DNA of 55,572 bases from IMG/VR virus record IMGVR_UViG_3300026320_000006, positions 1 through 55,572 of that record; one strand, 5' to 3'. The stretch's first letter is position 1; the number at the start of each line of letters is the position of its first letter. Below the pieces are notes generated by a model. It was given only the letters and a program-made list of their open reading frames with translations. It was not told the origin of the DNA and did no database searches. This document shows positions 1 through 55,572 of the stretch, piece after piece. The position numbers and the translations under genes are program-made. Source of the DNA: a virus. Taxonomy: Duplodnaviria > Caudoviricetes.

Positions 1-578
1 GACTGAGGAGAATACGCGCTTTCTTTTCAGCTTGAGCTTGAGCCCAATCGAGTGGCAAGTAGTCAGACCAGACCTGTGCTTGAGAACCAGGAAACAATTT
101 AGCCAAAACACGATAATTGCCTGATCCACTCTCATCTGGCGTGAGTGCAATACGATCTCCACTATCAAGCTCCAACACGAATTTTCCATCCGGTTTCGCT
201 TGCCAGGTCAGTTTGGCTAGCAGGTTCAATTCAACGTCTTTGTTACGCTGCTCTTTCAGCTTGCGCACAACCGAGCTCTCTGTTTTGTTGCCGATCTCTT
301 CTTTTTCACGCTCAAGCGCTTCAAGTAAACTTTCTTCTGGGTTGAGCTTTTTTCCGAGTACCTTGCTTAAGCTCAATGGCTCTAAACGGTGCTTGAAACA
401 GTTGTCAGTGATGTCCAGGATGATACAATCTTTTTTGTCGGGCGCTAATCTTAGCCCGCGACCAATCGCCTGGATAAACAGCGCTCTGGATTGTGTTGGC
501 CGCGCCATGATAATGCAATCGCACAAAGGTTCATCCCAACCCTCTGAAAGCACATTGACGGTCGTCAGGACGCGGATA
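1..578. repeat. Terminal direct repeat, left copy (circular overlap, divergent allele)
   Basis: Aligns without gaps to 54995-55572; first 127 bp identical, about 32 substitutions by hand count over 128-533. Confidence 0.95.
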
Positions 579-1450
579 GAACCGTCTCTGAACGCTTTGT
601 AGATATATTTACGCGCTTCAAGTGAAGTGTCACCTACGACGACAGCAGAGGGAATACCGGTCTCTTTGAATGCTGCTGTCAGATGTTCTGCATGCTCAAC
701 GGTGACTGCAAAACAGGCAGCTCTTCGACCTGAAGCGTACTGCTGATATTTCTGGACAATCAGCCTGTTCCTTGCAGGGGTATCAACAGCCGCTTCCAAC
801 TCGTCAACCTTGAAATCTCCGGCCTGTGTATGCAAATCGTCCAGGTTGATATCGGTCTGTATGGGGATTGCCCGCATGTCAGTAAGATAGGGCGGATTAT
901 GTGTTGCCAGATCGATGATACTGGCTTCGAACAATGGCGTTTTGCCGTCCAGCAGCGGCTTACCATCCAGACGATCCGGGGTAGCTGTGACCATCAACAC
1001 AAACGCATCTGGAAGCGTTTCTAGCACGTCCTGATAGCTTTGAGCCATGCTATGATGTGCCTCATCGATGATCAGCAACAAGCCCTTTCCAGTGCCGTAC
1101 AGGGCTCTTAGTTGCTTCAGATGGTTTGGCCGGGCAATCGTCATAATTCCCGCTACAGTGACCTCACCCCCATACTGATATTGCCCTGAGCCGACTTTGC
1201 CAATCACTGCATCGGGTTTGACCATGCGGTATTTGTCAGCAGCTTGATCCAGCAATTCGTCTCGATGCGCCACAACCATAGCGTTGGTATCATGTTTTTC
1301 AGCAAGCCGGTGGATCACCTGCGAGAAGATAACTGTTTTTCCGGCTGAACAGGGAAGTACAAGCAGTTCACTTCCAGCATTGTTTTGCTCGTACGATGCC
1401 AGAATACGCTCGATGCTGATTTGCTGATACTCCCTCAATACAAATTCCAT
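1..1450 (-). CDS. SF2 DEAH-box helicase (SSL2/RadD-like), N-terminal part; continues across the circular junction to 54786
   Basis: Hand translation from ATG 1450: LREYQ, LPCSAGKT (motif I), IIDEAHH, TATP, LSEGWD, QAIGRGLR; absent from the ORF track because it runs off the end. Confidence 0.92.
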   Translation of the reverse strand, partial: MEFVLREYQQISIERILASYEQNNAGSELLVLPCSAGKTVIFSQVIHRLAEKHDTNAMVVAHRDELLDQAADKYRMVKPDAVIGKVGSGQYQYGGEVTVAGIMTIARPNHLKQLRALYGTGKGLLLIIDEAHHSMAQSYQDVLETLPDAFVLMVTATPDRLDGKPLLDGKTPLFEASIIDLATHNPPYLTDMRAIPIQTDINLDDLHTQAGDFKVDELEAAVDTPARNRLIVQKYQQYASGRRAACFAVTVEHAEHLTAAFKETGIPSAVVVGDTSLEARKYIYKAFRDGSIRVLTTVNVLSEGWDEPLCDCIIMARPTQSRALFIQAIGRGLRLAPDKKDCIILDITDNCFKHRLEPLSLSKVLGKKLNPEESLLEALEREKEEIGNKTESSVVRKLKEQRNKDVELNLLAKLTWQAKPDGKFVLELDSGDRIALTPDESGSGNYRVLAKLFPGSQAQVWSDYLPLDWAQAQAEKKARILLS

Positions 1451-1468
1451 TGCCTCTATCCCCCAATG

Positions 1469-1696
1469 TTATTCTTCAATCATTTGCTCCCGATAGGCTG
1501 CATATTCATCAAGCGCATCTTGCTTGACACGATACGGGCCTGTATTGCCATTGGTCCGAAATGCCTTGAGCTTCCCCTGTCTGATTTTTCGTATGACGGT
1601 CATGCGATGCACTTGCAGTATTCGCGCTACATCACCAACGGTGTAAATGATTTCTTGCGGAGGTTGCTCCATAATACCTGTTCCTCCTTGTTGCAT
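1469..1696 (-). CDS. Excisionase-like / MerR-type HTH_17 DNA-binding protein
   Basis: YTVGDVARILQVHRMTVIRKIRQGKLKAFR; AAGGAG RBS before ATG 1696. Confidence 0.8.
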   Translation of the reverse strand: MQQGGTGIMEQPPQEIIYTVGDVARILQVHRMTVIRKIRQGKLKAFRTNGNTGPYRVKQDALDEYAAYREQMIEE

Positions 1697-1734
1697 AATT
1701 GCTCCTTTCCAACCAATAAGTACTCCTGTGATGT

Positions 1735-1817
1735 AGTATAGCATTGTCATGAAAAGTTGTCAAATCATTTGGTATGTTCTCAAAAGTATTGACAAGTTTT
1801 GAAAAAAGGTCTATACT
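1735..1817. promoter_or_regulatory. Divergent sigma70 promoter pair, copy 1
   Basis: TTGACA-N17-TATACT on both strands (rightward 1789-1817, leftward 1763-1735). Confidence 0.85.
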
Positions 1818-1870
1818 GGGGACAGGTTATTGATACCAATTTGATTTGAAGAAAGGAAACAAACTAACAC

Positions 1871-2617
1871 ATGGCAACCATTTTGAATGAAGCCAGCAAT
1901 TTGGCTGGTAACGGATTTGGAGAACGTACACGTACTGTGCGACTCGCTGAAAACTACCACAACGGCGTGTATGAACTCCTGGCACGTGTTTCTGACAGCC
2001 AGGTCGTTTTTAGCAAGCTTGACGACACTGAAGACTCCTACGATGAAGACGGCAATCCCATCCGGCATCCCAGCAAGAATTATTCGCTGAACGCAACTGA
2101 AGCTGATGCTTTCGTGGAAGCCTGGACAGCATATAAAGCCGATCGGGCAGCTGCGCTAGAAGCTGAAGAGCAGCGCAAAGCGGGGGTACTTGCGAAAGCC
2201 CAAGAGCTAGCTACTGAGCTCGGTCTGGAGATCACCGCAGACGAAAATGACATGTACGAGGACAATCAGCGCTTCACGCTCAGGCATACCACACACTATA
2301 TCAATCGTTCCTACGCCTACAGCATCGATGGCCTACTTGAAATCGTCAAAGAATTCCAGACAGCACTGGAAGATGAACACAAAGCGATTGAAGAAGCGCG
2401 CGCTACTGCCAACAAGATCACGGAACTATGCGGCGATGTTGTTCACATCACCTCGAAAAAGCCTGCTGACGGGCGCTACAGCCTGAAGATTGACGGACAA
2501 TTCAGCCATTGGAATATCGAGCAGGTACACGCTAGCGTCATCCTGGATCGCTTGCAAACCATCCTGCGCGACCTGGAGCGCGACGCAAAAGCGCAAACAG
2601 AAAGCGCTGTTTCATAA
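1871..2617 (+). CDS. Hypothetical early protein (acidic, helical)
   Basis: 248 aa ORF with GAAAGGA RBS directly behind a consensus promoter. Confidence 0.75.
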   Translation: MATILNEASNLAGNGFGERTRTVRLAENYHNGVYELLARVSDSQVVFSKLDDTEDSYDEDGNPIRHPSKNYSLNATEADAFVEAWTAYKADRAAALEAEEQRKAGVLAKAQELATELGLEITADENDMYEDNQRFTLRHTTHYINRSYAYSIDGLLEIVKEFQTALEDEHKAIEEARATANKITELCGDVVHITSKKPADGRYSLKIDGQFSHWNIEQVHASVILDRLQTILRDLERDAKAQTESAVS

Positions 2618-2846
2618 CATACTTTTTCTGATTGGAGGTGATGCCGTCATAGGTTCGACGTTGGGCACGCGAACAATAGAATAGGGAAGATATTCTTACA
2701 CGATAGACCAAAGCTCTTAGGCGAAATTTCTGCAATTGACACATTTCACGTCGGAATGCAGTCAAGAAAAGTGGAAATGTTCAATCACCTGGGAGCTTTT
2801 GCGCGTGTATGGTAGAATAGAAAGAAAGTTCAGAGTAGGGGAATAT

Positions 2847-3110
2847 ATGAAATTTAATTTTCAAGACACGCAAATACTCATGCATTCCAAATTTCTTACT
2901 GAGGATGGACGCCCGGTTTCTGTTCAAAGTGCCAGTAAAGCTGATTTCAAAGCATTTCTTCAACCGGCAATGGAAGATGTAAAAGAAGAGCAATTAGAAC
3001 AGTCAAAACGTGCTGAGACTCTTTTTCAAGCCATTCAGCAAGGAACCATACGTTATACGCATATCCGAACGCTATCAGGATTTGAAGAAGATACACTACA
3101 TAGAATCTAA
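2847..3110 (+). CDS. Hypothetical protein
   Basis: ATG with AGGGG RBS, upstream TGGTAGAAT; abuts terS. Confidence 0.55.
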   Translation: MKFNFQDTQILMHSKFLTEDGRPVSVQSASKADFKAFLQPAMEDVKEEQLEQSKRAETLFQAIQQGTIRYTHIRTLSGFEEDTLHRI

Positions 3111-3119
3111 AGGAAAAGT

Positions 3120-3602
3120 ATGTCAACCGTTGACTGGCAATCCATCAGAGCGGAATGGGAACTCGGTATTTCAGAACGCACCCTTGCGACAAAATATAGT
3201 GTACCAAAAACAACGCTTCACGATCGCGCTAAAGCTGAAAAATGGATACGCATGTTACCGACCGGTTTCCGACCGGACCCCCCGACCACTAAAGCAGTGG
3301 TCGACACTCCAATGAGTACCGTCAATACAGCCAGGCTTTTACATGAAGTCATTCACAGGCTGGCACAAAACGACATTATCGACGAAAGAATGGTAAAACT
3401 GCTGGCTGATGCATTGTCCCAGGTCCACAAAATTCAAATGACCGCAGTGATTGATCCAGAAACATCACCGTATGACCTGCGTGATCTGCTCAGCTATTGT
3501 ACCGAGGAAGAACGCGCTATTATCAAACCCATCTTTACCGCAGCTACAGCACGCAAACAAGAAGAGCAAGAGAAACTAAAACCAATGAGGAAAATAGGCT
3601 AA
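3120..3602 (+). CDS. terS: Terminase small subunit-like protein
   Basis: N-terminal DWQSIRAEWELGISERTLATKYSVPKTTLHDRAKAEKW fits the TerS HTH pattern (DW..I..E...G.S.R.LA.KY......RA..E.W). Confidence 0.7.
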   Translation: MSTVDWQSIRAEWELGISERTLATKYSVPKTTLHDRAKAEKWIRMLPTGFRPDPPTTKAVVDTPMSTVNTARLLHEVIHRLAQNDIIDERMVKLLADALSQVHKIQMTAVIDPETSPYDLRDLLSYCTEEERAIIKPIFTAATARKQEEQEKLKPMRKIG

Positions 3603-3610
3603 CCGGCTCC

Positions 3611-3805
3611 TCATACACACAAAACACCTCTGGCGCATGGAGAACAAGCCAGAGGTGTTTTGCTTTGAAACATGGTGCATTCCGCTCGCAGTACGACAAA
3701 CTGTAAACGTTGGAAGCTAATTGGCTTCCTGCTCAGAGTATAACATATCGACAACCGGATATGGTATACTGTGCTTGTTGGGAATTGCGTGAACGCTGTG
3801 TTCAT
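3611..3805 (-). CDS. Possible small protein (64 aa)
   Basis: AAGGAG 9 nt before ATG 3805; runs through the terminator hairpin; no recognisable motif. Confidence 0.3.
   Translation of the reverse strand: MNTAFTQFPTSTVYHIRLSICYTLSRKPISFQRLQFVVLRAECTMFQSKTPLACSPCARGVLCV
3620..3662. terminator. Hairpin terminator after terS
   Basis: CAAAACACCTCTGGC / GCCAGAGGTGTTTTG perfect 15-bp arms. Confidence 0.75.
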
Positions 3806-3833
3806 TTGATACGACTCCTTAAGAAGACGCGCC

Positions 3834-3877
3834 ACCTCGCAGGCGTCTCAAAACAATTCTGCGAGGTTTTTCTTTTT
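3834..3877 (+). terminator. Intrinsic terminator
   Basis: ACCTCGCAG...CTGCGAGGT followed by TTTTCTTTTT. Confidence 0.65.
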
Positions 3878-4014
3878 GCCTTGCAGGGGGATCAAGACGG
3901 TACACAATAGGAAAGTAGGATAGCTGTACAAAGCTTTGTACATGTGATAAAATAAGGATAGACAACAAACGGTTGTCTTTGTACAACTCTCTATCCGAAA
4001 GGAAGTCTATCCTT

Positions 4015-4341
4015 ATGGACACTGTATCACTTGATGGTCTGCAAGCGCAAATTGACGATCTACAAAAGCGAGTTGAAGCACTGGAACAGAAGCGTGGCCC
4101 ACGCGCAACCTTGCCACCGCTTTCACCTGATCAAAAACAAAAAGCCATTGCTCAAATATTGCCACTTCTGATAAAACTGGCAGATGCGGATGAATGGGTA
4201 ACCACTCGCTATATCTCCCACAAAACAGCACTCCTCCGGCGATTAGGAACAAAACAAGTTCGCGCTTATCTGGATGAGCGACCAAACCTTTTCTTAAAAC
4301 GAGGAGATGGAGCATCGGCTGAGTATCAGATAAAACTGTAG
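4015..4341 (+). CDS. Coiled-coil plus winged-helix protein, paralog of the C-terminal domain of the 43733-45424 replication protein
   Basis: AQILPLLIKLADADEWVTTRYISHKTALLRRLGTKQVRAYLDE aligns with AQILNVLTKLEAGTHVTARFVSHQTAKLRKLGAPEVRKILDD; GAAAGGA RBS. Confidence 0.8.
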   Translation: MDTVSLDGLQAQIDDLQKRVEALEQKRGPRATLPPLSPDQKQKAIAQILPLLIKLADADEWVTTRYISHKTALLRRLGTKQVRAYLDERPNLFLKRGDGASAEYQIKL

Positions 4342-4356
4342 TTCGTTTCCTGGCAG

Positions 4357-4384
4357 GGGCTGATGAAACATTTCAGCCCTTTTT
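4357..4384 (+). terminator. Intrinsic terminator
   Basis: GGGCTGA-loop-TCAGCCC-TTTTT. Confidence 0.75.
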
Positions 4385-4770
4385 CTATGACAAAATTGTC
4401 CATAGTTTTATCCCTATGATGGATATTTTAGAAACTATCTTAAATCAGCCCTACAGGGGGATGCATGAGGATGCTTGTACATTTTGTACATTTTTATGGT
4501 CATATACCATTATGTACATAATAATAATAATTATGCATGATATGATGGACAAAACTATATAAACTCATCTATATTTTATGATAGTATGTACAAAAATGTA
4601 CTGTACATTAGTCTCTAGTTTTGTACATCATTCTGAGCATAAAATAAACACAAAAGTACATATACCCTTTTGTACAGGGACAAAATGTACAGGCACCCCC
4701 TGCAAGGGCTTTATACCTTACCTGATATCGTATACATGTTTTGTCCATCTATGGGCATCATGGACAAGAC
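4385..4770. repeat. AT-rich iteron-like array (TGTACA / TGTCCA / TGGACA)
   Basis: TGTACA at 4476, 4485, 4513, 4587, 4602, 4622, 4671, 4686; TGTCCA/TGGACA at about 4397, 4546, 4742, 4761; central ATAATAATAATAATT. Confidence 0.8.
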
Positions 4771-4779
4771 CTTATTTTT

Positions 4780-4860
4780 ATCCTGTTCCCGCTACTTCCC
4801 CGGGCGGCGTAGCTCAGTCGGTACGTCATAGAATGGTACTATCATGGCACGTCAACACCA
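4780..4860 (+). pseudogene. tRNA cluster remnant: fMet-like 3' end followed by the 5' part of a second (Met-like) tRNA
   Basis: ATCCTGTTCCCGCTAC (4780-4795) resembles an initiator tRNA 3' end; GGCGGCGTAGCTCAGTCGGTA (4803-4823) is an acceptor plus D-arm start; decayed remainder ends ACCA. Confidence 0.55.
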
Positions 4861-4863
4861 CAA

Positions 4864-4894
4864 GGGGCGGTGGCGAAATGGTAGACGCAGGAGA
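4864..4894 (+). pseudogene. 5' half of tRNA-Leu
   Basis: GGGGCGG-TG-GCGAAATGGTAGACGC-A-GGAGA = acceptor, Leu-type D arm and 5' anticodon stem. Confidence 0.85.
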
Positions 4895-5054
4895 TCTGAA
4901 CAGAACCGAGTTCTATTTGCGGATTGTCAACTATCTTATTTAATCTCAGTATGGTACACTTCCTCTCAGAACCAAAGATGACAAGGTTGCAACCCAAGGA
5001 TTTTCAAGATTTCTTCTAGAAGCCCAGCAGTATAAACTGGCTTGAGAAGAGAAG

Positions 5055-5111
5055 TAGGGCGGGAGGGAATCGAACCCTCACGGACTCACCGTCCCGGAGA
5101 TTTTAAGTCTC
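5055..5111 (-). other. 3' half of tRNA-Leu(UAA); probable attP core
   Basis: Minus strand GAGA-CTTAAAA-TCTCC, variable arm GGAC/GTCC, GAGGG-TTCGATT-CCCTC, CCGCCCT-A; 73 bp upstream of the integrase. Confidence 0.88.
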
Positions 5112-5184
5112 AAGATCTCGTCAATTGGCTTGCCACCTTGTTCTGCAATGTTCTGCAATGGTATAGAAACGAGGTCAGTTTTTC

Positions 5185-6111
5185 ATGCAGGTCAGCGAGG
5201 CTATTGAAGATTTCCGGTTTTCCATTTTGCACCTGGCGCCTGGTACTCAGCAGTGGTATTTGTGGCGCTTAGAAGCGTTTGCTTCCTGGTGTTCCTCGCA
5301 AGGGATAGAGCTTGAACAGCTTAAGCGAAAAATGCTGGCAACGTATCTGGACCAACTTCGGTCAACACCCAGCAAGACAACCGGGAAACCGCTCTCATCC
5401 CATACAGTTCACGGCCATGCCAGGGCAATTAGGGCATTCCTGAACTTCTGTGCTAAGGATGATGATCTGCAGCGCGAATTGTCCTCGTTGCCAACAAACA
5501 AAGTACCGATGCCTCGCCTGGAAAAGAAGCTGATCAAAACATTGACTCAGGAACAAATCCAGGCCATGTTTGCAGCATGTGACAAAGAATATCTTCCTCA
5601 CCTGGTTGTGCGCGATCGCGCTATTTTGTCTTTACTCCTGGACACCGGTATTCGTGCTAGTGAACTCTGCAACCTCACGCTTGATTGTGTCTTTCTGAAG
5701 CATGACTCTCATATTCGGGTCCATGGGAAAGGCGACAAATGGCGCGAAGTCAGCCTGGGTATAGAATCGAGCAAGGCATTGCACCGCTATATTTCCCGGT
5801 ATCGTCCTGCGTCCACAGAAGAAAAGCACGTGTTCATCGGTCGGTTTCACGAACCGATGCGGTTCGATGGATTAAAGCAGCTGTTGTACCGGCTCAGGGA
5901 TTTTGCCGGATTAGATCACAATGTGCGCGTCAATGCGCATGTGTGGCGGCATACATTCGCGATGAACTACTTGAGACAGGGCGGTGATATTTACGCTTTA
6001 AGCAGGTTGATGGGGCATGAAAGTATTCATGTAACTCAGATGTATGCACAAGCACTCAAATCTGAGCAGGCACGCAAGATTAGCGGGAGTGTCTTAGATC
6101 GGATGTTTTGA
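5185..6111 (+). CDS. int: Tyrosine recombinase / integrase (XerC/D-like, no obvious arm-binding domain)
   Basis: DTGIRASEL, HGKG, HVWRH, LMGH, TQMY catalytic motifs. Confidence 0.95.
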   Translation: MQVSEAIEDFRFSILHLAPGTQQWYLWRLEAFASWCSSQGIELEQLKRKMLATYLDQLRSTPSKTTGKPLSSHTVHGHARAIRAFLNFCAKDDDLQRELSSLPTNKVPMPRLEKKLIKTLTQEQIQAMFAACDKEYLPHLVVRDRAILSLLLDTGIRASELCNLTLDCVFLKHDSHIRVHGKGDKWREVSLGIESSKALHRYISRYRPASTEEKHVFIGRFHEPMRFDGLKQLLYRLRDFAGLDHNVRVNAHVWRHTFAMNYLRQGGDIYALSRLMGHESIHVTQMYAQALKSEQARKISGSVLDRMF

Positions 6112-6162
6112 TATGCCCCCTGCAAGGGTCTGTAAACCATAGGTTTGAAAGGAGGTGAAACA

Positions 6163-6297
6163 GTGAACCAGGAAGATAGGGAAAAGAAAGAGGACAAAGA
6201 CGAAAAACAAGAGGAAAACGAGAGCGACAAACACCCAGGTGAGTACTATTGTGGTATTTGTGGTCGCATGATGCCTATCTCGCATTTTCCGCATTGA
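6163..6297 (+). CDS. 44-aa microprotein with charged N-terminus and CxxC..HxxH end
   Basis: AAGGAGGTGA RBS, GTG start, MNQEDREKKEDKDEKQEENESDKHPGEYYCGICGRMMPISHFPH; not in ORF track. Confidence 0.6.
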   Translation: MNQEDREKKEDKDEKQEENESDKHPGEYYCGICGRMMPISHFPH

Positions 6298-6393
6298 TTA
6301 GTTTGTAGCGCGTCATCGTTGGAAAGAGGGCAACGCTCGTCAAAGCCTGCCCTCCAGTCCCTGGTAGTTAGTCAGAGACATAGGGATTATCCC

Positions 6394-7902
6394 ATGTCGC
6401 TTGAAAGGGCGCAATATGCCATGGTGTTTCTTATCGTCTTCTTGTGCATGCTGATCTTTATTGCTATCGTGTCTATCTGGTATGATGTGCGTCTGTATCG
6501 TGCGCGAAGAATGTTACGCAAGCGAGAACTGGAAGAAGCGCGCCAGTATTCCCTGGTCATTCGTGCTAAAGTGGAAGAGGATCGGCACTATGAGCTTGAG
6601 TTGCAGAAATTAGATCTCCAGCAACAAAAGATTGCTTTAGACCAGGATCGCTTTCGATTGGAAAGTTTCTTGTCGCTTACCCGAGTCGATACATCGCAAT
6701 ATGGAACGTATCTGGTGAACCAGGAACAAGTTCACCTAACCCAACTTGCGCCCATTCATAAGCCGTTTTCTGTAAAAGAGGAGCCTGCGCAAATAGCAGG
6801 GCTGGTTATTCAGCGTCCATCTCAAGACTTGCTGCTTTCCAGTTTAGAGCAAAACAAGTTTCTCGTTTCGCCGGGCGTGCAGTCTTCTACTGGTGAACCG
6901 GTGATAGTTGATCTGCTCAAAGTGCCACATCTCAAAATTATCGGCTCATCCGGTTTTGGTAAATCGTGTCTAGCTGCGGCTATCTTAGACCAGGCCACAA
7001 CGACAAATGATCCTAAACACATGCAACTTGCTTTGCTGGATCTGGAGCATAAAACCTCGCGATTGTTTGAAGATCGCCCGCATGTTGCTGAACTTCAAGA
7101 TGGTCGTCGCCGCGTTACCATGGTTGCTACGAATGCCGATGAGGTTGCAACGCATCTGAATATTCTCAAGAAAGAATTAGACCGGCGCGCTGCACAGAGC
7201 GAACGTGAACTCTACAAAAATCCGGTTTTGTTGATGTACGTGGAAGAGATGTTGAGTTTGCAATATGAAATCATCGATCCGAAACTGCTAGCAAAAATGT
7301 TTGCATCACTGAATATTCTCGCGGTGCGTGGTCGCAAATACGGCATGTTTTTGTTGGCTTGTATGCAGACAGACTACTCAACCGATGAACTGAAAGTCTC
7401 ACAAAAACAATTTCGGTATAGAGCAGCTGCCGCGATCGATGTGCCCGCAGCTCGGGCCGCAGGGTTTATGAATACTGACCTGATCAAAGAAAATTTTCAG
7501 AATGGCAAGCCAGGTCAGTTTGTGGTTGAATATCCATCCTTTTCGAATATTGTGTTGGCTCCTCAGTACGACGTGCGGTCTCTCCTGAACGAAAAAGAGG
7601 GCATGGACGAGGGCTTTTCTGGCGATTTTGGGACCGCTGCAGGTGAGATCACAAGCCACGTGCAACTGGTGGACAGCCAGTCAACAACCATTGTGCAAAC
7701 TTCTGAGGATGATGCTGCAAAAGCCTGGGAAGCCAAAGCAGCGCAAGTATGTGAACTGCTTGCGCAAAATTGGGGAAAAATCAAGATTATTGAGCATGTT
7801 TGGCGACCAGTGAAAGCTGGAAGTAACAAACCCTATCGACAGGCAGAAAAAGAGTACGATCGCATTGTTGAACAATTGACAGCAGAGAAAAGTGAGAAGT
7901 AG
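6394..7902 (+). CDS. Membrane-anchored FtsK/SpoIIIE-family ATPase (TraB-like DNA translocase)
   Basis: N-terminal TM helix, coiled coil, PHLKIIGSSGFGKS (Walker A), LMYVEE (Walker B), RGRKYGMFLLACMQ, small C-terminal helical domain. Confidence 0.85.
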   Translation: MSLERAQYAMVFLIVFLCMLIFIAIVSIWYDVRLYRARRMLRKRELEEARQYSLVIRAKVEEDRHYELELQKLDLQQQKIALDQDRFRLESFLSLTRVDTSQYGTYLVNQEQVHLTQLAPIHKPFSVKEEPAQIAGLVIQRPSQDLLLSSLEQNKFLVSPGVQSSTGEPVIVDLLKVPHLKIIGSSGFGKSCLAAAILDQATTTNDPKHMQLALLDLEHKTSRLFEDRPHVAELQDGRRRVTMVATNADEVATHLNILKKELDRRAAQSERELYKNPVLLMYVEEMLSLQYEIIDPKLLAKMFASLNILAVRGRKYGMFLLACMQTDYSTDELKVSQKQFRYRAAAAIDVPAARAAGFMNTDLIKENFQNGKPGQFVVEYPSFSNIVLAPQYDVRSLLNEKEGMDEGFSGDFGTAAGEITSHVQLVDSQSTTIVQTSEDDAAKAWEAKAAQVCELLAQNWGKIKIIEHVWRPVKAGSNKPYRQAEKEYDRIVEQLTAEKSEK

Positions 7903-8157
7903 ATGCACATCTTTCGCGAGGAGCTAAAGACCACCAAAGCATCACGTAAGAAACTGACCCAGCGGCTGCGCGCGATGCGTCTGTTCATTTTCTGGCATTA
8001 CATTCTGCTTGCGCTTTCAGGTGTGAATGCTGCTTTTGTGCTGTTTGTTGCGTTGAATGTGGTGAATGTGCCTTATCGCGAGGTGATGTTTGTATTCTCG
8101 TGCGCTTCTTTCGGATTGTCGGCTTATCTGTTGTTTTCAGGATTATCAACAAAGTGA
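7903..8157 (+). CDS. Small two-TM membrane protein
   Basis: Basic N-terminus then two hydrophobic segments; starts immediately after the ATPase stop. Confidence 0.7.
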   Translation: MHIFREELKTTKASRKKLTQRLRAMRLFIFWHYILLALSGVNAAFVLFVALNVVNVPYREVMFVFSCASFGLSAYLLFSGLSTK

Positions 8158-8164
8158 GGTGTGT

Positions 8165-9001
8165 ATGCAACAAAAACTCTCTCCATCGCAGAAGCTTGCA
8201 AAATGGACCAGTGAAGCGGAATCGATCTTTAATCATATGCTCGGGTATGTGATTGCAACAACGGCTCTGGTTGCGTTTGCTGATGTCCTGGGCAATGGGA
8301 AGATTACTGACTATCTTCCCTGGCTGTTCTGGATATGGGTGACTGCACAAGGGTTATGTGTCGAATTCCAGGTGTTCATTCTGGTGAAGCGTTTACCTGA
8401 ACTGTTCAGAGTGAACAGGGGCATGTTCGGAGTGAACATCGGGTTTATTGTATGCCTATGCGCCATGTCTATTGTCATTGGCGCGGTATTCGTTGAGCAT
8501 GATAATACTGGAGGATCTATCGATTCAGCTATGTCCACATTGGGCATAAATCATATTGTGTTTGTGTATGCTCGGGCAGCGTTGGCTATTTTTTTGATTG
8601 TGCTGATTGCTGTGGATCGTGCGCTAGATCAAGCAGTGAACAGTAGCGAACAGAGCAAACAGGCAGTGAACACATCGAATACTGACGAGGTTGTAGCGCG
8701 TTTAGAGGCGCGATTTGATCAGATGGAAGTGTATCACCAGCAACAATTAGCGTTGGTGTATGAGCAATTCACACGTATCAGGATTGGCTTAGAGCAGCCT
8801 GTAGAGGTACAAGAGCAACAACAGTTGCCCGTGTCCATAGAAGAGATACCGGATATGTCGTTGACAGCAAAACAGCGTATAGTGGAAGTGCTGAAAGCGA
8901 ATCCGGCTGCGTCCATTTCAGAGATTGAAGAAAAGGCGAAAGTTTCACGCGGCTATGCTAGTGAACTGCGTCGAACATTGAGTGTTCAGAGTGAACAGTA
9001 A
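8165..9001 (+). CDS. Four-TM membrane protein with coiled coil and C-terminal HTH (Spd-like)
   Basis: Four hydrophobic segments; C-terminal KQRIVEVLKANPAASISEIEEKAKVSRGYASELRR; GAGGTG RBS. Confidence 0.75.
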   Translation: MQQKLSPSQKLAKWTSEAESIFNHMLGYVIATTALVAFADVLGNGKITDYLPWLFWIWVTAQGLCVEFQVFILVKRLPELFRVNRGMFGVNIGFIVCLCAMSIVIGAVFVEHDNTGGSIDSAMSTLGINHIVFVYARAALAIFLIVLIAVDRALDQAVNSSEQSKQAVNTSNTDEVVARLEARFDQMEVYHQQQLALVYEQFTRIRIGLEQPVEVQEQQQLPVSIEEIPDMSLTAKQRIVEVLKANPAASISEIEEKAKVSRGYASELRRTLSVQSEQ

Positions 9002-9032
9002 GTGAATGCTTACTGTTCGGAAAGGATGAACA
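8403..9032. repeat. Cluster of AGTGAACA 8-mers and TGTTCR-GAG-TGAACA palindromes
   Basis: AGTGAACA at 8410, 8431, 8635, 8665, 8990, variants at 8645, 8654, 8960, 9001; palindromes at 8403, 8424, 8983. Confidence 0.7.
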
Positions 9033-9280
9033 GAATGGGTTTAGAACATGAATTGTTAGAGTTGAATACAGCGTATCAGAACAGCCGTGAAGATGTGCTG
9101 ATGTTGCAAGATCGTATTCAGCAGTTGGAGCAACTGGTAAGTGATGCGCAATGGCATATGGAACTCTATCATGCCGTGATAGAGAATTCTGCCGGTCTGT
9201 CTTATGAGGTAAGAGCGCCACGTTTACCACAAATAGAGGCATGGCAGCAACGCGCCAAAGAACTGTTGGGCAGCGAATAA
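9002..9280 (+). CDS. Coiled-coil hypothetical protein
   Basis: Heptad pattern; abuts the previous gene; exact start uncertain. Confidence 0.6.
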   Translation: MNAYCSERMNRMGLEHELLELNTAYQNSREDVLMLQDRIQQLEQLVSDAQWHMELYHAVIENSAGLSYEVRAPRLPQIEAWQQRAKELLGSE

Positions 9281-9514
9281 TCCTACAAATAAAGAGAGCC
9301 AGGTGTGCTTTGCCCGGCTCTCTAGACGCATAACCTTACCCTCCACTACATCAGACAATGGATAGAGTAAACATCTTGGTACGATGAGTCCAGTATAACA
9401 CAATCTCGCAGCGACACACCCCTGCACGGCTTTTCTTTTTGCTTAGGCTATGCTATACTCAGTTTATGAATAATTAATCATTGATTATTCATAACTTGAG
9501 CAAAGGAAACACAC

Positions 9515-12334
9515 TTGCTCACCCTGATAAAGCAATCACAGCAACCGCCAGAACTGACCTATGATGAATTACTTGAAGCAGAAGAATACAGACGCAGCTT
9601 CAAACGATTTGCTATTGCTGCATGGCATGTGATTGAACCGTCTAAACCCTTGCTGTGGAATTGGCACTTAGACGCGATCGTAGAACATCTCCAGGCGTTA
9701 TATTTCCGCGAAATCACGCGGCTCCTCGTAAACATTCAACCAGGCACAGCAAAATCCACCTTCTTCAGCATCATGTTCCCTGCCTGGTGTTTCACCAATG
9801 ACGCCGCTATGCGCTGGTTGTGTGCGTCTCATTCGCTTGATCTTGCAATCAGAGACAATAAAAATTGCCGTGATCTGATACAAAGTGAATGGTATCAGCA
9901 ACGCTATGGTCATTTGTTCTCGTTGAAAGGTGATCAGAACGTCAAGAGCTATTTTGAGACGAGTCAGCGCGGCTATCGTATGGCTGTAGCTGTGCGAGGC
10001 TCAGGAACCGGGAAAAGATGTGATGCCAGCATTATCGATGATCCAAATAATGCGATGTCTGGATTGGCTGATCAACAGGCAACGATTGATTGGTTCGAAA
10101 AAACCTGGATACCGCGCCATAACGATCAGGAAAAAAGTCCAATGGCGGTTGTTGGCCAGCGTTTAGGGCAAAATGATCTCTCACAACATATTTTAGAGCT
10201 TGGTGGTTGGGAACATTTGAATTTGCCAACAGAGTTTGAGCCTGGAAGACGATGTTATACAAGCGTGATAGGAGATGTGTGGAAAGGCTATGATCCGCGA
10301 GAAGAAGAAGGCGAATTGCTGTGGGAGGACAAATTTTCGCGTGAAAGTGTGGAAAAGACAAAAGCTAATATGGGAACGCTGGAATATCACGCGCAATATC
10401 AGCAATCTCCGGTTCCTCCAGGCGGTTACGTCTTCGAAAAACAGTATGAGCGTCTTTTCAGCATCGATCAGGAAGCCAATGTGTACTTGCTGGAGACTCC
10501 AGACGGCATCAAACCAGTGGTCATAAGCGGATGTAAGATCTATATTACCTCGGATGTAGCTGCTAAGGCCAAAGAAAAACATGATTTCACCGTCTTTTGT
10601 GTATGGGCAATCACGCCGCGCAAAGAAATCTTGTTGCTCTATGTCATCAGGGCTCATTTGACGATCACAAAACAGCCGGACGAGGGGTACAAGACCTATC
10701 AGGCCTATTTAGATGATCGTTTTCAGTCATTTTGGTTTGAAGATGTGGCCTATCAGGGCGCATTTGGTCAGTATTTGATGGAAAAAGGTGTGCCATGCGA
10801 GCCTTTTTATCCAAAGGGTGACAAAGTGGTTCGAGCGGGGGGCGCGGCCATTCAGATGAAGCTTGGCAATGTCTATTTTCTGAAAAATGCGAGTTGGCTG
10901 GAGACGTGGCGCAAGGAAATCTATCTGTTTCCGCAAGACGCGCATGATGATCAGTGTATTTTACCTGATGCGCTATTGCCTTATATCCCCCATGATGATA
11001 TAATAAGCTCATACGTTAGTCGTCATGTAGGAGATAAAGCAATGCTTATAGGTGAAGCTCAGAACCTTAAAGAAGGCGATCTGGTTGTTACCCATACGGG
11101 AAAATGGCAGAAGATTGTACATGTGATTTCACGCTCATATCAGGGTGAGATGGTTGTTATTAAACCGCAAGGTGGCTTTGAATTATCACTTACTCCTGAA
11201 CATCCTGTATTTTGTGTGAAGCGTACCGGAAAAGGGCAATTCTGGAAACCTCGTGCTGTAGGTGAGCCGCAATGGATACCAGCCAGTGAAGTTGTTCCTG
11301 GTGACTCGGTGCTTGAAGCGATAGATCAAACAATAACGCCTGTTGAACAGCTTGATCTATCAGAATGGCTTTTAGCTGAACGTAGTGAAGCTCAAGGTAA
11401 ACGAAGTCATGCAGGGTTATATCTTTCTCGTTTGATTGTTGAGCCTGATGTTATTCGTTTTAACAATCCTCGTTCTCATCCAATTAAGCGATTTGTGCAG
11501 GTAGACGGTGATTTGTGTCGTTTGATGGGCTATTATGTAGCTGAGGGCTCACGAGGCAAGCATAATGTTCAGTGGTCATTTAATGTTAATGAGACTGAAT
11601 ATCATGTTGATGTAACGAATCTGCTTCAATCTAAATTTGGTATCGCTCCATCAATTCAGAAAGCACATAATTCTCTTACTCTCGCTGTTTCTTCATGGGT
11701 GTTACACGATTTCTTTGCTCAATTTGGACGTGGCGCAAAAAATAAGATCGTTCCTCAATGGATTATGCATCTTCCACATAATTTACAGGTAGAATTTCTT
11801 AAAGGCGCATGGCGCGGAGATGGATGTGTTGCTACTGATGGAAGCGGATTAATTTATTGTTCTTCGTCTCGTGAATTAGTTGTTGCTTTAAGAATGATAC
11901 TTTATCGGCTTGGCATTGTTGCAAGCATGGGTATATCACGTCCTAACGGTACTGTTGGGCATAGTATTCGTGGGAGAGCAATAAAATTATCATCTCCGCT
12001 TTACATGTTGAAAGCCGGTGGCGAATATGCGCCTGTTCTTGCTTCTTTGCTGGATATGCCGATTAACCGTGAACACATTCAAAATGGACGTGTTGGCGAT
12101 CGGATTGTAGATGGGTATGTCCATCGGAGAGTACGCAAGGTTGAATTTGTTGATTATGAGGGGCCTGTTTATAACTTTGAAGTTGAGGAAGATCATTCGT
12201 ATCAAACGGAGTCTTTCATCGTCCACAATTGCGACAATCTCAGTATGATTGTGATTATTGTCAAGATGGCCAAAGATGTAGAGCCAATGGACCAGGAAAC
12301 AGCGAACGCTATTAGAAATTATGCAGGATATTGA
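9515..12334 (+). CDS. terL: Terminase large subunit with intein
   Basis: NIQPGTAKS Walker A, IIDDP Walker B, AQYQQSP, RNaseH-like TSDVA...HDDQ|CD. Confidence 0.95.
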   Translation: MLTLIKQSQQPPELTYDELLEAEEYRRSFKRFAIAAWHVIEPSKPLLWNWHLDAIVEHLQALYFREITRLLVNIQPGTAKSTFFSIMFPAWCFTNDAAMRWLCASHSLDLAIRDNKNCRDLIQSEWYQQRYGHLFSLKGDQNVKSYFETSQRGYRMAVAVRGSGTGKRCDASIIDDPNNAMSGLADQQATIDWFEKTWIPRHNDQEKSPMAVVGQRLGQNDLSQHILELGGWEHLNLPTEFEPGRRCYTSVIGDVWKGYDPREEEGELLWEDKFSRESVEKTKANMGTLEYHAQYQQSPVPPGGYVFEKQYERLFSIDQEANVYLLETPDGIKPVVISGCKIYITSDVAAKAKEKHDFTVFCVWAITPRKEILLLYVIRAHLTITKQPDEGYKTYQAYLDDRFQSFWFEDVAYQGAFGQYLMEKGVPCEPFYPKGDKVVRAGGAAIQMKLGNVYFLKNASWLETWRKEIYLFPQDAHDDQCILPDALLPYIPHDDIISSYVSRHVGDKAMLIGEAQNLKEGDLVVTHTGKWQKIVHVISRSYQGEMVVIKPQGGFELSLTPEHPVFCVKRTGKGQFWKPRAVGEPQWIPASEVVPGDSVLEAIDQTITPVEQLDLSEWLLAERSEAQGKRSHAGLYLSRLIVEPDVIRFNNPRSHPIKRFVQVDGDLCRLMGYYVAEGSRGKHNVQWSFNVNETEYHVDVTNLLQSKFGIAPSIQKAHNSLTLAVSSWVLHDFFAQFGRGAKNKIVPQWIMHLPHNLQVEFLKGAWRGDGCVATDGSGLIYCSSSRELVVALRMILYRLGIVASMGISRPNGTVGHSIRGRAIKLSSPLYMLKAGGEYAPVLASLLDMPINREHIQNGRVGDRIVDGYVHRRVRKVEFVDYEGPVYNFEVEEDHSYQTESFIVHNCDNLSMIVIIVKMAKDVEPMDQETANAIRNYAGY
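10955..12229 (+). mobile_element. Intein (425 aa) with LAGLIDADG homing endonuclease
   Basis: Starts CILPD; block B LTPEHP; LMGYYVAEG and FLKGAWRGDG; ends VYNFEVEEDHSY...IVHN|C. Confidence 0.95.
10976..11044 (+). promoter_or_regulatory. Internal promoter, RBS and in-frame ATG inside the intein
   Basis: TTGCCT-N17-TATAAT with extended TG, AGGAG at 11029, ATG at 11042. Confidence 0.7.
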
Positions 12335-12561
12335 GTATGAAAGAACAAATAGAAGAGTTTTTAGCTAATTTGCTGAGTGCTGGGTTTCGACGTGATCAGG
12401 TCAGTGAAAAGGGCTATGAATTCGCGATCGCTCTGCAAAGCGCGCAACAACTTGAGGGCACACCTGTTTCACCAGCTATGATGTCACGAGCTGCTGAACT
12501 GGTCAAGGATGCGTTTCCAGGAGCGTATCGAATTGTAGAATTACGCAATAGGATGCATTGA
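12331..12561 (+). CDS. Hypothetical protein
   Basis: ORF filling the gap between terL and portal. Confidence 0.6.
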   Translation: MSMKEQIEEFLANLLSAGFRRDQVSEKGYEFAIALQSAQQLEGTPVSPAMMSRAAELVKDAFPGAYRIVELRNRMH

Positions 12562-12572
12562 GGCATAGCGAG

Positions 12573-14183
12573 ATGGGAATTTTTAGCTCTATGATGAACA
12601 CCATTGTGAACGGGTATACAGCCGCTCGGAGATACTTTGAAGATCCGAGTATGGCGCATCAAGAGGGGCTGTATCTCAATCAGTACGGCATGTATAGCTT
12701 GCTGTGGGCGTACTATAATGGCGCGATGTTTGAGCGTATCTCATCGATTTTCAATGGCAACTATAATACTACCTGGCAAGTTGCAGCTAATGGTTGGGCT
12801 GCCTACAAGATGAATTACAACCTCTACAGAAACATCAGGCTTATCTACAATCCCACGAGGCGTTTAGTGGATTTTTATGCTGGCCAGGTGTATCCAGGTG
12901 TTTTGTCTGAAGACGGAGAGCAATTGCCCGATGGACAGCAATTAGCGATCCCATTTGCGAAAGACACATCCCCTGTTCTGAAGAACGCCGTTGCTCAGTT
13001 CTGGCAGTGGTCGAACTGGCAATCCAGGAAGTGTCTTCATGTGCGCTATGGCGCGGCGCTTGGAAGTGTTCTCATCGAAATTTGCGACGATGTAGAGAAT
13101 GGCACGGTGAGCGCAGATGTCATCTGGCCGGGATTTGTGACCAATCTCAAGCTGGACAATTCCGGTAATGTCACGAATTATGCATTGCAGTACGTGGCAG
13201 CAGGTGATACCTCCGCGTATGTCTATCGCAAAGAAGTAGACATCGACGCATTTCGCTACTTCCGAGATGGCCAGCCTTACGATTACGGCTCTGGTACAGT
13301 GGTTGAGAACCCGTACGGTTTTGTGCCCGCGGTGTGGATGAAGCACACTGATATGGGTGGTATTCATGGTTCCCCGGCTGTTGCTGGTTCTATCGGCAAG
13401 ATCGACGAACTGAACAATCTAGTATCACACTTGCATGATCAAATTCATAAAGTCATTGGTGCGCCGGTTGTATTGTGGTCGCAAGGCGCGGTCGCTAAAC
13501 AGCTCTTTGATCAGACCAAACGAGAACCGACTTCCCAGCAGACAAATCCATCAGCAGATCAGGAAAGTGCCTTAATACTGAAGGGACCGGCTGGTGGGCA
13601 TGTAGAGAGCCTTGTGGGCAATCTGGATATTGTTGGTTCTTCGCAGATTGCACAAAACTTACTGAGTGAGATTGAACAAGATCATCCTGAATTGACCTTC
13701 TGGAAAGAATTGCGCGCCATGTCGCAAGTCACTGGCCCAGCTGCGTCACGATTGGTTGGAGATGTGAATAGCCGGTTCGCTGAAGCGGCCGCAGGCTACG
13801 ACCAGGCAAACATCAAATTATTCCAGATGTCGGTAGCGATCGCGGGCTTTCGTGCCAACAGTGGCGCATGGGGACCACTCAATCGGCAACAATCAAAGTT
13901 CACGCCGTTCAATCTGGATAGTTACAAGCGCGGCGATCTGGACATGGTGATTATGCCGCGTCCGTTGTTGGTTCCAACCAGGTCAGAGATAGCTGAGGAG
14001 AATAGATTTTTCTGGCAAGGTGTGGAATATGCGGCGCAGGCTGGCATACCAGCTGAATTTGTGTTGCGTGAATCCGGCTACTCGGATGACAAAATCACGC
14101 AAATTAACACGCTGAAAAATCAGGAACTGCAAGCCAAACAAATGGCTGCCCAGGCGGATGTTATTCCCACGGTTTCACAGTGA
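12573..14183 (+). CDS. Portal protein
   Basis: Size, position after terL, ENPYGFVP motif of SPP1-type portals. Confidence 0.85.
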   Translation: MGIFSSMMNTIVNGYTAARRYFEDPSMAHQEGLYLNQYGMYSLLWAYYNGAMFERISSIFNGNYNTTWQVAANGWAAYKMNYNLYRNIRLIYNPTRRLVDFYAGQVYPGVLSEDGEQLPDGQQLAIPFAKDTSPVLKNAVAQFWQWSNWQSRKCLHVRYGAALGSVLIEICDDVENGTVSADVIWPGFVTNLKLDNSGNVTNYALQYVAAGDTSAYVYRKEVDIDAFRYFRDGQPYDYGSGTVVENPYGFVPAVWMKHTDMGGIHGSPAVAGSIGKIDELNNLVSHLHDQIHKVIGAPVVLWSQGAVAKQLFDQTKREPTSQQTNPSADQESALILKGPAGGHVESLVGNLDIVGSSQIAQNLLSEIEQDHPELTFWKELRAMSQVTGPAASRLVGDVNSRFAEAAAGYDQANIKLFQMSVAIAGFRANSGAWGPLNRQQSKFTPFNLDSYKRGDLDMVIMPRPLLVPTRSEIAEENRFFWQGVEYAAQAGIPAEFVLRESGYSDDKITQINTLKNQELQAKQMAAQADVIPTVSQ

Positions 14184-14191
14184 GGGAAATA

Positions 14192-14746
14192 ATGAAATAT
14201 TGGTATGACACTGAATTTATAGAAGACGGTACAACCATAGATTTGATCAGTATTGGCATTGTTGCCGAGGATGGGCGAGAGCTATATTTACAATCCATAG
14301 ATGTTGATGGCAGCAAGGCAAGTGATTGGGTCATAGAAAACGTGTTGTCCAATTTAAAACTTTGTCCAACAGATACGCCATTCATGAAACATGTCACCGA
14401 TGGGAATTGTGGGCCTGAATGCCCCTGGGGTTCACGTGAGCAAATCAGAGATAAAATACTTTCATTTATGGATCCTCTGCTTTATGGCAAACCTGAATTG
14501 TGGGGCTACTACTCAGCATATGACCATGTGGCTTTTTGCCAGCTTTTTGGCACAATGATGGATTTACCCAAGAGCTATCCAATGTATACCAGAGACATCA
14601 AACAATGGTGTGATGCACTTGGAGATCCAAGACTTCCTGAACAGGGGAAAGATGAGCATAACGCACTCAGTGATGCCAGATGGAATAAGTTCGCATACGA
14701 TTTTTTAGTAGGCTATTCTCTTCCAATACGAATAAGAGAGAGGTGA
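14192..14746 (+). CDS. DEDDh 3'-5' exonuclease (Rv2179c / RNase AS-like)
   Basis: YDTEFIEDG..IDLISIGIVAEDGRE, AYDHV, HNALSDA. Confidence 0.85.
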   Translation: MKYWYDTEFIEDGTTIDLISIGIVAEDGRELYLQSIDVDGSKASDWVIENVLSNLKLCPTDTPFMKHVTDGNCGPECPWGSREQIRDKILSFMDPLLYGKPELWGYYSAYDHVAFCQLFGTMMDLPKSYPMYTRDIKQWCDALGDPRLPEQGKDEHNALSDARWNKFAYDFLVGYSLPIRIRER

Positions 14747-14749
14747 TAC

Positions 14750-14968
14750 ATGTTCGCAAAAGAAGACATACAAAAGGCGGAGGAAGCAGAACGGCGCTTC
14801 CATGCAGCGTTGAAGAACACATTCTTCCCAACAATTGGTAGTGTCATTTCGCTGAGCAGTGAAACCAGTAAAGCGATGAGAGTGGAGAATAGACAAAGAC
14901 AGATAGAGGCGTTCCGTAAGCGAACAAAGCGAGGAACGAGAGCGTATAAATTTAGCAGAAAAGCATAA
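14750..14968 (+). CDS. Small basic hypothetical protein
   Basis: GAGGTG RBS. Confidence 0.6.
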   Translation: MFAKEDIQKAEEAERRFHAALKNTFFPTIGSVISLSSETSKAMRVENRQRQIEAFRKRTKRGTRAYKFSRKA

Positions 14969-14978
14969 GAGGTGATAT

Positions 14979-15155
14979 ATGGCAAACCAACCCGAGCACA
15001 CCCCGAAAGGCCAGATTTCGTACAATACCGGCGCGAAACCTCCAACGCGTGTAGGTGCTTCATCCAAAGTTAAATCGCAGAATATGAAGCGCATCAAACA
15101 CAATCAGCGCTTGCAAACGCACAACGATGGGGTGAAAGGTGCGACACAGGGATGA
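14979..15155 (+). CDS. Small basic hypothetical protein (58 aa)
   Basis: GAGGTG RBS, hand-translated, ATGA overlap with next gene; not in ORF track. Confidence 0.6.
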   Translation: MANQPEHTPKGQISYNTGAKPPTRVGASSKVKSQNMKRIKHNQRLQTHNDGVKGATQG

Positions 15156-15544
15156 AAACACTCAAATGGAATGGTGAAAAGTGGTATTACGATGAAAGAA
15201 GCCTTTGGAAGCGTTGCCGACAGTGGCTTATTTGGATTGGAGGCTGGGAAAAGCCAAACGGAACCGGATGGAAGTTCCTTATCGATTATGGCAACAAGAA
15301 AAGTTTGATGTCACCGGCTCCTCTCTCGCTTTTTGGGCATCTTTTCACGTGGTTTGGTTGGGGTTGGCAACTCAAGTTGAAGCCTTGGCATCGCTATTTT
15401 GTTTGGTCAAAAACATCGGGGTGCTATGTCTCATCTGATGGTACTCCGCCGCGTCCTGGTAAAAGCGGTAAGGGCTTTTTCATCTATCAGAAGAAACATA
15501 AATCAGCTTTGTTGAAGCGGTTGAGGCGAGAAAATAACGTATGA
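15152..15544 (+). CDS. Trp-rich hypothetical protein
   Basis: Coupled ORF in the late operon. Confidence 0.6.
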   Translation: MKTLKWNGEKWYYDERSLWKRCRQWLIWIGGWEKPNGTGWKFLIDYGNKKSLMSPAPLSLFGHLFTWFGWGWQLKLKPWHRYFVWSKTSGCYVSSDGTPPRPGKSGKGFFIYQKKHKSALLKRLRRENNV

Positions 15545-15806
15545 AAAAAGTGCTCTTGCTTGCCTATATGCTGTTATTTGCAGGAGCATTATTTTATCTT
15601 TTGTTCGTGGCGAATACCGCGTTTATGCCGTGAGGAGCTTTGTATGCTGAAAACAGTTATTCAGTGTATTGGATGTTTGCTCAGGGGTAAGCACAATTAT
15701 ATCTATGTGGGGCGCAACTATAACGGGCTTACAGATACGGGAGCTAAAGAATTCTCACTGAGATATATTTGCTCTTATTGCCAGCACTTTACCAGTATAA
15801 GCGAAT

Positions 15807-15998
15807 ATGAGGAGTTTTGAATTGATTTGGTTGCATGTAGCAATTGAATGGTTTATTGGCATCACTACCCCTGCTCTGGTATTAATCGGGCTATTTGTTG
15901 TGCGCACGTGGTCGGAGCCAATGTATGTTGTGTCTATTGTGAAGCCAGTTGTATCTATTTCTGAAGTGGAAACAGTGCGAATGCGGAGCGTAAAATGA
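15807..15998 (+). CDS. Small membrane protein
   Basis: One hydrophobic segment; ATGA overlap with the next gene. Confidence 0.5.
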   Translation: MRSFELIWLHVAIEWFIGITTPALVLIGLFVVRTWSEPMYVVSIVKPVVSISEVETVRMRSVK

Positions 15999-16429
15999 TT
16001 AGTGCTGAAGCAAAATTATCTATTCGTCGCATACCGCTTGAATGCTTGCATGTGGGAGATTTTGACCCGCGCTATACTTCGATGATATTGAAGTATGTGG
16101 AGCAACTTCGTGAATATCCAGGGCAAGATGCAGGCTATATTCGTGTCAGACCATCGAAAATTTATCCTGGTACGTTTTTCATCGAAGATGGTCATCACCG
16201 GTTCGTCGCGTATATTATTGCTGGCAGAAAAGATATGCTGTGTATTGTGATAGAGGAACCTGGACAGCGCAATCAAGAGGACTATGTTCGCGAATTGGAG
16301 CATACGCTGAATTCTTGTATCGATTTCATGAGCCATGCAGTCGTTGTAGGCAGTGAAAACAAGGAAGCGTATGCATTGGCTCTCTGTAGAAAAGGATTGA
16401 AGCTCTTGAGAGGCGAAGAAGAATGTTAG
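15995..16429 (+). CDS. ParB/Srx-like domain protein
   Basis: FIEDGHHRFVA motif. Confidence 0.7.
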   Translation: MISAEAKLSIRRIPLECLHVGDFDPRYTSMILKYVEQLREYPGQDAGYIRVRPSKIYPGTFFIEDGHHRFVAYIIAGRKDMLCIVIEEPGQRNQEDYVRELEHTLNSCIDFMSHAVVVGSENKEAYALALCRKGLKLLRGEEEC

Positions 16430-16557
16430 AAGGCTATATTGTTGGCGCATTGACAGCGCTGGTGAGCGTGTCAGTTGGCTATTTGTTTGGAAAGCCGTGG
16501 TTGGACCGCTGGCAAAGCAAAAAGCTACAGAAGCCAAAGCAGGGAGGGACACCGTGA
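16423..16557 (+). CDS. 44-aa single-TM peptide
   Basis: MLEGYIVGALTALVSVSVGYLFGKPW..., overlaps neighbours at both ends; not in ORF track. Confidence 0.5.
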   Translation: MLEGYIVGALTALVSVSVGYLFGKPWLDRWQSKKLQKPKQGGTP

Positions 16558-16736
16558 AGCATCCAAAGAAGCGTAAACCGCTCGGCAAACCGATAGTATG
16601 GGATGAAAGCGACCTTGAGCATATGAGCCGGGTCACAGCAACCGACAAGAAAGCATCTGTGGCGCTGTGGCACAATGAAGCTCCGGCAAAACTGAAAAAC
16701 TTGTTATTGGCGGCAGTAGAGGAGAGACAACAGTGA
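16554..16736 (+). CDS. Hypothetical protein
   Basis: GGGAGG RBS, GTG start. Confidence 0.55.
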   Translation: MKHPKKRKPLGKPIVWDESDLEHMSRVTATDKKASVALWHNEAPAKLKNLLLAAVEERQQ

Positions 16737-17008
16737 TGCTTACTAGTGCTGATTATGGCTATTGGCCTATTGAAGTACGCGAATGGATGGAGAGTGTCGG
16801 TTGGCCTGAAGTTGATTTTATACAGTTTGAGCGTGAAATCTTGCCAGACGGCTTTGAAATTGATGCTCGTACAGACAGGAAATGGGCAAGATGGAAACCA
16901 GGGCCGCATGTCACCGTAACGGCTCGACGTGGTGAAGAGTGGAAGCAACAGCGGTGGAAAATTGAGGGTGCTACTTGGTATAAAGTAAAGGGTATTTTTG
17001 ATGCCTAA
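16733..17008 (+). CDS. Hypothetical protein
   Basis: GAGGAG RBS, coupled. Confidence 0.55.
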   Translation: MMLTSADYGYWPIEVREWMESVGWPEVDFIQFEREILPDGFEIDARTDRKWARWKPGPHVTVTARRGEEWKQQRWKIEGATWYKVKGIFDA

Positions 17009-17609
17009 CGGTTTCCAGTATGTCTATGATCCGCGATCCAGGCGCTACAGAAACATTTCAAATGGGCAATATGTCACGTCGAAAGAGTTGCGTGGCGCGG
17101 TAGACACGATCATCGACGGAGAAACCGTCAAGATCAGGGATATTTCTCAGCGTTTGATTGATGGAGAAATCACGTTGGCAGACTGGCAAGGTCAGGTAGC
17201 ATCGATGCTCAAAACGTTGCATGTAACGATGGGAGTAGCGGCTGTAGGCGGCTTTGATAGCGCATCACAAGCTGATTTTGGCTACATGGGAAGTCTGATT
17301 AAAAAGCAATACCACTATCTGGCAAAATTCGCACAGGATATTGCGAGTGGAAAACAGGCGCTTGATGGAACGCTACTCAGCCGATCGGCTTTATATACGC
17401 AAGCAAGCAGGAGCATATTTGAAGATGTAGTAGGCAAAACAGCAGAGGCCGGCGGCGCGACACAAGAAAAATCTGAGCTTGGGGTCGCGGACCATTGCCC
17501 GGAGTGCGTAGATGAAGCGTCAAAGGGTTGGAGTCCAATAGGAACGCTCATTCCGATTGGTGAGCGCTTGTGCAAGGCGAATTGTAGATGTCAGATGATT
17601 TATAAGTGA
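17001..17609 (+). CDS. Head morphogenesis / minor capsid protein (Mu gpF / SPP1 gp7-like)
   Basis: C-terminal HCPEC...CKANCRC; position before scaffold. Confidence 0.75.
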   Translation: MPNGFQYVYDPRSRRYRNISNGQYVTSKELRGAVDTIIDGETVKIRDISQRLIDGEITLADWQGQVASMLKTLHVTMGVAAVGGFDSASQADFGYMGSLIKKQYHYLAKFAQDIASGKQALDGTLLSRSALYTQASRSIFEDVVGKTAEAGGATQEKSELGVADHCPECVDEASKGWSPIGTLIPIGERLCKANCRCQMIYK

Positions 17610-17622
17610 AAGGGAAGTAGCG

Positions 17623-17937
17623 ATGTCAGATTTAAAAGAGGTAGTTTTTCAAGGACTTGGTGAAGCTTCGATGTGTTGGAGCGAGATACCCAAGGGTATA
17701 TTTGACAGCGTGAATGCAAAACGCATCGGCAATGAGGTCATGCAAGCGATAAACGAGCATGAAAAGCAACTGTATGAAGATGTAAAAGCCTTGCATAGCG
17801 CTCTCAATGAATTCTTACCGCTCTTTATCCTGGGAAATGGTACAGACTATGCCGGTATAGATGAGGCGATAGAAGCGCTTCAAAGGCATCCTGAATTACC
17901 AATAACGGTAGCGCTGGCAGAGATGAAGCGCAAATAA
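17623..17937 (+). CDS. Hypothetical protein
   Basis: ORF with RBS in head module. Confidence 0.6.
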   Translation: MSDLKEVVFQGLGEASMCWSEIPKGIFDSVNAKRIGNEVMQAINEHEKQLYEDVKALHSALNEFLPLFILGNGTDYAGIDEAIEALQRHPELPITVALAEMKRK

Positions 17938-18004
17938 TTTTTTGTCTTCTACTCAGTTAATGAGTACTCAGTCATTGACAAACACATGAAAGGTGAACTA
18001 TACT

Positions 18005-18610
18005 ATGCCTAATGATCCAAATAATCCCGATCCGCAAGGTCAGACACCGAACGGAACGGATCCCCAGGGCCAGACGCCCAACACTACGTCCAGCGGTCAG
18101 ACGCCGAACGGACAGAGAACTTCTATTGATACCTTGCCGCCTGATATTCAGGACTACATTCGTACACTTCGAGCCGACGCAAAGAAGTTACGTGATGCGG
18201 CTGAAGCAGAGGCACAAGCCAAACAAGCGGCTGAAGCTGCAAGGCTTGCGGAACAAGGCCAGTACAAGGAGCTTGCCGACAAACATGCTGCACGCATTCT
18301 TGAGCTTGAACCGGTCTCTGCAAGTTACACAAAGCTTGCTGAACAAATCCAGGTGCAAATCGAAGCGGAGATTAAGGATTGGCCTGCTGAAGTCAAAGCG
18401 CTTGTTCCCGGCTCAGATGTTCCGGCAGAACAGCGTTTAGAGCAGATGACCCGGCTCCGCCCCCTGCTTGAGAAACTTCAAGTTCAGGCAAAAGGGCAAA
18501 ATCCTGGCAACCGGCCTAATCCGCAACCTGCGAATCAGCAGACAACGAAACAGCAACAGATGGAAGCGAACCGAGCATCTTTTGTACAGAAGCGCTCGTA
18601 TGGCTTCTAA
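18005..18610 (+). CDS. Capsid scaffolding protein
   Basis: Low-complexity N-terminus (three GQTPN repeats), coiled coil, EQGQYKELA; precedes capsid genes. Confidence 0.8.
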   Translation: MPNDPNNPDPQGQTPNGTDPQGQTPNTTSSGQTPNGQRTSIDTLPPDIQDYIRTLRADAKKLRDAAEAEAQAKQAAEAARLAEQGQYKELADKHAARILELEPVSASYTKLAEQIQVQIEAEIKDWPAEVKALVPGSDVPAEQRLEQMTRLRPLLEKLQVQAKGQNPGNRPNPQPANQQTTKQQQMEANRASFVQKRSYGF

Positions 18611-18638
18611 GCACAACTGAATTCAGTGATCTTTTAGT

Positions 18639-18752
18639 ATCTCGTGCCTAGCTAATAGATGTGTGTGTAGTCTGGAGGGGTGACGCCCTCCCATCCGAAC
18701 AGCCTAGTCGTTAAATGCACGGACGAACCCATTTGTTAGTTAGGCAGGGGAT
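18639..18752 (+). ncRNA. Candidate structured RNA in the capsid operon
   Basis: 17-bp stem 18645-18661 / 18730-18746 with three G-U pairs enclosing nested helices. Confidence 0.55.
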
Positions 18753-18767
18753 GATTGGAGGAATATC

Positions 18768-19169
18768 GTGGCAGAAATTGCCAAATCGGGCACCCCTTCC
18801 GTAACGACCATTGGGCTTGACCCGGGTTCACAAAAACTTCCTACACTTCTCACCGGGGAAGCGATAGCAGCCGGTGATGCTTGTTATGTAAAAAATGATG
18901 GTCTCATTTGGCGCTCAAACGGCGCGGCTGTGGCCGCGGCTGCCCAGGTACGCGGTTTTGCCCCCTACAAAGCCAATAGCGGTGAGACCCTCACGCTCGT
19001 CCACGCCTGTGTTTTTCAGTATGGCGCAGCGCTCACCCCGGGGGCTGATTACTTTCTTTCTGGCACGGTGCCAGGCGGGCTTGCTGACGCTGCCTCAACC
19101 GGTGGTACCGGTAAAATTGGTTACGCGGTAGATGCCACGCGCATTTTCGTTAAAGCCAGCGGCTATTAA
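18768..19169 (+). CDS. Capsid decoration / cement protein
   Basis: Small Gly/Ala-rich protein, GEAIAAGDACYV, directly before MCP. Confidence 0.7.
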   Translation: MAEIAKSGTPSVTTIGLDPGSQKLPTLLTGEAIAAGDACYVKNDGLIWRSNGAAVAAAAQVRGFAPYKANSGETLTLVHACVFQYGAALTPGADYFLSGTVPGGLADAASTGGTGKIGYAVDATRIFVKASGY

Positions 19170-19194
19170 ATCAGGCAAGGGAGAATAGAAAACT

Positions 19195-20292
19195 ATGCCA
19201 TACGGCACATTAACAACCAATGATACCCTTGCCACGCTACGAGCCGCCACAGGCGTCGTAGCGGAAATAGGCGAGGATGTTGCGTTTGAATCAATCGACA
19301 TGGCGTTGCAGGTCCACAGTCAGCTTTTGCAGGAAGCCATGGTTGATTTTGTTGAGCCGACCACTGACCGACTCCGGCGCTACGGCGGGCCTGATCAGAT
19401 GCAGATGGAAGAGCTGGACGAGATTGGTTCAGCCAGCGCGCAGAAGATCGGACCAGGCGCGACACTTGGTTTTCCGATGAAGTTCTACGGTGGCGGACTC
19501 CAATGGTCGCGTTTGTACTTCCTGAATGCAACTGGGCCAGAACTGGCCGCGCAAGTGGAAGCGATGATGGACGCGGATGTGAAGAACGTTCACAAGCAGT
19601 TGAAAGCCGCTCTGCTCATTCCAACCAATTATACCTTTGAGGACCGGCGCGTCGATCATGTACAACTTCCGATCAAGGCGCTGATCAATGCTGATAGTGC
19701 AGCGATCCCCATTGCGCCGGACGGCGCAACCTTTAACGGCGCCACGCACAACCACTATCTCGGTGCAACAGCCGCCTGGTCGGGTGCGACTGCTGTCCAG
19801 ATGGCGGCTGATTTGACCGCGCTGATCAACACGGTCGTTGAGCATTTTCTGACTGGTAGGGTGCTTGTGCTGATCAATCAAGCACAGGAAGTGAATGTGA
19901 GAAGTCTCACTAACTTCTTCCCCTACTACGATATGCGCTTGACACCTGCGATCACCGCAACACAGGCCACATCTGCAAACCTGGACGTCACCAATCTGAC
20001 CAACCGCGCTATTGGTGTGTTTGGTCCTGCTGAGATTTGGGTGAAGCCGTGGATACCGGCAAACTATGCAGTTGCCATGCAAGTTGACGTTCCACAAAAG
20101 GTACTTTGCAAGCGAACCAGGAATGTGGGCTCGGGCAACCTGGAATTGCAGTTCGACATGGAAGAGTATCCATTGCGTGCGCGTACGTATGGGCGCGAAT
20201 TTGGCTTTGGAGTATGGAATCGTGTAGCAGCGGCTGCTTTGAGCACGGCCAATATTACCACCTATGCTGCGCCTGCGTTAAGCGCGCTGTAG
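19195..20292 (+). CDS. Major capsid protein
   Basis: 365 aa, synteny after scaffold and decoration genes. Confidence 0.85.
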   Translation: MPYGTLTTNDTLATLRAATGVVAEIGEDVAFESIDMALQVHSQLLQEAMVDFVEPTTDRLRRYGGPDQMQMEELDEIGSASAQKIGPGATLGFPMKFYGGGLQWSRLYFLNATGPELAAQVEAMMDADVKNVHKQLKAALLIPTNYTFEDRRVDHVQLPIKALINADSAAIPIAPDGATFNGATHNHYLGATAAWSGATAVQMAADLTALINTVVEHFLTGRVLVLINQAQEVNVRSLTNFFPYYDMRLTPAITATQATSANLDVTNLTNRAIGVFGPAEIWVKPWIPANYAVAMQVDVPQKVLCKRTRNVGSGNLELQFDMEEYPLRARTYGREFGFGVWNRVAAAALSTANITTYAAPALSAL

Positions 20293-20366
20293 TCAGTAGA
20301 ACTGAAAGAGATGTGTGTATGGTGACTTCTTACCAGCCGCCATACACAGATTTTGAAAGGATAGAT

Positions 20367-20615
20367 ATGCAAGTACATGCACGATTTAAGCTCTATGAAG
20401 ATGCACGAGCACAGGCATATTCAGCTGGTGGCTATGTCCCCGCGGCACGCGTGAAACTCTCAGCAGTGCAGGGGGAACCCTTCGGCACGGCAATGCCGCA
20501 AGGGACCATTGACATGCTGATTGCCAATCCTGAAGCTGTTCAGGTGTTTCGTGATGCGCCCATGGGAGCGGAATTCGATGTCGTCTTTTTGCTTGTAGAG
20601 CCTGTAAAGGAGTAA
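20367..20615 (+). CDS. Hypothetical phage protein
   Basis: GAAAGGA RBS before ATG 20367. Confidence 0.6.
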   Translation: MQVHARFKLYEDARAQAYSAGGYVPAARVKLSAVQGEPFGTAMPQGTIDMLIANPEAVQVFRDAPMGAEFDVVFLLVEPVKE

Positions 20616-20619
20616 TGTC

Positions 20620-20838
20620 ATGGCAGACGATCAGACTACCACTGCGCAACCGGTACAACCGGCATTTGTTGATGCACAAACGCCACAACGCGCTAATCAG
20701 CAGGCGATCATAGACGTTGCGGCATTGGTGGAGAGTAGGCAGGCCGATGAGTCGAAGTTTCCGGGTGGGCGCTTCCTCGTTAATGGCGTCTATGTCGATG
20801 CTGACGGCAATAAGCACAAGGACCAGAAAAGCGAGTAG
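20620..20838 (+). CDS. Hypothetical virion-associated protein
   Basis: AAGGAG RBS, synteny. Confidence 0.6.
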   Translation: MADDQTTTAQPVQPAFVDAQTPQRANQQAIIDVAALVESRQADESKFPGGRFLVNGVYVDADGNKHKDQKSE

Positions 20839-20841
20839 CTT

Positions 20842-21276
20842 ATGGATCGTCCGACCGCACTTGCAACTCTCACTGAGGAATATGCAGAACTGGCAACCGA
20901 TAGTGGTCTCTCCGGAGGATCTATCACCAGTGCGTACAATTTCGCTATTGATATGAGCTTGCGTCAACTTGGTTATCAGGAAACCGACCTGGCAACAACC
21001 AATGTGCCACAAACGCAAATCATCGGCTATCTGGCCTTGCTCAACTACTACGCATTGAAGCGGTTTGCTCGAATCCTGGCTCTCAGAGTGAACGTAGGCG
21101 TAGCTGGCCAGCTTTCCGCTTCTCGTTCACAAGCGGCTATCCAGGTGAAGGCATTGCTTGACGATGCGGAGAAAGAAGTGGTAGCACTCGGGTTTGCCGT
21201 TGGTGAGAATGCGGTTGCGTTTAGCCTTGGACGTATGGGCTTAGACTTCTTAGAGCCGAACTGGGGTGAATTCTGA
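20842..21276 (+). CDS. Head-tail adaptor
   Basis: Size and synteny. Confidence 0.6.
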   Translation: MDRPTALATLTEEYAELATDSGLSGGSITSAYNFAIDMSLRQLGYQETDLATTNVPQTQIIGYLALLNYYALKRFARILALRVNVGVAGQLSASRSQAAIQVKALLDDAEKEVVALGFAVGENAVAFSLGRMGLDFLEPNWGEF

Positions 21277-21653
21277 TGAGCTTTCTGACTTCCACTGATG
21301 TGCAAGCATTTGCAGATTTCGCAACCGGCTATTTCATGACGGACACCTGCGCTATTCTGCGCAGACCCTCAACCTGGAATGCTCAGGGCGGCAATAGCGC
21401 GGACTATGCAGTTATTCAATCCGGTGTTCCCTGCTGTGCCATCTCGCAAAGTGGATCAGAAATGTTCAGCGAAAATCAGGAAGTGGGCAAAGCCATGTTT
21501 CTGATTGTACTTCCCAAGGGGACCGACGTGAAGACCAAAGACCGCATTCACATCGGACCCACGTACTATGATGTCATTAATGCGCTTGATCCATCTACTT
21601 ACGAAGTTGTACGTAAAGTAACGGCTCAACGCTTTGGCAAGGGAGGAAGCTAG
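21276..21653 (+). CDS. Head closure / stopper (SPP1 gp16-like)
   Basis: LPKGTDVKTKDRI...YDV pattern; synteny. Confidence 0.7.
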   Translation: MSFLTSTDVQAFADFATGYFMTDTCAILRRPSTWNAQGGNSADYAVIQSGVPCCAISQSGSEMFSENQEVGKAMFLIVLPKGTDVKTKDRIHIGPTYYDVINALDPSTYEVVRKVTAQRFGKGGS

Positions 21654-22016
21654 ATGGGTTTCACAGTTTCCGGTCTGGATGGCATCAAAGCCCGGATTGA
21701 CGCACATGTAGCGCGAGTGAAAGTTGAAGTGCAAGATGCGATTGAATGGGCTGTTGCTAATACGTACGACGATTCACAAAAAGATTGTCCATACGATCAG
21801 AAAAAGCCAGCAGGTGAACCGCATTTACGGGATAGCGCGAAGAAAAAGGTAGGCAAGCTTGAGGGATGGGTGAGTTATGGCAATGACGAAGTAGATTGGG
21901 AGAAGTTTGTTGAGCTTGGAACGAGCAAAATGCGTCCACAACCGTATCTTTTTCCTGCGTTTATCAGGAACGGCAAAAAGTTCAGAGAGCAATGTAAGCG
22001 GATAGCAGGGGGATAG
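21654..22016 (+). CDS. HK97 gp10-like neck protein
   Basis: HLRDS and FVELGTSKMRPQPYLFPA. Confidence 0.85.
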   Translation: MGFTVSGLDGIKARIDAHVARVKVEVQDAIEWAVANTYDDSQKDCPYDQKKPAGEPHLRDSAKKKVGKLEGWVSYGNDEVDWEKFVELGTSKMRPQPYLFPAFIRNGKKFREQCKRIAGG

Positions 22017-22448
22017 ATGGCTATACCAACCGGAGAAACGCAAACAGCAGCGATCGCGCGGTTACGCGGTGACGCACCCCTGCAGGGGCTGTTAGGTAAT
22101 CCGTCTGATGGATCTGGCAATGTGTTTGATCAGGGTTCAACGCCTCCTGATCAGGTATGCCCCTACTTGGAAGTCTTTCCAATCACCACCGTAAAGGGAA
22201 CATTGGTTGTTATGGGGTTAGATGGGAATGATGTGTATCAGCAAGTTACCGGATTCACCCGATCAGGTGACTTTACGCAAGCCAGAGCCATTATGAAACG
22301 AGTCCACGATTTGCTTGATCAGCAATCGCTCACGATCGCAGGTTTTACCAATCCGCTCTTGCTCTTTGAGAATGAGCAAGAACTGTTTGATAGTGAACAA
22401 GGCAAACAACAAGTAGTCCACAGATATCTCATTTCAACGCAAGGGTAG
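22017..22448 (+). CDS. Tail terminator (DUF3168-like)
   Basis: Size, synteny, VFD...PY pattern. Confidence 0.7.
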   Translation: MAIPTGETQTAAIARLRGDAPLQGLLGNPSDGSGNVFDQGSTPPDQVCPYLEVFPITTVKGTLVVMGLDGNDVYQQVTGFTRSGDFTQARAIMKRVHDLLDQQSLTIAGFTNPLLLFENEQELFDSEQGKQQVVHRYLISTQG

Positions 22449-22475
22449 AACAACAGGTCAACAGGAGGTCATACT

Positions 22476-22874
22476 ATGCCATCAGCGCCAATTGCAGGGT
22501 TTCAAGGGAAATTTAAAGTGGTTGCCGTTGCCATGATTCAGGTTCAGAGTATCGAAGCTCAAATTAATGGTGAAACGTATGATATCACCGTGATGTCAGG
22601 GCTTTCAACGCCAGCCTGGAAAGCGTTTCTTGCTGGACTTCTGGGCGCAACCTTAAAGGTTGTAGGTTTTTATGATTTTGCCAACGACGCCGTACAGCTC
22701 ACGCTCTGGAATGCACTTGGCACAACTGTCGCGGTTTCATGGAGCCCAAACACAGGGACGAACAACTTTTCTGCCAGTGCCATTCTTACGAATATTCCCA
22801 TCAAAGCCGCGGTGAATGCTCCTGAAAGCGTTGAATTCGACTTTCAGATTACCGGCGCTGTAACCTACGTGTAA
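22476..22874 (+). CDS. Major tail tube protein
   Basis: DIT.....W..FLAGL and FDFQITG; synteny. Confidence 0.75.
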   Translation: MPSAPIAGFQGKFKVVAVAMIQVQSIEAQINGETYDITVMSGLSTPAWKAFLAGLLGATLKVVGFYDFANDAVQLTLWNALGTTVAVSWSPNTGTNNFSASAILTNIPIKAAVNAPESVEFDFQITGAVTYV

Positions 22875-22884
22875 GGGGTGATGC

Positions 22885-23835
22885 ATGGCTCCAATTGCAG
22901 GCTGGAAAGGCCAGATCTACAAGGCAGCTGGCCCTGGCATCGGCATCGGTACACTTGCCATGGCCGATGCCGGGGACCATAAGACGTTTAACGCTGGTAA
23001 TGTGGCAAAGCAGTACTTTGATAGTTCCGCTGCATTTACGGTGCAATCGAAGCAGGATGAAGTCCAAACGCTTACTATCACAGGCGGGCCGACAGGCGGA
23101 ACGTTCACGTTGACATTTGGCAGCCAGACAACGGCGACTATCAACTGGAATGATAGCGCTGCAACGGTTCAAACGCGCTTGCAGGCACTTTCAAGCATTC
23201 TCGTAAACAACTGTCTGGTGACTGGCGGACCCGGGCCGGGCACACCGTTTGTGGTTGAATTTGTTGCTGCATTAGGCTATGCCGCACAAGCAAATATTAC
23301 GCTGACGAACAATTTGCTTACAGGTGGCGTTGCGCCCAGTGTCAACATTGTCAAAACCCAGGCTGGCCATGCTTTCACTACATCCACGCCTGGTACGTAC
23401 GTAATCAACTATCCCATTGGACAAGTGGTATATAACGCGGTTCTCCTGGGTACCCCCGCTGTGCAAATTACTGCTGGGAATTACTTCAACTCTGTGTTTT
23501 TTGGTTTCTGCAAAGAGTGGAACGGCAATTTGCTGGGGACCGCTCTGGACTCAACAGCGATGACCAATCCACCATCGCAGTGGAAAACGTATATTCCCGG
23601 TGTGAATGGCGGCAATGCCAAACTTTTGCATTGGTGGATCGACAATACGATGTTTGGGCATCTCTCAGCAGGGGATACGCTGATCTTTGCGCTGTATACC
23701 GGTGTGAATGCGAATCAGCGGTTTCAAGGCTATGTGATCCTCAAAAATCAGGATATCAAGATAATGACCACGGCTATAATTACCGACGATCTTGATTTTG
23801 ACTTCAATGGACAAGTGTTCTTTATCCCCTCATAA
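22885..23835 (+). CDS. Second tail-tube-like protein with large insertion
   Basis: Ends align with 22476-22874; insertion EVQTLTITGGPTGGTFTLTF. Confidence 0.65.
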   Translation: MAPIAGWKGQIYKAAGPGIGIGTLAMADAGDHKTFNAGNVAKQYFDSSAAFTVQSKQDEVQTLTITGGPTGGTFTLTFGSQTTATINWNDSAATVQTRLQALSSILVNNCLVTGGPGPGTPFVVEFVAALGYAAQANITLTNNLLTGGVAPSVNIVKTQAGHAFTTSTPGTYVINYPIGQVVYNAVLLGTPAVQITAGNYFNSVFFGFCKEWNGNLLGTALDSTAMTNPPSQWKTYIPGVNGGNAKLLHWWIDNTMFGHLSAGDTLIFALYTGVNANQRFQGYVILKNQDIKIMTTAIITDDLDFDFNGQVFFIPS

Positions 23836-23859
23836 ATAAGAAAGGACTTGACAGAACAT

Positions 23860-24396
23860 ATGAAAAGTACTGAGCTACGCGACTTGTTGTTGGGCGCTGA
23901 TTTCAAGCCCAAAGAGCAAGATTTACCGACGCCTTACCTGGTGACCAAATCTGGTGTGAGCCTTGATGGACAATTCAAGCTGGTTGGCATCGATGGTAAA
24001 CAAAGCGTTGAAATCCGTGAGAAATCCAATGTACAGGTAGGTGTTGATGCTGAAGGCAAACCTATTATGGAGCGGGACTCTGCCAGGCTTGCCGGACTTG
24101 CGATTATCGCGTGTCTCTATGGGCGTGAGGATAATCAACCGGTGTTTGATCAGGCCATGCCGATGATTGGCGATCCCGCGGACCTCGCCGGTATTCTTGG
24201 TATCGATGAAGAACCATGGAACCAGCTGGGCATTGATGTGCTCAGGTTTGCCGGCTTTAGCAAGAAAGCGGCGGACGACGCAAAAAACGGCTCGAGTCCG
24301 ACCCAGAATGGTTCTTCATCTACGACCTCGCAGACAGACTCGGCTGGATCGGACCAATCAGTGACTTCCTCAGACGGTTCCCAAGCGACGAGCTAA
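23860..24396 (+). CDS. Tail assembly chaperone (gpG-like)
   Basis: Between tail tube and TMP; Ser-rich tail after the slippery site. Confidence 0.75.
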   Translation: MKSTELRDLLLGADFKPKEQDLPTPYLVTKSGVSLDGQFKLVGIDGKQSVEIREKSNVQVGVDAEGKPIMERDSARLAGLAIIACLYGREDNQPVFDQAMPMIGDPADLAGILGIDEEPWNQLGIDVLRFAGFSKKAADDAKNGSSPTQNGSSSTTSQTDSAGSDQSVTSSDGSQATS

Positions 24397-24482
24397 TGAC
24401 ACGCATGGTCTACTACCGTGTCAAAGCTGAGAAGTTGAAGCAAGCACAGAAAGACGCGGAACGCAAGCCGAGAGGACGATAG
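24282..24482 (+). CDS. -1 frameshift extension of the chaperone (gpGT-like)
   Basis: A AAA AAC at 24282-24288; -1 frame open as KRLESDPEWFFIYDLADRLG...KPRGR to TAG 24482, 6 bp before TMP. Confidence 0.8.
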   Translation, partial: KKRLESDPEWFFIYDLADRLGWIGPISDFLRRFPSDELMTRMVYYRVKAEKLKQAQKDAERKPRGR

Positions 24483-24488
24483 AGCAAC

Positions 24489-27017
24489 ATGGGCGGAGAT
24501 GAACTTGGGGCCCTTCTGGTTGAGTTTAAAGCAGATCTATCTGATCTGGATAGGGGCGCTGAACAGGCAAAGCGAAAGCTAGGGGAAGTCGATAGATCCG
24601 CGAAAGAGACCGGCGGCGGATTTAAAGACCTGCTCAAGAATGCCACGTCTTTCGCCACTGGCATGGCTGTCTTCAACGTCGCCGGTGAGGCGGTCGGTTT
24701 CCTCAAAGATCAACTTGGTGGTGTCTTTCAGGAAAGCATGGATGCCCAGGCAGGAATGGCCTTAACCAATGCTGTCCTGAAGTCCACGCATGATGCATCA
24801 GGCGAAACAGCGCAAAGCGTTGCTGACCTTGCAGGTAATCTTTCTCACCTCACCAAGTTCAGTGACGACACAGTTCAGTCCGGTGAAAACATGCTGCTGA
24901 CCTTTACCAACATCAGCAAAAATGTATTTCCTGAAGCGACAAGAACCATCCTTGACATGTCCCAGGCGCTTGGACAAGATTTGAAGTCTACTGCTATCGA
25001 AGCTGGTAAGGCTTTAAATGATCCCCGTACCGGAATAACTGCCTTGCAACGCGTGGGTGTGACGTTCAATCAGACGCAAAAAGATCAAATCAAGAACTTC
25101 ATGGACACGAACCAGATTGCGCGTGCGCAGGGAGTTATTCTGAAAGAACTACAACGTGAATTTGGTGGAGCTGCAGAGGCGGCCGGAAAAACATTTGGCG
25201 GGCAGATGGTGATTGCCGGTCAGTACGTGGCTGATTTCAAGCAAACGCTTGGTGATGATCTGATGCCCATTGTGACCGAGTTTCTTGGCGTGGTTGAGAA
25301 AGATGGGTTGCCGATCCTGAAAAATTTCAGTGATTGGTTTACGAAAGAGGGAACCCCTGCCCTGAAAGATGTAGCTGGTGAAGTAGGGCCGCTGGTACGT
25401 GGCGTTGAGGATTTTACAGGTGCTCTGTTCGATATGATTAAGAAAAGTGGAGCATTCCAATCAGTTTTTCAGACCATCAAAGATACGCTGCCAGCCGTAG
25501 AACAAGCTATAGGGAAAGTGGGCGGTGCTGTTGGAAAACTCCTTCCTCCAATGCTGGATCTGATCAAGAACTTTTCAGGCTGGATTGACAAAAGTGGAAT
25601 ACTCACAGACGGTTTGCATCTGTTGGGAGATGGGGTATCAACAGTAGCAGACATTCTTGGACCATTCATTCAAGATATATCCAATGTGTTTAACTGGCTC
25701 TCAAAGAACAAACCAGCTACCGATGCGCTGAAAGAAGCGCTCGTTGGTGTTGGGGTAGTGCTCGCTGGGATGAAAGTCAAGGCATTCGTCGGGGACCTCC
25801 TTCAGATGGCCGATACTGTCAAGAACACTGTTGCCAAGGCCATTGATAAGCTTGTCTCTGGTGAGCTTTTTGATCTCCAGGGCGCTAAAGGATTTGGTGG
25901 GGTTGCGTCGGCGGCAAAAGATGCGGAAATTGCAGAGATAGCGGTTGGGACGACAGCCAAAACGACCATGGCCGGTGATGTTATTCAGGGTTCGTTATGG
26001 TCAAAAGAGAGTCTTGCCGGGATAGGGGTGAGCGCAGAGACAGCGGAGGGGAAAGTTGCTGCAGCTGGTGTCGGCATGAAAGGTGCGCTGGCTGGAGCTG
26101 CTGGTGTTGCTGGCGGTCTGTTGAGTACGCTTTCCCTCATCGGCGGTGTAGCGTTAGGTGAATTTCTGATAGCCGATTGGGTTAAAAACACCTTTAACAC
26201 GCCCTCGCACGTGGCGCCCCAACCCAACTGGGTGACGCACCACAATCCTGCTGACGATCTGGCGAAGGCCAAGCAGGAAGCAAAAGAATTAGACGATCAA
26301 ATCAATCATGCCTGGAAAGATATGGAGGGACTTGGAGATTGGGCTTCGAAGCACAACCGTATTCTGGGGAATATGCTCGATCCACTTGATGTGACCAAGG
26401 CCGATGTACAAGTACAGGTACTGAAAGCTCACGCAGATGATCTTGCCAAGCCTCCGTACGAATTGAAGATACTGACACCCCAGGTGATAGCCGCCCGTCA
26501 GAAGATCATCGACCTCAAATCTCATATTGATGACCTCAAAGGGCCGGAAAGTATTGGTGTGCTCACTCCACAGGTAGCAACGGCACGCCAGAAAGTAATT
26601 GATCTGAAATCGCATATCGACGATCTGCACAATCCAGTAGCGCTGAGCATTGGCACACGTTCAGTGGATGCTGCTATAGGCAGTGTCATGTATCTGAAGA
26701 GCCAGTTAGATGACCTGCCCTCCCCAACGATCTCTGTTTCGGGCGGAGGTGGACATGCTCGTGGTTATGCATCAGGCGGCTTTGCTGCTATCGGCCAACC
26801 GTTCATGTTCAACGAGCAAGGGCCAGAGCTAGGTATGGCCGTACCGGGCGGCGTTCAGATCTGGCCGCATTCCGACTCGATGAACATGCTCGGAGGCGGT
26901 AGTGGCGGGGATATTATCAATGAAGTGCATGTGCATCTTGGGATGGATGACGTTACCCATTTAATTATGACAGAAGCCACAAGCACCATGCGAAGGCGGG
27001 GGAGGAATAGGCGGTAA
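24489..27017 (+). CDS. Tape measure protein
   Basis: 842 aa, Ala/Gly-rich helical, GKALNDP, C-terminal YASGG...EQGPEL. Confidence 0.92.
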   Translation: MGGDELGALLVEFKADLSDLDRGAEQAKRKLGEVDRSAKETGGGFKDLLKNATSFATGMAVFNVAGEAVGFLKDQLGGVFQESMDAQAGMALTNAVLKSTHDASGETAQSVADLAGNLSHLTKFSDDTVQSGENMLLTFTNISKNVFPEATRTILDMSQALGQDLKSTAIEAGKALNDPRTGITALQRVGVTFNQTQKDQIKNFMDTNQIARAQGVILKELQREFGGAAEAAGKTFGGQMVIAGQYVADFKQTLGDDLMPIVTEFLGVVEKDGLPILKNFSDWFTKEGTPALKDVAGEVGPLVRGVEDFTGALFDMIKKSGAFQSVFQTIKDTLPAVEQAIGKVGGAVGKLLPPMLDLIKNFSGWIDKSGILTDGLHLLGDGVSTVADILGPFIQDISNVFNWLSKNKPATDALKEALVGVGVVLAGMKVKAFVGDLLQMADTVKNTVAKAIDKLVSGELFDLQGAKGFGGVASAAKDAEIAEIAVGTTAKTTMAGDVIQGSLWSKESLAGIGVSAETAEGKVAAAGVGMKGALAGAAGVAGGLLSTLSLIGGVALGEFLIADWVKNTFNTPSHVAPQPNWVTHHNPADDLAKAKQEAKELDDQINHAWKDMEGLGDWASKHNRILGNMLDPLDVTKADVQVQVLKAHADDLAKPPYELKILTPQVIAARQKIIDLKSHIDDLKGPESIGVLTPQVATARQKVIDLKSHIDDLHNPVALSIGTRSVDAAIGSVMYLKSQLDDLPSPTISVSGGGGHARGYASGGFAAIGQPFMFNEQGPELGMAVPGGVQIWPHSDSMNMLGGGSGGDIINEVHVHLGMDDVTHLIMTEATSTMRRRGRNRR

Positions 27018-30000
27018 TGGCTTTAGATATCCAGATTGCAAGTACGTCAATCAATCATACGAATTTCAAAATCATAAAATACCTGGACATGTCTGCTGAC
27101 CTTTCTTTTACAGTTGTGGACCTATCAGGCTTACATCACTATACCAATCGTATGCCGGTCACGGTGACTGATACTATCAAAGGACTGATTTTCGCGGGCT
27201 ATATTGACCAACCCGATGAACAAAATTATTATCCACAGCCAGGGAATAAGATTTCCATCAAATGTATGGATTACCGCGAGAAAGCTTTGAAGCGCCGGCC
27301 AACGTACGATTACGCTGGTATGCTGGCCGGTGATATTGTGGTTGACATGCATGCGAACTATCTGGCCGCTGAAGGCGTGCTAGCGAACTATGCATATCGT
27401 AGAGATACCAAACAAACGCAATTTGCAACTGGGACGTTAAGCGGTACAAGTGCAACAAACAATGTCGGAGACGGAGACCTGGAATTATCGCTAGCGGGCT
27501 CACCCCTTACTACTGTCACAAACACGACAGCTGGTTGGGGCACTGGCACGCTCAATAGTGTCGTTGCAGCGAATAATCAGCTTGTGCTTAAAAGCCGCAA
27601 TGGGATTGCGCTCAGCGGGGATAATAATGGCAACCAGGGAAGTAACGCGTATCTCTATTGGCAGATCTGGGCAGGCTCCTATGTCATTGCGAGCAGTGAT
27701 GCGCTGACCTACAAAGTGTGGATCAACAAAAACTGCCCGGAGATCCGGGCGGCTATGGATTTCATCTGCACCGATGGTTCGACACTCAGAGATTTTGTTG
27801 TCAGCGGACATCATGTTCGTGATCAGAACGACATTGATACTCACCCGAAAACGGATCTCAAAGGATTTGCCGATGATCAGTGGTATTACCGCTACATTGA
27901 CCTTACACCCATGGCCGGAAAAACTATTGCTACTATTACCATTGCGTTTGAGGGTGATGCTGGCGGGCACTACGCGGCGTATTTCTTCGATTGCCAGATT
28001 GTCAATGGCGTTTCCACACCGCTTACAATCTATGCCAACAATGGCGTGCTCAACACGAGTAAGCGGGCTTTTGACCTGGGCTATAGTAACATCTCAGTCA
28101 GTACGCCGTTGGTCTACGACACGCCAGGAATACGCATCAGTAACGCAACAAGCCTGACGTCTGTCGGAATAGCCAATACTGGCGTGGCTGCGATCTCAGA
28201 AACCGTGCCAACAGGAACAAGCGTAGAAGTCGATACCAGCTTTGACGGCGGTGCAACGTGGCAACCTGTAACTGACAGAACGGCCATAGCCGGATTGATT
28301 GCAGGAGCCTCGTTAAGTGGCATATCACTAACCACACGGCAAGTACTCACCATAACAGGTGATGACCCCACTGTAACCCCTGCTGTGTCCAGCTTAGCGG
28401 CTAATTTCACGCCGTCCTACTCAGCTACAAAACACGATTCATTCAATCAGGCTGACACCACGGCAGAATGGACAAACCTGGGAACCAATCAGGGTGGAGT
28501 CACTATTACGAATCAAATTGTGCTTGCCAATGTTCATCGCAATTGGGATGATGCCTCTATTGCTAGTCAGACGCTTTATGGGAGTAGTACTCCGTTCCAT
28601 GGCACAAGCTATAAGCGGTTAAAGATCAGCACGAATAGTGGCGCGGACGTACGCTCAAGGATGGATTTCGCGAGCATATGGTTTAATTTCACACTGACGG
28701 TTGATGTGCAAGTACCGGATGACGCTACTCAGTCAATTGGTTTTACGTACCGCAATAAGCTATGGGGCAATGGGAACAATACTGGCGGATGGGTAGTCGA
28801 TCTTTTTAATAACAAGCTTCAACTAGGCTATGGGGATAACACAGGCGGTGCAGGGACGGGTACTTATACGAATATAGCAACATTCAACCCTGCGTCTTTT
28901 GCGCCTGCTAGCGGTACCTGGCACACGCTCATGGTCATTGTGAACGTCAACAACCATCAGGTGTGGCTCGATGGCGTGAAATATATCGATATCACCAATA
29001 CGACCTACAACGACCCGGTGCAATATACCGGCTACGTGGCCATGCATGGCTACAATAATTCTGGCGTGGGAAAAGCCTATTACTTTGACAATTTTGGAAT
29101 AGGGAATTTCCTCTCAGGTGCGTATGAAACGAACAATATCAGCTTGAATACACTGGCAACGGTGGGGGATAGCTTCATTGCCTGGCAGAATGAGCCGCTT
29201 CCGGCCGGTTGCTTCATTTTGGTGCAAAGCACTATTGATGGTGGTTCGACCTTCCAGACCTGTACGAATGGTGCGGAAATACCACTGCTCACACCGGGTA
29301 CAAATACCGTTGGGAAGAACCTGAGAATTCTTATCACGCTCACCGCGCCTAGCGTGGCCTATACTCCCATCTTAGATGGCCTCGTGATTTGGGTGACATC
29401 GAACTTTTCATCCAGTGGAACCCGCGTCTCCCCTGCTTTGTCGCTTTCAGGAGTTGGCCGGGCAGGGAGTACCAGCCTGACCTGGAATGATATATTGCCG
29501 TCTGGTTGCACATTGGGCATGGACATCTCACCAGATGGAACAACCTGGACAGATGTCACCGCGAACAATGGTCAACCCCTGCCTAGCGCACTTATTTTTG
29601 CACAACCAGATCCCTATCTGGACTTCTTCAGCGCAGATACTAGTGCAAATTATACAAGCACGTTTATAACCGGTGGATCGATAGAAAGCTGGACGTACGA
29701 CCTTACAAACAATCGACTGATTAGTACGAATAGCAGTATTCTTTATGTTCCGCGCATGTTTGGGGGCACGCTCACCCTTGCAGGGGCCAGTGGAAATAAT
29801 GGTGTTTTTCGCTATGATGGTTTCTCACGGAAAGATATGTTCGTGGAAGCGACGTTGAACTATTCCGACAATGCCGGGCTCGTTGTGCGTATGGTGGATC
29901 AGAGCAATCTCTATGCGTGTTTTATCAAAGACTCTGTGGCCGGGAATATCTGCTCACTCTGGAAAGTCGTAGCGGGTGTCTTTACCCAGTTAGGGAGTGA

Positions 30001-31303
30001 TGTCCTCATTGTGTTTCCACGGAACACTTATCATGTGTTTCGTCTGGATGTGCAGGGGACGGCACTAAAGGTCTACATGGATAACGTGCAGATCATTTCA
30101 CAAACAGATGGCAGCATTACCGCTGCTGGCAAATCTGGGATAGTAGCCGGAAACAGAGGACAGTTCTATTCTCTCAGGGTGCAACCCTATGGGGATATCG
30201 TCAATTCCATGTCACTCTATACCAGGCAACGTTTAGCTTCAACCAATCCACAAGCCACGCCACAAGTGTTAGATGTGACATTGTCTGTGAGAGATCCAGA
30301 GATCGGTAATGGCGCGCTTATTCCAAATACTAGCTACGCTTATACCAAATCTGTTGCGCAAAGCTATGACGATTTAGCATCACAGTCCACGAGTCCACAT
30401 CCCTATATGGTTTGGATCGGGGATGATTTAAAGCTGCATTTCAAGCACAATCAAGCGCAACCTGCGCCGTTCTACCTGGCTACAGCCAATGGGAACATCT
30501 TATGGGCTAATAATCCCCCTGTTGTGTCCAGGCCTGATATGAACTATAGAAACCATCAGATTGTTGATGGTGGGATGGATATAGCTACACTGCCACCGAT
30601 TACCAGGAAAGGCGACGGTTTTACTCAGACCTGGCTCATGCCCGGTAATCTCGCACAGGTCCCAGTTATCACGCTTGATGGTCAAAATCAGAATATAGGC
30701 ATTCAGGGTGTGGATACCGGCAAAGATTTCTATTATCAGATTGGCTCTAATGCAGTTTCGCAAGATCCAACAGAAGTTCCACCAGGCCCAAATGATACGA
30801 TCGTGTTCAGCAATCTTGCAATTCAGACACAAGTACGCGTCATTGCCGACAATGTGAACGGAACCGGCGTCTATGCTGGTACGATTGGACAAACGCAATT
30901 AGCGGCCATTATGGGTAGTACAGGTATCACGGATACCGGCATTGTTGAGGATTATGTGAGCGCTCCTGATCTCAATCTTGCCGCTGCAACTGCGCTGAAT
31001 ACCAGTCTTTTACAGCAGTTTGGAAGACTTGGGAGAGATATTCCGCTTTCAACCAATCAATGGGGATTAATGCCCGGCATGTTGGTAGGGGTGAATATTC
31101 CTCAGAATGGCGTGATCAATGCGTTCCCATTGATTACAAAAATTATGATTACCGCGCAACCGACATCAGATGTCAGTAATCCAAATGTGATAGGTGGGTT
31201 ATTATACAGATTCGATCTGGAGACCACAGAAGGTCCAAACGTAGGGGATTGGTCGAATCTTTTCACAAAATTGATAGCAGCTTCAGCAGAGGCTATACGT
31301 TAG
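27017..31303 (+). CDS. Large tail tip protein with inserted beta-sandwich / lectin-like domains
   Basis: 1428 aa, T/S/G/N-rich, three Asp-box-like DG.TW/F motifs; follows TMP. Confidence 0.75.
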   Translation: MALDIQIASTSINHTNFKIIKYLDMSADLSFTVVDLSGLHHYTNRMPVTVTDTIKGLIFAGYIDQPDEQNYYPQPGNKISIKCMDYREKALKRRPTYDYAGMLAGDIVVDMHANYLAAEGVLANYAYRRDTKQTQFATGTLSGTSATNNVGDGDLELSLAGSPLTTVTNTTAGWGTGTLNSVVAANNQLVLKSRNGIALSGDNNGNQGSNAYLYWQIWAGSYVIASSDALTYKVWINKNCPEIRAAMDFICTDGSTLRDFVVSGHHVRDQNDIDTHPKTDLKGFADDQWYYRYIDLTPMAGKTIATITIAFEGDAGGHYAAYFFDCQIVNGVSTPLTIYANNGVLNTSKRAFDLGYSNISVSTPLVYDTPGIRISNATSLTSVGIANTGVAAISETVPTGTSVEVDTSFDGGATWQPVTDRTAIAGLIAGASLSGISLTTRQVLTITGDDPTVTPAVSSLAANFTPSYSATKHDSFNQADTTAEWTNLGTNQGGVTITNQIVLANVHRNWDDASIASQTLYGSSTPFHGTSYKRLKISTNSGADVRSRMDFASIWFNFTLTVDVQVPDDATQSIGFTYRNKLWGNGNNTGGWVVDLFNNKLQLGYGDNTGGAGTGTYTNIATFNPASFAPASGTWHTLMVIVNVNNHQVWLDGVKYIDITNTTYNDPVQYTGYVAMHGYNNSGVGKAYYFDNFGIGNFLSGAYETNNISLNTLATVGDSFIAWQNEPLPAGCFILVQSTIDGGSTFQTCTNGAEIPLLTPGTNTVGKNLRILITLTAPSVAYTPILDGLVIWVTSNFSSSGTRVSPALSLSGVGRAGSTSLTWNDILPSGCTLGMDISPDGTTWTDVTANNGQPLPSALIFAQPDPYLDFFSADTSANYTSTFITGGSIESWTYDLTNNRLISTNSSILYVPRMFGGTLTLAGASGNNGVFRYDGFSRKDMFVEATLNYSDNAGLVVRMVDQSNLYACFIKDSVAGNICSLWKVVAGVFTQLGSDVLIVFPRNTYHVFRLDVQGTALKVYMDNVQIISQTDGSITAAGKSGIVAGNRGQFYSLRVQPYGDIVNSMSLYTRQRLASTNPQATPQVLDVTLSVRDPEIGNGALIPNTSYAYTKSVAQSYDDLASQSTSPHPYMVWIGDDLKLHFKHNQAQPAPFYLATANGNILWANNPPVVSRPDMNYRNHQIVDGGMDIATLPPITRKGDGFTQTWLMPGNLAQVPVITLDGQNQNIGIQGVDTGKDFYYQIGSNAVSQDPTEVPPGPNDTIVFSNLAIQTQVRVIADNVNGTGVYAGTIGQTQLAAIMGSTGITDTGIVEDYVSAPDLNLAAATALNTSLLQQFGRLGRDIPLSTNQWGLMPGMLVGVNIPQNGVINAFPLITKIMITAQPTSDVSNPNVIGGLLYRFDLETTEGPNVGDWSNLFTKLIAASAEAIR

Positions 31304-31318
31304 AAAGGAATTATTCTT

Positions 31319-31519
31319 ATGTATCAAATTATCATCGCAATTATCAGCTACACCTGGCTCTTTCTCACGTTGCTTTTGCTGTTTTTCATCTGGCGCAATA
31401 GCACAACAAACGCAAAAGCGATGCAAACGCTCAGCGTCGTTGCCTTGAAGAATGCAGAGTCAACACAAAAAGTAGCCGATGCTGTCTATATCCTGGCAAA
31501 AAAATTGGAAAACACATGA
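31319..31519 (+). CDS. Small single-TM protein (holin-like)
   Basis: Hydrophobic N-terminus. Confidence 0.5.
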   Translation: MYQIIIAIISYTWLFLTLLLLFFIWRNSTTNAKAMQTLSVVALKNAESTQKVADAVYILAKKLENT

Positions 31520-31935
31520 CGCTCATTGTCAATTTTTTCAATCAAATCATCCCTATCTTGCAAGCCATATTATTGTTGGGCGCGTTGATAGGAGGCACTC
31601 TCGCAAGTATCAGTGTGTTCAAAAGCACCAAACGATCTGGGCTCGTCAAAATGCAGGATGAGACGATTGTGGGCATGCAGCAACAAATCAATATGCTCAA
31701 AGAACAAAATGCACAGCAGCAAGAGAAGATGGATCAGCAGCAAGAAAAAATTGATAGTCTGGAAGATGACATGAAGACGATGAGGGAAGCCTTAGAAGAT
31801 GAGGGGATTATTATCACGGTTGACGGCAAAAAGGTCACTATCAAAAATACGAGAGAACCAGGTATAACCAAACACATTACCAGAAAGCCAACGAGAAAAA
31901 TTGCTGCTGATACAGCAAAGAAAGAAGAGGATTAA
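31516..31935 (+). CDS. TM plus coiled-coil protein (lysis accessory?)
   Basis: N-terminal TM, Gln-rich coiled coil, basic end. Confidence 0.5.
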   Translation: MTLIVNFFNQIIPILQAILLLGALIGGTLASISVFKSTKRSGLVKMQDETIVGMQQQINMLKEQNAQQQEKMDQQQEKIDSLEDDMKTMREALEDEGIIITVDGKKVTIKNTREPGITKHITRKPTRKIAADTAKKEED

Positions 31936-31938
31936 CTC

Positions 31939-32397
31939 ATGGCAGACTTAGGAGCAACTGACACATCAACAACTTCTTTGGGAGCGAATCAATTTCCAGT
32001 GAGCGCGGGATATGTTCCCAATGTCGGGTTAAGGGTAACTGAGGGTGGCGGCGTTTATACTGACACGGGCGGTAAAACGTCAGCGCCCGCCGTCGTTGAG
32101 GATATCGAACGCCCTGGCTACATTGCAGCAACTTCACCGCCGTCAGCAACCAATGCTGGGAGCGACACGAGCTATACTTTTAGCGCGCAGGTCAACCGGG
32201 TTATTCTGGAAAATCATACAGCATCGACGGTCTACTATGCGTTCGATGTGGCGGCTTCTCAGGGATCGCTGAAACTTTTGCCAGGATCAACGCTCATCTG
32301 GCCAAAGAAAGTTACCGTCATGCATCTCTGGACAGTCGCCGCTCAAAATATCAACGGAAGTTCCGATGGAAACATAGTCGTATTGGGGGCGCTCTAA
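31939..32397 (+). CDS. Putative minor tail protein
   Basis: T/S/G-rich, coupled to the spike gene. Confidence 0.55.
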   Translation: MADLGATDTSTTSLGANQFPVSAGYVPNVGLRVTEGGGVYTDTGGKTSAPAVVEDIERPGYIAATSPPSATNAGSDTSYTFSAQVNRVILENHTASTVYYAFDVAASQGSLKLLPGSTLIWPKKVTVMHLWTVAAQNINGSSDGNIVVLGAL

Positions 32398-34115
32398 TGA
32401 CTGTAACACTTGCTCAACAGCGCAAACTTGCGTTTATCAATCTCGCGGACTATTGCAAGATTGATGGCTCATCCGATGATAGCACAGGCTTTACCAACGC
32501 CTACACTCTTGCCAGTACGCTTGGCATGGGCATCTACATGCCAGGCGGAACACTCGTCAAGGGCAACGATACGCTGCTTCCCCTCGTCCCTATCGATTTG
32601 GGCGGTGGGACAATCAAGCTCAAGAACGGCGCGAATACTGATTTGTTCTCAGCGCAAATAGGCAGTATCAATCTCGCTGCTTCACGGGGTACTGGCATTG
32701 ATGGCACGCTGTATGGGTTTAGCATTAAAAATGGAACGCTCGACGGCAACAAAGCTAATCAGTCCAGTGGGCCTTCCTGGTGTCTCCGCTTCTACGGCTA
32801 TGGCTTCACCTTCGAAAATCTTGAGCTTGTCAACGGCTTCAGTGGCGATGCGCTGATTGACTGGAATGGGACGGGAATACACAACCATAACGGCGTTGAG
32901 GCAAAGATCAGGAACCTCCATTGTCACAATGCCAGCGGGATGGGGCTACAGATGGGTGGACCCCATGACAGCCAAATCACGAATTTTATCACTTCAGAAA
33001 ATGGAGGCATCAATCTCCATCTTTGCCCGAATGCGGTGGGGGTACAGATTGATAATTTCCACAGTTGGGGCAATTTTGGAACGGGATTGCCAGGGGTACT
33101 CATTGAAGGCGGGGATAACGAGTTCAACAATGCTGTATTTGAGAGTCCATCTGATACTGCTACATATTGTCTGGTGCTAGCAGCCAACAACAATCAGATC
33201 AATGGGAAATGCCTTTCAAGCGGGGCGTTCTCTGGCGTCAAATTAGGTCAGAATAGCGGAGAAACACCAGTTCCTGGTCAAATACTCCAGAGCGCAGGGG
33301 TAACGCTTTATAATCCATCCGATAATAGCGATATCAATATGCTATTTGAAAGCTGTACGGGTACGAATGGCGCAATTAACTTTGATCGGGTACATTTCAG
33401 CAAGATTAAAGCGATAGTGACGCAATCAAGCGGAAGCGCGTACACGGGCTTCCTGGATCCAACTAACCAGTTTGAACTCTTGCCACCAAATGGCCTGACG
33501 CCTGATGGAACTGTTGGTAAAGGAGGGCAAACTCGTATTGCTGCCGACTCGCAAAATGCCTTTACCGTAGGGGGCGCCAACCAATATCTCGACTATTTCA
33601 ACGTGGTGACACATACAAACCCACGTTTTGAAATGCCGCAAGGGGTATATCTCCAATTCTACAGTGATCAATATTCGACAGCAACCTCAGCGCTTCGCAT
33701 AGGGATAGGCGCTCCGTCCAATGGCGTCGGCAATAATGGCGACTACTACTTTAGAGGTGATACACCGGGAACAGCTTATCAGCAACTCTACATCAAAATA
33801 GCCGGAGCCTGGGTACCTTTTGTCGGCGCGCCTATTCAAAGCGCGACAACGCCGGACCCCGGAGCGGGTGGAACAATCACAACGTCAGGCGTCACCTTGG
33901 CGCGTGTGACTCCTGCGGCAAGTCGTACAGGCGTGATTTTGCAAGCAGGAACGATAGCCGGGCAAAAATGTACGGTCGTGAACAATTCAGCGTCGTTTAC
34001 GATTACATTTGCGGCGGCTGGCACGTCCAATGTTGCGCAGGGCGTGAGCCTCGTGATTGCTGCTCTCGGAAAATATGATTTCACCTGGGATAGTGTCGCA
34101 GCACGCTGGTATTAA
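32397..34115 (+). CDS. Tail spike / receptor-binding protein with right-handed beta-helix (pectate-lyase-like)
   Basis: DGSSDDSTGF...YMPGGT, LDGNKANQ, G/N-rich repeats, GAPSNGVGNNGDYY. Confidence 0.75.
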   Translation: MTVTLAQQRKLAFINLADYCKIDGSSDDSTGFTNAYTLASTLGMGIYMPGGTLVKGNDTLLPLVPIDLGGGTIKLKNGANTDLFSAQIGSINLAASRGTGIDGTLYGFSIKNGTLDGNKANQSSGPSWCLRFYGYGFTFENLELVNGFSGDALIDWNGTGIHNHNGVEAKIRNLHCHNASGMGLQMGGPHDSQITNFITSENGGINLHLCPNAVGVQIDNFHSWGNFGTGLPGVLIEGGDNEFNNAVFESPSDTATYCLVLAANNNQINGKCLSSGAFSGVKLGQNSGETPVPGQILQSAGVTLYNPSDNSDINMLFESCTGTNGAINFDRVHFSKIKAIVTQSSGSAYTGFLDPTNQFELLPPNGLTPDGTVGKGGQTRIAADSQNAFTVGGANQYLDYFNVVTHTNPRFEMPQGVYLQFYSDQYSTATSALRIGIGAPSNGVGNNGDYYFRGDTPGTAYQQLYIKIAGAWVPFVGAPIQSATTPDPGAGGTITTSGVTLARVTPAASRTGVILQAGTIAGQKCTVVNNSASFTITFAAAGTSNVAQGVSLVIAALGKYDFTWDSVAARWY

Positions 34116-34126
34116 GGAGGCTTTTC

Positions 34127-35101
34127 TTGTCAGTACTTCAAAATTTTCCAATGGTTTCACAGCTTACATCAGTAACAGGCGACAATAAACCATCAGAAAA
34201 TCGCCTGTATGATTGTGTAGCCGCTTCCATTGATGCGGCGTGTAGATACTTGCTTAATAAGTCGGAGGATAGCGTTTTCAATCCTGACAGCTTCAAAGAT
34301 CAAGCATATGGAGATACCTGGATTGGTGGAACAGCGGCAATCAAATACATTGCGTTCTGCAAATCGCTGGGAGTCAATTTGTATCCCGTGCAGGGGAGCC
34401 CTCAGAAGCTTGTCGCGTTAGCCCATGGCTATCTGGCACAAGAGAAACCAGTCATTTTCACCATGCCGGATAGCTATTCCAGCGATCCAAACATGACGCA
34501 TGTGTGTGTGTTCTACGCTGATGGACCTGGCTATCTGGTAGCAATGGACCCGTTCCCCCTGCCTGGTGTCAATAGTGGTCATCCTGATCGCAGAACAGAT
34601 GCTGAATGGATGAATGTACTGCTTTTTAACGAGGTGTGGATCACAGAAAGGATTGACGATATGCCGCCTCCAATCACCATAACAAACCCGGCTGTTGCAG
34701 TGTACTTTGTGCAAACAGGCCCAACGTCCTGGCATTGTGCTAAAACCGGCAAGGTCATTCAAGGTGCGATCTTGAGCTATTATCAAACCTGTGGTGCTAC
34801 TGCTCTGCATGGTTTGTTGGATCTCGGGTTACCTGTTAGCAATGAAATTCCGCTGGATGGAAAAGGCAATGTGAAACAGTTCTACGAACGCGGGGTTGTG
34901 TTCTATGATCCGGGCAAAATCTATGATAGCCCGCCTGGATCTGGACCTGTCTATCACGCTCATTTGTATTCAGGAGCTGGACAAGATCCAGAGATCGCTG
35001 ATCTACAAAAACAGCTAGCTATATTACAGAAGATGCCGCAAGCGCCACAAATGGACGCGGACCTGCAACAAATCTATGCGATCGCTGAAAAGTACAAATA
35101 A
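34127..35101 (+). CDS. Endolysin: papain-fold (C39-like) peptidase plus LGFP-like binding repeat
   Basis: SQL...DCVAAS...H...MDP; LGLPVSNE...QFYERG. Confidence 0.65.
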   Translation: MSVLQNFPMVSQLTSVTGDNKPSENRLYDCVAASIDAACRYLLNKSEDSVFNPDSFKDQAYGDTWIGGTAAIKYIAFCKSLGVNLYPVQGSPQKLVALAHGYLAQEKPVIFTMPDSYSSDPNMTHVCVFYADGPGYLVAMDPFPLPGVNSGHPDRRTDAEWMNVLLFNEVWITERIDDMPPPITITNPAVAVYFVQTGPTSWHCAKTGKVIQGAILSYYQTCGATALHGLLDLGLPVSNEIPLDGKGNVKQFYERGVVFYDPGKIYDSPPGSGPVYHAHLYSGAGQDPEIADLQKQLAILQKMPQAPQMDADLQQIYAIAEKYK

Positions 35102-35147
35102 AAAAGCCTCCCTACGTGAGAGAGGCGGGAGAAATGAGAGGAATGGG

Positions 35148-35510
35148 TTACTTGTCACCGTACAGGCGCACGGCTTCACGGAGCAAAAATTCGCGATACG
35201 CTTGGGCGCCTATCTCATCCTTATCGGCATTGGCAGCCTGTCCACGCCAATTGTGGTCATTCTTCCAGGCGTACTTTGCGGCGCGACCCATTACCCAGGT
35301 AGGCGCATCGGGTGTTTCTACGATAATCGTACGCGGTCTGCCCATAGGCGCACCGGCGAGCCATGCCAGGAATGCATCGGATGTGTCATCGACAAGCCAG
35401 GTCGAACCTGACTGTCGAGCGGCTTCGCCAAATGCGCCGCGCTGTGCTGCCTTCAGCAACGTGGAGCGGTCTAGATGCCGCTCCGAACTGATTTCCGCAA
35501 TCGTCTTCAT
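35148..35510 (-). CDS. HTH DNA-binding protein (Aca-like position)
   Basis: KTIAEISSERHLDRSTLLKAAQRG...ARQSGSTWLV; GRPR; AGGAG RBS before ATG 35510. Confidence 0.7.
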   Translation of the reverse strand: MKTIAEISSERHLDRSTLLKAAQRGAFGEAARQSGSTWLVDDTSDAFLAWLAGAPMGRPRTIIVETPDAPTWVMGRAAKYAWKNDHNWRGQAANADKDEIGAQAYREFLLREAVRLYGDK

Positions 35511-35511
35511 G

Positions 35512-35682
35512 CTACTTGCTCTCCTGCTTCGCTTGCAATTGGCGTTTCCACTCAGCAATACGAGACTCTTCACCGCGCTGAAATGCTTTGATTGCTTGAC
35601 TGTAGGAAGTGAGGCCAGCCGCCTCAAACTTGCGTGCCAGGGCCACTTGCGCATTGGTAACGCCTTGTCCAAACTTTGCCAT
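35512..35682 (-). CDS. 56-aa hypothetical protein
   Basis: GAAAGGA RBS; MAKFGQGVTNAQVALARKFEAAG...; not in ORF track. Confidence 0.65.
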   Translation of the reverse strand: MAKFGQGVTNAQVALARKFEAAGLTSYSQAIKAFQRGEESRIAEWKRQLQAKQESK

Positions 35683-35698
35683 GCCTTTCAGTCCTTTC

Positions 35699-35923
35699 TT
35701 AGCTTATCCAGGAAGAAACTTCTTCCAATACGACATCCCTTACGATGGTGCCTTTCTCGTCGTCGGCAACGCTGGCTTCTAATTGCCGCTTCGCCTCAAT
35801 CGGGCTATCGGCAACGATGGTCATCTCTGCCCTGCCGCCCTCGCGAGGAGGATACTCATTGCCCTGTAAATCAGTCCATGCTCGCGCTACCGGGATGTAG
35901 GAAAACTTGTAAACTTGTGCCAT
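35699..35923 (-). CDS. 74-aa acidic hypothetical protein
   Basis: First gene behind a strong promoter. Confidence 0.65.
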   Translation of the reverse strand: MAQVYKFSYIPVARAWTDLQGNEYPPREGGRAEMTIVADSPIEAKRQLEASVADDEKGTIVRDVVLEEVSSWIS

Positions 35924-35970
35924 TATCTTTCTCGCTTTCTTTACTTGCTGTACCAACTTGGTACACTTCT

Positions 35971-35999
35971 ATTATATTCCGTAATTACGGAATAGTCAA
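35971..35999 (-). promoter_or_regulatory. Consensus promoter with a perfect 20-bp palindromic operator
   Basis: TTGACT-N17-TATAAT; TATTCCGTAATTACGGAATA at 35975-35994. Confidence 0.88.
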
Positions 36000-36052
36000 G
36001 TGTTTTTCATGCCAATTTCCGCATCGTCGGAAAACTCGTTTAGGAGGATTTT

Positions 36053-36610
36053 ATGAACATTTTCAGTAAAGCTGCTCAGAACCTACCACTTACCCCTGCT
36101 CAGCGCGCATTTTTGAAACTCTTAAAAGGCTGGTTTTATACCGCTTTGGGAGTTGGCATCATAGCAGGGGCGCAGTACATCATGGGGACGTCTCTCATTG
36201 ATTGGCAAAAACTTGGGTATATCGTAGGAACCGGTGTCTTGCTCTCTATCTTGCACGCGCTCGACAAGTACTGGACTAGCCAGGGTGACACACCATTAGC
36301 ACTGGCAACAGAAGCTATTGAGCAGAAAATACCGGCACAACCCCCTGCCCAGCCACAAAAAGCGCCACAACCGATCTTATTTGCTGGTGTCAATCCAGTT
36401 CCAAATGCGACAAACACGGTACCTAATGCTGGATTTGGTACGCTTACCAGTGGACCACAACTCTCATTTCCGCCTGCACAACCGTTGCAATTTTCAACGG
36501 TGCGCAACCCACAGCAAATTCCAGCAATCAATCTTGCCGAGGTGCCCCCTGCTCAGTCTCAGGATACACAGCGTCACTTTGGAGATTCGCAAATCATGCC
36601 AACCGTATGA
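36053..36610 (+). CDS. Holin-like two-TM protein with Pro/Gln-rich tail
   Basis: Two TM segments; AGGAGG RBS; downstream of endolysin. Confidence 0.6.
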   Translation: MNIFSKAAQNLPLTPAQRAFLKLLKGWFYTALGVGIIAGAQYIMGTSLIDWQKLGYIVGTGVLLSILHALDKYWTSQGDTPLALATEAIEQKIPAQPPAQPQKAPQPILFAGVNPVPNATNTVPNAGFGTLTSGPQLSFPPAQPLQFSTVRNPQQIPAINLAEVPPAQSQDTQRHFGDSQIMPTV

Positions 36611-36673
36611 CAGGTCATCGGTAGCGCAAGAAAGGCTTCACCAGAGAGGTGTAGGACCGCCTGAACATAAAAA

Positions 36674-36708
36674 GACATCCCGATTTATGTCTAAAAAATC
36701 GGGATGTC
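36674..36708. terminator. Hairpin between convergent late and early arms
   Basis: GACATCCCGATTT / AAATCGGGATGTC. Confidence 0.7.
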
Positions 36709-36734
36709 AGATTTGGCTCTCAGGCACTCTCCTG

Positions 36735-36926
36735 TCATTTTGGCTTGATTTCGTTGAAAAGCGCCTGTTTCATGGCCTCATATGCTCTATTTTCCTGTCG
36801 TTTTTCTCGCTCCTTCTCCAGCCAGATGTAAAACAGCATGGCCAACCCAATGCCACCAACAAGTACACACAGTATGCCAATGACGGCAAAGACCACCAGC
36901 CAGAAAAAGAGAAAGCCGTTAATCAT
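36735..36926 (-). CDS. Small membrane protein
   Basis: Long hydrophobic N-terminus; AGGAG RBS. Confidence 0.6.
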   Translation of the reverse strand: MINGFLFFWLVVFAVIGILCVLVGGIGLAMLFYIWLEKEREKRQENRAYEAMKQALFNEIKPK

Positions 36927-37294
36927 GAATGTGTCTCCTTGTCTTTCTCTTTTGCACGCCGCGCGTGAGTATCGTTCTCTGCCTCTTGCATCAGCCCAAG
37001 TACGATACCAGCATACGGTTCATCCAGGTTAATCACTACGTAATTATTACCGCGCTTCCCCTGGCTGCGCCTATACTCATGCACGAGATCGAGCAAATAA
37101 TCCAATTGCCGGCACTGCTGATCGTCCAGTGCCGCGTGGATATCTTCAATCTTTACCACAAGGAAACGATTTTCTAGCTGCATGATTTTATCGTATTCAC
37201 TCATCGTTTTTGTATCTCCGTTTCCATCGTGATTGTTGCAAATATCCGGGTCAGACGTTGTGTGTATGCCGGTTTGAGCTTTACTGGTTTGCAA
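36923..37294 (-). CDS. Hypothetical phage protein (true start probably near 37204)
   Basis: RFLVVKIED...YVVINLDEPYA. Confidence 0.6.
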   Translation of the reverse strand: MQTSKAQTGIHTTSDPDICNNHDGNGDTKTMSEYDKIMQLENRFLVVKIEDIHAALDDQQCRQLDYLLDLVHEYRRSQGKRGNNYVVINLDEPYAGIVLGLMQEAENDTHARRAKEKDKETHS

Positions 37295-37528
37295 AAAGTA
37301 AGATCATAGATAACCAAATCTCTATCGATACTTTGTCTCACGTGCTTCTCGCGCTTAACTGACGTGATTGGATTTATCCAACGTCTTCTCATCCTGCTTG
37401 AATATCCCCCGTTGCGATCCAATAAATCAATAAAACAAGCACACCTGACAAGAACAGGAGAAGCAACCAGACACAGAGCGTATCAAGGATCTGTTGCCAG
37501 GTGAGCGGAACATGTGGTTGTTCTTCTT

Positions 37529-37891
37529 TCATCGCTCAAACCTCTCATGCAGCAATTTAGACAATGCAGGAACCTCTAGCGTGGCTTCTGTATCGCGCTC
37601 AACTGGTTGCGTTGGTATCTGACTGACCTGGAATGGGTCAGTGTCCACAGGTTTGCTGTTCAGCCACTCATTTGGCAAGAGTTCTAAACGCATACGATGA
37701 AATTGCGCGCGCTCTCGGGCTGGTACTACTCGAACCGTCTGGATTTGCACAGCAGGGGGTTGCACGTTTGGCTCTATCGATTGTGGCTGTTCGGGAGAGC
37801 GTTCCCACACGAAATTTTCAAAATGTTTTGATGTTTCTTTCAGTCCAAACCAGACTTGGAACCAATTGAGAAAACGTTTCACTCGCGACAT
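37529..37891 (-). CDS. Hypothetical protein
   Basis: AAGGAGG RBS. Confidence 0.6.
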   Translation of the reverse strand: MSRVKRFLNWFQVWFGLKETSKHFENFVWERSPEQPQSIEPNVQPPAVQIQTVRVVPARERAQFHRMRLELLPNEWLNSKPVDTDPFQVSQIPTQPVERDTEATLEVPALSKLLHERFER

Positions 37892-37992
37892 AAGAACCTC
37901 CTTACATCAATTTGAGAATGCACACCGCCACAAGCGCGGACAATGGCAAAACGTAGAATAACAGTAGAAAATTATCCAGGGTGAGATGCATC

Positions 37993-38229
37993 TTATTTGT
38001 CCTTTGCTATCTCCTGAACACTCAAATCAGTCAATTCTTGTCCTAAGCGTTTCAGGATATGCTGTACCTTCGGGAATATCTTTGTCTGAAACTTCTCAAA
38101 TGTATCACGTTGACGCGACAATTCCATCAGCATGAGCACACCGTTCAGATCATTTTGAGTTTCAGCAAGCTTCATCATAAAATCAAACAAAGTCAGTTCG
38201 TCGGGGCACTGTGGCTGTTGTTGGGTCAT
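37993..38229 (-). CDS. Hypothetical protein
   Basis: Coupled to the upstream gene. Confidence 0.6.
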   Translation of the reverse strand: MTQQQPQCPDELTLFDFMMKLAETQNDLNGVLMLMELSRQRDTFEKFQTKIFPKVQHILKRLGQELTDLSVQEIAKDK

Positions 38230-38738
38230 AGCACTTCTCCATCGATAATCTTACCGGTGATTTGCCTCTGAGTCGTCAACCCTGGAATGAGTGGTGGCAT
38301 CTTGCCAGAGCGGTAGATTTCATCTAATTGGGGTTCCATCCATTCTCCGATAGTTTGGTTATTGGGTAGAACCGTGTAACTAAGTAATTCCTCTTCCATC
38401 GTGCTGATACCCGATGCAACAGCTTCCAACTTGGCTTTTACCAGCAATGCCAAACCGCGCCACAATCGTTGCTTTTCGCGCTCCCAGGCAGTAGCAACAC
38501 GTTGGGCATGTGAAAGGCGGGCACTATACTGGTTATGTCCAGGATTAAACGAATCAGGACTTGGATACATCAATTCCATACGATAGCGACGTTCATTGAT
38601 CTCAAAAGCGATAGCCGCCCGATTGCCCTGGTCTCCATAGAGAAAACCAGTAGCACCATGCCGCTTCAGGTTCTTTTCAATCTCTTCACGTGAACGTGAA
38701 ACGCTGACACTCGTTCCCTCCGCAAATCTCTTAGGCAT
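38226..38738 (-). CDS. Hypothetical phage protein
   Basis: T.VSVSRSR.EI...L..HGA, WR.L.L.VKAKLEAV..GI. Confidence 0.7.
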   Translation of the reverse strand: MPKRFAEGTSVSVSRSREEIEKNLKRHGATGFLYGDQGNRAAIAFEINERRYRMELMYPSPDSFNPGHNQYSARLSHAQRVATAWEREKQRLWRGLALLVKAKLEAVASGISTMEEELLSYTVLPNNQTIGEWMEPQLDEIYRSGKMPPLIPGLTTQRQITGKIIDGEVL

Positions 38739-38741
38739 CTT

Positions 38742-39344
38742 CTATCCCTCCATCTTTTCCTTTTCTTTCAGCTTTCCAACAGCATCAGCTAAGCTTGAAA
38801 CAACAATGAGATGATCAAATGAACCACCAGCCTCAACTAACGCATCACGGTTAGCCTGTTCATCATCGACAAATAGCACATGTGTTGTACCAAACAAACT
38901 GGCCAGCGTCTGAATGATTCCGGCTTTCCAAGGAACGGTTTTGACGTATCCTTTTATGAAAGCTGAAGTTTTCATGATCAGTAGGGGCCCTGATAGCTCA
39001 TGCTCATAGAGCCAATCATATGTTGCTTTGCGCATGGTTTCAGGTCGGCTGGTAAGGTAGATCACATCGTACCCTTCAACATCAGTAGGATAGCATTCAA
39101 TAAAGCTGATAGCCTCGACAGCACCATCAATCAGAGTATCCATTGACACATACTCAGGATTGAACACCTCACGCCAGTAGAGGTCTGTAGCCTCTTTAGC
39201 GCGTTTCGGTCTGTCATCGTCAATAACGATAGGCTCAGCGCGACATTCAGCTAGAAACGTTTGTTTCTTCGCTTCCGCTCGTTTAAAGCGTTCAGCGCCA
39301 TCGGCAACAACGCCGTCCAGGTCAACAAAAGCAATTCTCTTCAT
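38742..39344 (-). CDS. HAD-family phosphatase (PNKP phosphatase-like)
   Basis: VDLDGVVAD, LTSRPE, FVDD. Confidence 0.8.
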   Translation of the reverse strand: MKRIAFVDLDGVVADGAERFKRAEAKKQTFLAECRAEPIVIDDDRPKRAKEATDLYWREVFNPEYVSMDTLIDGAVEAISFIECYPTDVEGYDVIYLTSRPETMRKATYDWLYEHELSGPLLIMKTSAFIKGYVKTVPWKAGIIQTLASLFGTTHVLFVDDEQANRDALVEAGGSFDHLIVVSSLADAVGKLKEKEKMEG

Positions 39345-39347
39345 GCT

Positions 39348-40214
39348 CTATCTCTCCATCTTTTCAGAAAAACAACACTCGCGCATGGGGCATTTCCTTG
39401 CAAGGGGGTCATCGATTGTTTGGCATACCCGATCTGGATAGCGGCCATGTTTCGCGTGGACAAGCCCGCCCTTGACGTGATAGGCACGCTGGACATAGGG
39501 AAGTGCCATAGAACGGTCGTATTCGACGATCCACACCTTGAATTCCTGATTATTCTTATCTTCGATGAGAATAATGGTATGATCGAGCTGAAGTAAATGA
39601 AGGTATAGATTAGCCTGAATTACGGCTTTGTCAACCGTCTCACAGGCTTTACGGGCCTGATCTAAATTGCTGGTAAGCGATTGGAAACTATCGTGGTTAA
39701 TACCCTTGATTTCAACCGGATACTGCTCACCAGCGAACTCAGAGATGATATCTGGCGAGAAATAAACCTGACGAGTTTCGTCATAATGCGTCAAGTCCAA
39801 CTCGGCAGCAAACCATTGACTGCCAACTAATTTGAGATAGTATTTGAACAAGGCGGGAGGTATACTGTAGGTAATATCACTAGCCTGTTCGTCGGAAATA
39901 GGCGTCCACACCACCTTACCAAATTTGGCAAACATCTTCTGCCAACGCTTGTGTACATCCCAACCATTCTCAAACACGGCCTGCTGTTTCCATTGCCAGC
40001 GCGCTAGCTCAGGATTTCTCACCTCATCTGAGAAAATCTCAGCCAGCACGTGCTTGCGCGTACACCATTCCTGATCAGAGACCAGGAGCGATGAAGCGTG
40101 TAAGCCGGTACGTGGTGGTTGGGATTGTCCCCACTTGAGATAGAGGTCTTCAAACTCTATCTGGATAAGGGCCGCGAGTGTTCGCAGCCCTGGATTGTTG
40201 GAGGAACTAATCAC
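39348..40214 (-). CDS. PD-(D/E)XK exonuclease, Cas4/AddB-like
   Basis: HASSL...C.RK, PD..., EIK, QANLY, C-terminal C..CPMRECC. Confidence 0.8.
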   Translation of the reverse strand: MISSSNNPGLRTLAALIQIEFEDLYLKWGQSQPPRTGLHASSLLVSDQEWCTRKHVLAEIFSDEVRNPELARWQWKQQAVFENGWDVHKRWQKMFAKFGKVVWTPISDEQASDITYSIPPALFKYYLKLVGSQWFAAELDLTHYDETRQVYFSPDIISEFAGEQYPVEIKGINHDSFQSLTSNLDQARKACETVDKAVIQANLYLHLLQLDHTIILIEDKNNQEFKVWIVEYDRSMALPYVQRAYHVKGGLVHAKHGRYPDRVCQTIDDPLARKCPMRECCFSEKMER

Positions 40215-40648
40215 GCTTGTCTCCCATCGTACTCAAGACCCATACGAACAGCAGTATCTTCAAGCGCATAAAACTGAGCAGTCGAAAGACCGTCCCAACT
40301 CACTCTTTCCCCGTCGAATTGTCCATTCAGCAGTTCGTCAGCCTCTGCTTTGCTATGTCCCTTAGATCGTAGTGTCTTGCCGACCTCCCGGATAAAACGG
40401 TTCGGGTGCTTTGTCTGAACCTTGATCTGCATTGATGCCTCCTTTACTTCCTGCTTATCAGGAGATGACAGCACTTTGTCACAGCCTGAACACAGCACCT
40501 GCCAACCTGGATGCAATTTCCAGACATCGACATCAGCCTGAGAGAGTTGCTCATCACCGCTCTCTACTTGCATATTCGCCATGCAGGGAAGGCAATAAAA
40601 CTTGCCTTCCCTGGAGATCGCTACAACTGGATTGGAACTAGAAATCAT
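40211..40648 (-). CDS. Hypothetical protein with N-terminal Zn finger
   Basis: CLPC...CSGC. Confidence 0.55.
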   Translation of the reverse strand: MISSSNPVVAISREGKFYCLPCMANMQVESGDEQLSQADVDVWKLHPGWQVLCSGCDKVLSSPDKQEVKEASMQIKVQTKHPNRFIREVGKTLRSKGHSKAEADELLNGQFDGERVSWDGLSTAQFYALEDTAVRMGLEYDGRQA

Positions 40649-41372
40649 TGTCTCTCTCGCTCACTGCTGAAGACTTGGGAGACGACGGAACAACGGTGAC
40701 ACCGGCGGGGGGAAGCGCGGCCAGGATCATCTCTCTGACTTTCTCGGGGGTCGGAACAAGCGCCTTACCTGCATCAGACATGGCAGAGGGGCCTTTCGGG
40801 AGGATGGTGTAGATAGGATTTGGCGGCTGGTTATCACCGCGCTTGACATCGCTACGTTCGATGATCAGGCCGTATTGCCGGATATCGTGGTTGTCATCCT
40901 CTTTGAAGAGGTTGCGAATGGACGTGTATACCTGATTGATCGAGCCAAATGTCTTGAGTTCGAGGATACGCAAACCGGCCACAGGCTCTTCAAGATCGTC
41001 CTTTTTGTACGTCACCGGAATCCAGGTGCCGTTGTCGTTCTTCTGCTCTACGCTTGAAACATACACCGGCAAGTAGAACACATTGCCCGCGGTCAGTTTT
41101 TTGTCGTTTGCGGCGGCGGTGCAGTGTGGACAATCCGCGCCAAGTTCCTGTGCGCACACGGCGTTGATCGACTGCTTGGGGTCGGCATTGTTGTACTTGT
41201 TGTGCGTTGCCAGCACGATACTCTGACTGAGATTGAATAGGGGACGGACACGGGCTTTCTGCTTGTCTTTGAGACGAAGAAACGTGGGGACGAACGTTCC
41301 CGTTGGGCGCTCTGATGCGCGCTTCTCTTCTTCATCCATTGCTGCCAAGACTTCTGCTTCTGTCATTGCCAT
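40638..41372 (-). CDS. Single-stranded DNA-binding protein (T4 gp32-like)
   Basis: FLRLKD....VR, H...C....CPHC, acidic C-terminal ERDNDF; AAGGAG RBS. Confidence 0.65.
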   Translation of the reverse strand: MAMTEAEVLAAMDEEEKRASERPTGTFVPTFLRLKDKQKARVRPLFNLSQSIVLATHNKYNNADPKQSINAVCAQELGADCPHCTAAANDKKLTAGNVFYLPVYVSSVEQKNDNGTWIPVTYKKDDLEEPVAGLRILELKTFGSINQVYTSIRNLFKEDDNHDIRQYGLIIERSDVKRGDNQPPNPIYTILPKGPSAMSDAGKALVPTPEKVREMILAALPPAGVTVVPSSPKSSAVSERDNDF

Positions 41373-41477
41373 TGTTGAAATTCTCCTTTTCAAAACTAAA
41401 AACTGTAAATGTGGGCAATGGGCAACGATCCGCTTGGGGGAAGTGGTAAAAATCACTTGCCTATCGCCTCTTTCCGT

Positions 41478-41550
41478 AGTATACTCTCGCTTTCAAAACT
41501 TGTCAATACTTTTGAAAATATTTGACAACTTTTCATGACAATGCTATACT
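41478..41550. promoter_or_regulatory. Divergent sigma70 promoter pair, copy 2 (inverted relative to copy 1)
   Basis: TTGACA-N17-TATACT on both strands; 31-bp and 25-bp blocks identical to 1735-1804. Confidence 0.85.
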
Positions 41551-41590
41551 GAGAACACAATAATTGTTTGTTTGCTGGAGGAAGAAACAA

Positions 41591-41878
41591 ATGAATACAT
41601 TGCCACCATTCAGACGCTATGAAACCCTTGCGGGGGTTGAGTATGAAATGCTCAGCAGTAAAGGGAATTGCTACTATACCGTGCCTCTGGTGAGTGGCAA
41701 TGCGACGGGGTGTGAGTGCAAACATGCGGAATTTAACCCGTCCTGCAAGCACCAACGCGAAGCTGAACGGCTTGAAAAGGCTTACCAGCAAGAGAACAAA
41801 CCGCAACCGACAGCAGAGGAAGAAAAACGTGAGTATGCGCCTCTCAATGGGCATCGTGGGTTTTCACTCTATCGCTGA
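41591..41878 (+). CDS. SWIM zinc-finger protein
   Basis: CECKHAEFNPSCKH; GGAGG RBS. Confidence 0.75.
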   Translation: MNTLPPFRRYETLAGVEYEMLSSKGNCYYTVPLVSGNATGCECKHAEFNPSCKHQREAERLEKAYQQENKPQPTAEEEKREYAPLNGHRGFSLYR

Positions 41879-41990
41879 ACCCTTGCAGGGGGTACTGGTT
41901 TCTCAACCGGGAAGCTTCGGGAAACTGGCACTTCCTAGATTAGCCAGAAACTGGCTACCATTGAATACACACACCGTTGGAGATAAACCT

Positions 41991-42644
41991 ATGGCAAAAC
42001 CAAAACTTCTTGATTTGTTCTGTGGAGCTGGTGGCTGTGCTCGTGGCTACCAACAGGCAGGGTTCTACGTGGTTGGTGTGGACATTAAGCTGCAGCCGCG
42101 CTACTGTGGAGATGAGTTCATCCAGGCCGATGCGTTGACGTTTCCGCTCGACGGCTTCGACGTGATACATGCTAGTCCTGTTTGTAAGGGCTATACCGAA
42201 CTCAATTCCAGGCATAAGACAAGACATGAAAAACTCATCTTACCTGTCAAAGAGCGTTTGCAGCGTACAGGTAAACCATTTGTCATTGAGAATGTCGAGG
42301 GTGCAGTTCTGGAATTGCCAGGCTCAATCACCTTATGTGGAACAATGTTTGATCTTCTCGTGTGGCGGCATCGGTTGTTTGAATCTAATATCCTGCTCTT
42401 TGCGCCAGGCCCATGCCAACATAGTCTCCGACCTATCGGCGTGTATGGCGCAACATTTTGGGATTCATCCCAGCCTGGCACACTACGCAAGGATGGAAGA
42501 AGACGCCCCGCTATCACTACGCTCCAGGTTGCTTGTGAAGCGATGGCTATTAATTGGATGACTCACGAGGAATTGACACAGGCCATTCCACCGGCCTATA
42601 CACGCTACATCGGTTTACAACTTATCGATATTCTCAATTCATAG
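41991..42644 (+). CDS. DNA cytosine-C5 methyltransferase-like protein (short phage type)
   Basis: LDLFCGAGG, HASPVC, IENV, R.R.F, QAIPP. Confidence 0.85.
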   Translation: MAKPKLLDLFCGAGGCARGYQQAGFYVVGVDIKLQPRYCGDEFIQADALTFPLDGFDVIHASPVCKGYTELNSRHKTRHEKLILPVKERLQRTGKPFVIENVEGAVLELPGSITLCGTMFDLLVWRHRLFESNILLFAPGPCQHSLRPIGVYGATFWDSSQPGTLRKDGRRRPAITTLQVACEAMAINWMTHEELTQAIPPAYTRYIGLQLIDILNS

Positions 42645-42662
42645 AAACGAGGACTTATCCAT

Positions 42663-43115
42663 ATGACATCATTTACACCTCCACTGACCGTAACTCAACC
42701 ATTCTTTCGTGGCTCTATGCCGCTTCCACCGTCAGTCAATGATAGTTACGAACCACGTGGCAGACGCTCTGAGCATCAAGGCGGTATTGCAGCGACAGCA
42801 GAACTGGTACAGTTCAAAAAAGATGCGGCGCTCATGCTCTCTGACGTAAAGCAGAATCAGTACGACTGGGATATTATCAATAAGCTCAGAGAGTCCAACA
42901 ACAAACGCTGTCAGACACCGTTAGCAGCAACGATCAGGTTCTATTTTCCTACGGAATGGAAACGCGATGTAGACGGGCCGATTAAGGCCGCGCTCGATGC
43001 GGCGTTTGCGCGATTAGGGTTGGATGACCGGTTGGTTGTGAAGTTGGATGTACAAAAGCTGGTCGATCCGGTCGACCCGCACTGTGAAATCGAAGTGTGT
43101 TGTGTGGTCCGGTAG
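42663..43115 (+). CDS. rusA: RusA-family Holliday junction resolvase
   Basis: LPPSVN, RDVDGPIKAALDA, DDRLV. Confidence 0.85.
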   Translation: MTSFTPPLTVTQPFFRGSMPLPPSVNDSYEPRGRRSEHQGGIAATAELVQFKKDAALMLSDVKQNQYDWDIINKLRESNNKRCQTPLAATIRFYFPTEWKRDVDGPIKAALDAAFARLGLDDRLVVKLDVQKLVDPVDPHCEIEVCCVVR

Positions 43116-43130
43116 AGAGGATGAACGCTC

Positions 43131-43736
43131 ATGCTGAATTGTACCATACAATACTTAGAACAGACGAAAGACGGATGGCATATCCGTTTCAGCGGGAATA
43201 ACGACGATTTCTGGCTAATGCTGTCGAAATTTAAAGCAGAACAAAAAATATCCGGCAAGTTTTCTTGCTATTATAACCCGAGATTGTTCGGAAAAGGCGG
43301 CTGGTTCTGCAATGAGGATGTGCTGATCAAGTATGCCGGTGACTTTATCAATTATGCTGAGATGCGCAGATCAGCCGAACGTGAGTGGAAGCTGAAGAAC
43401 GAATACAAACAAGAGACCTGGTGGGGTGATCAAGAGGAATACTACGATCCGCAAAAAGAAAAAGAGAAGCAGCAACAAAAACAGCGTGAACGCGAACAGC
43501 GCGAGTATAAACCTCCAACACGGGTTGATACCTCACTCACTATCACTCAGGCCCTATCGCTCTTAGAACTACCTGCTCCGGCATCACGATTGACTGAAAA
43601 ACAAGTCAAAACAGCATTCCATTTAAAAGCACTGAAAGCTCATCCTGATGTGGGTGGATCCCATGATGCGATGGTGCAACTCAATAAAGCCTATCAATTG
43701 GTGTTGATCTATTGCCAGAAAGCCTATGTAGGATGA
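43131..43736 (+). CDS. Protein with C-terminal DnaJ domain
   Basis: VKTAFHLKALKAHPDVGGSHDAMVQLNKAY. Confidence 0.85.
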   Translation: MLNCTIQYLEQTKDGWHIRFSGNNDDFWLMLSKFKAEQKISGKFSCYYNPRLFGKGGWFCNEDVLIKYAGDFINYAEMRRSAEREWKLKNEYKQETWWGDQEEYYDPQKEKEKQQQKQREREQREYKPPTRVDTSLTITQALSLLELPAPASRLTEKQVKTAFHLKALKAHPDVGGSHDAMVQLNKAYQLVLIYCQKAYVG

Positions 43737-45424
43737 CAGAACAAACAAATTCTGCTCAGCAGGATCAAAATACGCGCGATTATATCAAATCATTACTTGC
43801 TCACCATCTGATTGAGATGGGAGATGTGGGCGAGTGGATACAGATATGCGAACTATTGACAGATGCCTACACACGCAATCCTGATTCGGTTCAAGATGTG
43901 CTTGACACTCTCTGCGAAACAAGAAGATATGCACGACTCAAAAAAATACTGTCCGATGATCCACCCCCGCAGGGGGATATATTCGGGATGCCCGGGCTTC
44001 CGCCCGAGATCAAAGCATTTGAAGCGCGGGCACACGAGGCAAGCCCAACACTGGACGCGATGATCGACTTCTTTCGCTACTGGTGTACTCGCAGCTATGA
44101 TGGCTATCATGAAGCCGTTGCCGTGTGGGTTTTATCAACGATTGCCGCGCGCCGCGTGTGGCTCAACTGGCGTAAAGAGGGTATCTGGACACCGCTTTAT
44201 ATTCTGCTGATATCTGATTCAACGGCACATGCCAAGTCAGAAGCAGCTGCCTATGGAGAGATTATCCTAAAAGCATGTGAATTGGGATATCTACTCGTTC
44301 CCGATGAACTTTCTCCTCAGAAACTGCTCTCCAATATGGCTGGCGGGCAGGTACCACGTAATTACGCAGTCAAAGACGATGACGGGAAAGAATATATTCG
44401 CCTCTCAAAAGCGTTCTCAGGCCAACGCGGCTGGCTCTACGATGAGTTTGGCAACGAACTACAGGAGATCATGCAGGCCAAAGGCGGCTATATGGCGCTG
44501 TTTTATAAGCTGATTAAGAAGCTCTATGACTGCAAAACCTCGTTTACCTATGATACGTACGCACACGATGAACTCAGTATTGTTATGCCTTCTTTGAGCC
44601 TTATCGGGACGGCAACGCCAGCCTGTTTAAAGCCTATTGCATCACCCTATAGCGCCGTCTGGACTGATGGCATGTTTGCACGAATTACATTCGTTGTGCC
44701 GCCTAAAAACGAATTAAAGCTCCAAAGCGCGCCACTCGAATCGTGCAGTGTGCCATGGGGTACTATTCTTCATCCACTTCTTACCTGGCACAACCGATTA
44801 GGGATTCCCTCATGTGAGATTATTGATAATCGCTGGCGCGAGGAAATGATGCAGGAAGCGCATGGCGAGGACAAAAAGCGCAAACGTGAGAACAAGCCTG
44901 ATTTCCAGGTTGAAAAAGGTGATCTTCCACAGTCACAGGTCTGGATGTCTGATGCCGTCTATCAGGCGCACAACGCCTACTACAACGCGCTTGCGACCCT
45001 GGCAACCAATCTGGACGAACGGTTTAAATCAACCTATGGACGCTTACCAGAAAAAGCACTCAGAATTGCGATGTTGCTAGCGTCTCTGGAGGGGTGTCAG
45101 ACCATTGACATGCGCCACTGGGGACGCGGGCAACAAATTACAGAACACTGGCGACGTGACTTTCACGAAATGATTGCTCAGATCAGTTCTGAAGACATGT
45201 CTATACGCAACTACGGCGACAACGAGGCGCAAATCTTAAATGTCCTGACCAAACTTGAGGCAGGAACACATGTTACTGCGCGGTTTGTCTCGCACCAAAC
45301 CGCCAAACTACGCAAATTGGGCGCGCCGGAGGTTCGCAAAATCCTGGACGATCTGGCAGAGTCGTCTGATGTCAATGTGATCAAAGAAGGGACAGGAAAA
45401 GGAGCACTATATGGACTCAAGTAA
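43733..45424 (+). CDS. Putative replication initiator / helicase (DUF3987-like AAA+ with C-terminal wHTH)
   Basis: DSTAHAKS, YDEFG, LYD, GTATP, DGMFAR; followed by iterons and primase. Confidence 0.7.
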   Translation: MTEQTNSAQQDQNTRDYIKSLLAHHLIEMGDVGEWIQICELLTDAYTRNPDSVQDVLDTLCETRRYARLKKILSDDPPPQGDIFGMPGLPPEIKAFEARAHEASPTLDAMIDFFRYWCTRSYDGYHEAVAVWVLSTIAARRVWLNWRKEGIWTPLYILLISDSTAHAKSEAAAYGEIILKACELGYLLVPDELSPQKLLSNMAGGQVPRNYAVKDDDGKEYIRLSKAFSGQRGWLYDEFGNELQEIMQAKGGYMALFYKLIKKLYDCKTSFTYDTYAHDELSIVMPSLSLIGTATPACLKPIASPYSAVWTDGMFARITFVVPPKNELKLQSAPLESCSVPWGTILHPLLTWHNRLGIPSCEIIDNRWREEMMQEAHGEDKKRKRENKPDFQVEKGDLPQSQVWMSDAVYQAHNAYYNALATLATNLDERFKSTYGRLPEKALRIAMLLASLEGCQTIDMRHWGRGQQITEHWRRDFHEMIAQISSEDMSIRNYGDNEAQILNVLTKLEAGTHVTARFVSHQTAKLRKLGAPEVRKILDDLAESSDVNVIKEGTGKGALYGLK

Positions 45425-45425
45425 A

Positions 45426-45617
45426 CCCTTGCAAGGAATTTGTCCCTGTTGTCCATAATTGCAGAGCTTATTTTCTGTTTTGTCCCTGTTGTCCATATGT
45501 ACAAATGTACATAATCATCTATTTCTTGCATGGATAAATGGACAAGATAGAAAACAGTAAAAAGTGATTCTGTCCATAGGGGCAAGATGGACAGATGTAC
45601 AAAACCCCTTACAGGGG
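45426..45617. repeat. Putative replication origin (iterons)
   Basis: TTTGTCCCTGTTGTCCATA twice (45439, 45479), TGTACA x3, TGGACA x2, AT-rich centre. Confidence 0.75.
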
Positions 45618-45636
45618 AGCCTATGGCACAGAGTTT

Positions 45637-46317
45637 ATGAGGATGATCGACTTGATTTATTGCGCAGGTGGGAATCCTAGATTATCTCAGATTGCAGATG
45701 AAGAGGGTTGGCTTATCGGTTTTCGGTCAGATTATGTCGCACCTACTCATCCGATTTGTTTTATTGATATCGATTATAAGCATCCTGATTTTATGGCGCA
45801 TCTGAGAACAGTTACAAAGCATAAGCCTAAATATGCGATTGTGCCTGATCTCTCAGACAAAATGATAGATCAACAGGATATTGACCGCGCCATAAAACAG
45901 GCTGAATTGCTGACTGGGTATTGCGAAATTCCCTTGATCGTTCCAAAGCTCTCGGGTCAGTTAGATTTAATACCAGAGCGTTTCGCCATTGGCTATTCAG
46001 TCCCAAGTCGCTACGGCGGCGCTGATTATCTCCTGTGGGAACTGGCAGGACGGCGAATCCATCTCTTAGGTGGAAGTCCTAAGAAGCAATTTCAAGCGTA
46101 TTTGCATCTCTCTGCTATCGCCGAAGTGATTAGCGCGGACGGCAATTATGCACAGCGGCAAGCCACAAAATTCGCTGAGTATTGGACTGGCAAGAAATGG
46201 GTAGAGCATCCTGATTATCAGGCAGAGGAAGCAGCAAGAAGAAAAGATTTATATTTTGAGTGCTGGAGATGGTCCTGTCAAAATATCATGAAAGGATGGA
46301 GAAAACTATGCCAGTGA
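45637..46317 (+). CDS. TGT/DpdA-like TIM-barrel protein (DUF6610-like)
   Basis: FIDID, IVPD, IHLLGGSP, SADGN; start uncertain. Confidence 0.5.
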   Translation: MRMIDLIYCAGGNPRLSQIADEEGWLIGFRSDYVAPTHPICFIDIDYKHPDFMAHLRTVTKHKPKYAIVPDLSDKMIDQQDIDRAIKQAELLTGYCEIPLIVPKLSGQLDLIPERFAIGYSVPSRYGGADYLLWELAGRRIHLLGGSPKKQFQAYLHLSAIAEVISADGNYAQRQATKFAEYWTGKKWVEHPDYQAEEAARRKDLYFECWRWSCQNIMKGWRKLCQ

Positions 46318-47753
46318 TCGATCTTGTTAGTCTCATCGAACAGACAACCGCATTCCACAAAATAGGACAGGCCAACAATCACCTGAATGGCGTAGAGTAC
46401 TGGGGAGTATGTCCCTATTGCGGAACCGGCAATGATCGCTTTCACGTGTTCCCTGAAGCAACTAAACCGCATTTCTGGTGTCGAATATGCGGTAAAACCG
46501 GAGATCACATCGATATCCTCCGACACTTTAAAAGCCTCTCATATGTGGAAGCATGCGAAGAACTGGGCGTCGAGCCAGGGGACACAATCTTGCATGCCGC
46601 GCCCATGTTCTTCGATGATCAACCTCCTTGCAAGGAATGGGAGGACATGGCGCGAACGCTTATTGAACGTGCTCAAAGATTTCTCTGGAAAGACAAAGCG
46701 CGTCATGCGCTGGACTATCTCAGAGGCAGAGGACTGACCGATGAGACGATTGTAAATGCTCAGTTGGGCTATATTCCACTTATCGATGGAAAATGGTTTC
46801 AATCGTCTTTTTCCGATTGGGGGCTCACTGACGAGATGCTTTCAGAAAAGCAAAAAGCAAAAGGCTGCGTACGGGTACCAAATGGAATTCTTATCCCCTG
46901 GATAGCTGATGGACATATCTGGAAACTGGCTATAAAGCGATTTGAAGCCTCTGGCGATGAACCAAAGTATGGACAAGTTATTGGCTCAAAAGATGCCCTA
47001 TATGGCTCTGACAGCCTCACGAGGGGCAAGCCGGTGTTGTTGCTTGAGGGCGAGTTTGATGTGCTGTCAGCGTTGCAGGAAGCTGGTGATTTGATTATAC
47101 CAATCGGTACAGGATCAGCAAACAAACTCTTCGATATGCCGCTCTGGATCGCCAGGATCGCAACCTATGCCAGCGTTGTGTTGATTGGTTTCGACAAAGA
47201 TGAAAATCAGGCGGGTAACATGGCCAGTCAACAATGGCTCCAACTCTTCGCCAACTCTGAACGATGGCTTCCCTACAGCCATGATGTGAACGATATGCTG
47301 CAAGAGGGAAAGGATATCAGGGCATGGATAGAAACCGGCTTGAACATCGCTACAACGCCACAGAAGCCCCCTGCAAGGGAAGAGGAACCGTTTATCGATT
47401 GTTGTGTAGGGTGCAAGCGCGATCTGAACAACTACGATGAAGAGAGCGAGGGAGAAGTACAAGCCGATGACGACGGAAATTGCTATTGTGGACCCTGCTG
47501 GAAGAAACTCCACGAAACGCCTCAACCGGCATTAACGTGTTCTCAATGCCACCATGAGACAAAAGAACTACGCGAGGGCAAGTGTCCACTCTGTTGGTGG
47601 AAATCACTTCCTGAAATGCCAGTACCAGAGCAAGCAAAACCTCAGTTCCTCTGTAAGTTTTGCAAGATTGCTAAATGGACCTGGTCCAGCGAGGATCAGG
47701 ACTTTATCTGTATCAAATGCTATTCTCCAGCAAGTTGGACGCAGAAACCTTAA
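46308..47753 (+). CDS. DNA primase (Zn finger plus TOPRIM) with extra C-terminal Zn fingers
   Basis: CPYC...CRIC, YLRGRGL, LLEGEFD, FDKD. Confidence 0.88.
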   Translation: MPVIDLVSLIEQTTAFHKIGQANNHLNGVEYWGVCPYCGTGNDRFHVFPEATKPHFWCRICGKTGDHIDILRHFKSLSYVEACEELGVEPGDTILHAAPMFFDDQPPCKEWEDMARTLIERAQRFLWKDKARHALDYLRGRGLTDETIVNAQLGYIPLIDGKWFQSSFSDWGLTDEMLSEKQKAKGCVRVPNGILIPWIADGHIWKLAIKRFEASGDEPKYGQVIGSKDALYGSDSLTRGKPVLLLEGEFDVLSALQEAGDLIIPIGTGSANKLFDMPLWIARIATYASVVLIGFDKDENQAGNMASQQWLQLFANSERWLPYSHDVNDMLQEGKDIRAWIETGLNIATTPQKPPAREEEPFIDCCVGCKRDLNNYDEESEGEVQADDDGNCYCGPCWKKLHETPQPALTCSQCHHETKELREGKCPLCWWKSLPEMPVPEQAKPQFLCKFCKIAKWTWSSEDQDFICIKCYSPASWTQKP

Positions 47754-47875
47754 CCAACCTGCAACCTATAGTCCACACCTGGACATCATCTCACACACGC
47801 TAAACTCGCAATATAGGCATAGATACCACTATCCACTCATTCCTTCTCTGTGTTATACTTTGGTAGAGAACAGAG

Positions 47876-47910
47876 GTGAAAAGTTGGTAAAATCTTTACC
47901 AACTTTTCAC
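47876..47910. promoter_or_regulatory. Perfect inverted repeat upstream of an HTH gene
   Basis: GTGAAAAGTTGGTAAA-ATC-TTTACCAACTTTTCAC; TGTTATACT just upstream. Confidence 0.65.
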
Positions 47911-47935
47911 AGCATTACAAAAGGAGATCGTACGT

Positions 47936-48145
47936 ATGCCTATTAAAATTGACAATGAGGAATTTTTGACCTCGCGGGAAGCACAGGAATTTTTAGGAGT
48001 GTCTATTCAAAGCTTAGGGAATTACGTTAAAGCAGGTAAACTTAAGCGGTATGAGCGAGAGCTGGCTAGTAATATCAAATATTACAAAAGGTCTGAACTT
48101 CAGAAACTCCTGGAATTCCGACCAGAAACTGATCAACCGGAGTAG
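47936..48145 (+). CDS. HTH_17 / excisionase-like protein
   Basis: FLTSREAQEFLGVSIQSLGNYVKAGKL. Confidence 0.8.
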   Translation: MPIKIDNEEFLTSREAQEFLGVSIQSLGNYVKAGKLKRYERELASNIKYYKRSELQKLLEFRPETDQPE

Positions 48146-48149
48146 TCAA

Positions 48150-48191
48150 AAACACCCCTTGTACCATAGAGGTACCGGGCAAGGGGTGTTT
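48150..48191. terminator. Bidirectional hairpin terminator
   Basis: AAACACCCCTTG / CAAGGGGTGTTT. Confidence 0.7.
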
Positions 48192-48199
48192 ATCGTCGT

Positions 48200-48385
48200 T
48201 TATGCCTCTAAAACAGATACAGAGAGGTCTAATTTCAAATCATACTTCCAGATTTCCATAAGCGCTTGGAGCGATTGTAACAGATCTGGAGGTACATGGC
48301 GTTCCAGACCGGTCACTTTTACCTGTTCCTCATCTTCAGCAATACTAATTCCGGTATTCTCATCGGTTACTGTGTGTGACTGCAT
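48200..48385 (-). CDS. Hypothetical protein
   Basis: GAAGGA RBS. Confidence 0.5.
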   Translation of the reverse strand: MQSHTVTDENTGISIAEDEEQVKVTGLERHVPPDLLQSLQALMEIWKYDLKLDLSVSVLEA

Positions 48386-48493
48386 GAGCTTTTGTAAAAT
48401 CCTTCCTAACTATCCCCCACAATTCAATAGTTTAATAGAGGATACCGATTATTATACACAGAATAGATAATCACGGCAATATTTCAGCGTGTG

Positions 48494-48703
48494 TCATTCA
48501 TCAGGAACAATTTCAAGCAGGTCGGAAATGTCAGTGATATTCAGCGCTTTGGCAATTTTATTGAGGGTGTAGGTGGTGGTGTTTCGGCGTGGATCGCGAA
48601 AAAGTCGCTGGATGTGCTTTATATCGATGCCGGTCATGAGAAAGAGTTGTCGCTGGCTTATTCCCCGCGCCTGTGCTACCTCTTTCACCTTGAGACGGAT
48701 CAT
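48494..48703 (-). CDS. Cro/CI-type (XRE) HTH regulator
   Basis: MIRLKVKEVAQARGISQRQL...TLNKIAKALNI. Confidence 0.85.
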   Translation of the reverse strand: MIRLKVKEVAQARGISQRQLFLMTGIDIKHIQRLFRDPRRNTTTYTLNKIAKALNITDISDLLEIVPDE

Positions 48704-48916
48704 ACACAAGGTTCCTCTTTCTCTGATTGATTGCCACATTGTAACAATCCTTGTGTGAGAAACATAGGTACTTTGATACCGTAGGCATACAGACCTTCAG
48801 CAAGCGCGAGAATGCCCCAGGTTATTCACCAGAACGCCGTAGCACCGTTTTTCGGCATCTAGCCCTATCATTGGATAGCTGACTGTAGAATAGCGTCCTA
48901 GTGCGAAAGAGACATG

Positions 48917-48950
48917 AAAAAGCTCCTGTCACCAACAGCAGGAGCTTTTT
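48917..48950. terminator. Bidirectional terminator
   Basis: AAAAAGCTCCTG / CAGGAGCTTTTT. Confidence 0.8.
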
Positions 48951-48973
48951 GTTGGATATTTAAATGTTGCATT

Positions 48974-49180
48974 TTATTTTTCCTCATTGTCCACAATCAA
49001 ATCTCCGGTTTTGACTCCCAAGGCTCTAGCTATTAATTCCAGCGAACGCAATTCAACACGCTGCGTTGAGCCGTTCCAATAGCGATTAAGCAATTGAGCG
49101 GTAACACCGCTCTTTTCCTGAAGACGTACCTGGTTTAAACCCTGCTCTTTTGCCAATTCTTTAATCCGCAAATGTGCCAT
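48974..49180 (-). CDS. Cro/CI-type (XRE) HTH repressor
   Basis: MAHLRIKELAKEQGLNQ...LELIARALGVKTGDLI; AGGAGG RBS. Confidence 0.88.
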   Translation of the reverse strand: MAHLRIKELAKEQGLNQVRLQEKSGVTAQLLNRYWNGSTQRVELRSLELIARALGVKTGDLIVDNEEK

Positions 49181-49208
49181 TGACTGACCTCCTTTTCTTT
49201 ATGATACC

Positions 49209-49302
49209 AGTTTATCACGATATCGTAAATTTGTCAATATTGACCCCTAAAACCCTTGCAATATTAACGATATCGTGTTATTATTAATTATACGATAAAC
49301 GT
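49209..49302. promoter_or_regulatory. Divergent promoters with ACGATATCGT operators
   Basis: Leftward TTGACA-N17-TAAACT, rightward TTGCAA-N17-TATTAT; palindrome at 49217 and 49267 in the spacers, variant at 49292. Confidence 0.8.
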
Positions 49303-49334
49303 AAGTCGTTAATAAATTTAAGGAGTTACCCGAA

Positions 49335-49793
49335 ATGACACAAGTATCCACCAAAGCCGCCGAAGTCTACGAAGCCAAGATCGCCGCCGCCGTTTCCACC
49401 GTCAAAGAAATCCGCGCAGGCGTGTACAGCGTTCCATCTAGCCGCAAGAGCATACAGCCCCACATCGTTACAACCATCGATGGTTCTGCAAACTTCTGCA
49501 CATGCGAGTCTTTCCAATTCAACGGTTGGGAGCGTTATGGACACAAGTGTTACCATGCGCAAGCAACAGAGCGCTACATCGCTACTCAGCAAGCCGTCGC
49601 CGCGGCAGAGCAAATTCTTGCAGAAGAGATTTGCAACGACCAGGAGCAAGAGCTTGGAGAGCTTTCCCTCATTGCTGGCTACGTTGCTCAGGGCGTGAGC
49701 CGCTCAACAGCGGAAGCGATCGTCAGCGCGAAAGGCATCAAGAGCCATGGCAACGCGAAAGGCTATCAGCCCAAAGCGTTCTCACTTCTCTAA
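49335..49793 (+). CDS. SWIM zinc-finger protein
   Basis: CTCESFQF...KCYH; AAGGAG RBS. Confidence 0.75.
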   Translation: MTQVSTKAAEVYEAKIAAAVSTVKEIRAGVYSVPSSRKSIQPHIVTTIDGSANFCTCESFQFNGWERYGHKCYHAQATERYIATQQAVAAAEQILAEEICNDQEQELGELSLIAGYVAQGVSRSTAEAIVSAKGIKSHGNAKGYQPKAFSLL

Positions 49794-49832
49794 TCGTTCA
49801 AAGCAGGGGCTCTAAATGAGCCCCTGGAAAGG

Positions 49833-50084
49833 TTGAAAGAGATGAACGTAAAGATAGAAGCACCAATCATTAGTGAAGACATTTGGGGCGACGAGTCAAA
49901 GCCTGAGAAGGCATGGTACACCGTCCGTTACTATAAGCCAAGCGGCTTTGGCATTCAGCGTGAATGGACAAATGTCTATGTTGCAACTGAGCAGGAAGCT
50001 AAGTGGTTCGCTCAAACAAGTTATGGTATTCCACAAGGCATGATGTGTTTGGTATACGCTTTCAAGCAAGATACGAGAATTTAA
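49833..50084 (+). CDS. Hypothetical protein
   Basis: ORF in small-gene early cluster. Confidence 0.55.
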   Translation: MKEMNVKIEAPIISEDIWGDESKPEKAWYTVRYYKPSGFGIQREWTNVYVATEQEAKWFAQTSYGIPQGMMCLVYAFKQDTRI

Positions 50085-50149
50085 TCAAGAGTAGTTCACA
50101 TCTGGGGAGCTGGACCGGAAACTGGCTCCCCGAGAAAGGAATTTTTTCA

Positions 50150-50473
50150 ATGAGCAGTAAAGATGAACTTTTCGATGGAGCCATTCATCGAAGTGTCCAG
50201 GCACAAATTTACAAAGAACAGCAGTATGCGCAATCTGGTAAGCGTGATGCGCGGCCATATGTTGAGCGCGATCAATGCATAGAGATTTCGCTAGAACAAT
50301 ACCGACAGCGCATGCACGCCTGGATTGAAAATGCGCCATACGAAGAAGAGAAATGTGCCAGACTTGCCTATCAAAAGGCGTTTGAAACAGAGATCAACAA
50401 GCCTCATCCTGATTATTGTCTCTGCGATGAATGTGCAGCGTTCCGCTATACCGTCACAGGCGAACCGGACTAG
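50150..50473 (+). CDS. Hypothetical protein with C-terminal HxxxCxCxxC
   Basis: GAAAGGA RBS before ATG 50150. Confidence 0.6.
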   Translation: MSSKDELFDGAIHRSVQAQIYKEQQYAQSGKRDARPYVERDQCIEISLEQYRQRMHAWIENAPYEEEKCARLAYQKAFETEINKPHPDYCLCDECAAFRYTVTGEPD

Positions 50474-50485
50474 CCGAGAAATGAT

Positions 50486-50713
50486 ATGATATATGCAAGG
50501 AGAATGAGCATAATGAACTGTATCTATTGCCAGCGACGCGAAGCTACAGTGAATGACATCTTTTGTCATCCTTGCGCAGATGAACTAGGTCAAGAAGGTA
50601 TGCAGAAGATGAAAAGCACCCTGATTGGTCAGGGTATGCTCGCGCATAAAGCATGGCGTGAACTTGTCCAGGTGATCAAGCGGGAACTGCTCAAATCACT
50701 TCACAGAACATAA
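50486..50713 (+). CDS. Small Zn-finger protein
   Basis: CIYC...CHPC; start may be a downstream ATG. Confidence 0.55.
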   Translation: MIYARRMSIMNCIYCQRREATVNDIFCHPCADELGQEGMQKMKSTLIGQGMLAHKAWRELVQVIKRELLKSLHRT

Positions 50714-50733
50714 CGAGCCGACACGCGCAACGC

Positions 50734-50766
50734 CCCCTGCTCTGTCTTAGATGAACAGAGCAGGGG
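50734..50766. terminator. Hairpin between convergent genes
   Basis: CCCCTGCTCTGT / ACAGAGCAGGGG. Confidence 0.75.
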
Positions 50767-50770
50767 TATT

Positions 50771-51283
50771 TTATTGTAATTCTTGTACTGTTATGCTCCA
50801 ATCGCCAGTAGCATCTATCTTCAAATAAATAGAGCCGCTCTGATGCTCTTCTGTTTCACCGGTTGATTGCCCATTTGCCTTACAAGATGAGTTGACCGCA
50901 ACATCAATGATGCTTGCATGATTATCGTAAATAATAACCCCTAACTGGCCATCGACTGTATCGAACCCGATGCAGCTCCATTGGATCTTCCAGTCACCAG
51001 GTACGCTGAAGATTTCTGTTTGCTTGATGCCATTGCCTGAAAATGTATGGGTTGTTGTCCAGGTACCCCCAGATGAACTGACAGTAGTATCAGATGCGAC
51101 GGTGGAAGTATCAGTGGTGGAAGTATCAGATGTGCTGGTAGGTGTAATGATCCTGTTCAATTCTGCAAGGCCAATAAAGATCACGAGCAGAAGACAGACA
51201 AGCCCGATAATGGCCCAAGCTGGTGTTTGTCGCTTTTTCGGTGGTGGTTGTTGCTGTGAATATTCTGGTGACTGTTGTTGCAT
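50771..51283 (-). CDS. Membrane-anchored exported protein with Ser/Thr linker
   Basis: PPPKKR, TM helix, S/T stalk, beta-rich domain; AAGGAG RBS. Confidence 0.75.
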   Translation of the reverse strand: MQQQSPEYSQQQPPPKKRQTPAWAIIGLVCLLLVIFIGLAELNRIITPTSTSDTSTTDTSTVASDTTVSSSGGTWTTTHTFSGNGIKQTEIFSVPGDWKIQWSCIGFDTVDGQLGVIIYDNHASIIDVAVNSSCKANGQSTGETEEHQSGSIYLKIDATGDWSITVQELQ

Positions 51284-51481
51284 AATACGTCATCTCCTTT
51301 ACAAATTCCCTTATGCATTTGATACAACGAGCAACAACAGCATTGCTAACTGTCGAACTGTCGAAGAGATGAAAAAGTTCGACAGTTGGCAGTTGAGGCA
51401 AGAGAAAACCCCTGCGCTGAAAGGAGAAAGAACAAAGCAGGGGCAAGAGGGAGGGAAAAGAAATCAGAGATAGACCTACTG

Positions 51482-51691
51482 TCATGGGTGATGTACTTCT
51501 TTCCATAACTCATCGCACAACTGTGCCGCGCTATCAAGTTTGCACACACCTGCTTTGCTGTCAAAGTGGATATCACAAACCCACTCATGGCAGGTAGGGC
51601 ATTGATGTTTTGCCGGTTGCTCACAATAAATGTTTTCTTCCTGCTCACAATCGAAGTCAACTACGATGTAACAACTGTGCAAGCTTCTCAC
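51482..51691 (-). CDS. Small Cys/His Zn-finger protein
   Basis: CPTCHEWVCDIH; start uncertain. Confidence 0.55.
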   Translation of the reverse strand: MRSLHSCYIVVDFDCEQEENIYCEQPAKHQCPTCHEWVCDIHFDSKAGVCKLDSAAQLCDELWKEVHHP

Positions 51692-51727
51692 CCTTTCATA
51701 CGAAAAAATTCAGAATGTTTTTACTCT

Positions 51728-52081
51728 CTATTGGTTTATCTCCAGCCTCAATTGGCGGAGCTTCAACATGTCTTCTTTTGGAAGTCGAGCGCACTGTTCG
51801 CACGGTGAGGCATGATAGCCACTTAAGCCATTGTTGCCAAAGCCTGAATAGTCTTCAATCCAGATGTGTTGTTTGTAGTCAAAATGGATAGAGCAGGTCC
51901 ATAACCCACAGAATTCACAGGTGTCATCTGCCTGGCATGGACAGCGTTTCCGTCTCTTGTTAGCAAAAATCGTGTGCATACATGTCCATCCCTCATCATG
52001 AGAGATTTCTACCAGGTGGATCGCATATTCTGTTTCTTTCTTTGGCACCTGGATCTCATAGAATGGTTTGTGGTCGCTCAT
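51728..52081 (-). CDS. Cys/His Zn-finger protein
   Basis: CEFCGLWTCSIH...CEQC. Confidence 0.7.
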   Translation of the reverse strand: MSDHKPFYEIQVPKKETEYAIHLVEISHDEGWTCMHTIFANKRRKRCPCQADDTCEFCGLWTCSIHFDYKQHIWIEDYSGFGNNGLSGYHASPCEQCARLPKEDMLKLRQLRLEINQ

Positions 52082-52368
52082 TGGTTAAGCTCCAATCTGA
52101 ACTGATACACTTTTTCACGCTCGGCAGGGGTTAGATCTCCGCATGTTTCACAGATTGACCTGTTATTGAACTTTTCGCTGATTGCATCATGTAGTAAGCA
52201 GACCTGTTTGTCGCAAACGGCGCAAGAGAAGTCAGCTTTTTCTAAACACAATTTCCCTGTATGCTCTACAATCTGCTGGCAAGCAATATCATGATCTTCA
52301 TAAAACCATTCAACAGTAACCACGGCATAGCGTACCCCTGCTTTGATCTCTGTAAACGGTTGGCTCAT
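52078..52368 (-). CDS. Cys/His Zn-finger protein
   Basis: CAVCDKQVCLLH...CETC. Confidence 0.7.
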   Translation of the reverse strand: MSQPFTEIKAGVRYAVVTVEWFYEDHDIACQQIVEHTGKLCLEKADFSCAVCDKQVCLLHDAISEKFNNRSICETCGDLTPAEREKVYQFRLELNQ

Positions 52369-52580
52369 TGTGTTGCTCCCTCCGGATTCAATCGTGTTAC
52401 TGTACCGCTAAACTGGACTTTTGCAATTGCTCTGTTTCCAACTTGTTTGCGAGTGATAAAGTAACGAGGTGGATTTTCAAAATTTGGAACAATGTAATGC
52501 GTTTGATAAATTGAGCTTGCTCGTTGCTTTGCAATTTTAATAGCTTCGTCTACGGTATCAAAGTAACGCGCTTTGTTCAT
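52365..52580 (-). CDS. Hypothetical protein
   Basis: Coupled ORF, GGAGG RBS. Confidence 0.6.
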   Translation of the reverse strand: MNKARYFDTVDEAIKIAKQRASSIYQTHYIVPNFENPPRYFITRKQVGNRAIAKVQFSGTVTRLNPEGATQ

Positions 52581-54784
52581 GCCATCGCCTCCATTTCATC
52601 GAATAAGGTTGCTTGTGTCTTTTGTTGCACCATGCGCTCGAGGTTCTTACGAGCAACTTCGAAGTAAGATTGTTTGAGTTCTACCCCAACGAACTTACGC
52701 CCATGCCGTAGTGCTTCGTAACCCTCGCTACCAATGCCTGCAAAAGGAGAGAAGATTGTTTCTCCTGGATTGCTCCAGAGCTTGATACACCGTTCAATCG
52801 TACCGAGCTGCAAAGGGCACACATGCCGTTCATCGTCAGCATCACGCGCCTCAACCACGTTCAATGTGTCGGACTCCTTGATGCCATACCAGACGGGATG
52901 GGCCCACTCGATCCATTCATCGTTGGTCATGTCAGGATGAACAGGAACGGTGTTCTCTCCGGGCCTGCGAAATACCAGGATATAATCAGCGAGTCCGGGG
53001 CGCATCCACGAGGCGTCTTTGCGGAGCTGCGCAAACAGTAACCCTTTCGCGTGTGTGCGGATCGCCTGCGCCTGTGGGTTCTTATCGATGGTTACTTCCC
53101 CGTGATACACCCAGCCACGATCTACAAACGCCTGTATCGTTTCACCGCGAAAGTCTTTCAAACCAATAAAACCATCGTTGATCAAGGTCGCCGCTATTTG
53201 CTGGACATGCACACAGCAATTCCGGCCCGGTTTTGTCACCCGGAGCAGATGATCGATGATATATGAAAAGTGCCGATAGAATTCATCGCGTGTACGGCTA
53301 TTGCCCAAATCGCGCTCTGTTGGGCTATACACATACAGTTGCTGGAACGGCGGCGAAAAGATAGAAAGATCAACTGACTGATCAGGTATTTCTGCCATGC
53401 GTTCGCAACTATCACCCAACATCAGCGTGTAGTGGTCTGTTGTGATTGTTTGTGTCATATACTCCTGCTCCTGTTGTGACTTTTCAAGTTCCTCACGTTC
53501 AAATTTCTGAACATGCTCAATTAACTGCTTGCTCATCTGTTGCGCCTCTTGTTCTTTTCGCAGGACATTTTGATAGACTTCTTGTTCGATTTCTGAGAGG
53601 ATAATGCTCACCTGAACCGGCTGTGTTTGCCCAAAACGATAACAGCGTCGAATACACTGATAATAATCTTCGAAGCTGTCCGAGAGACCGATAAAGGCCA
53701 TGTTGTGACAGTGTTGAAAATTCATACCATACCCGGCGATTTTTGGCTTTGTCACCAAAACACGATACTTCCCTGTTTGAAATGCTTCGATTGCAGCAAT
53801 TTTTTGGTCTGGACTGTCAGACCCAATAATCTCAATGCTGTCTGAAATACTCCCTGCAAGGGAAGCGCTTTCGTCATTGCGGCCACACCAAAGGATCCAC
53901 TGTTCATCGTTTGAGGCGACCAGTTCAATAGCTTTCTGGACGCGTTCTGCTACCGTTCCCTTGCGCGCTTTTGAGCGATCTGTGATGCCTTTCAAGCCAG
54001 TAGCAAACAACTGATCTGCAGGTGTATAGCCTGTTTTGACAATCACCGGCTCAACCGACAATACAGGCAGAATATAGCCAGTATCGTCATAACCGATATC
54101 AGACGGCTTTTTGATGCTCATCGACCAGGATGCAAGCCAGCGATAAAATGCCTCGGTTGCATGGCCTTTCAATCGCCATCCGTTGCCAGCGCCACTATCC
54201 GAGTCATGTGTGAAAAAAGTTGCCAGCATATTTGGGCGCGTCATGACCCCTAAAAATTCTGCATGATTGGCGATCTCTGTGATATCGTTTGGAGCAGGTG
54301 TTGCCGTACAACACAACTTGAATGGAGTAGTACCAAACATCTCCATCAGTTTTGCTTTGATTTTTCCATCAAGCGATTTAAGTATTGATGATTCATCCAG
54401 GACGACAGTTCCAAAGTCAGATGGATCAAAATGATCAATCATCTCGTAGTTTGTGATATTGATACCGTCAATCAGATCAGAACCAGACCGCGTATAATGT
54501 GTCTGGATGCCAATTTTTTTCGCCTCATTCACCGTTTGGCGCGCAACTGACAAGGGCGCGATAATCAAACTTCGAACGTTTGAGAGGCGCGCAAACTCCA
54601 ACTGACAAAAAGTTTTTCCCAGCCCTGTATCAGCAAAAATAGCGGCGCGGCCTTTTTGAAGCGCCCACTGCACGATGACTTTTTGCCAATCGAACAACAT
54701 CGGATGTATCGCTGACAGGTCAACAGCACGGCCTGATGTTTGGGATTGCAACCGTTTGGATTGGAGGAATGTGTGATAGTCCAT
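52577..54784 (-). CDS. SNF2-like helicase fused to a beta-class N4-C/N6-A DNA methyltransferase
   Basis: DTGLGKT, LDESS, TATP, QCIRRCYRFGQ; then GDSCE, FSPPF, HVCPLQ, PFAGIGS. Confidence 0.9.
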   Translation of the reverse strand: MDYHTFLQSKRLQSQTSGRAVDLSAIHPMLFDWQKVIVQWALQKGRAAIFADTGLGKTFCQLEFARLSNVRSLIIAPLSVARQTVNEAKKIGIQTHYTRSGSDLIDGINITNYEMIDHFDPSDFGTVVLDESSILKSLDGKIKAKLMEMFGTTPFKLCCTATPAPNDITEIANHAEFLGVMTRPNMLATFFTHDSDSGAGNGWRLKGHATEAFYRWLASWSMSIKKPSDIGYDDTGYILPVLSVEPVIVKTGYTPADQLFATGLKGITDRSKARKGTVAERVQKAIELVASNDEQWILWCGRNDESASLAGSISDSIEIIGSDSPDQKIAAIEAFQTGKYRVLVTKPKIAGYGMNFQHCHNMAFIGLSDSFEDYYQCIRRCYRFGQTQPVQVSIILSEIEQEVYQNVLRKEQEAQQMSKQLIEHVQKFEREELEKSQQEQEYMTQTITTDHYTLMLGDSCERMAEIPDQSVDLSIFSPPFQQLYVYSPTERDLGNSRTRDEFYRHFSYIIDHLLRVTKPGRNCCVHVQQIAATLINDGFIGLKDFRGETIQAFVDRGWVYHGEVTIDKNPQAQAIRTHAKGLLFAQLRKDASWMRPGLADYILVFRRPGENTVPVHPDMTNDEWIEWAHPVWYGIKESDTLNVVEARDADDERHVCPLQLGTIERCIKLWSNPGETIFSPFAGIGSEGYEALRHGRKFVGVELKQSYFEVARKNLERMVQQKTQATLFDEMEAMA

Positions 54785-54785
54785 A

Positions 54786-55572
54786 TTATGCCCCCACACG
54801 TTTTTCGCGCCATTCGGCAAATTTGCCGTAGACACTATCCAACAAATCACTCGCTTCACCTTTCGTGACTGTCACTGGATCATATTTGAGGTTGAATCTG
54901 GCCTGATACTTTGCCAGCTTTTCTAGTTGTACCTCGGTTGCCGAGTCGTTGCGCCAGGGTAACGTTCTATCTACCAGTTTATAGCCATTTGGTTGACTGA
55001 GGAGAATACGCGCTTTCTTTTCAGCTTGAGCTTGAGCCCAATCGAGTGGCAAGTAGTCAGACCAGACCTGTGCTTGAGAACCAGGAAACAATTTAGCCAA
55101 AACACGATAATTGCCTGATCCGCTCTCATCTGGCGTAAGTGCAATACGATCTCCACTATCAAGCTCCAACACAAATTTACCATCGGGTTTCGCCTGCCAG
55201 GTCAGTTTGGCCAGCAGGTTCAGTTCAACGTCTTTGTTGCGCTGCTCTTTTAGCTTGCGCACAACCGAGCTCTCTGTTTTGTTGCCGATCTCTTCTTTTT
55301 CACGCTCAAGCGCTTCAAGTAAACTTTCTTCTGGATTAAGCTTTTTCCCAAGTACTTTACTCAGGCTCATTGGCTCAAGCCGGTGCTTGAAACAGTTATC
55401 AGTGATGTCCAGGATGATACAGTCTTTTTTGCCGGGCGCTAATCTTAGCCCGCGACCAATGGCCTGGATAAAAAGCGCTCTGGACTGTGTTGGGCGTGCC
55501 ATGATAATACAATCGCACAAAGGTTCGTCCCAACCCTCTGAAAGCACATTGACGGTCGTCAGGACGCGGATA
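54786..55572 (-). CDS. SF2 helicase, C-terminal part (same gene as 1-1450)
   Basis: LSEGWDEP, QAIGRGLR; overlaps the terminal repeat. Confidence 0.9.
   Translation of the reverse strand, partial: IRVLTTVNVLSEGWDEPLCDCIIMARPTQSRALFIQAIGRGLRLAPGKKDCIILDITDNCFKHRLEPMSLSKVLGKKLNPEESLLEALEREKEEIGNKTESSVVRKLKEQRNKDVELNLLAKLTWQAKPDGKFVLELDSGDRIALTPDESGSGNYRVLAKLFPGSQAQVWSDYLPLDWAQAQAEKKARILLSQPNGYKLVDRTLPWRNDSATEVQLEKLAKYQARFNLKYDPVTVTKGEASDLLDSVYGKFAEWREKRVGA
54995..55572. repeat. Terminal direct repeat, right copy
   Basis: Matches 1-578. Confidence 0.95.

What the first reader, a model, noticed from the sequence alone, without database searches (positions are those of the whole stretch)
4864..5111. 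tRNA-Leu(UAA) split into inverted halves; one inversion rebuilds the whole gene
Seen: 5' half on + (4864-4894) and 3' half on - (5111-5055) share GAGA of the anticodon stem. Inverting 4895-5107 yields an 84-nt cloverleaf with matching acceptor (GGGGCGG/CCGCCCT) and anticodon stems (GGAGA/TCTCC), next to a tyrosine recombinase; GAGATCT lies at both junctions in inverted orientation. Established: attP normally carries only the 3' part of the tRNA, and Leu(UAA) is the bldA developmental tRNA in Streptomyces. Inference: an invertible on/off tRNA switch, or in the prophage a 31-bp inverted repeat with the host 5' half. Caveat: 4 bp of shared sequence is short for a tyrosine-recombinase overlap, so a scar of aberrant integration or excision is a real alternative.
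Basis: partly seen in the sequence, partly recalled or inferred. Interest (0 to 1): 0.8.

Follow-up and report, generated by a model that had tools for sequence, protein, structure and literature searches.

The report
Phage attP with inverted tRNA front
This is the chromosome-attachment site of a temperate soil-bacterium phage: beside the usual tRNA-Leu tail used for integration it carries a backwards copy of the same gene's promoter and front half, a trait of the whole phage family that looks like part of the integrase control region and not a working tRNA on/off switch.

Summary
Observation confirmed. 4864-4894(+) and 5111-5055(-) are exact 5' and 3' parts of a Ktedonobacteraceae tRNA-Leu(UAA), and inverting 4895-5107 in silico gives an 85-nt cloverleaf.

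The window is a phage in non-integrated form. The 3' part, 73 bp upstream of a Xer-like tyrosine integrase, is an ordinary tRNA-restoring attP.

In a lysogen whose integrase is 69% identical (G079), the 3' part lies next to int. At the far end, 20.6 kb away, sits a complete tRNA-Leu followed by the same inverted 5' half with promoter-like upstream sequence.

The layout recurs with tRNA-Met, Arg(GCG) and Thr in about a dozen loci, so it is a family trait and not a one-off scar.

An Int-driven switch is not supported:
- The two sites share 4 nt, and their loop-position heptamers match at 3 of 7.
- GAGATCT is absent from the relative's arm.
- No flipped form appeared in contigs of 4 runs or in any relative.
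- One lineage carries a decayed 5' copy.

Best reading: an outward promoter block that transcribes int across attP only in the circular genome, like Pcirc of ICEclc. This is inferred, not shown.

The scan found this architecture before on other DNA (e1-6222894, e1-5940839). My literature searches found no description.

The parts
4780..4823 (+). Older captured host piece: last 20 nt of a tRNA, an 8-nt spacer, and the first 21 nt of a tRNA-Met (4803-4823).
   Evidence: Sequence. Contigs in runs X1, X3 and X4 match 4780-4823 with 1-2 differences and run on at both sides as complete tRNAs (tables 7 and 8). The Met-like 22-mer is kept 21/22 in the G079 element (L037 about 1361-1383).
4830..4863 (+). 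Copy of the host tRNA-Leu upstream (promoter) region, with the extended -10-like TGGTACTAT at 4834-4842 ('P1').
   Evidence: Homologous to the sequence upstream of host tRNA-Leu genes in lysogen contigs L037 and L135. ATCA[TA]GGCA is invariant in 5 of 5 Leu-type modules. Activity was not tested, and the sigma-70 scan did not list it.
4864..4894 (+). 5' half of tRNA-Leu(UAA), positions 1-31; a phage-borne copy in the P' arm of attP.
   Evidence: 31/31 identical to L003. Identical in the G079 element. Four substitutions in positions 1-16 in L134 and L136.
4895..5054 (.). 160-bp spacer. It holds the conserved junction TCTGAA, CATTTGC, and the -10-like TGGTACACT at 4952-4960 (+ strand, 'P_S') pointing to the core and int.
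   Evidence: Alignments. TGnTAnnnT lies on the 5'-half strand in 6 of 7 spacers of 100 nt or more and 0 times on the other strand; in 5000 shuffles the mean was 1.09 loci and none reached 6. In L134-L136 the TG is lost but TA[CA]ACT is kept.
5012..5050 (-). Hairpin directly behind the tRNA 3' end; a likely phage-supplied terminator for the rebuilt tRNA.
   Evidence: Fold (-15 kcal/mol, z = -0.58, so weak on its own). The stem is kept with changes on both sides, GCC..GGC in the window against GCTC..GAGC in L134-L136, where a U-rich tail follows. A clear terminator sits at the same place in L042.
5055..5111 (-). 3' part of tRNA-Leu(UAA), positions 28-84: the attP identity block. The anticodon loop CTTAAAA lies at 5107-5101 and is the presumed crossover region.
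   Evidence: 57/57 identical to L003. The same block lies next to int and inside the complete tRNA at the far end of the G079 element, in direct orientation.
5112..5184 (.). Integrase-side arm of attP and int leader. It holds AGATCTC (5113-5119), the tandem TGTTCTGCAA x2 (5139-5158), and one arm (5125-5141) of a 17-nt imperfect inverted repeat with 4981-4997.
5185..6111 (+). Xer-like tyrosine integrase, 308 aa.
   Evidence: PF00589 at 9.5e-33 and a SAM-like N-domain. phrog_1 integrase. End-to-end match to the XerC/XerD profiles but below their cut-offs. R143, K182, H252, R255, H278 and Y287 are invariant in 17 relatives.

Best explanation
The interval is the core of the attachment site (attP) of a temperate Ktedonobacteria phage, caught in its non-integrated form. 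The 57-nt 3' part of tRNA-Leu(UAA) on the minus strand lies 73 bp upstream of a Xer-like tyrosine integrase. It recombines with the host tRNA-Leu gene at or near the anticodon loop and rebuilds that gene. This is shown by comparison with an integrated relative.

The 31-nt 5' half is a phage-borne copy of the host gene's front, together with about 30 nt of its upstream region. It lies inverted, 160 bp beyond the 3' end, in the far arm of attP. It is a trait of this integrase family, and the copy is rebuilt from whichever tRNA a lineage targets (Leu, Met, Arg-GCG, Thr).

After integration the copy sits behind the rebuilt tRNA as an inverted repeat of the host's own 5' half. The two copies enclose the phage-supplied 3' part, a terminator hairpin and a promoter-like element.

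Most likely function (inferred): the captured tRNA promoter (P1) and a second -10-like element in the spacer (P_S) both read toward the core. They would transcribe int across attP only while the genome is circular, so the integration event itself disconnects int. That would be a useful brake for a simple, reversible Xer-like recombinase. The tRNA itself is not toggled by inversion in this phage.
For: Non-integrated form:
- Phage genes lie on both sides: helicase at 2-1450, FtsK-like at 6319-7902, and TerL with an intein at 9515-12334.
- The record is rated 98% complete.
- Contigs of two runs carry 4865-5082 exactly as in the window.

attP function:
- The G079 integrase (L007) is 69% identical and has the 3' part on the minus strand just upstream.
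- 20.6 kb away lies a complete tRNA-Leu, preceded on the element side by the inverted 5' half followed by TCTGAA.
- The two 3' parts are in direct orientation in 4 of 4 lysogens examined.

Family trait. An inverted 5' copy of 27 nt or more was seen in:
- the window;
- L004 (the same contig as L052) and L060, on Arg-GCG;
- L055/L056, L022 and G105 (L042), on Met;
- L014, on Thr;
- G079, L134, L135 and L136, on Leu.

Promoter block:
- TGnTAnnnT points toward int in 6 of 7 spacers, and none of 5000 shuffles reached 6.
- The upstream ATCA[TA]GGCA is invariant in 5 of 5 Leu modules.
- No terminator-like site was found on the + strand between 4864 and 5185.
- The principle is known: Pcirc of ICEclc (PMC5812530, passages read) and ICEKp1 (PMC13023037, abstract read).

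Against a switch:
- The heptamers match at 3 of 7.
- The G079 arm lacks AGATCTC.
- L134 and L136 carry 4 substitutions in positions 1-16 of the copy, yet the lineage occurs both free and integrated.
Against: - No transcript data exist: 0 RNA runs hold the stretch.
- The sigma-70 consensus scan lists no promoter in 4800-5185.
- The TG of the spacer motif is lost in L134-L136, and L060 has no match.
- In L014 the module faces away from int, so 'drives int' cannot be universal.
- A promoter role does not explain why a tRNA 5' half should be kept 31/31 between the window and G079 while the spacer between them is only 60/113 identical. Purifying selection on the half itself, or gene conversion against the host copy in lysogens, remains possible.
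- Decayed copies (11 nt in G106, about 17 nt with an indel in G082), and L058, which has none, show that the copy is dispensable in some lineages.
- How both halves are renewed when the target tRNA changes is unexplained.
- Contigs cannot exclude rare flipped molecules.
Confidence: 0.6

Rival explanations
1. Functionless relic that keeps being regenerated. An ancestor carried or captured a whole host tRNA gene with its flank, for example by imprecise excision, or as in tRNA-dependent lysogeny, where a phage has both a short attP and its own tRNA. A recombination event near the anticodon loop then split it into a tRNA-restoring attP plus an orphan promoter and 5' half. The orphan persists through gene conversion with the host copy in lysogens and decays otherwise.
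For: - The copies include host flank: the upstream region of tRNA-Leu, and at 4780-4823 the 3' end of a neighbouring tRNA.
- Identity of the 5' copy ends at position 31 (Leu, L055), 33 (L022, L042) or 38 (L004, L060, L014). These are at or inside the borders of the anticodon loop, where such integrases are expected to cut.
- Decay series: 31 nt with 4 substitutions (L134/L136), 27 nt (L014), about 17 nt (G082), 11 nt (G106).
- Phages that hold both an attP and a cognate tRNA gene exist (PMC10865867, abstract read).
Against: - The layout is retained across integrases only 35-69% identical and across four tRNA species.
- The promoter-like elements beside it are conserved.
- 31/31 identity between the window and G079 stands against 60/113 in the spacer.
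- The heptamer after the Leu copy (TCTGAAC) is not what a conservative exchange with CTTAAAA would leave.
Confidence: 0.2
2. Invertible cassette in the lysogen. The host and phage 5' halves form an inverted repeat around the cassette of 3' half, terminator and P_S. Flipping would occur by RecA, or by Int in lineages where the copy keeps the loop. It moves the 3' half from the host front to the phage front. The tRNA stays intact in both states, but the attL core is reversed relative to attR, which blocks excision.
For: - The geometry is exactly symmetric: full-length 5' copy with its own promoter-like region, and the terminator travelling with the 3' half.
- Repeats of 42+13 nt in G079 and 34 nt in G105.
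- The loop is retained in the copies of L004, L060 and L014, and with one mismatch in L042.
- 31/31 conservation of the half between the window and G079 would follow if flipped lysogens depend on it.
Against: - 4 of 4 lysogens are in the unflipped, excision-competent orientation.
- In L134/L136 the copy has 4 substitutions in positions 1-16, including acceptor-stem and D-stem positions (my placement of them from the alignment). They would impair a tRNA built on it.
- Several lineages keep only 11-27 nt.
- The Leu copies lack the loop.
Confidence: 0.1
3. Accessory integrase-binding site. The part of the copy next to the core (D-stem plus the 5' strand of the anticodon stem) mimics the left half-site of attB. 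It would bind extra Int protomers in the far arm of attP and attL, giving a simple Xer-like integrase an arm-like architecture or autoregulation of the adjacent promoter.
For: - Int has no arm-binding domain: 308 aa, aligned end to end with XerC/XerD profiles.
- Every copy, even the shortest (G106, 11 nt), keeps the stem-proximal part.
- In L042 the copy is a complete stem-loop with one mismatch in the loop, which would bind but not recombine.
- In L004, L055 and L042 the copy ends 14-20 nt before the TG of the spacer's -10-like motif.
Against: - There are no binding data.
- The distance to the -10-like motif varies from 14 to 60 nt.
- Full-length copies with host flank are more than a half-site needs.
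- The 100% conservation of positions 17-31 in L134-L136 is an artefact of how they were found: exact 21-mer search.
Confidence: 0.07
4. One reading: Int inverts 4895-5107 in the phage genome and so turns a phage-borne tRNA-Leu(UAA) gene on and off.
For: - In-silico inversion gives a perfect tRNA.
- An integrase is adjacent.
- A 7-nt inverted GAGATCT lies at both junctions and arose by chance in only 429 of 20000 shuffles.
- In L004 the two halves share 11 nt including the whole loop.
Against: - Only 4 nt are shared at the tRNA-restoring register, and the overlap heptamers match at 3 of 7.
- Inversion at GAGATCT gives a 93-nt non-Leu call.
- AGATCTC is absent from the G079 arm.
- No joint in 4 runs.
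- No relative was found in the 'on' state.
- The integrated relative shows that the 3' part is used for ordinary integration.
Confidence: 0.03

Closest known systems
tRNA-restoring attP sites of tyrosine-integrase phages and islands with the crossover in the anticodon loop (Williams 2002 sublocation classes; recalled, not read here)
   Same: The integrase gene sits next to a copy of the tRNA from the anticodon arm to the 3' end. Integration leaves an intact tRNA at one end and a direct repeat of the 3' part at the other, as seen in G079, G105, G106 and G082.
   Different: This site also carries an inverted copy of the tRNA 5' half with host-like upstream sequence in the far arm. The integrase is Xer-like, without an arm-binding domain.
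Pcirc of ICEclc and the state-dependent int promoters of ICEKp1/ICEEc1 (PMC5812530, passages read; PMC13023037, abstract read)
   Same: An outward-facing promoter at the end opposite int is fused upstream of int only when the ends are joined. That is the geometry of P1 and P_S relative to int here.
   Different: Here the promoter activity is only inferred from sequence. The element is a phage. One of the two candidate promoters is a captured copy of the target tRNA gene's own promoter together with the gene's 5' half.
tRNA-dependent lysogeny of mycobacteriophages such as Fionnbharth (PMC10865867, abstract read)
   Same: A phage carries sequence of the same tRNA that its integrase targets, beyond the usual 3' part.
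   Different: There attP shares only about 10 bp with attB, the host tRNA is destroyed, and a complete phage tRNA complements it. Here the 3' part rebuilds the host gene, and the phage holds no complete tRNA.
Tyrosine-recombinase DNA inversion switches (fimS with FimB/FimE, shufflon Rci; recalled) and integrase-driven inversions between att sites (Int-pTN3; PMC5495485, abstract read)
   Same: A short segment next to a tyrosine recombinase gene is bounded by sequences in inverted orientation.
   Different: There are no adequate identical inverted repeats, and no second orientation was observed.
Earlier findings of this scan on other DNA: e1-6222894 and e1-5940839 (tRNA-Arg(CCG) halves beside the integrase of Ktedonobacteria phages)
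   Same: The same architecture, and the same reading: a tRNA tail for integration plus a backwards promoter and front half that probably drives int in the non-integrated state.
   Different: A different tRNA and different genomes. Added here: a lysogen built on the very same tRNA-Leu module, the spacer -10-like element, a nested older tRNA-Met fragment, and a lineage with a decayed copy.

Membership tests
tRNA-restoring attP of a tyrosine integrase | Adjacent tyrosine recombinase with the catalytic residues | tested here: met
   PF00589 at 9.5e-33. R143, K182, H252, R255, H278 and Y287 are invariant in 17 relatives.
tRNA-restoring attP of a tyrosine integrase | attP block identical to the host tRNA from the anticodon arm to the 3' end | tested here: met
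   57/57 identical to the tRNA-Leu(UAA) of L003.
tRNA-restoring attP of a tyrosine integrase | Integrated copies bounded by an intact tRNA and a direct repeat of its 3' part | tested here: met
   Met for relatives, not for this phage itself: G079, G105, G106 and G082, 4 of 4.
Lambda-type heterobivalent integrase system | N-terminal arm-binding domain and arm-type sites | tested here: not met
   The protein is 308 aa, and residues 17-292 align with whole XerC/XerD profiles. Only SAM-like and catalytic domains were found.
Recombinase-driven invertible DNA switch | Identical inverted repeats long enough for strand exchange at the ends of the invertible segment | tested here: not met
   4 nt are shared at the tRNA-restoring register, and the heptamers match at 3 of 7. 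The 7-nt GAGATCT pair is offset and gives no tRNA-Leu. It is not conserved in G079.
Recombinase-driven invertible DNA switch | Both orientations present in populations or among relatives | tested here: inconclusive
   No joints in contigs of 4 runs. All relatives are in one state. Raw reads were not available.
Split tRNA genes joined in trans (Nanoarchaeum type; recalled) | Complementary trailer and leader that bring the two half transcripts together | tested here: not met
   Only the 6-nt palindrome AGATCT is shared between the sequence after the 5' half and the sequence before the 3' part. It is absent in G079.
Outward promoter across att (Pcirc type) | Promoter at the far side of attP oriented toward int | tested here: inconclusive
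   -10-like motifs on the right strand in 6 of 7 spacers, and the conserved ATCA[TA]GGCA upstream. Against this, the sigma-70 scan gave no hit, and activity was not measured.
Outward promoter across att (Pcirc type) | Higher int transcription in the circular than in the integrated state | not testable with these tools
   No RNA run holds the stretch.
tRNA-dependent lysogeny | Short common core that does not rebuild the tRNA, plus a complete phage tRNA of the same isotype | tested here: not met
   The identity block is 57 nt and rebuilds the gene. ARAGORN finds 0 tRNAs in the window.

The most novel reading that the evidence does not exclude
In lysogens the host and phage 5' halves act as the arms of an invertible cassette (3' half, terminator and promoter). 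Flipping would occur by RecA, or by Int in lineages whose copy keeps the anticodon loop. It hands the 3' half from the host's front to the phage's own promoter and front. The essential tRNA stays intact, but the attL core is reversed relative to attR. That would be a recombinational lock on excision for an integrase that has no directionality factor.
Probability: 0.08. Interest if true: 0.85.

Novelty: new variant of a known kind. Interest (0 to 1): 0.5.

Why it matters
tRNA-targeting attP sites are textbook material and are described as carrying only the 3' part of the gene. Here an abundant integrase family of Ktedonobacteria carries, in addition, an inverted copy of the target gene's promoter and 5' half, rebuilt for each target tRNA. 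Relatives of the integrase at E <= 1e-30 occur in 92 of 169 genomes of the class.

If the promoter reading holds, it gives a simple, self-limiting way for a reversible Xer-like recombinase to make integration stick: integration cuts int off from its promoter. It would also be a case of a phage co-opting its target gene's own promoter.

If the copy instead binds Int or flips in lysogens, it would be a new kind of directionality control.

It is also a practical caution for annotation. Such split tRNA halves are att-site anatomy, not broken or switchable tRNA genes.

Tried and rejected
- ARAGORN and Rfam at gathering scores on the window found no tRNA. Rfam in E-value mode found only the 3' part, as a weak tRNA-Sec-like match. 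On 17 loci it was too insensitive for halves, so I wrote a T-arm/acceptor scan and an inversion scan with ARAGORN.
- A brute-force scan of all join points was uninformative, because ARAGORN tolerates many false joins. Only register-true joins are used.
- Exact searches of viral contigs for either half found 0.
- Reads: only Logan contigs were on offer. There were no joints, which cannot exclude rare variants. There were no RNA holders. The depth differences between the pieces (12.9-37.8) are explained by host tRNA copies in the same samples, and I draw nothing from them.
- The class-wide search for close inverted pairs of the Leu and Met 5' halves found only G079 and G105. The G127 pair proved to be separate complete tRNA genes.
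- G085:C685 is only 6.9 kb, so L022 cannot be called free or integrated.
- Predicted hairpins after the 5' half differ between the window (z = +0.68) and G079 (z = -2.65), so I make no claim of a terminator there.
- Origin models rejected because their predicted junctions do not match the sequence:
  - wrong-orientation synapsis, which would leave TTTTAAG after the 5' half;
  - fold-back copying at the anticodon stem, which would put the palindrome centre in the loop;
  - insertion of an independent element into a phage-borne tRNA, which would give halves in direct orientation.
- I did not search the collections for the flipped junction, because that would need typing a joined sequence.
- Papers: the searches found no description of an inverted 5' tRNA copy in attP. 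Searches returned 0 papers. Subscription journals are mostly outside the library. No supplementary files were consulted.
- Tallies include genomes flagged unpublished (G077; G115 and G123). No specific claim rests on them.
Full report
**What is there.** The window is an IMG/VR virus record of 55,572 b, rated 98% complete.
- At 4864-4894 (+) lie positions 1-31 of a tRNA-Leu(UAA). At 5111-5055 (-) lie positions 28-84. The two share GAGA.
- Each string occurs once in the record, and the reversed-pattern control gives none.
- Both are identical, 31/31 and 57/57, to one complete tRNA-Leu(UAA) gene of a Ktedonobacteraceae MAG (L003).
- ARAGORN and Rfam see no tRNA in the window as it stands.
- After in-silico inversion of 4895-5107, ARAGORN calls an 85-nt tRNA-Leu(taa).

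**Context.**
- A 308-aa tyrosine recombinase starts 73 bp from the 3' part (5185-6111; PF00589 9.5e-33).
- It aligns end to end with XerC/XerD profiles but below their cut-offs. It has no arm-binding domain.
- The catalytic R-K-H-R-H-Y residues are invariant in 17 relatives.
- Phage genes lie on both sides: a helicase at 2-1450, an FtsK-like ATPase at 6319-7902, and a large terminase with an intein at 9515-12334.

The site therefore lies inside the phage genome. The record shows the non-integrated (attP) configuration.

**The integrated counterpart.** Relatives of the integrase at E <= 1e-30 occur in 92 of 169 genomes of the class of the L003 genome.
- The closest relative (69% identity, G079) has the tRNA-Leu 3' part on the minus strand just upstream of int, as in the window.
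- 20.6 kb away on the same contig the 31-mer occurs twice in inverted orientation.
- One copy belongs to a complete tRNA-Leu(taa) on the host side. The other, on the element side, is followed by TCTGAA, as in the window.
- The inverted repeat runs 42 perfect nt plus a further 13 nt, so it extends into the sequence upstream of the tRNA.

This is what a single crossover in the 3' part of a window-like attP predicts. The two 3' parts are in direct, excision-competent orientation in 4 of 4 lysogens examined: G079, G105, G106 and G082.

**A family trait.**
- Of 30 GTDB loci, 8 have a tRNA 3' part on the minus strand directly upstream of int. A further 5 have a complete tRNA on the plus strand there.
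- I looked at the far ends for 5 of the 8:
  - long inverted 5' copies in G079 (Leu) and G105 (Met; 34 nt, continuing to position 43 with one mismatch in the anticodon);
  - short or decayed copies in G106 (11 nt) and G082 (about 17 nt with an indel);
  - none in the 682 nt available in G047.
- L022 (Met) has both halves side by side on a 6.9-kb contig.
- In L014 (Thr) a 27-nt inverted copy of positions 12-38 lies between the complete tRNA and int.
- Among viral contigs, 8 have an integrase at least 35% identical and enough upstream flank.
  - 5 of these have a tRNA 3' part upstream of int.
  - 4 of those 5 also have the inverted 5' half: L052 (the same contig as L004) and L060 on Arg-GCG, and L055/L056 on Met.
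  - L058 (Phe) does not have it.
  - L051, L057 and L061 show no tRNA piece at all.
- An exact 21-mer search of metagenome contigs added two lysogen ends (L135, L136) and one free-form site (L134) of the Leu type.

The layout thus recurs with four tRNA species and with integrases 35-69% identical. That excludes a one-off scar.

**Why not a switch.**
- At the register that would rebuild the tRNA, the two sites share 4 nt. The heptamer after the 5' half (TCTGAAC) matches the anticodon loop (CTTAAAA) at 3 of 7.
- The 7-nt inverted GAGATCT/AGATCTC pair is real (4891-4897 and 5113-5119; chance 429 of 20000 shuffles). But inversion there gives a 93-nt non-Leu call, and the G079 integrase-side arm lacks it.
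- Contigs from runs of two studies carry 4865-5082 as in the window, and none of 4 runs shows a joint. These are contigs, so rare variants cannot be excluded. One run may also be the window's own source.
- No relative was found in the 'on' state.
- In L134/L136 the 5' copy has 4 substitutions in positions 1-16, while the host gene beside it in L136 is canonical. An intact half is therefore not needed by a lineage that occurs both free and integrated.

**What the module may do.** Five Leu-type modules were aligned. They share:
- ATCA[TA]GGCA upstream of the 5' copy. This is homologous to the region upstream of the host gene, which shows a TTGACG-17-TAATAT promoter in G079 by my reading.
- The junction TCTGAA, then CATTTGC, and a -10-like block T[AG]T[GA]GTA[CA]ACT in the spacer.
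- A hairpin right behind the tRNA 3' end whose stem changes on both sides (GCC..GGC against GCTC..GAGC). It has a U-rich tail in L134-L136.

Across tRNA types, TGnTAnnnT lies on the 5'-half strand, pointing to the core and int, in 6 of 7 spacers and never on the other strand. In 5000 shuffles the mean was 1.09 loci and none reached 6.

No terminator-like site was found on the + strand between the copy and int. The same tool's sigma-70 consensus scan also lists no promoter there, which counts against the promoter reading.

The geometry is that of Pcirc of ICEclc and of the ICEKp1 end promoter (PMC5812530, passages; PMC13023037, abstract). Promoters on the far side of attP read into int only in the circular form, and integration severs them. 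For a Xer-like, intrinsically reversible recombinase, that would stabilise integration. This step is inferred, and no RNA data exist.

**What stays unexplained.**
- The window and G079 keep the 5' half 31/31 identical while their spacers are only 60/113 identical.
- Both also keep a 21-22-nt tRNA-Met 5' fragment upstream. In the window this fragment is part of a 44-nt host-like piece, [tRNA 3' end - 8 nt - tRNA-Met start], which matches contigs of the same soils.
- The 5' copies end at position 31, 33 or 38, that is at or within the borders of the anticodon loop. That hints at an integrase-made junction.
- How both halves are renewed at each change of target is open.
- The identity of positions 17-31 in L134-L136 is an artefact of the search string.

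**Earlier notes and papers.**
- Two earlier findings of this scan, on other genomes, describe the same architecture for tRNA-Arg(CCG) and read it the same way. I had reached the promoter idea before seeing them (note), but they are not independent evidence.
- A note on this window (e1-6329447) calls 3603-9514 a self-contained module between terS and terL. I did not test that.
- My literature searches found no description of an inverted 5' tRNA copy in attP.

**Verdict.** The thing is the attP of a temperate Ktedonobacteria phage with a family-wide accessory module: the target tRNA's promoter and 5' half in inverted orientation, plus an outward -10-like element. An ordinary single-crossover integration is well supported. 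The role of the 5' copy is inferred, with promoter block the most likely. An invertible tRNA switch is unlikely.

Noticed in passing
window 4780-4823: A 44-nt piece that looks like host DNA from a tRNA array: the last 20 nt of a tRNA, 8 nt of spacer, then the first 21 nt of a tRNA-Met. Soil contigs match it with 1-2 differences and run on as whole tRNAs. The Met-like 22-mer is also kept in the G079 element. It may be a fossil of an earlier tRNA-Met-specific module.
   Followed up: partly
window 4396-4760: A dense set of direct and inverted repeats of TTTTGTACAT / GATGGACAAAAC-type motifs, between a 122-aa ORF with no family match (3973-4341) and the att region. They could be operators or iterons.
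   Followed up: no
window 5139-5158 and 4981-4997 / 5125-5141: An exact tandem TGTTCTGCAA x2 lies between the core and int. A 17-nt, 88% inverted repeat brackets the 3' tRNA part. Both are candidate protein-binding sites of attP.
   Followed up: no
window 9515-12334: The large terminase carries an intein with a LAGLIDADG endonuclease domain.
   Followed up: no
window 1-1450 and 54786-55572: Both contig ends lie inside minus-strand ORFs: a helicase running off the left end and an ORF entering from the right end. This suggests a circular or permuted genome broken within one gene, but the frames do not join exactly.
   Followed up: no
L003 3449-3464: About 45 nt upstream of the host tRNA-Leu there is a direct 16-nt duplicate of tRNA positions about 20-35 (TAGACGCAGGAGACTT). 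It may be a scar of an earlier element at this gene.
   Followed up: no
L042 1674-1707 and beyond: In the G105 lysogen the inverted tRNA-Met copy continues through the whole anticodon stem-loop, with a single change at the first anticodon base (CAT to TAT).
   Followed up: partly
G079:C2:465252-466197: The 21-kb G079 element holds a second integrase-like gene split into two overlapping ORFs (39-44% identity to the window's Int). It has no homologues of the window's virion genes, so it may be a degraded or non-phage integrative element.
   Followed up: no
L008 2673-2883: A strong HEARO RNA match (148 bits) lies next to one of the integrase homologues in G070.
   Followed up: no
L058 2345-2412: A related viral contig carries tRNA-Phe positions about 8-76 on the minus strand upstream of int. 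It has no inverted 5' copy, but it has a TGCTATACT motif about 105 nt beyond the tRNA 3' end.
   Followed up: partly

Follow-up and report, generated by a model that had tools for sequence, protein, structure and literature searches.

The 55,572-bp stretch of viral DNA analysed here, which we call the window, carries a minus-strand cassette at 35096-36033 made up of a promoter, two dyads, three genes and an intrinsic terminator. The locus raises the question of what kind of element this is, how it is controlled and what its small proteins do. A preliminary description had read it as an Acr/Aca-like operon lying between an endolysin and a holin gene. Judging from the comparison of related loci, it is very probably an autorepressed accessory cassette. 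The whole statement, in which the cassette is self-regulated and mobile and its cargo acts as host-directed effectors, seems to us somewhat probable.

Layout of the cassette and its flanking genes

The features of the locus are collected in Table 1. The two small genes that had been described, one of 74 aa and acidic and one of 56 aa, were recovered as orfA and orfB, the coordinates of the former having been one base off. The GC content of the cassette is 52.7 % and that of orfC 57.6 %, against 47.6 % for the genome. Compared with homologues, the differences at codon positions 1/2/3 number 13/7/35 in orfC, 3/4/15 in orfB and 9/5/37 in orfA. This third-position bias in all three argues that they are genuine coding genes and, by the same pattern of substitution, all are under purifying selection.

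The flanking plus-strand genes, coding for proteins of 324 aa and 185 aa, stand where endolysin and holin had been placed, although these two labels are plausible and weakly supported in the window. The 324-aa protein shows 32 % identity to the protein adjoining the cassette in the related locus L002, and a PDB sequence search with it gave nothing below E 0.1. Read on its other strand, the left border block of the cassette includes the Shine-Dalgarno sequence of the 185-aa gene (about 36042-36047), and the block is conserved across cassettes despite the unrelated late genes adjacent to it. The region 34000-37000 had no match among cultured phages at the level of DNA similarity. In contigs of four soil DNA runs this phage was represented by nothing more than pieces of low coverage, none of which gave a joint across the cassette, and no RNA run containing the stretch was listed among the sequencing runs checked for it.

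Table 1. Features of the cassette and its surroundings, in window coordinates.
Feature	Position	Strand	Remarks
324-aa protein gene	34127-35101	+	weak endolysin or LGFP matches
Intrinsic terminator	35096-35126	-	8-bp stem 35106-35126, T run 35096-35105
orfC	35148-35510	-	120 aa, last gene, predicted autorepressor
orfB	35512-35682	-	56 aa, basic, pI 10.1, recurrent cargo
orfA	35699-35923	-	74 aa, pI 4.5, soluble, exchangeable cargo
Leader stem-loop, predicted transcript 5′ end	35949-35965	-	RNA fold -7.6 kcal/mol, z -3.2
-10 hexamer TATAAT	35971-35976	-	17-nt spacer from -35
O1, perfect 20-bp palindrome	35975-35994	.	fills 17-bp spacer; predicted orfC-dimer binding site
-35 hexamer TTGACT	35994-35999	-	TTGAC[AT] in 13/14 aligned promoters; TTGTAT in L003
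O2, upstream dyad TTTCCG-N6-CGGAAA	36016-36033	.	18 bp including arms; inner dyad 36017-36032
Left border block, conserved A[CT]GAGTTTT motif	36031-36052	-	kept in 12/14 distinct cassette promoters
185-aa protein gene, two-TM-like	36053-36610	+	no family match

Promoter, dyads, leader and terminator

The DNA signals proposed in the preliminary description were borne out. Its consensus promoter matches the consensus at 11 of 12 positions and ranks first among three promoter-like sites in 34000-37500; the perfect palindrome in the spacer is O1, with a 16-bp core TTCCG-N6-CGGAA at 35977-35992, and the related TTTCCG..CGGAAA seen near 36016 is O2. The two are 40 bp apart from centre to centre. An automatic repeat search of 34900-36200 reported no inverted repeat, and the palindromes came from a pattern search. 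Allowing up to one mismatch, TTCCGNNNNNNCGGAA had only two matches in the 55,572 bp, namely O1 and O2, 40 bp apart. The count alone is not rare, as 33 of 100 shuffled sequences also reach two matches, and the significance of O1 and O2 lies in their position and their conservation in relatives.

The leader hairpin occurs at the equivalent place in 10 of the 12 leaders that were folded, with compensatory changes in the arms and loops of 3-7 nt. At the other end, the hairpin and U-tract that had been noted at 35101-35126 belong to an intrinsic terminator, which extends slightly further, to 35096, and abuts the stop codon of the convergent 324-aa gene. A hairpin identical to that of the terminator stands 3′ of orfC in L002.

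The predicted regulator orfC

The terminal HTH gene of the preliminary description can now be specified. The start codon of orfC lies 1 nt past the orfB stop, and its product consists of an N-terminal winged helix (residues 1-54), a basic GRPR linker and an additional C-terminal three-helix bundle (76-117). The predicted model (pLDDT 84) has the order beta-H-H-beta-beta-H followed by the three-helix bundle. The structures nearest to the N domain in a VIA search were Tn916 Xis (Z 5.8), BldC (Z 5.8) and Pukovnik Xis (Z 5.7), and the structural neighbours as a whole are excisionases, BldC and MerR-family DNA-binding domains with modest Z scores of 5.8-4.0, all below 6. As modelled, the N domain is a winged helix of the Xis/MerR type. 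Of the 14 N domains, 12 were matched by Pfam HTH_59 or HTH_17, in every case with a score short of the curated cut-off (best scores 21.5 bits for HTH_17 and 14.7 bits for HTH_59, with a cut-off of 27 for each).

Other searches with orfC returned little. Foldseek of the model against PDB gave no match at E ≤0.001, and a PDB sequence search with the orfC profile gave nothing below E 0.1. No Aca chain was present among the four PDB sequences recovered at E ≤10, the Foldseek matches listed or the 50 VIA matches listed. A homodimer prediction gave no support for the dimer, without deciding against it, and tblastn of orfC found no match either in cultured phages or in plasmids. When representative genomes were first scanned with an alignment of orfC, there were 52 pattern matches, none of which was confirmed. 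The 85 representative relatives of the N domain are mostly proteins of 58-190 aa, with few long ones. In the long form of the regulator, the C-terminal domain is conserved, is not a nuclease and is under purifying selection.

We also considered orfC as a general regulator of the phage and rejected this, as the genome has no copy of the dyad outside the cassette, even with one mismatch allowed. The restriction of the dyad to the cassette promoter within the window points to orfC as a dedicated autoregulator.

Comparison with related loci

The comparison set comprised 26 related loci from soil viruses and metagenomes and one cassette in a genome of the class Ktedonobacteria. Three parts remain constant across the related loci: the last gene retains its N-terminal domain, and the promoter retains both its scaffold and, in the spacer, the TTCCG-N6-CGGAA dyad. 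In 24 of the 26 loci the 800 bp preceding the orfC homologue contain an exact TCCG-N6-CGGA; the two exceptions are L010, for which there is no upstream DNA, and L019, which carries the symmetric variant TTCCT..AGGAA. The dyad sits in a 17-bp spacer in all 14 distinct promoters that were aligned. Its symmetry is preserved, with 94.5 % of cells paired versus 28-58 % in slid controls, and three of eight dyad pairs have changed on both sides. In the window, L002, L003, L022, L026 and L027, O1 is preceded by an exact O2 at a distance of 40-41 or 50 bp, and the same is true of L011, which is close to L003.

The homologue from the Ktedonobacteria-class genome is the most informative about divergence in the dyad: its N domain is 40 % identical to that of orfC (E 6e-10, and E 7e-12 in another search), the promoter scaffold is kept, and the spacer palindrome has altered outer half-sites around an unchanged CAATTG centre. 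Two acidic ORFs lie upstream of it. Across the aligned loci the putative regulator and the dyad are strictly linked and co-vary. Taken together, the constant regulatory frame, the swapped cargo and the diverged homologue with its diverged dyad provide good comparative support for autorepression of a mobile accessory cassette.

The loci fall into 12 cassette types, in which the small ORFs placed between the promoter and the regulator are unrelated. The order of cargo followed by regulator is kept in 11 of the 12; in L005 the regulator comes directly after the promoter with no gene upstream of it. Guilt by association with the HTH protein had been suggested as a check, and invariant neighbours with another function had been named as the observation that would speak against the Acr/Aca-like reading. 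Since the neighbours differ in the 12 cassette types, that objection falls.

Three of the 12 types have a short regulator followed by a nuclease gene, which encodes HNH_3 in L005/L018 (E 2e-12) and GIY-YIG in L019, L020/21 and L022-25 (E 9e-6). A nuclease gene in this position fits an origin from a selfish element at least as well as it fits anti-defence. No GIY-YIG, HNH or LAGLIDADG domain was found in orfA, orfB or orfC.

Cargo proteins

The product of orfA is predicted to fold as beta-beta-alpha-beta (pLDDT 87.5), and its homologues form only four clusters. In L028 orfA recurs together with a Zn-ribbon cargo, under a different promoter and operator and without orfC. Homologues of orfB form 13 clusters, and the gene is common to five cassette types, in which three different partners lie downstream of it: the window, L002 and L003 have it, and so do L035 and L036, where it is accompanied by other partner proteins and other spacer palindromes. 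Being conserved across cassettes and not hypervariable, orfB is less typical of Acr genes. For the partner protein in L035 we had considered a ribbon-helix-helix at the N-terminus, which we dropped as unsupported by Pfam or NCBIfam. All 14 distinct cargo proteins are 53-121 aa long and without a TM-like segment, and eight of them have a pI of 5.1 or less.

The cargo proteins had no match above threshold in Pfam, PHROG, NCBIfam or PADLOC; the NCBIfam search gave nothing relevant, and the sole PADLOC match, of orfB to PDC-S05 (E 0.0048, 15 bits), was judged to be noise. Foldseek of the orfA model against PDB and BFVD gave no match at E ≤0.001. In a wide VIA search with orfA, the best hits (Z 6.7) were archaeal or eukaryotic ribosomal proteins, within the stated noise of the tool, and the same holds for the comparisons with AcrIE2 (Z 3.8), T7 Gp2 (Z 3.9) and p56 (Z 3.8). 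A PDB sequence search with the orfB profile gave nothing below E 0.1. The best Protein Atlas scores, 0.78 for orfB and 0.84-0.86 for orfA to unnamed viral clusters, serve as leads only. Scans with two other cargo proteins found their own contigs only, or nothing. In these family and structure searches, neither the cargo proteins nor the regulator matched any known Acr, Aca, defence or toxin family.

Insertion sites, phage and host

The cassette occupies different junctions in different phages. In the window and in L026, which is of the same cassette type, it lies between a gene for an endolysin-like protein and one for a membrane protein, the pair in L026 being an Amidase_2 endolysin and a small membrane protein. 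In L002 the junction is between tail and endolysin genes; in L021, L022 and L006 the cassette is upstream of Amidase_2 or GH-like lysins; in L003 it has the terminase large-subunit gene on one side and an unnamed 169-aa ORF on the other; and in L013-17 it adjoins a GT2 gene. Six of about ten distinct contexts are beside a lysin or a small membrane protein. A scan of viral contigs with the 324-aa lysin-like protein did not find a cassette-free relative. By comparison of these contexts, the cassette is horizontally mobile, and its borders and the turnover of its cargo emerge from the alignments as well. The phage has a tyrosine integrase gene at 5185-6111. Its host is probably a member of the Chloroflexota, and the relatives of its capsid point weakly to Ktedonobacteria or Blastocatellia.

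Relation to known systems

PMC9410906 describes acr-aca promoters as having consensus -35 and -10 elements, with the core promoter always enclosing one inverted repeat; a second similar repeat is often present, and the cognate Aca represses. RNA motifs in acr-aca leaders are reported in PMC13551039. The cassette is alike in its near-consensus host-type promoter, in the repeat of its core promoter, to which a similar one is added further upstream, in a gene order that starts with small unrelated genes and ends with a DNA-binding regulator, in the linkage of one regulator to many different upstream genes, and in the structured element of its 5′ leader. It differs in the regulator, a Xis/MerR-type winged helix (as modelled) with a three-helix C domain, which is set apart by the descriptions of Aca folds as HTH or RHH in the parts of the literature available. 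In addition, orfC resembled none of the solved Aca proteins in the searches above, the loci compared show no validated Acr linked to the regulator, and some cassette versions carry homing-nuclease genes. Of the Acr/Aca-like operon originally proposed, the architecture and the regulation are supported, while in the family and structure searches cargo and regulator lack a match to a known Acr or Aca family. We take the cassette to be an Aca-like system with a regulator family that is probably new. No description of acr-aca-like operons in Chloroflexota was found in the literature outside supplementary tables, which could list such a family.

In PMC3594210, morons are characterised as independent transcription units that are horizontally transferred and often benefit the host. 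As in the morons of temperate phages, the cassette has its own promoter and terminator, lies between conserved late genes, takes different positions in related phages and deviates in composition. It is unlike them in comprising three genes with a dedicated autorepressor and conserved borders, and in that its cargo is swapped inside a constant regulatory frame.

The N-domain fold is shared with the MerR family and with small proteins of the Xis/BldC type. In MerR-type promoters a palindrome lies in the spacer between -35 and -10, as the cassette palindrome does. Promoters activated by MerR have an overlong spacer of 19-20 bp, whereas the cassette spacer has the optimal 17 bp in all 14 promoters, and we therefore predict that binding of orfC should repress and not activate. 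Also unlike MerR proteins, orfC has no long coiled-coil dimerisation helix and stays below the HTH_17 and HTH_59 thresholds.

Free-standing homing endonuclease genes of the I-TevI type are likewise inserted between conserved phage genes. I-TevI is autorepressed by its own DNA-binding domain, and a DNA-binding module repressing its own promoter is what is predicted for orfC; GIY-YIG or HNH genes moreover occur in three of the 12 cassette types. In contrast to such genes, the window cassette is without a nuclease, and elsewhere regulator and nuclease are separate ORFs.

Alternative explanations

The cassette might be a moron for lysogenic conversion or superinfection exclusion, expressed at a low level from the prophage, with cargo that benefits the lysogen and gives no help against defence. 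The phage is temperate, as its integrase gene indicates, the anatomy is classic for a moron (own promoter and terminator, position between conserved late genes, deviating GC), the benefit to the host often attributed to these independent units would agree with it, and constant low expression under an autorepressor would suit a prophage-expressed gene. Known exclusion proteins are often membrane proteins, yet TM-like segments are absent from all 14 distinct cargo proteins, PADLOC gave nothing above noise, and the extreme turnover of mostly acidic mini-proteins is more typical of counter-defence loci. We regard this explanation as rather unlikely. An improbable one is that the cassette is a remnant or relative of a homing-endonuclease cassette, in which winged helix and dyad are the self-regulating module of a selfish nuclease lost from the window, the small ORFs being passengers, or factors of nuclease immunity that have no target in the host. 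The nuclease genes of L005/L018, L019, L020/21 and L022-25 would fit, as would the conserved borders, the autorepression of I-TevI and insertion where the neighbouring genes are essential and conserved (next to the terminase large-subunit gene, between lysis genes), which is typical of such elements. Against it, a nuclease domain is absent from the window cassette and from eight other types, the C domain of the long-form regulator is conserved under purifying selection without being a nuclease, few of the 85 N-domain relatives are long proteins, and the dyad lies in the cassette's own promoter and not in a target site.

Little credence can be given to a role in the timing of lysis or late genes, whereby antisense transcription, or orfC bound at O1 and O2, would modulate the adjacent lysis gene. 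The position of the cassette beside lysins or small membrane proteins in six of about ten contexts is compatible with it, as is the spacing of about 10 bp between O2 and the Shine-Dalgarno sequence of the 185-aa gene, whose context is carried by the conserved left border. The cassette is, however, also found beside terminase large-subunit and glycosyltransferase genes, its antisense RNA would be stopped by the terminator before the endolysin-like gene, and nothing in such a role requires the cargo to vary. That the locus encodes a toxin-antitoxin or abortive-infection pair, in which the HTH protein would be the autorepressing antitoxin, is hardly credible. A small operon with an autorepressing DNA-binding protein does follow type II logic, but the regulator has no invariant partner over the 12 cassette types and in L005 no upstream gene at all, no cargo protein matches a toxin or PADLOC family, and the regulator-last order and the acidic mini-proteins are atypical.

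Proposed mechanism

We favour an autorepressed, mobile cassette with host-directed cargo, that is, an autonomous moron in a temperate soil siphophage, where it lies antisense to the late operon and would regulate itself as acr-aca operons do. Once the DNA enters the cell, the near-consensus promoter would be fired by host sigma-70 RNA polymerase, giving an orfA-orfB-orfC mRNA of about 0.87 kb with a short stem-loop at its start and its end at the intrinsic terminator just before the endolysin-like gene. A dimer of orfC would bind the O1 dyad that fills the 17-bp spacer, together with the second, in-phase copy O2, 40 bp upstream, and the promoter would then be off. The predicted outcome is a brief burst followed by low steady expression, and thus less head-on conflict with late transcription, whose path to the 185-aa membrane-protein gene would lead through the cassette. 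The products of orfA and orfB would be exchangeable soluble effectors directed at the host, with inhibition of host defence as their likeliest role.

Binding and repression by orfC, the timing, and the anti-defence role of the cargo are what we infer, the last by analogy from the architecture of the cassette. We hold it possible, at somewhat less than an even chance, that the cargo is anti-defence of some kind, and doubt strongly that it is specifically anti-CRISPR. A bolder reading, which we consider unlikely, is that of a plug-in mobile module composed of a border re-supplying the late-gene ribosome-binding site, operator-promoter, leader hairpin, cargo slot, Xis/MerR-type autorepressor and terminator. 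Such a module would hop between late-gene junctions of Chloroflexota phages, sometimes by means of a co-resident homing nuclease, and would be a general carrier of anti-defence genes there.

Significance

We know of no anti-defence proteins in soil phages of such poorly studied, probably Ktedonobacteria, hosts. If the cargo is counter-defence, the N domain of orfC and the spacer dyad would serve as an anchor for guilt-by-association searches in soil phages, and more than a dozen candidate cargo families are already in hand. Should the reading as a plug-in module be true, the regulator and the dyad would provide a search handle for counter-defence proteins of soil phages that are so far unexplored.

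Whatever the cargo does, the acr-aca principle, in which a strong promoter has a dyad in its core and the regulator is placed last, appears to be extended here to another DNA-binding fold. The natural half-site variants TTCCG, TTCCT and TCACA around one CAATTG centre offer a ready-made specificity series. The entire regulatory frame with its conserved borders, as the compared loci suggest, moves as a unit between late-gene junctions.

The phage and its minus-strand cassette

The phage record (55,572 bp) is complete or nearly so, with an estimated completeness of 98 %. The phage carries an integrase, a terminase-like gene and genes for the tape measure and a large tail protein, and is therefore temperate and siphovirus-like. 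No terminase family match was obtained for the 939-aa ORF, which is probably the large subunit given its position in the late operon. The late genes occupy the plus strand up to ~36.6 kb. Pieces of this phage are present in four soil metagenome studies, and relatives of its capsid protein were found in a Blastocatellia MAG (49 % identical) and in Thermosporothrix hazakensis of the Ktedonobacteria (44 %). The genome ends encode a ResIII/helicase protein (2-1450, minus strand) and a fused helicase and N6/N4 DNA methylase of 760 aa (52577-54859, minus strand), which may serve self-protection or replication.

Reading the minus strand of 34700-36400 together with consensus scans recovered the elements listed in the preliminary description: a consensus promoter with a palindromic spacer, a related dyad near 36016, two small genes (orfA and orfB, the cargo) followed by a regulator gene (orfC), and a terminal hairpin with a U-tract. 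Substitutions between the three ORFs and their homologues fall mainly at third codon positions, so these are genes and not chance frames. Allowing up to one mismatch, the pattern TTCCG-N6-CGGAA occurs in the whole window only at the spacer palindrome (O1) and the upstream dyad (O2).

Features of the phage and the cassette in the window
Feature	Position	Strand	Remarks
Tyrosine integrase	5185-6111
Intein-containing terminase-like gene	9515-12334		939-aa ORF; LAGLIDADG_3 and intein-splicing matches
Terminator hairpin and T run	35126-35096		ends at stop codon of convergent 324-aa gene
orfA, orfB, orfC		minus	74, 56 and 120 aa; from ORF listing
Leader stem-loop	35949-35965	minus	also in L002, L006, L007, L012, L019, L020, L022, L026, L027
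Promoter TTGACT-17 nt-TATAAT	35999-35971	minus	11/12 consensus positions
O1, perfect 20-bp palindrome	35975-35994		fills promoter spacer
O2, second dyad	36016-36033		half-sites as O1; 40 bp from O1, centre to centre
Border block	36031-36052

Conservation of the promoter dyad

An orfC relative was found at 26 loci in scans of viral and metagenome contigs; many of these loci are duplicates. The exact dyad TCCG-N6-CGGA lies upstream of the relative in 24 of the 26; the exceptions are L010, without upstream DNA, and L019, where both arms are changed (TTCCT..AGGAA). We aligned 14 distinct promoters, leaving out exact duplicates and two nearly identical loci (L011, close to L003, and L017, close to L015). 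In all 14 the dyad fills a 17-bp spacer and the -10 is TATAAT-like, and the -35 is TTGAC[AT] except in L003 (TTGTAT). Read as pairs, 94.5 % of the dyad cells are complementary, compared with 28-58 % once the partner has been shifted by 1-3 columns, and three of the eight dyad positions display two-sided changes. The window, L002, L003, L022, L026 and L027, and also L011, the close variant of L003, have an exact second dyad at a distance of 40-41 or 50 bp upstream, or roughly four or five turns of the helix.

A stem-loop beginning 5-10 nt past the -10, at the predicted transcript start, was found in 10 of the 12 leaders folded. Its arms vary in a compensatory manner (GTACC/GGTAC, GTACT/AGTAC, ATACC/GGTAT), the stem of L006 being unrelated. 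Since the loop varies from 3 to 7 nt, an RNA element fits better than a protein site of fixed spacing. Aca proteins, the autorepressors of anti-CRISPR (Acr) genes, were recently reported to bind structured RNA motifs in acr-aca leaders (PMC13551039), and the hairpin here may be a regulator-binding RNA motif or a 5′ stabiliser.

The regulator and its predicted operator

The orfC family is very small, with 14 clusters among 5.8 billion. For the N-terminal 62 residues, 85 representative relatives (E ≤0.001) were found among 1.84 billion; most are 58-190 aa long, and the cultured phages and plasmids searched gave none. From 12 sequences, AlphaFold (mean pLDDT 84) predicts a winged helix in residues 1-54 (beta-helix-helix-beta-beta-helix), a basic, poorly ordered linker with a conserved GRPR motif, and a three-helix bundle in residues 76-117. 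The closest solved fold to the N domain is Tn916 Xis (Z 5.8, rmsd 2.6 over 51 residues), followed by BldC (Z 5.8), Xis of mycobacteriophage Pukovnik (Z 5.7) and MerR-family DNA-binding domains (Z 4-5). These matches of the model are modest, yet consistent, and agree with sub-threshold HTH_17 and HTH_59 matches in 12 of 14 N domains. Fold comparison of the C domain gave no informative match. Two large contigs of genome G311 contain identical 703-aa open frames with an N-domain relative (L041, L043, L044 and L045), placed ~4.8 kb from either end, an arrangement resembling that of linear replicons with terminal inverted repeats.

When 169 genomes from the class of Thermosporothrix were searched in six frames, four gave a match (E ≤1e-5); a sample of 151 genomes from the class of the Blastocatellia MAG gave one marginal match (8.4e-4). 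The best match, L037, is a protein of 178 aa with 40 % identity to orfC over its first 60 residues; acidic ORFs of 127 and 72 aa precede it. Its promoter keeps the scaffold (AAAACAC, TTGACT, a 17-nt spacer, TATGAT), and its spacer palindrome has outer half-sites TCACA/TGTGA around the same centre as in the cassette, CAATTG. Of the computational arguments that the regulator reads the dyad, the strongest is this pairing of a diverged recognition helix with a diverged dyad at an unchanged position.

Cargo exchange and mobility

The related loci from soil viruses and metagenomes differ in the genes between promoter and regulator and in their neighbours on the late strand.

Gene content and surroundings of the cassette in the window and related loci
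Locus	Between promoter and regulator	Regulator and following genes	Neighbours
Window	orfA, orfB	long	324-aa lysin-like protein; 185-aa membrane protein (late strand)
L002	orfB, 85-aa protein (pI 4.1)	long	tail-fibre genes; 319-aa homologue of window's lysin-like protein
L003 group	orfB, 121-aa protein (pI 4.1)	long, then 86-aa ORF	L003: terminase large subunit; 169-aa ORF without name on other side
L006	basic protein, 53 aa	long	Rv2525c-like glycoside hydrolase
L007	64-aa protein (pI 4.3)	long
L010/L012	67-aa protein	long
L013-17	CxxC...CxxC protein, 64 aa	short (67 aa)	GT2 glycosyltransferase
L019 (440-1300)	79-aa protein	short, then GIY-YIG gene
L020-25	65-aa protein (pI 4.1)	short, then GIY-YIG gene	L021, L022: Amidase_2 lysins
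L005/L018	no gene	short, seemingly leaderless, then HNH gene
L026, L027	beta-rich protein, 74 aa	short; in L026 then 87-aa acidic ORF	L026: Amidase_2 lysin; 131-aa membrane protein

The 14 distinct cargo proteins range from 53 to 121 aa and are all free of TM-like stretches, eight have a pI ≤5.1, and none matched a family above noise in Pfam, PHROGs, NCBIfam or PADLOC. The preliminary description had suggested a guilt-by-association search, and both cargo genes indeed recur under other regulators and operators. orfA (only 4 clusters) has an 85 % identical copy in L028, a cassette without orfC (2230-3230), where the gene ahead of it encodes a Zn-ribbon protein of 61 aa with 51 % identity to the L013-17 cargo. 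The promoter and spacer palindrome of L028 are different and occur in two copies inverted relative to each other, which flank an unrelated upstream 116-aa protein of no known family. L028 likewise carries the left-border motif AACGAGTTTTCC. orfB (13 clusters) is the first gene in two further cassettes, L035 and L036, where the spacer palindromes differ and other partners, 116 and 130 aa long, lie downstream. These arrangements argue that cargo genes circulate among cassettes with different regulators.

Upstream of the -35, a block of A[CT]GAGTTTT, O2 and AAAACAC is conserved in 12 of 14 promoters despite unrelated adjacent genes. Its opposite strand closes with the Shine-Dalgarno sequence of the late gene that follows, and the block may mark the border of the cassette, act as an UP element or serve as a signal for translation. 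The terminator hairpin is common to the window and L002. The GC content of the cassette (35101-36035) is 52.7 % and that of orfC 57.6 %, compared with 47.6 % for the phage and 47.1 % and 49.5 % for the flanking genes. The varied neighbours, the retained block, the shared terminator and the higher GC content together point to a unit with defined borders, moving between late-gene junctions. No empty site was found in a viral-contig scan with the 324-aa protein or in contigs of four soil DNA runs. In L002, a second accessory cassette may occupy the lysin/holin junction, where antisense 72- and 111-aa ORFs of no family (2020-2500, plus strand of the locus) separate the endolysin homologue from a two-TM protein.

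Short regulators (~62-67 aa) stand directly before the nuclease genes in L005 (921-1760), L019, L021 (3726-4560) and L022 (1874-2700). The L005 regulator starts 6 nt past the -10 hexamer, suggesting that its mRNA is leaderless.

Comparison with known systems and proposed function

According to PMC9410906, the acr-aca core promoter has consensus -35 and -10 hexamers and always one inverted repeat; a second, similar one often accompanies it, and the cognate Aca represses the promoter. The cassette shares this regulatory logic as we propose it, and all three architectural features examined are present. Among the PDB sequences and solved folds compared, no homology of orfC to named Aca families was detected, and a literature search, with supplementary listings outside its scope, returned nothing relevant on Acas of winged-helix, MerR or excisionase type. 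The cassette also corresponds fully to a moron as defined in PMC3594210. A toxin-antitoxin system would keep an invariant partner, which the cassette does not. The connection to homing endonucleases stays alive, as a rival explanation or as the means of mobility: nuclease genes (Pfam GIY-YIG, 9e-6; HNH_3, 2e-12) occur in three of 12 related cassette types, whereas the window cassette has none.

In the proposed autoregulation, the consensus hexamers and optimal 17-bp spacer predict an intrinsically strong promoter, and a protein filling that spacer should thus exclude RNA polymerase. DNA entry would release a burst of orfA-orfB-orfC mRNA, accumulating orfC would bind cooperatively at O1 and the in-phase O2, and the promoter would be switched off. 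The cassette faces the late operon head-on, and late transcription probably must traverse it, because the promoter scan found no promoter-like site belonging to the 185-aa gene, and repression would limit the conflict.

Of the Acr/Aca-like mini-operon originally proposed, the regulatory half receives good support from comparison among loci, as a mobile cassette that represses itself, exchanges its cargo and has a regulator of a new family. For the anti-defence half, architecture permits a reasonable inference: the cargo is tiny, soluble, mostly acidic and of fast turnover and precedes a constant regulator. Tentatively, and at somewhat less than even chances, the cargo may act against host defence.
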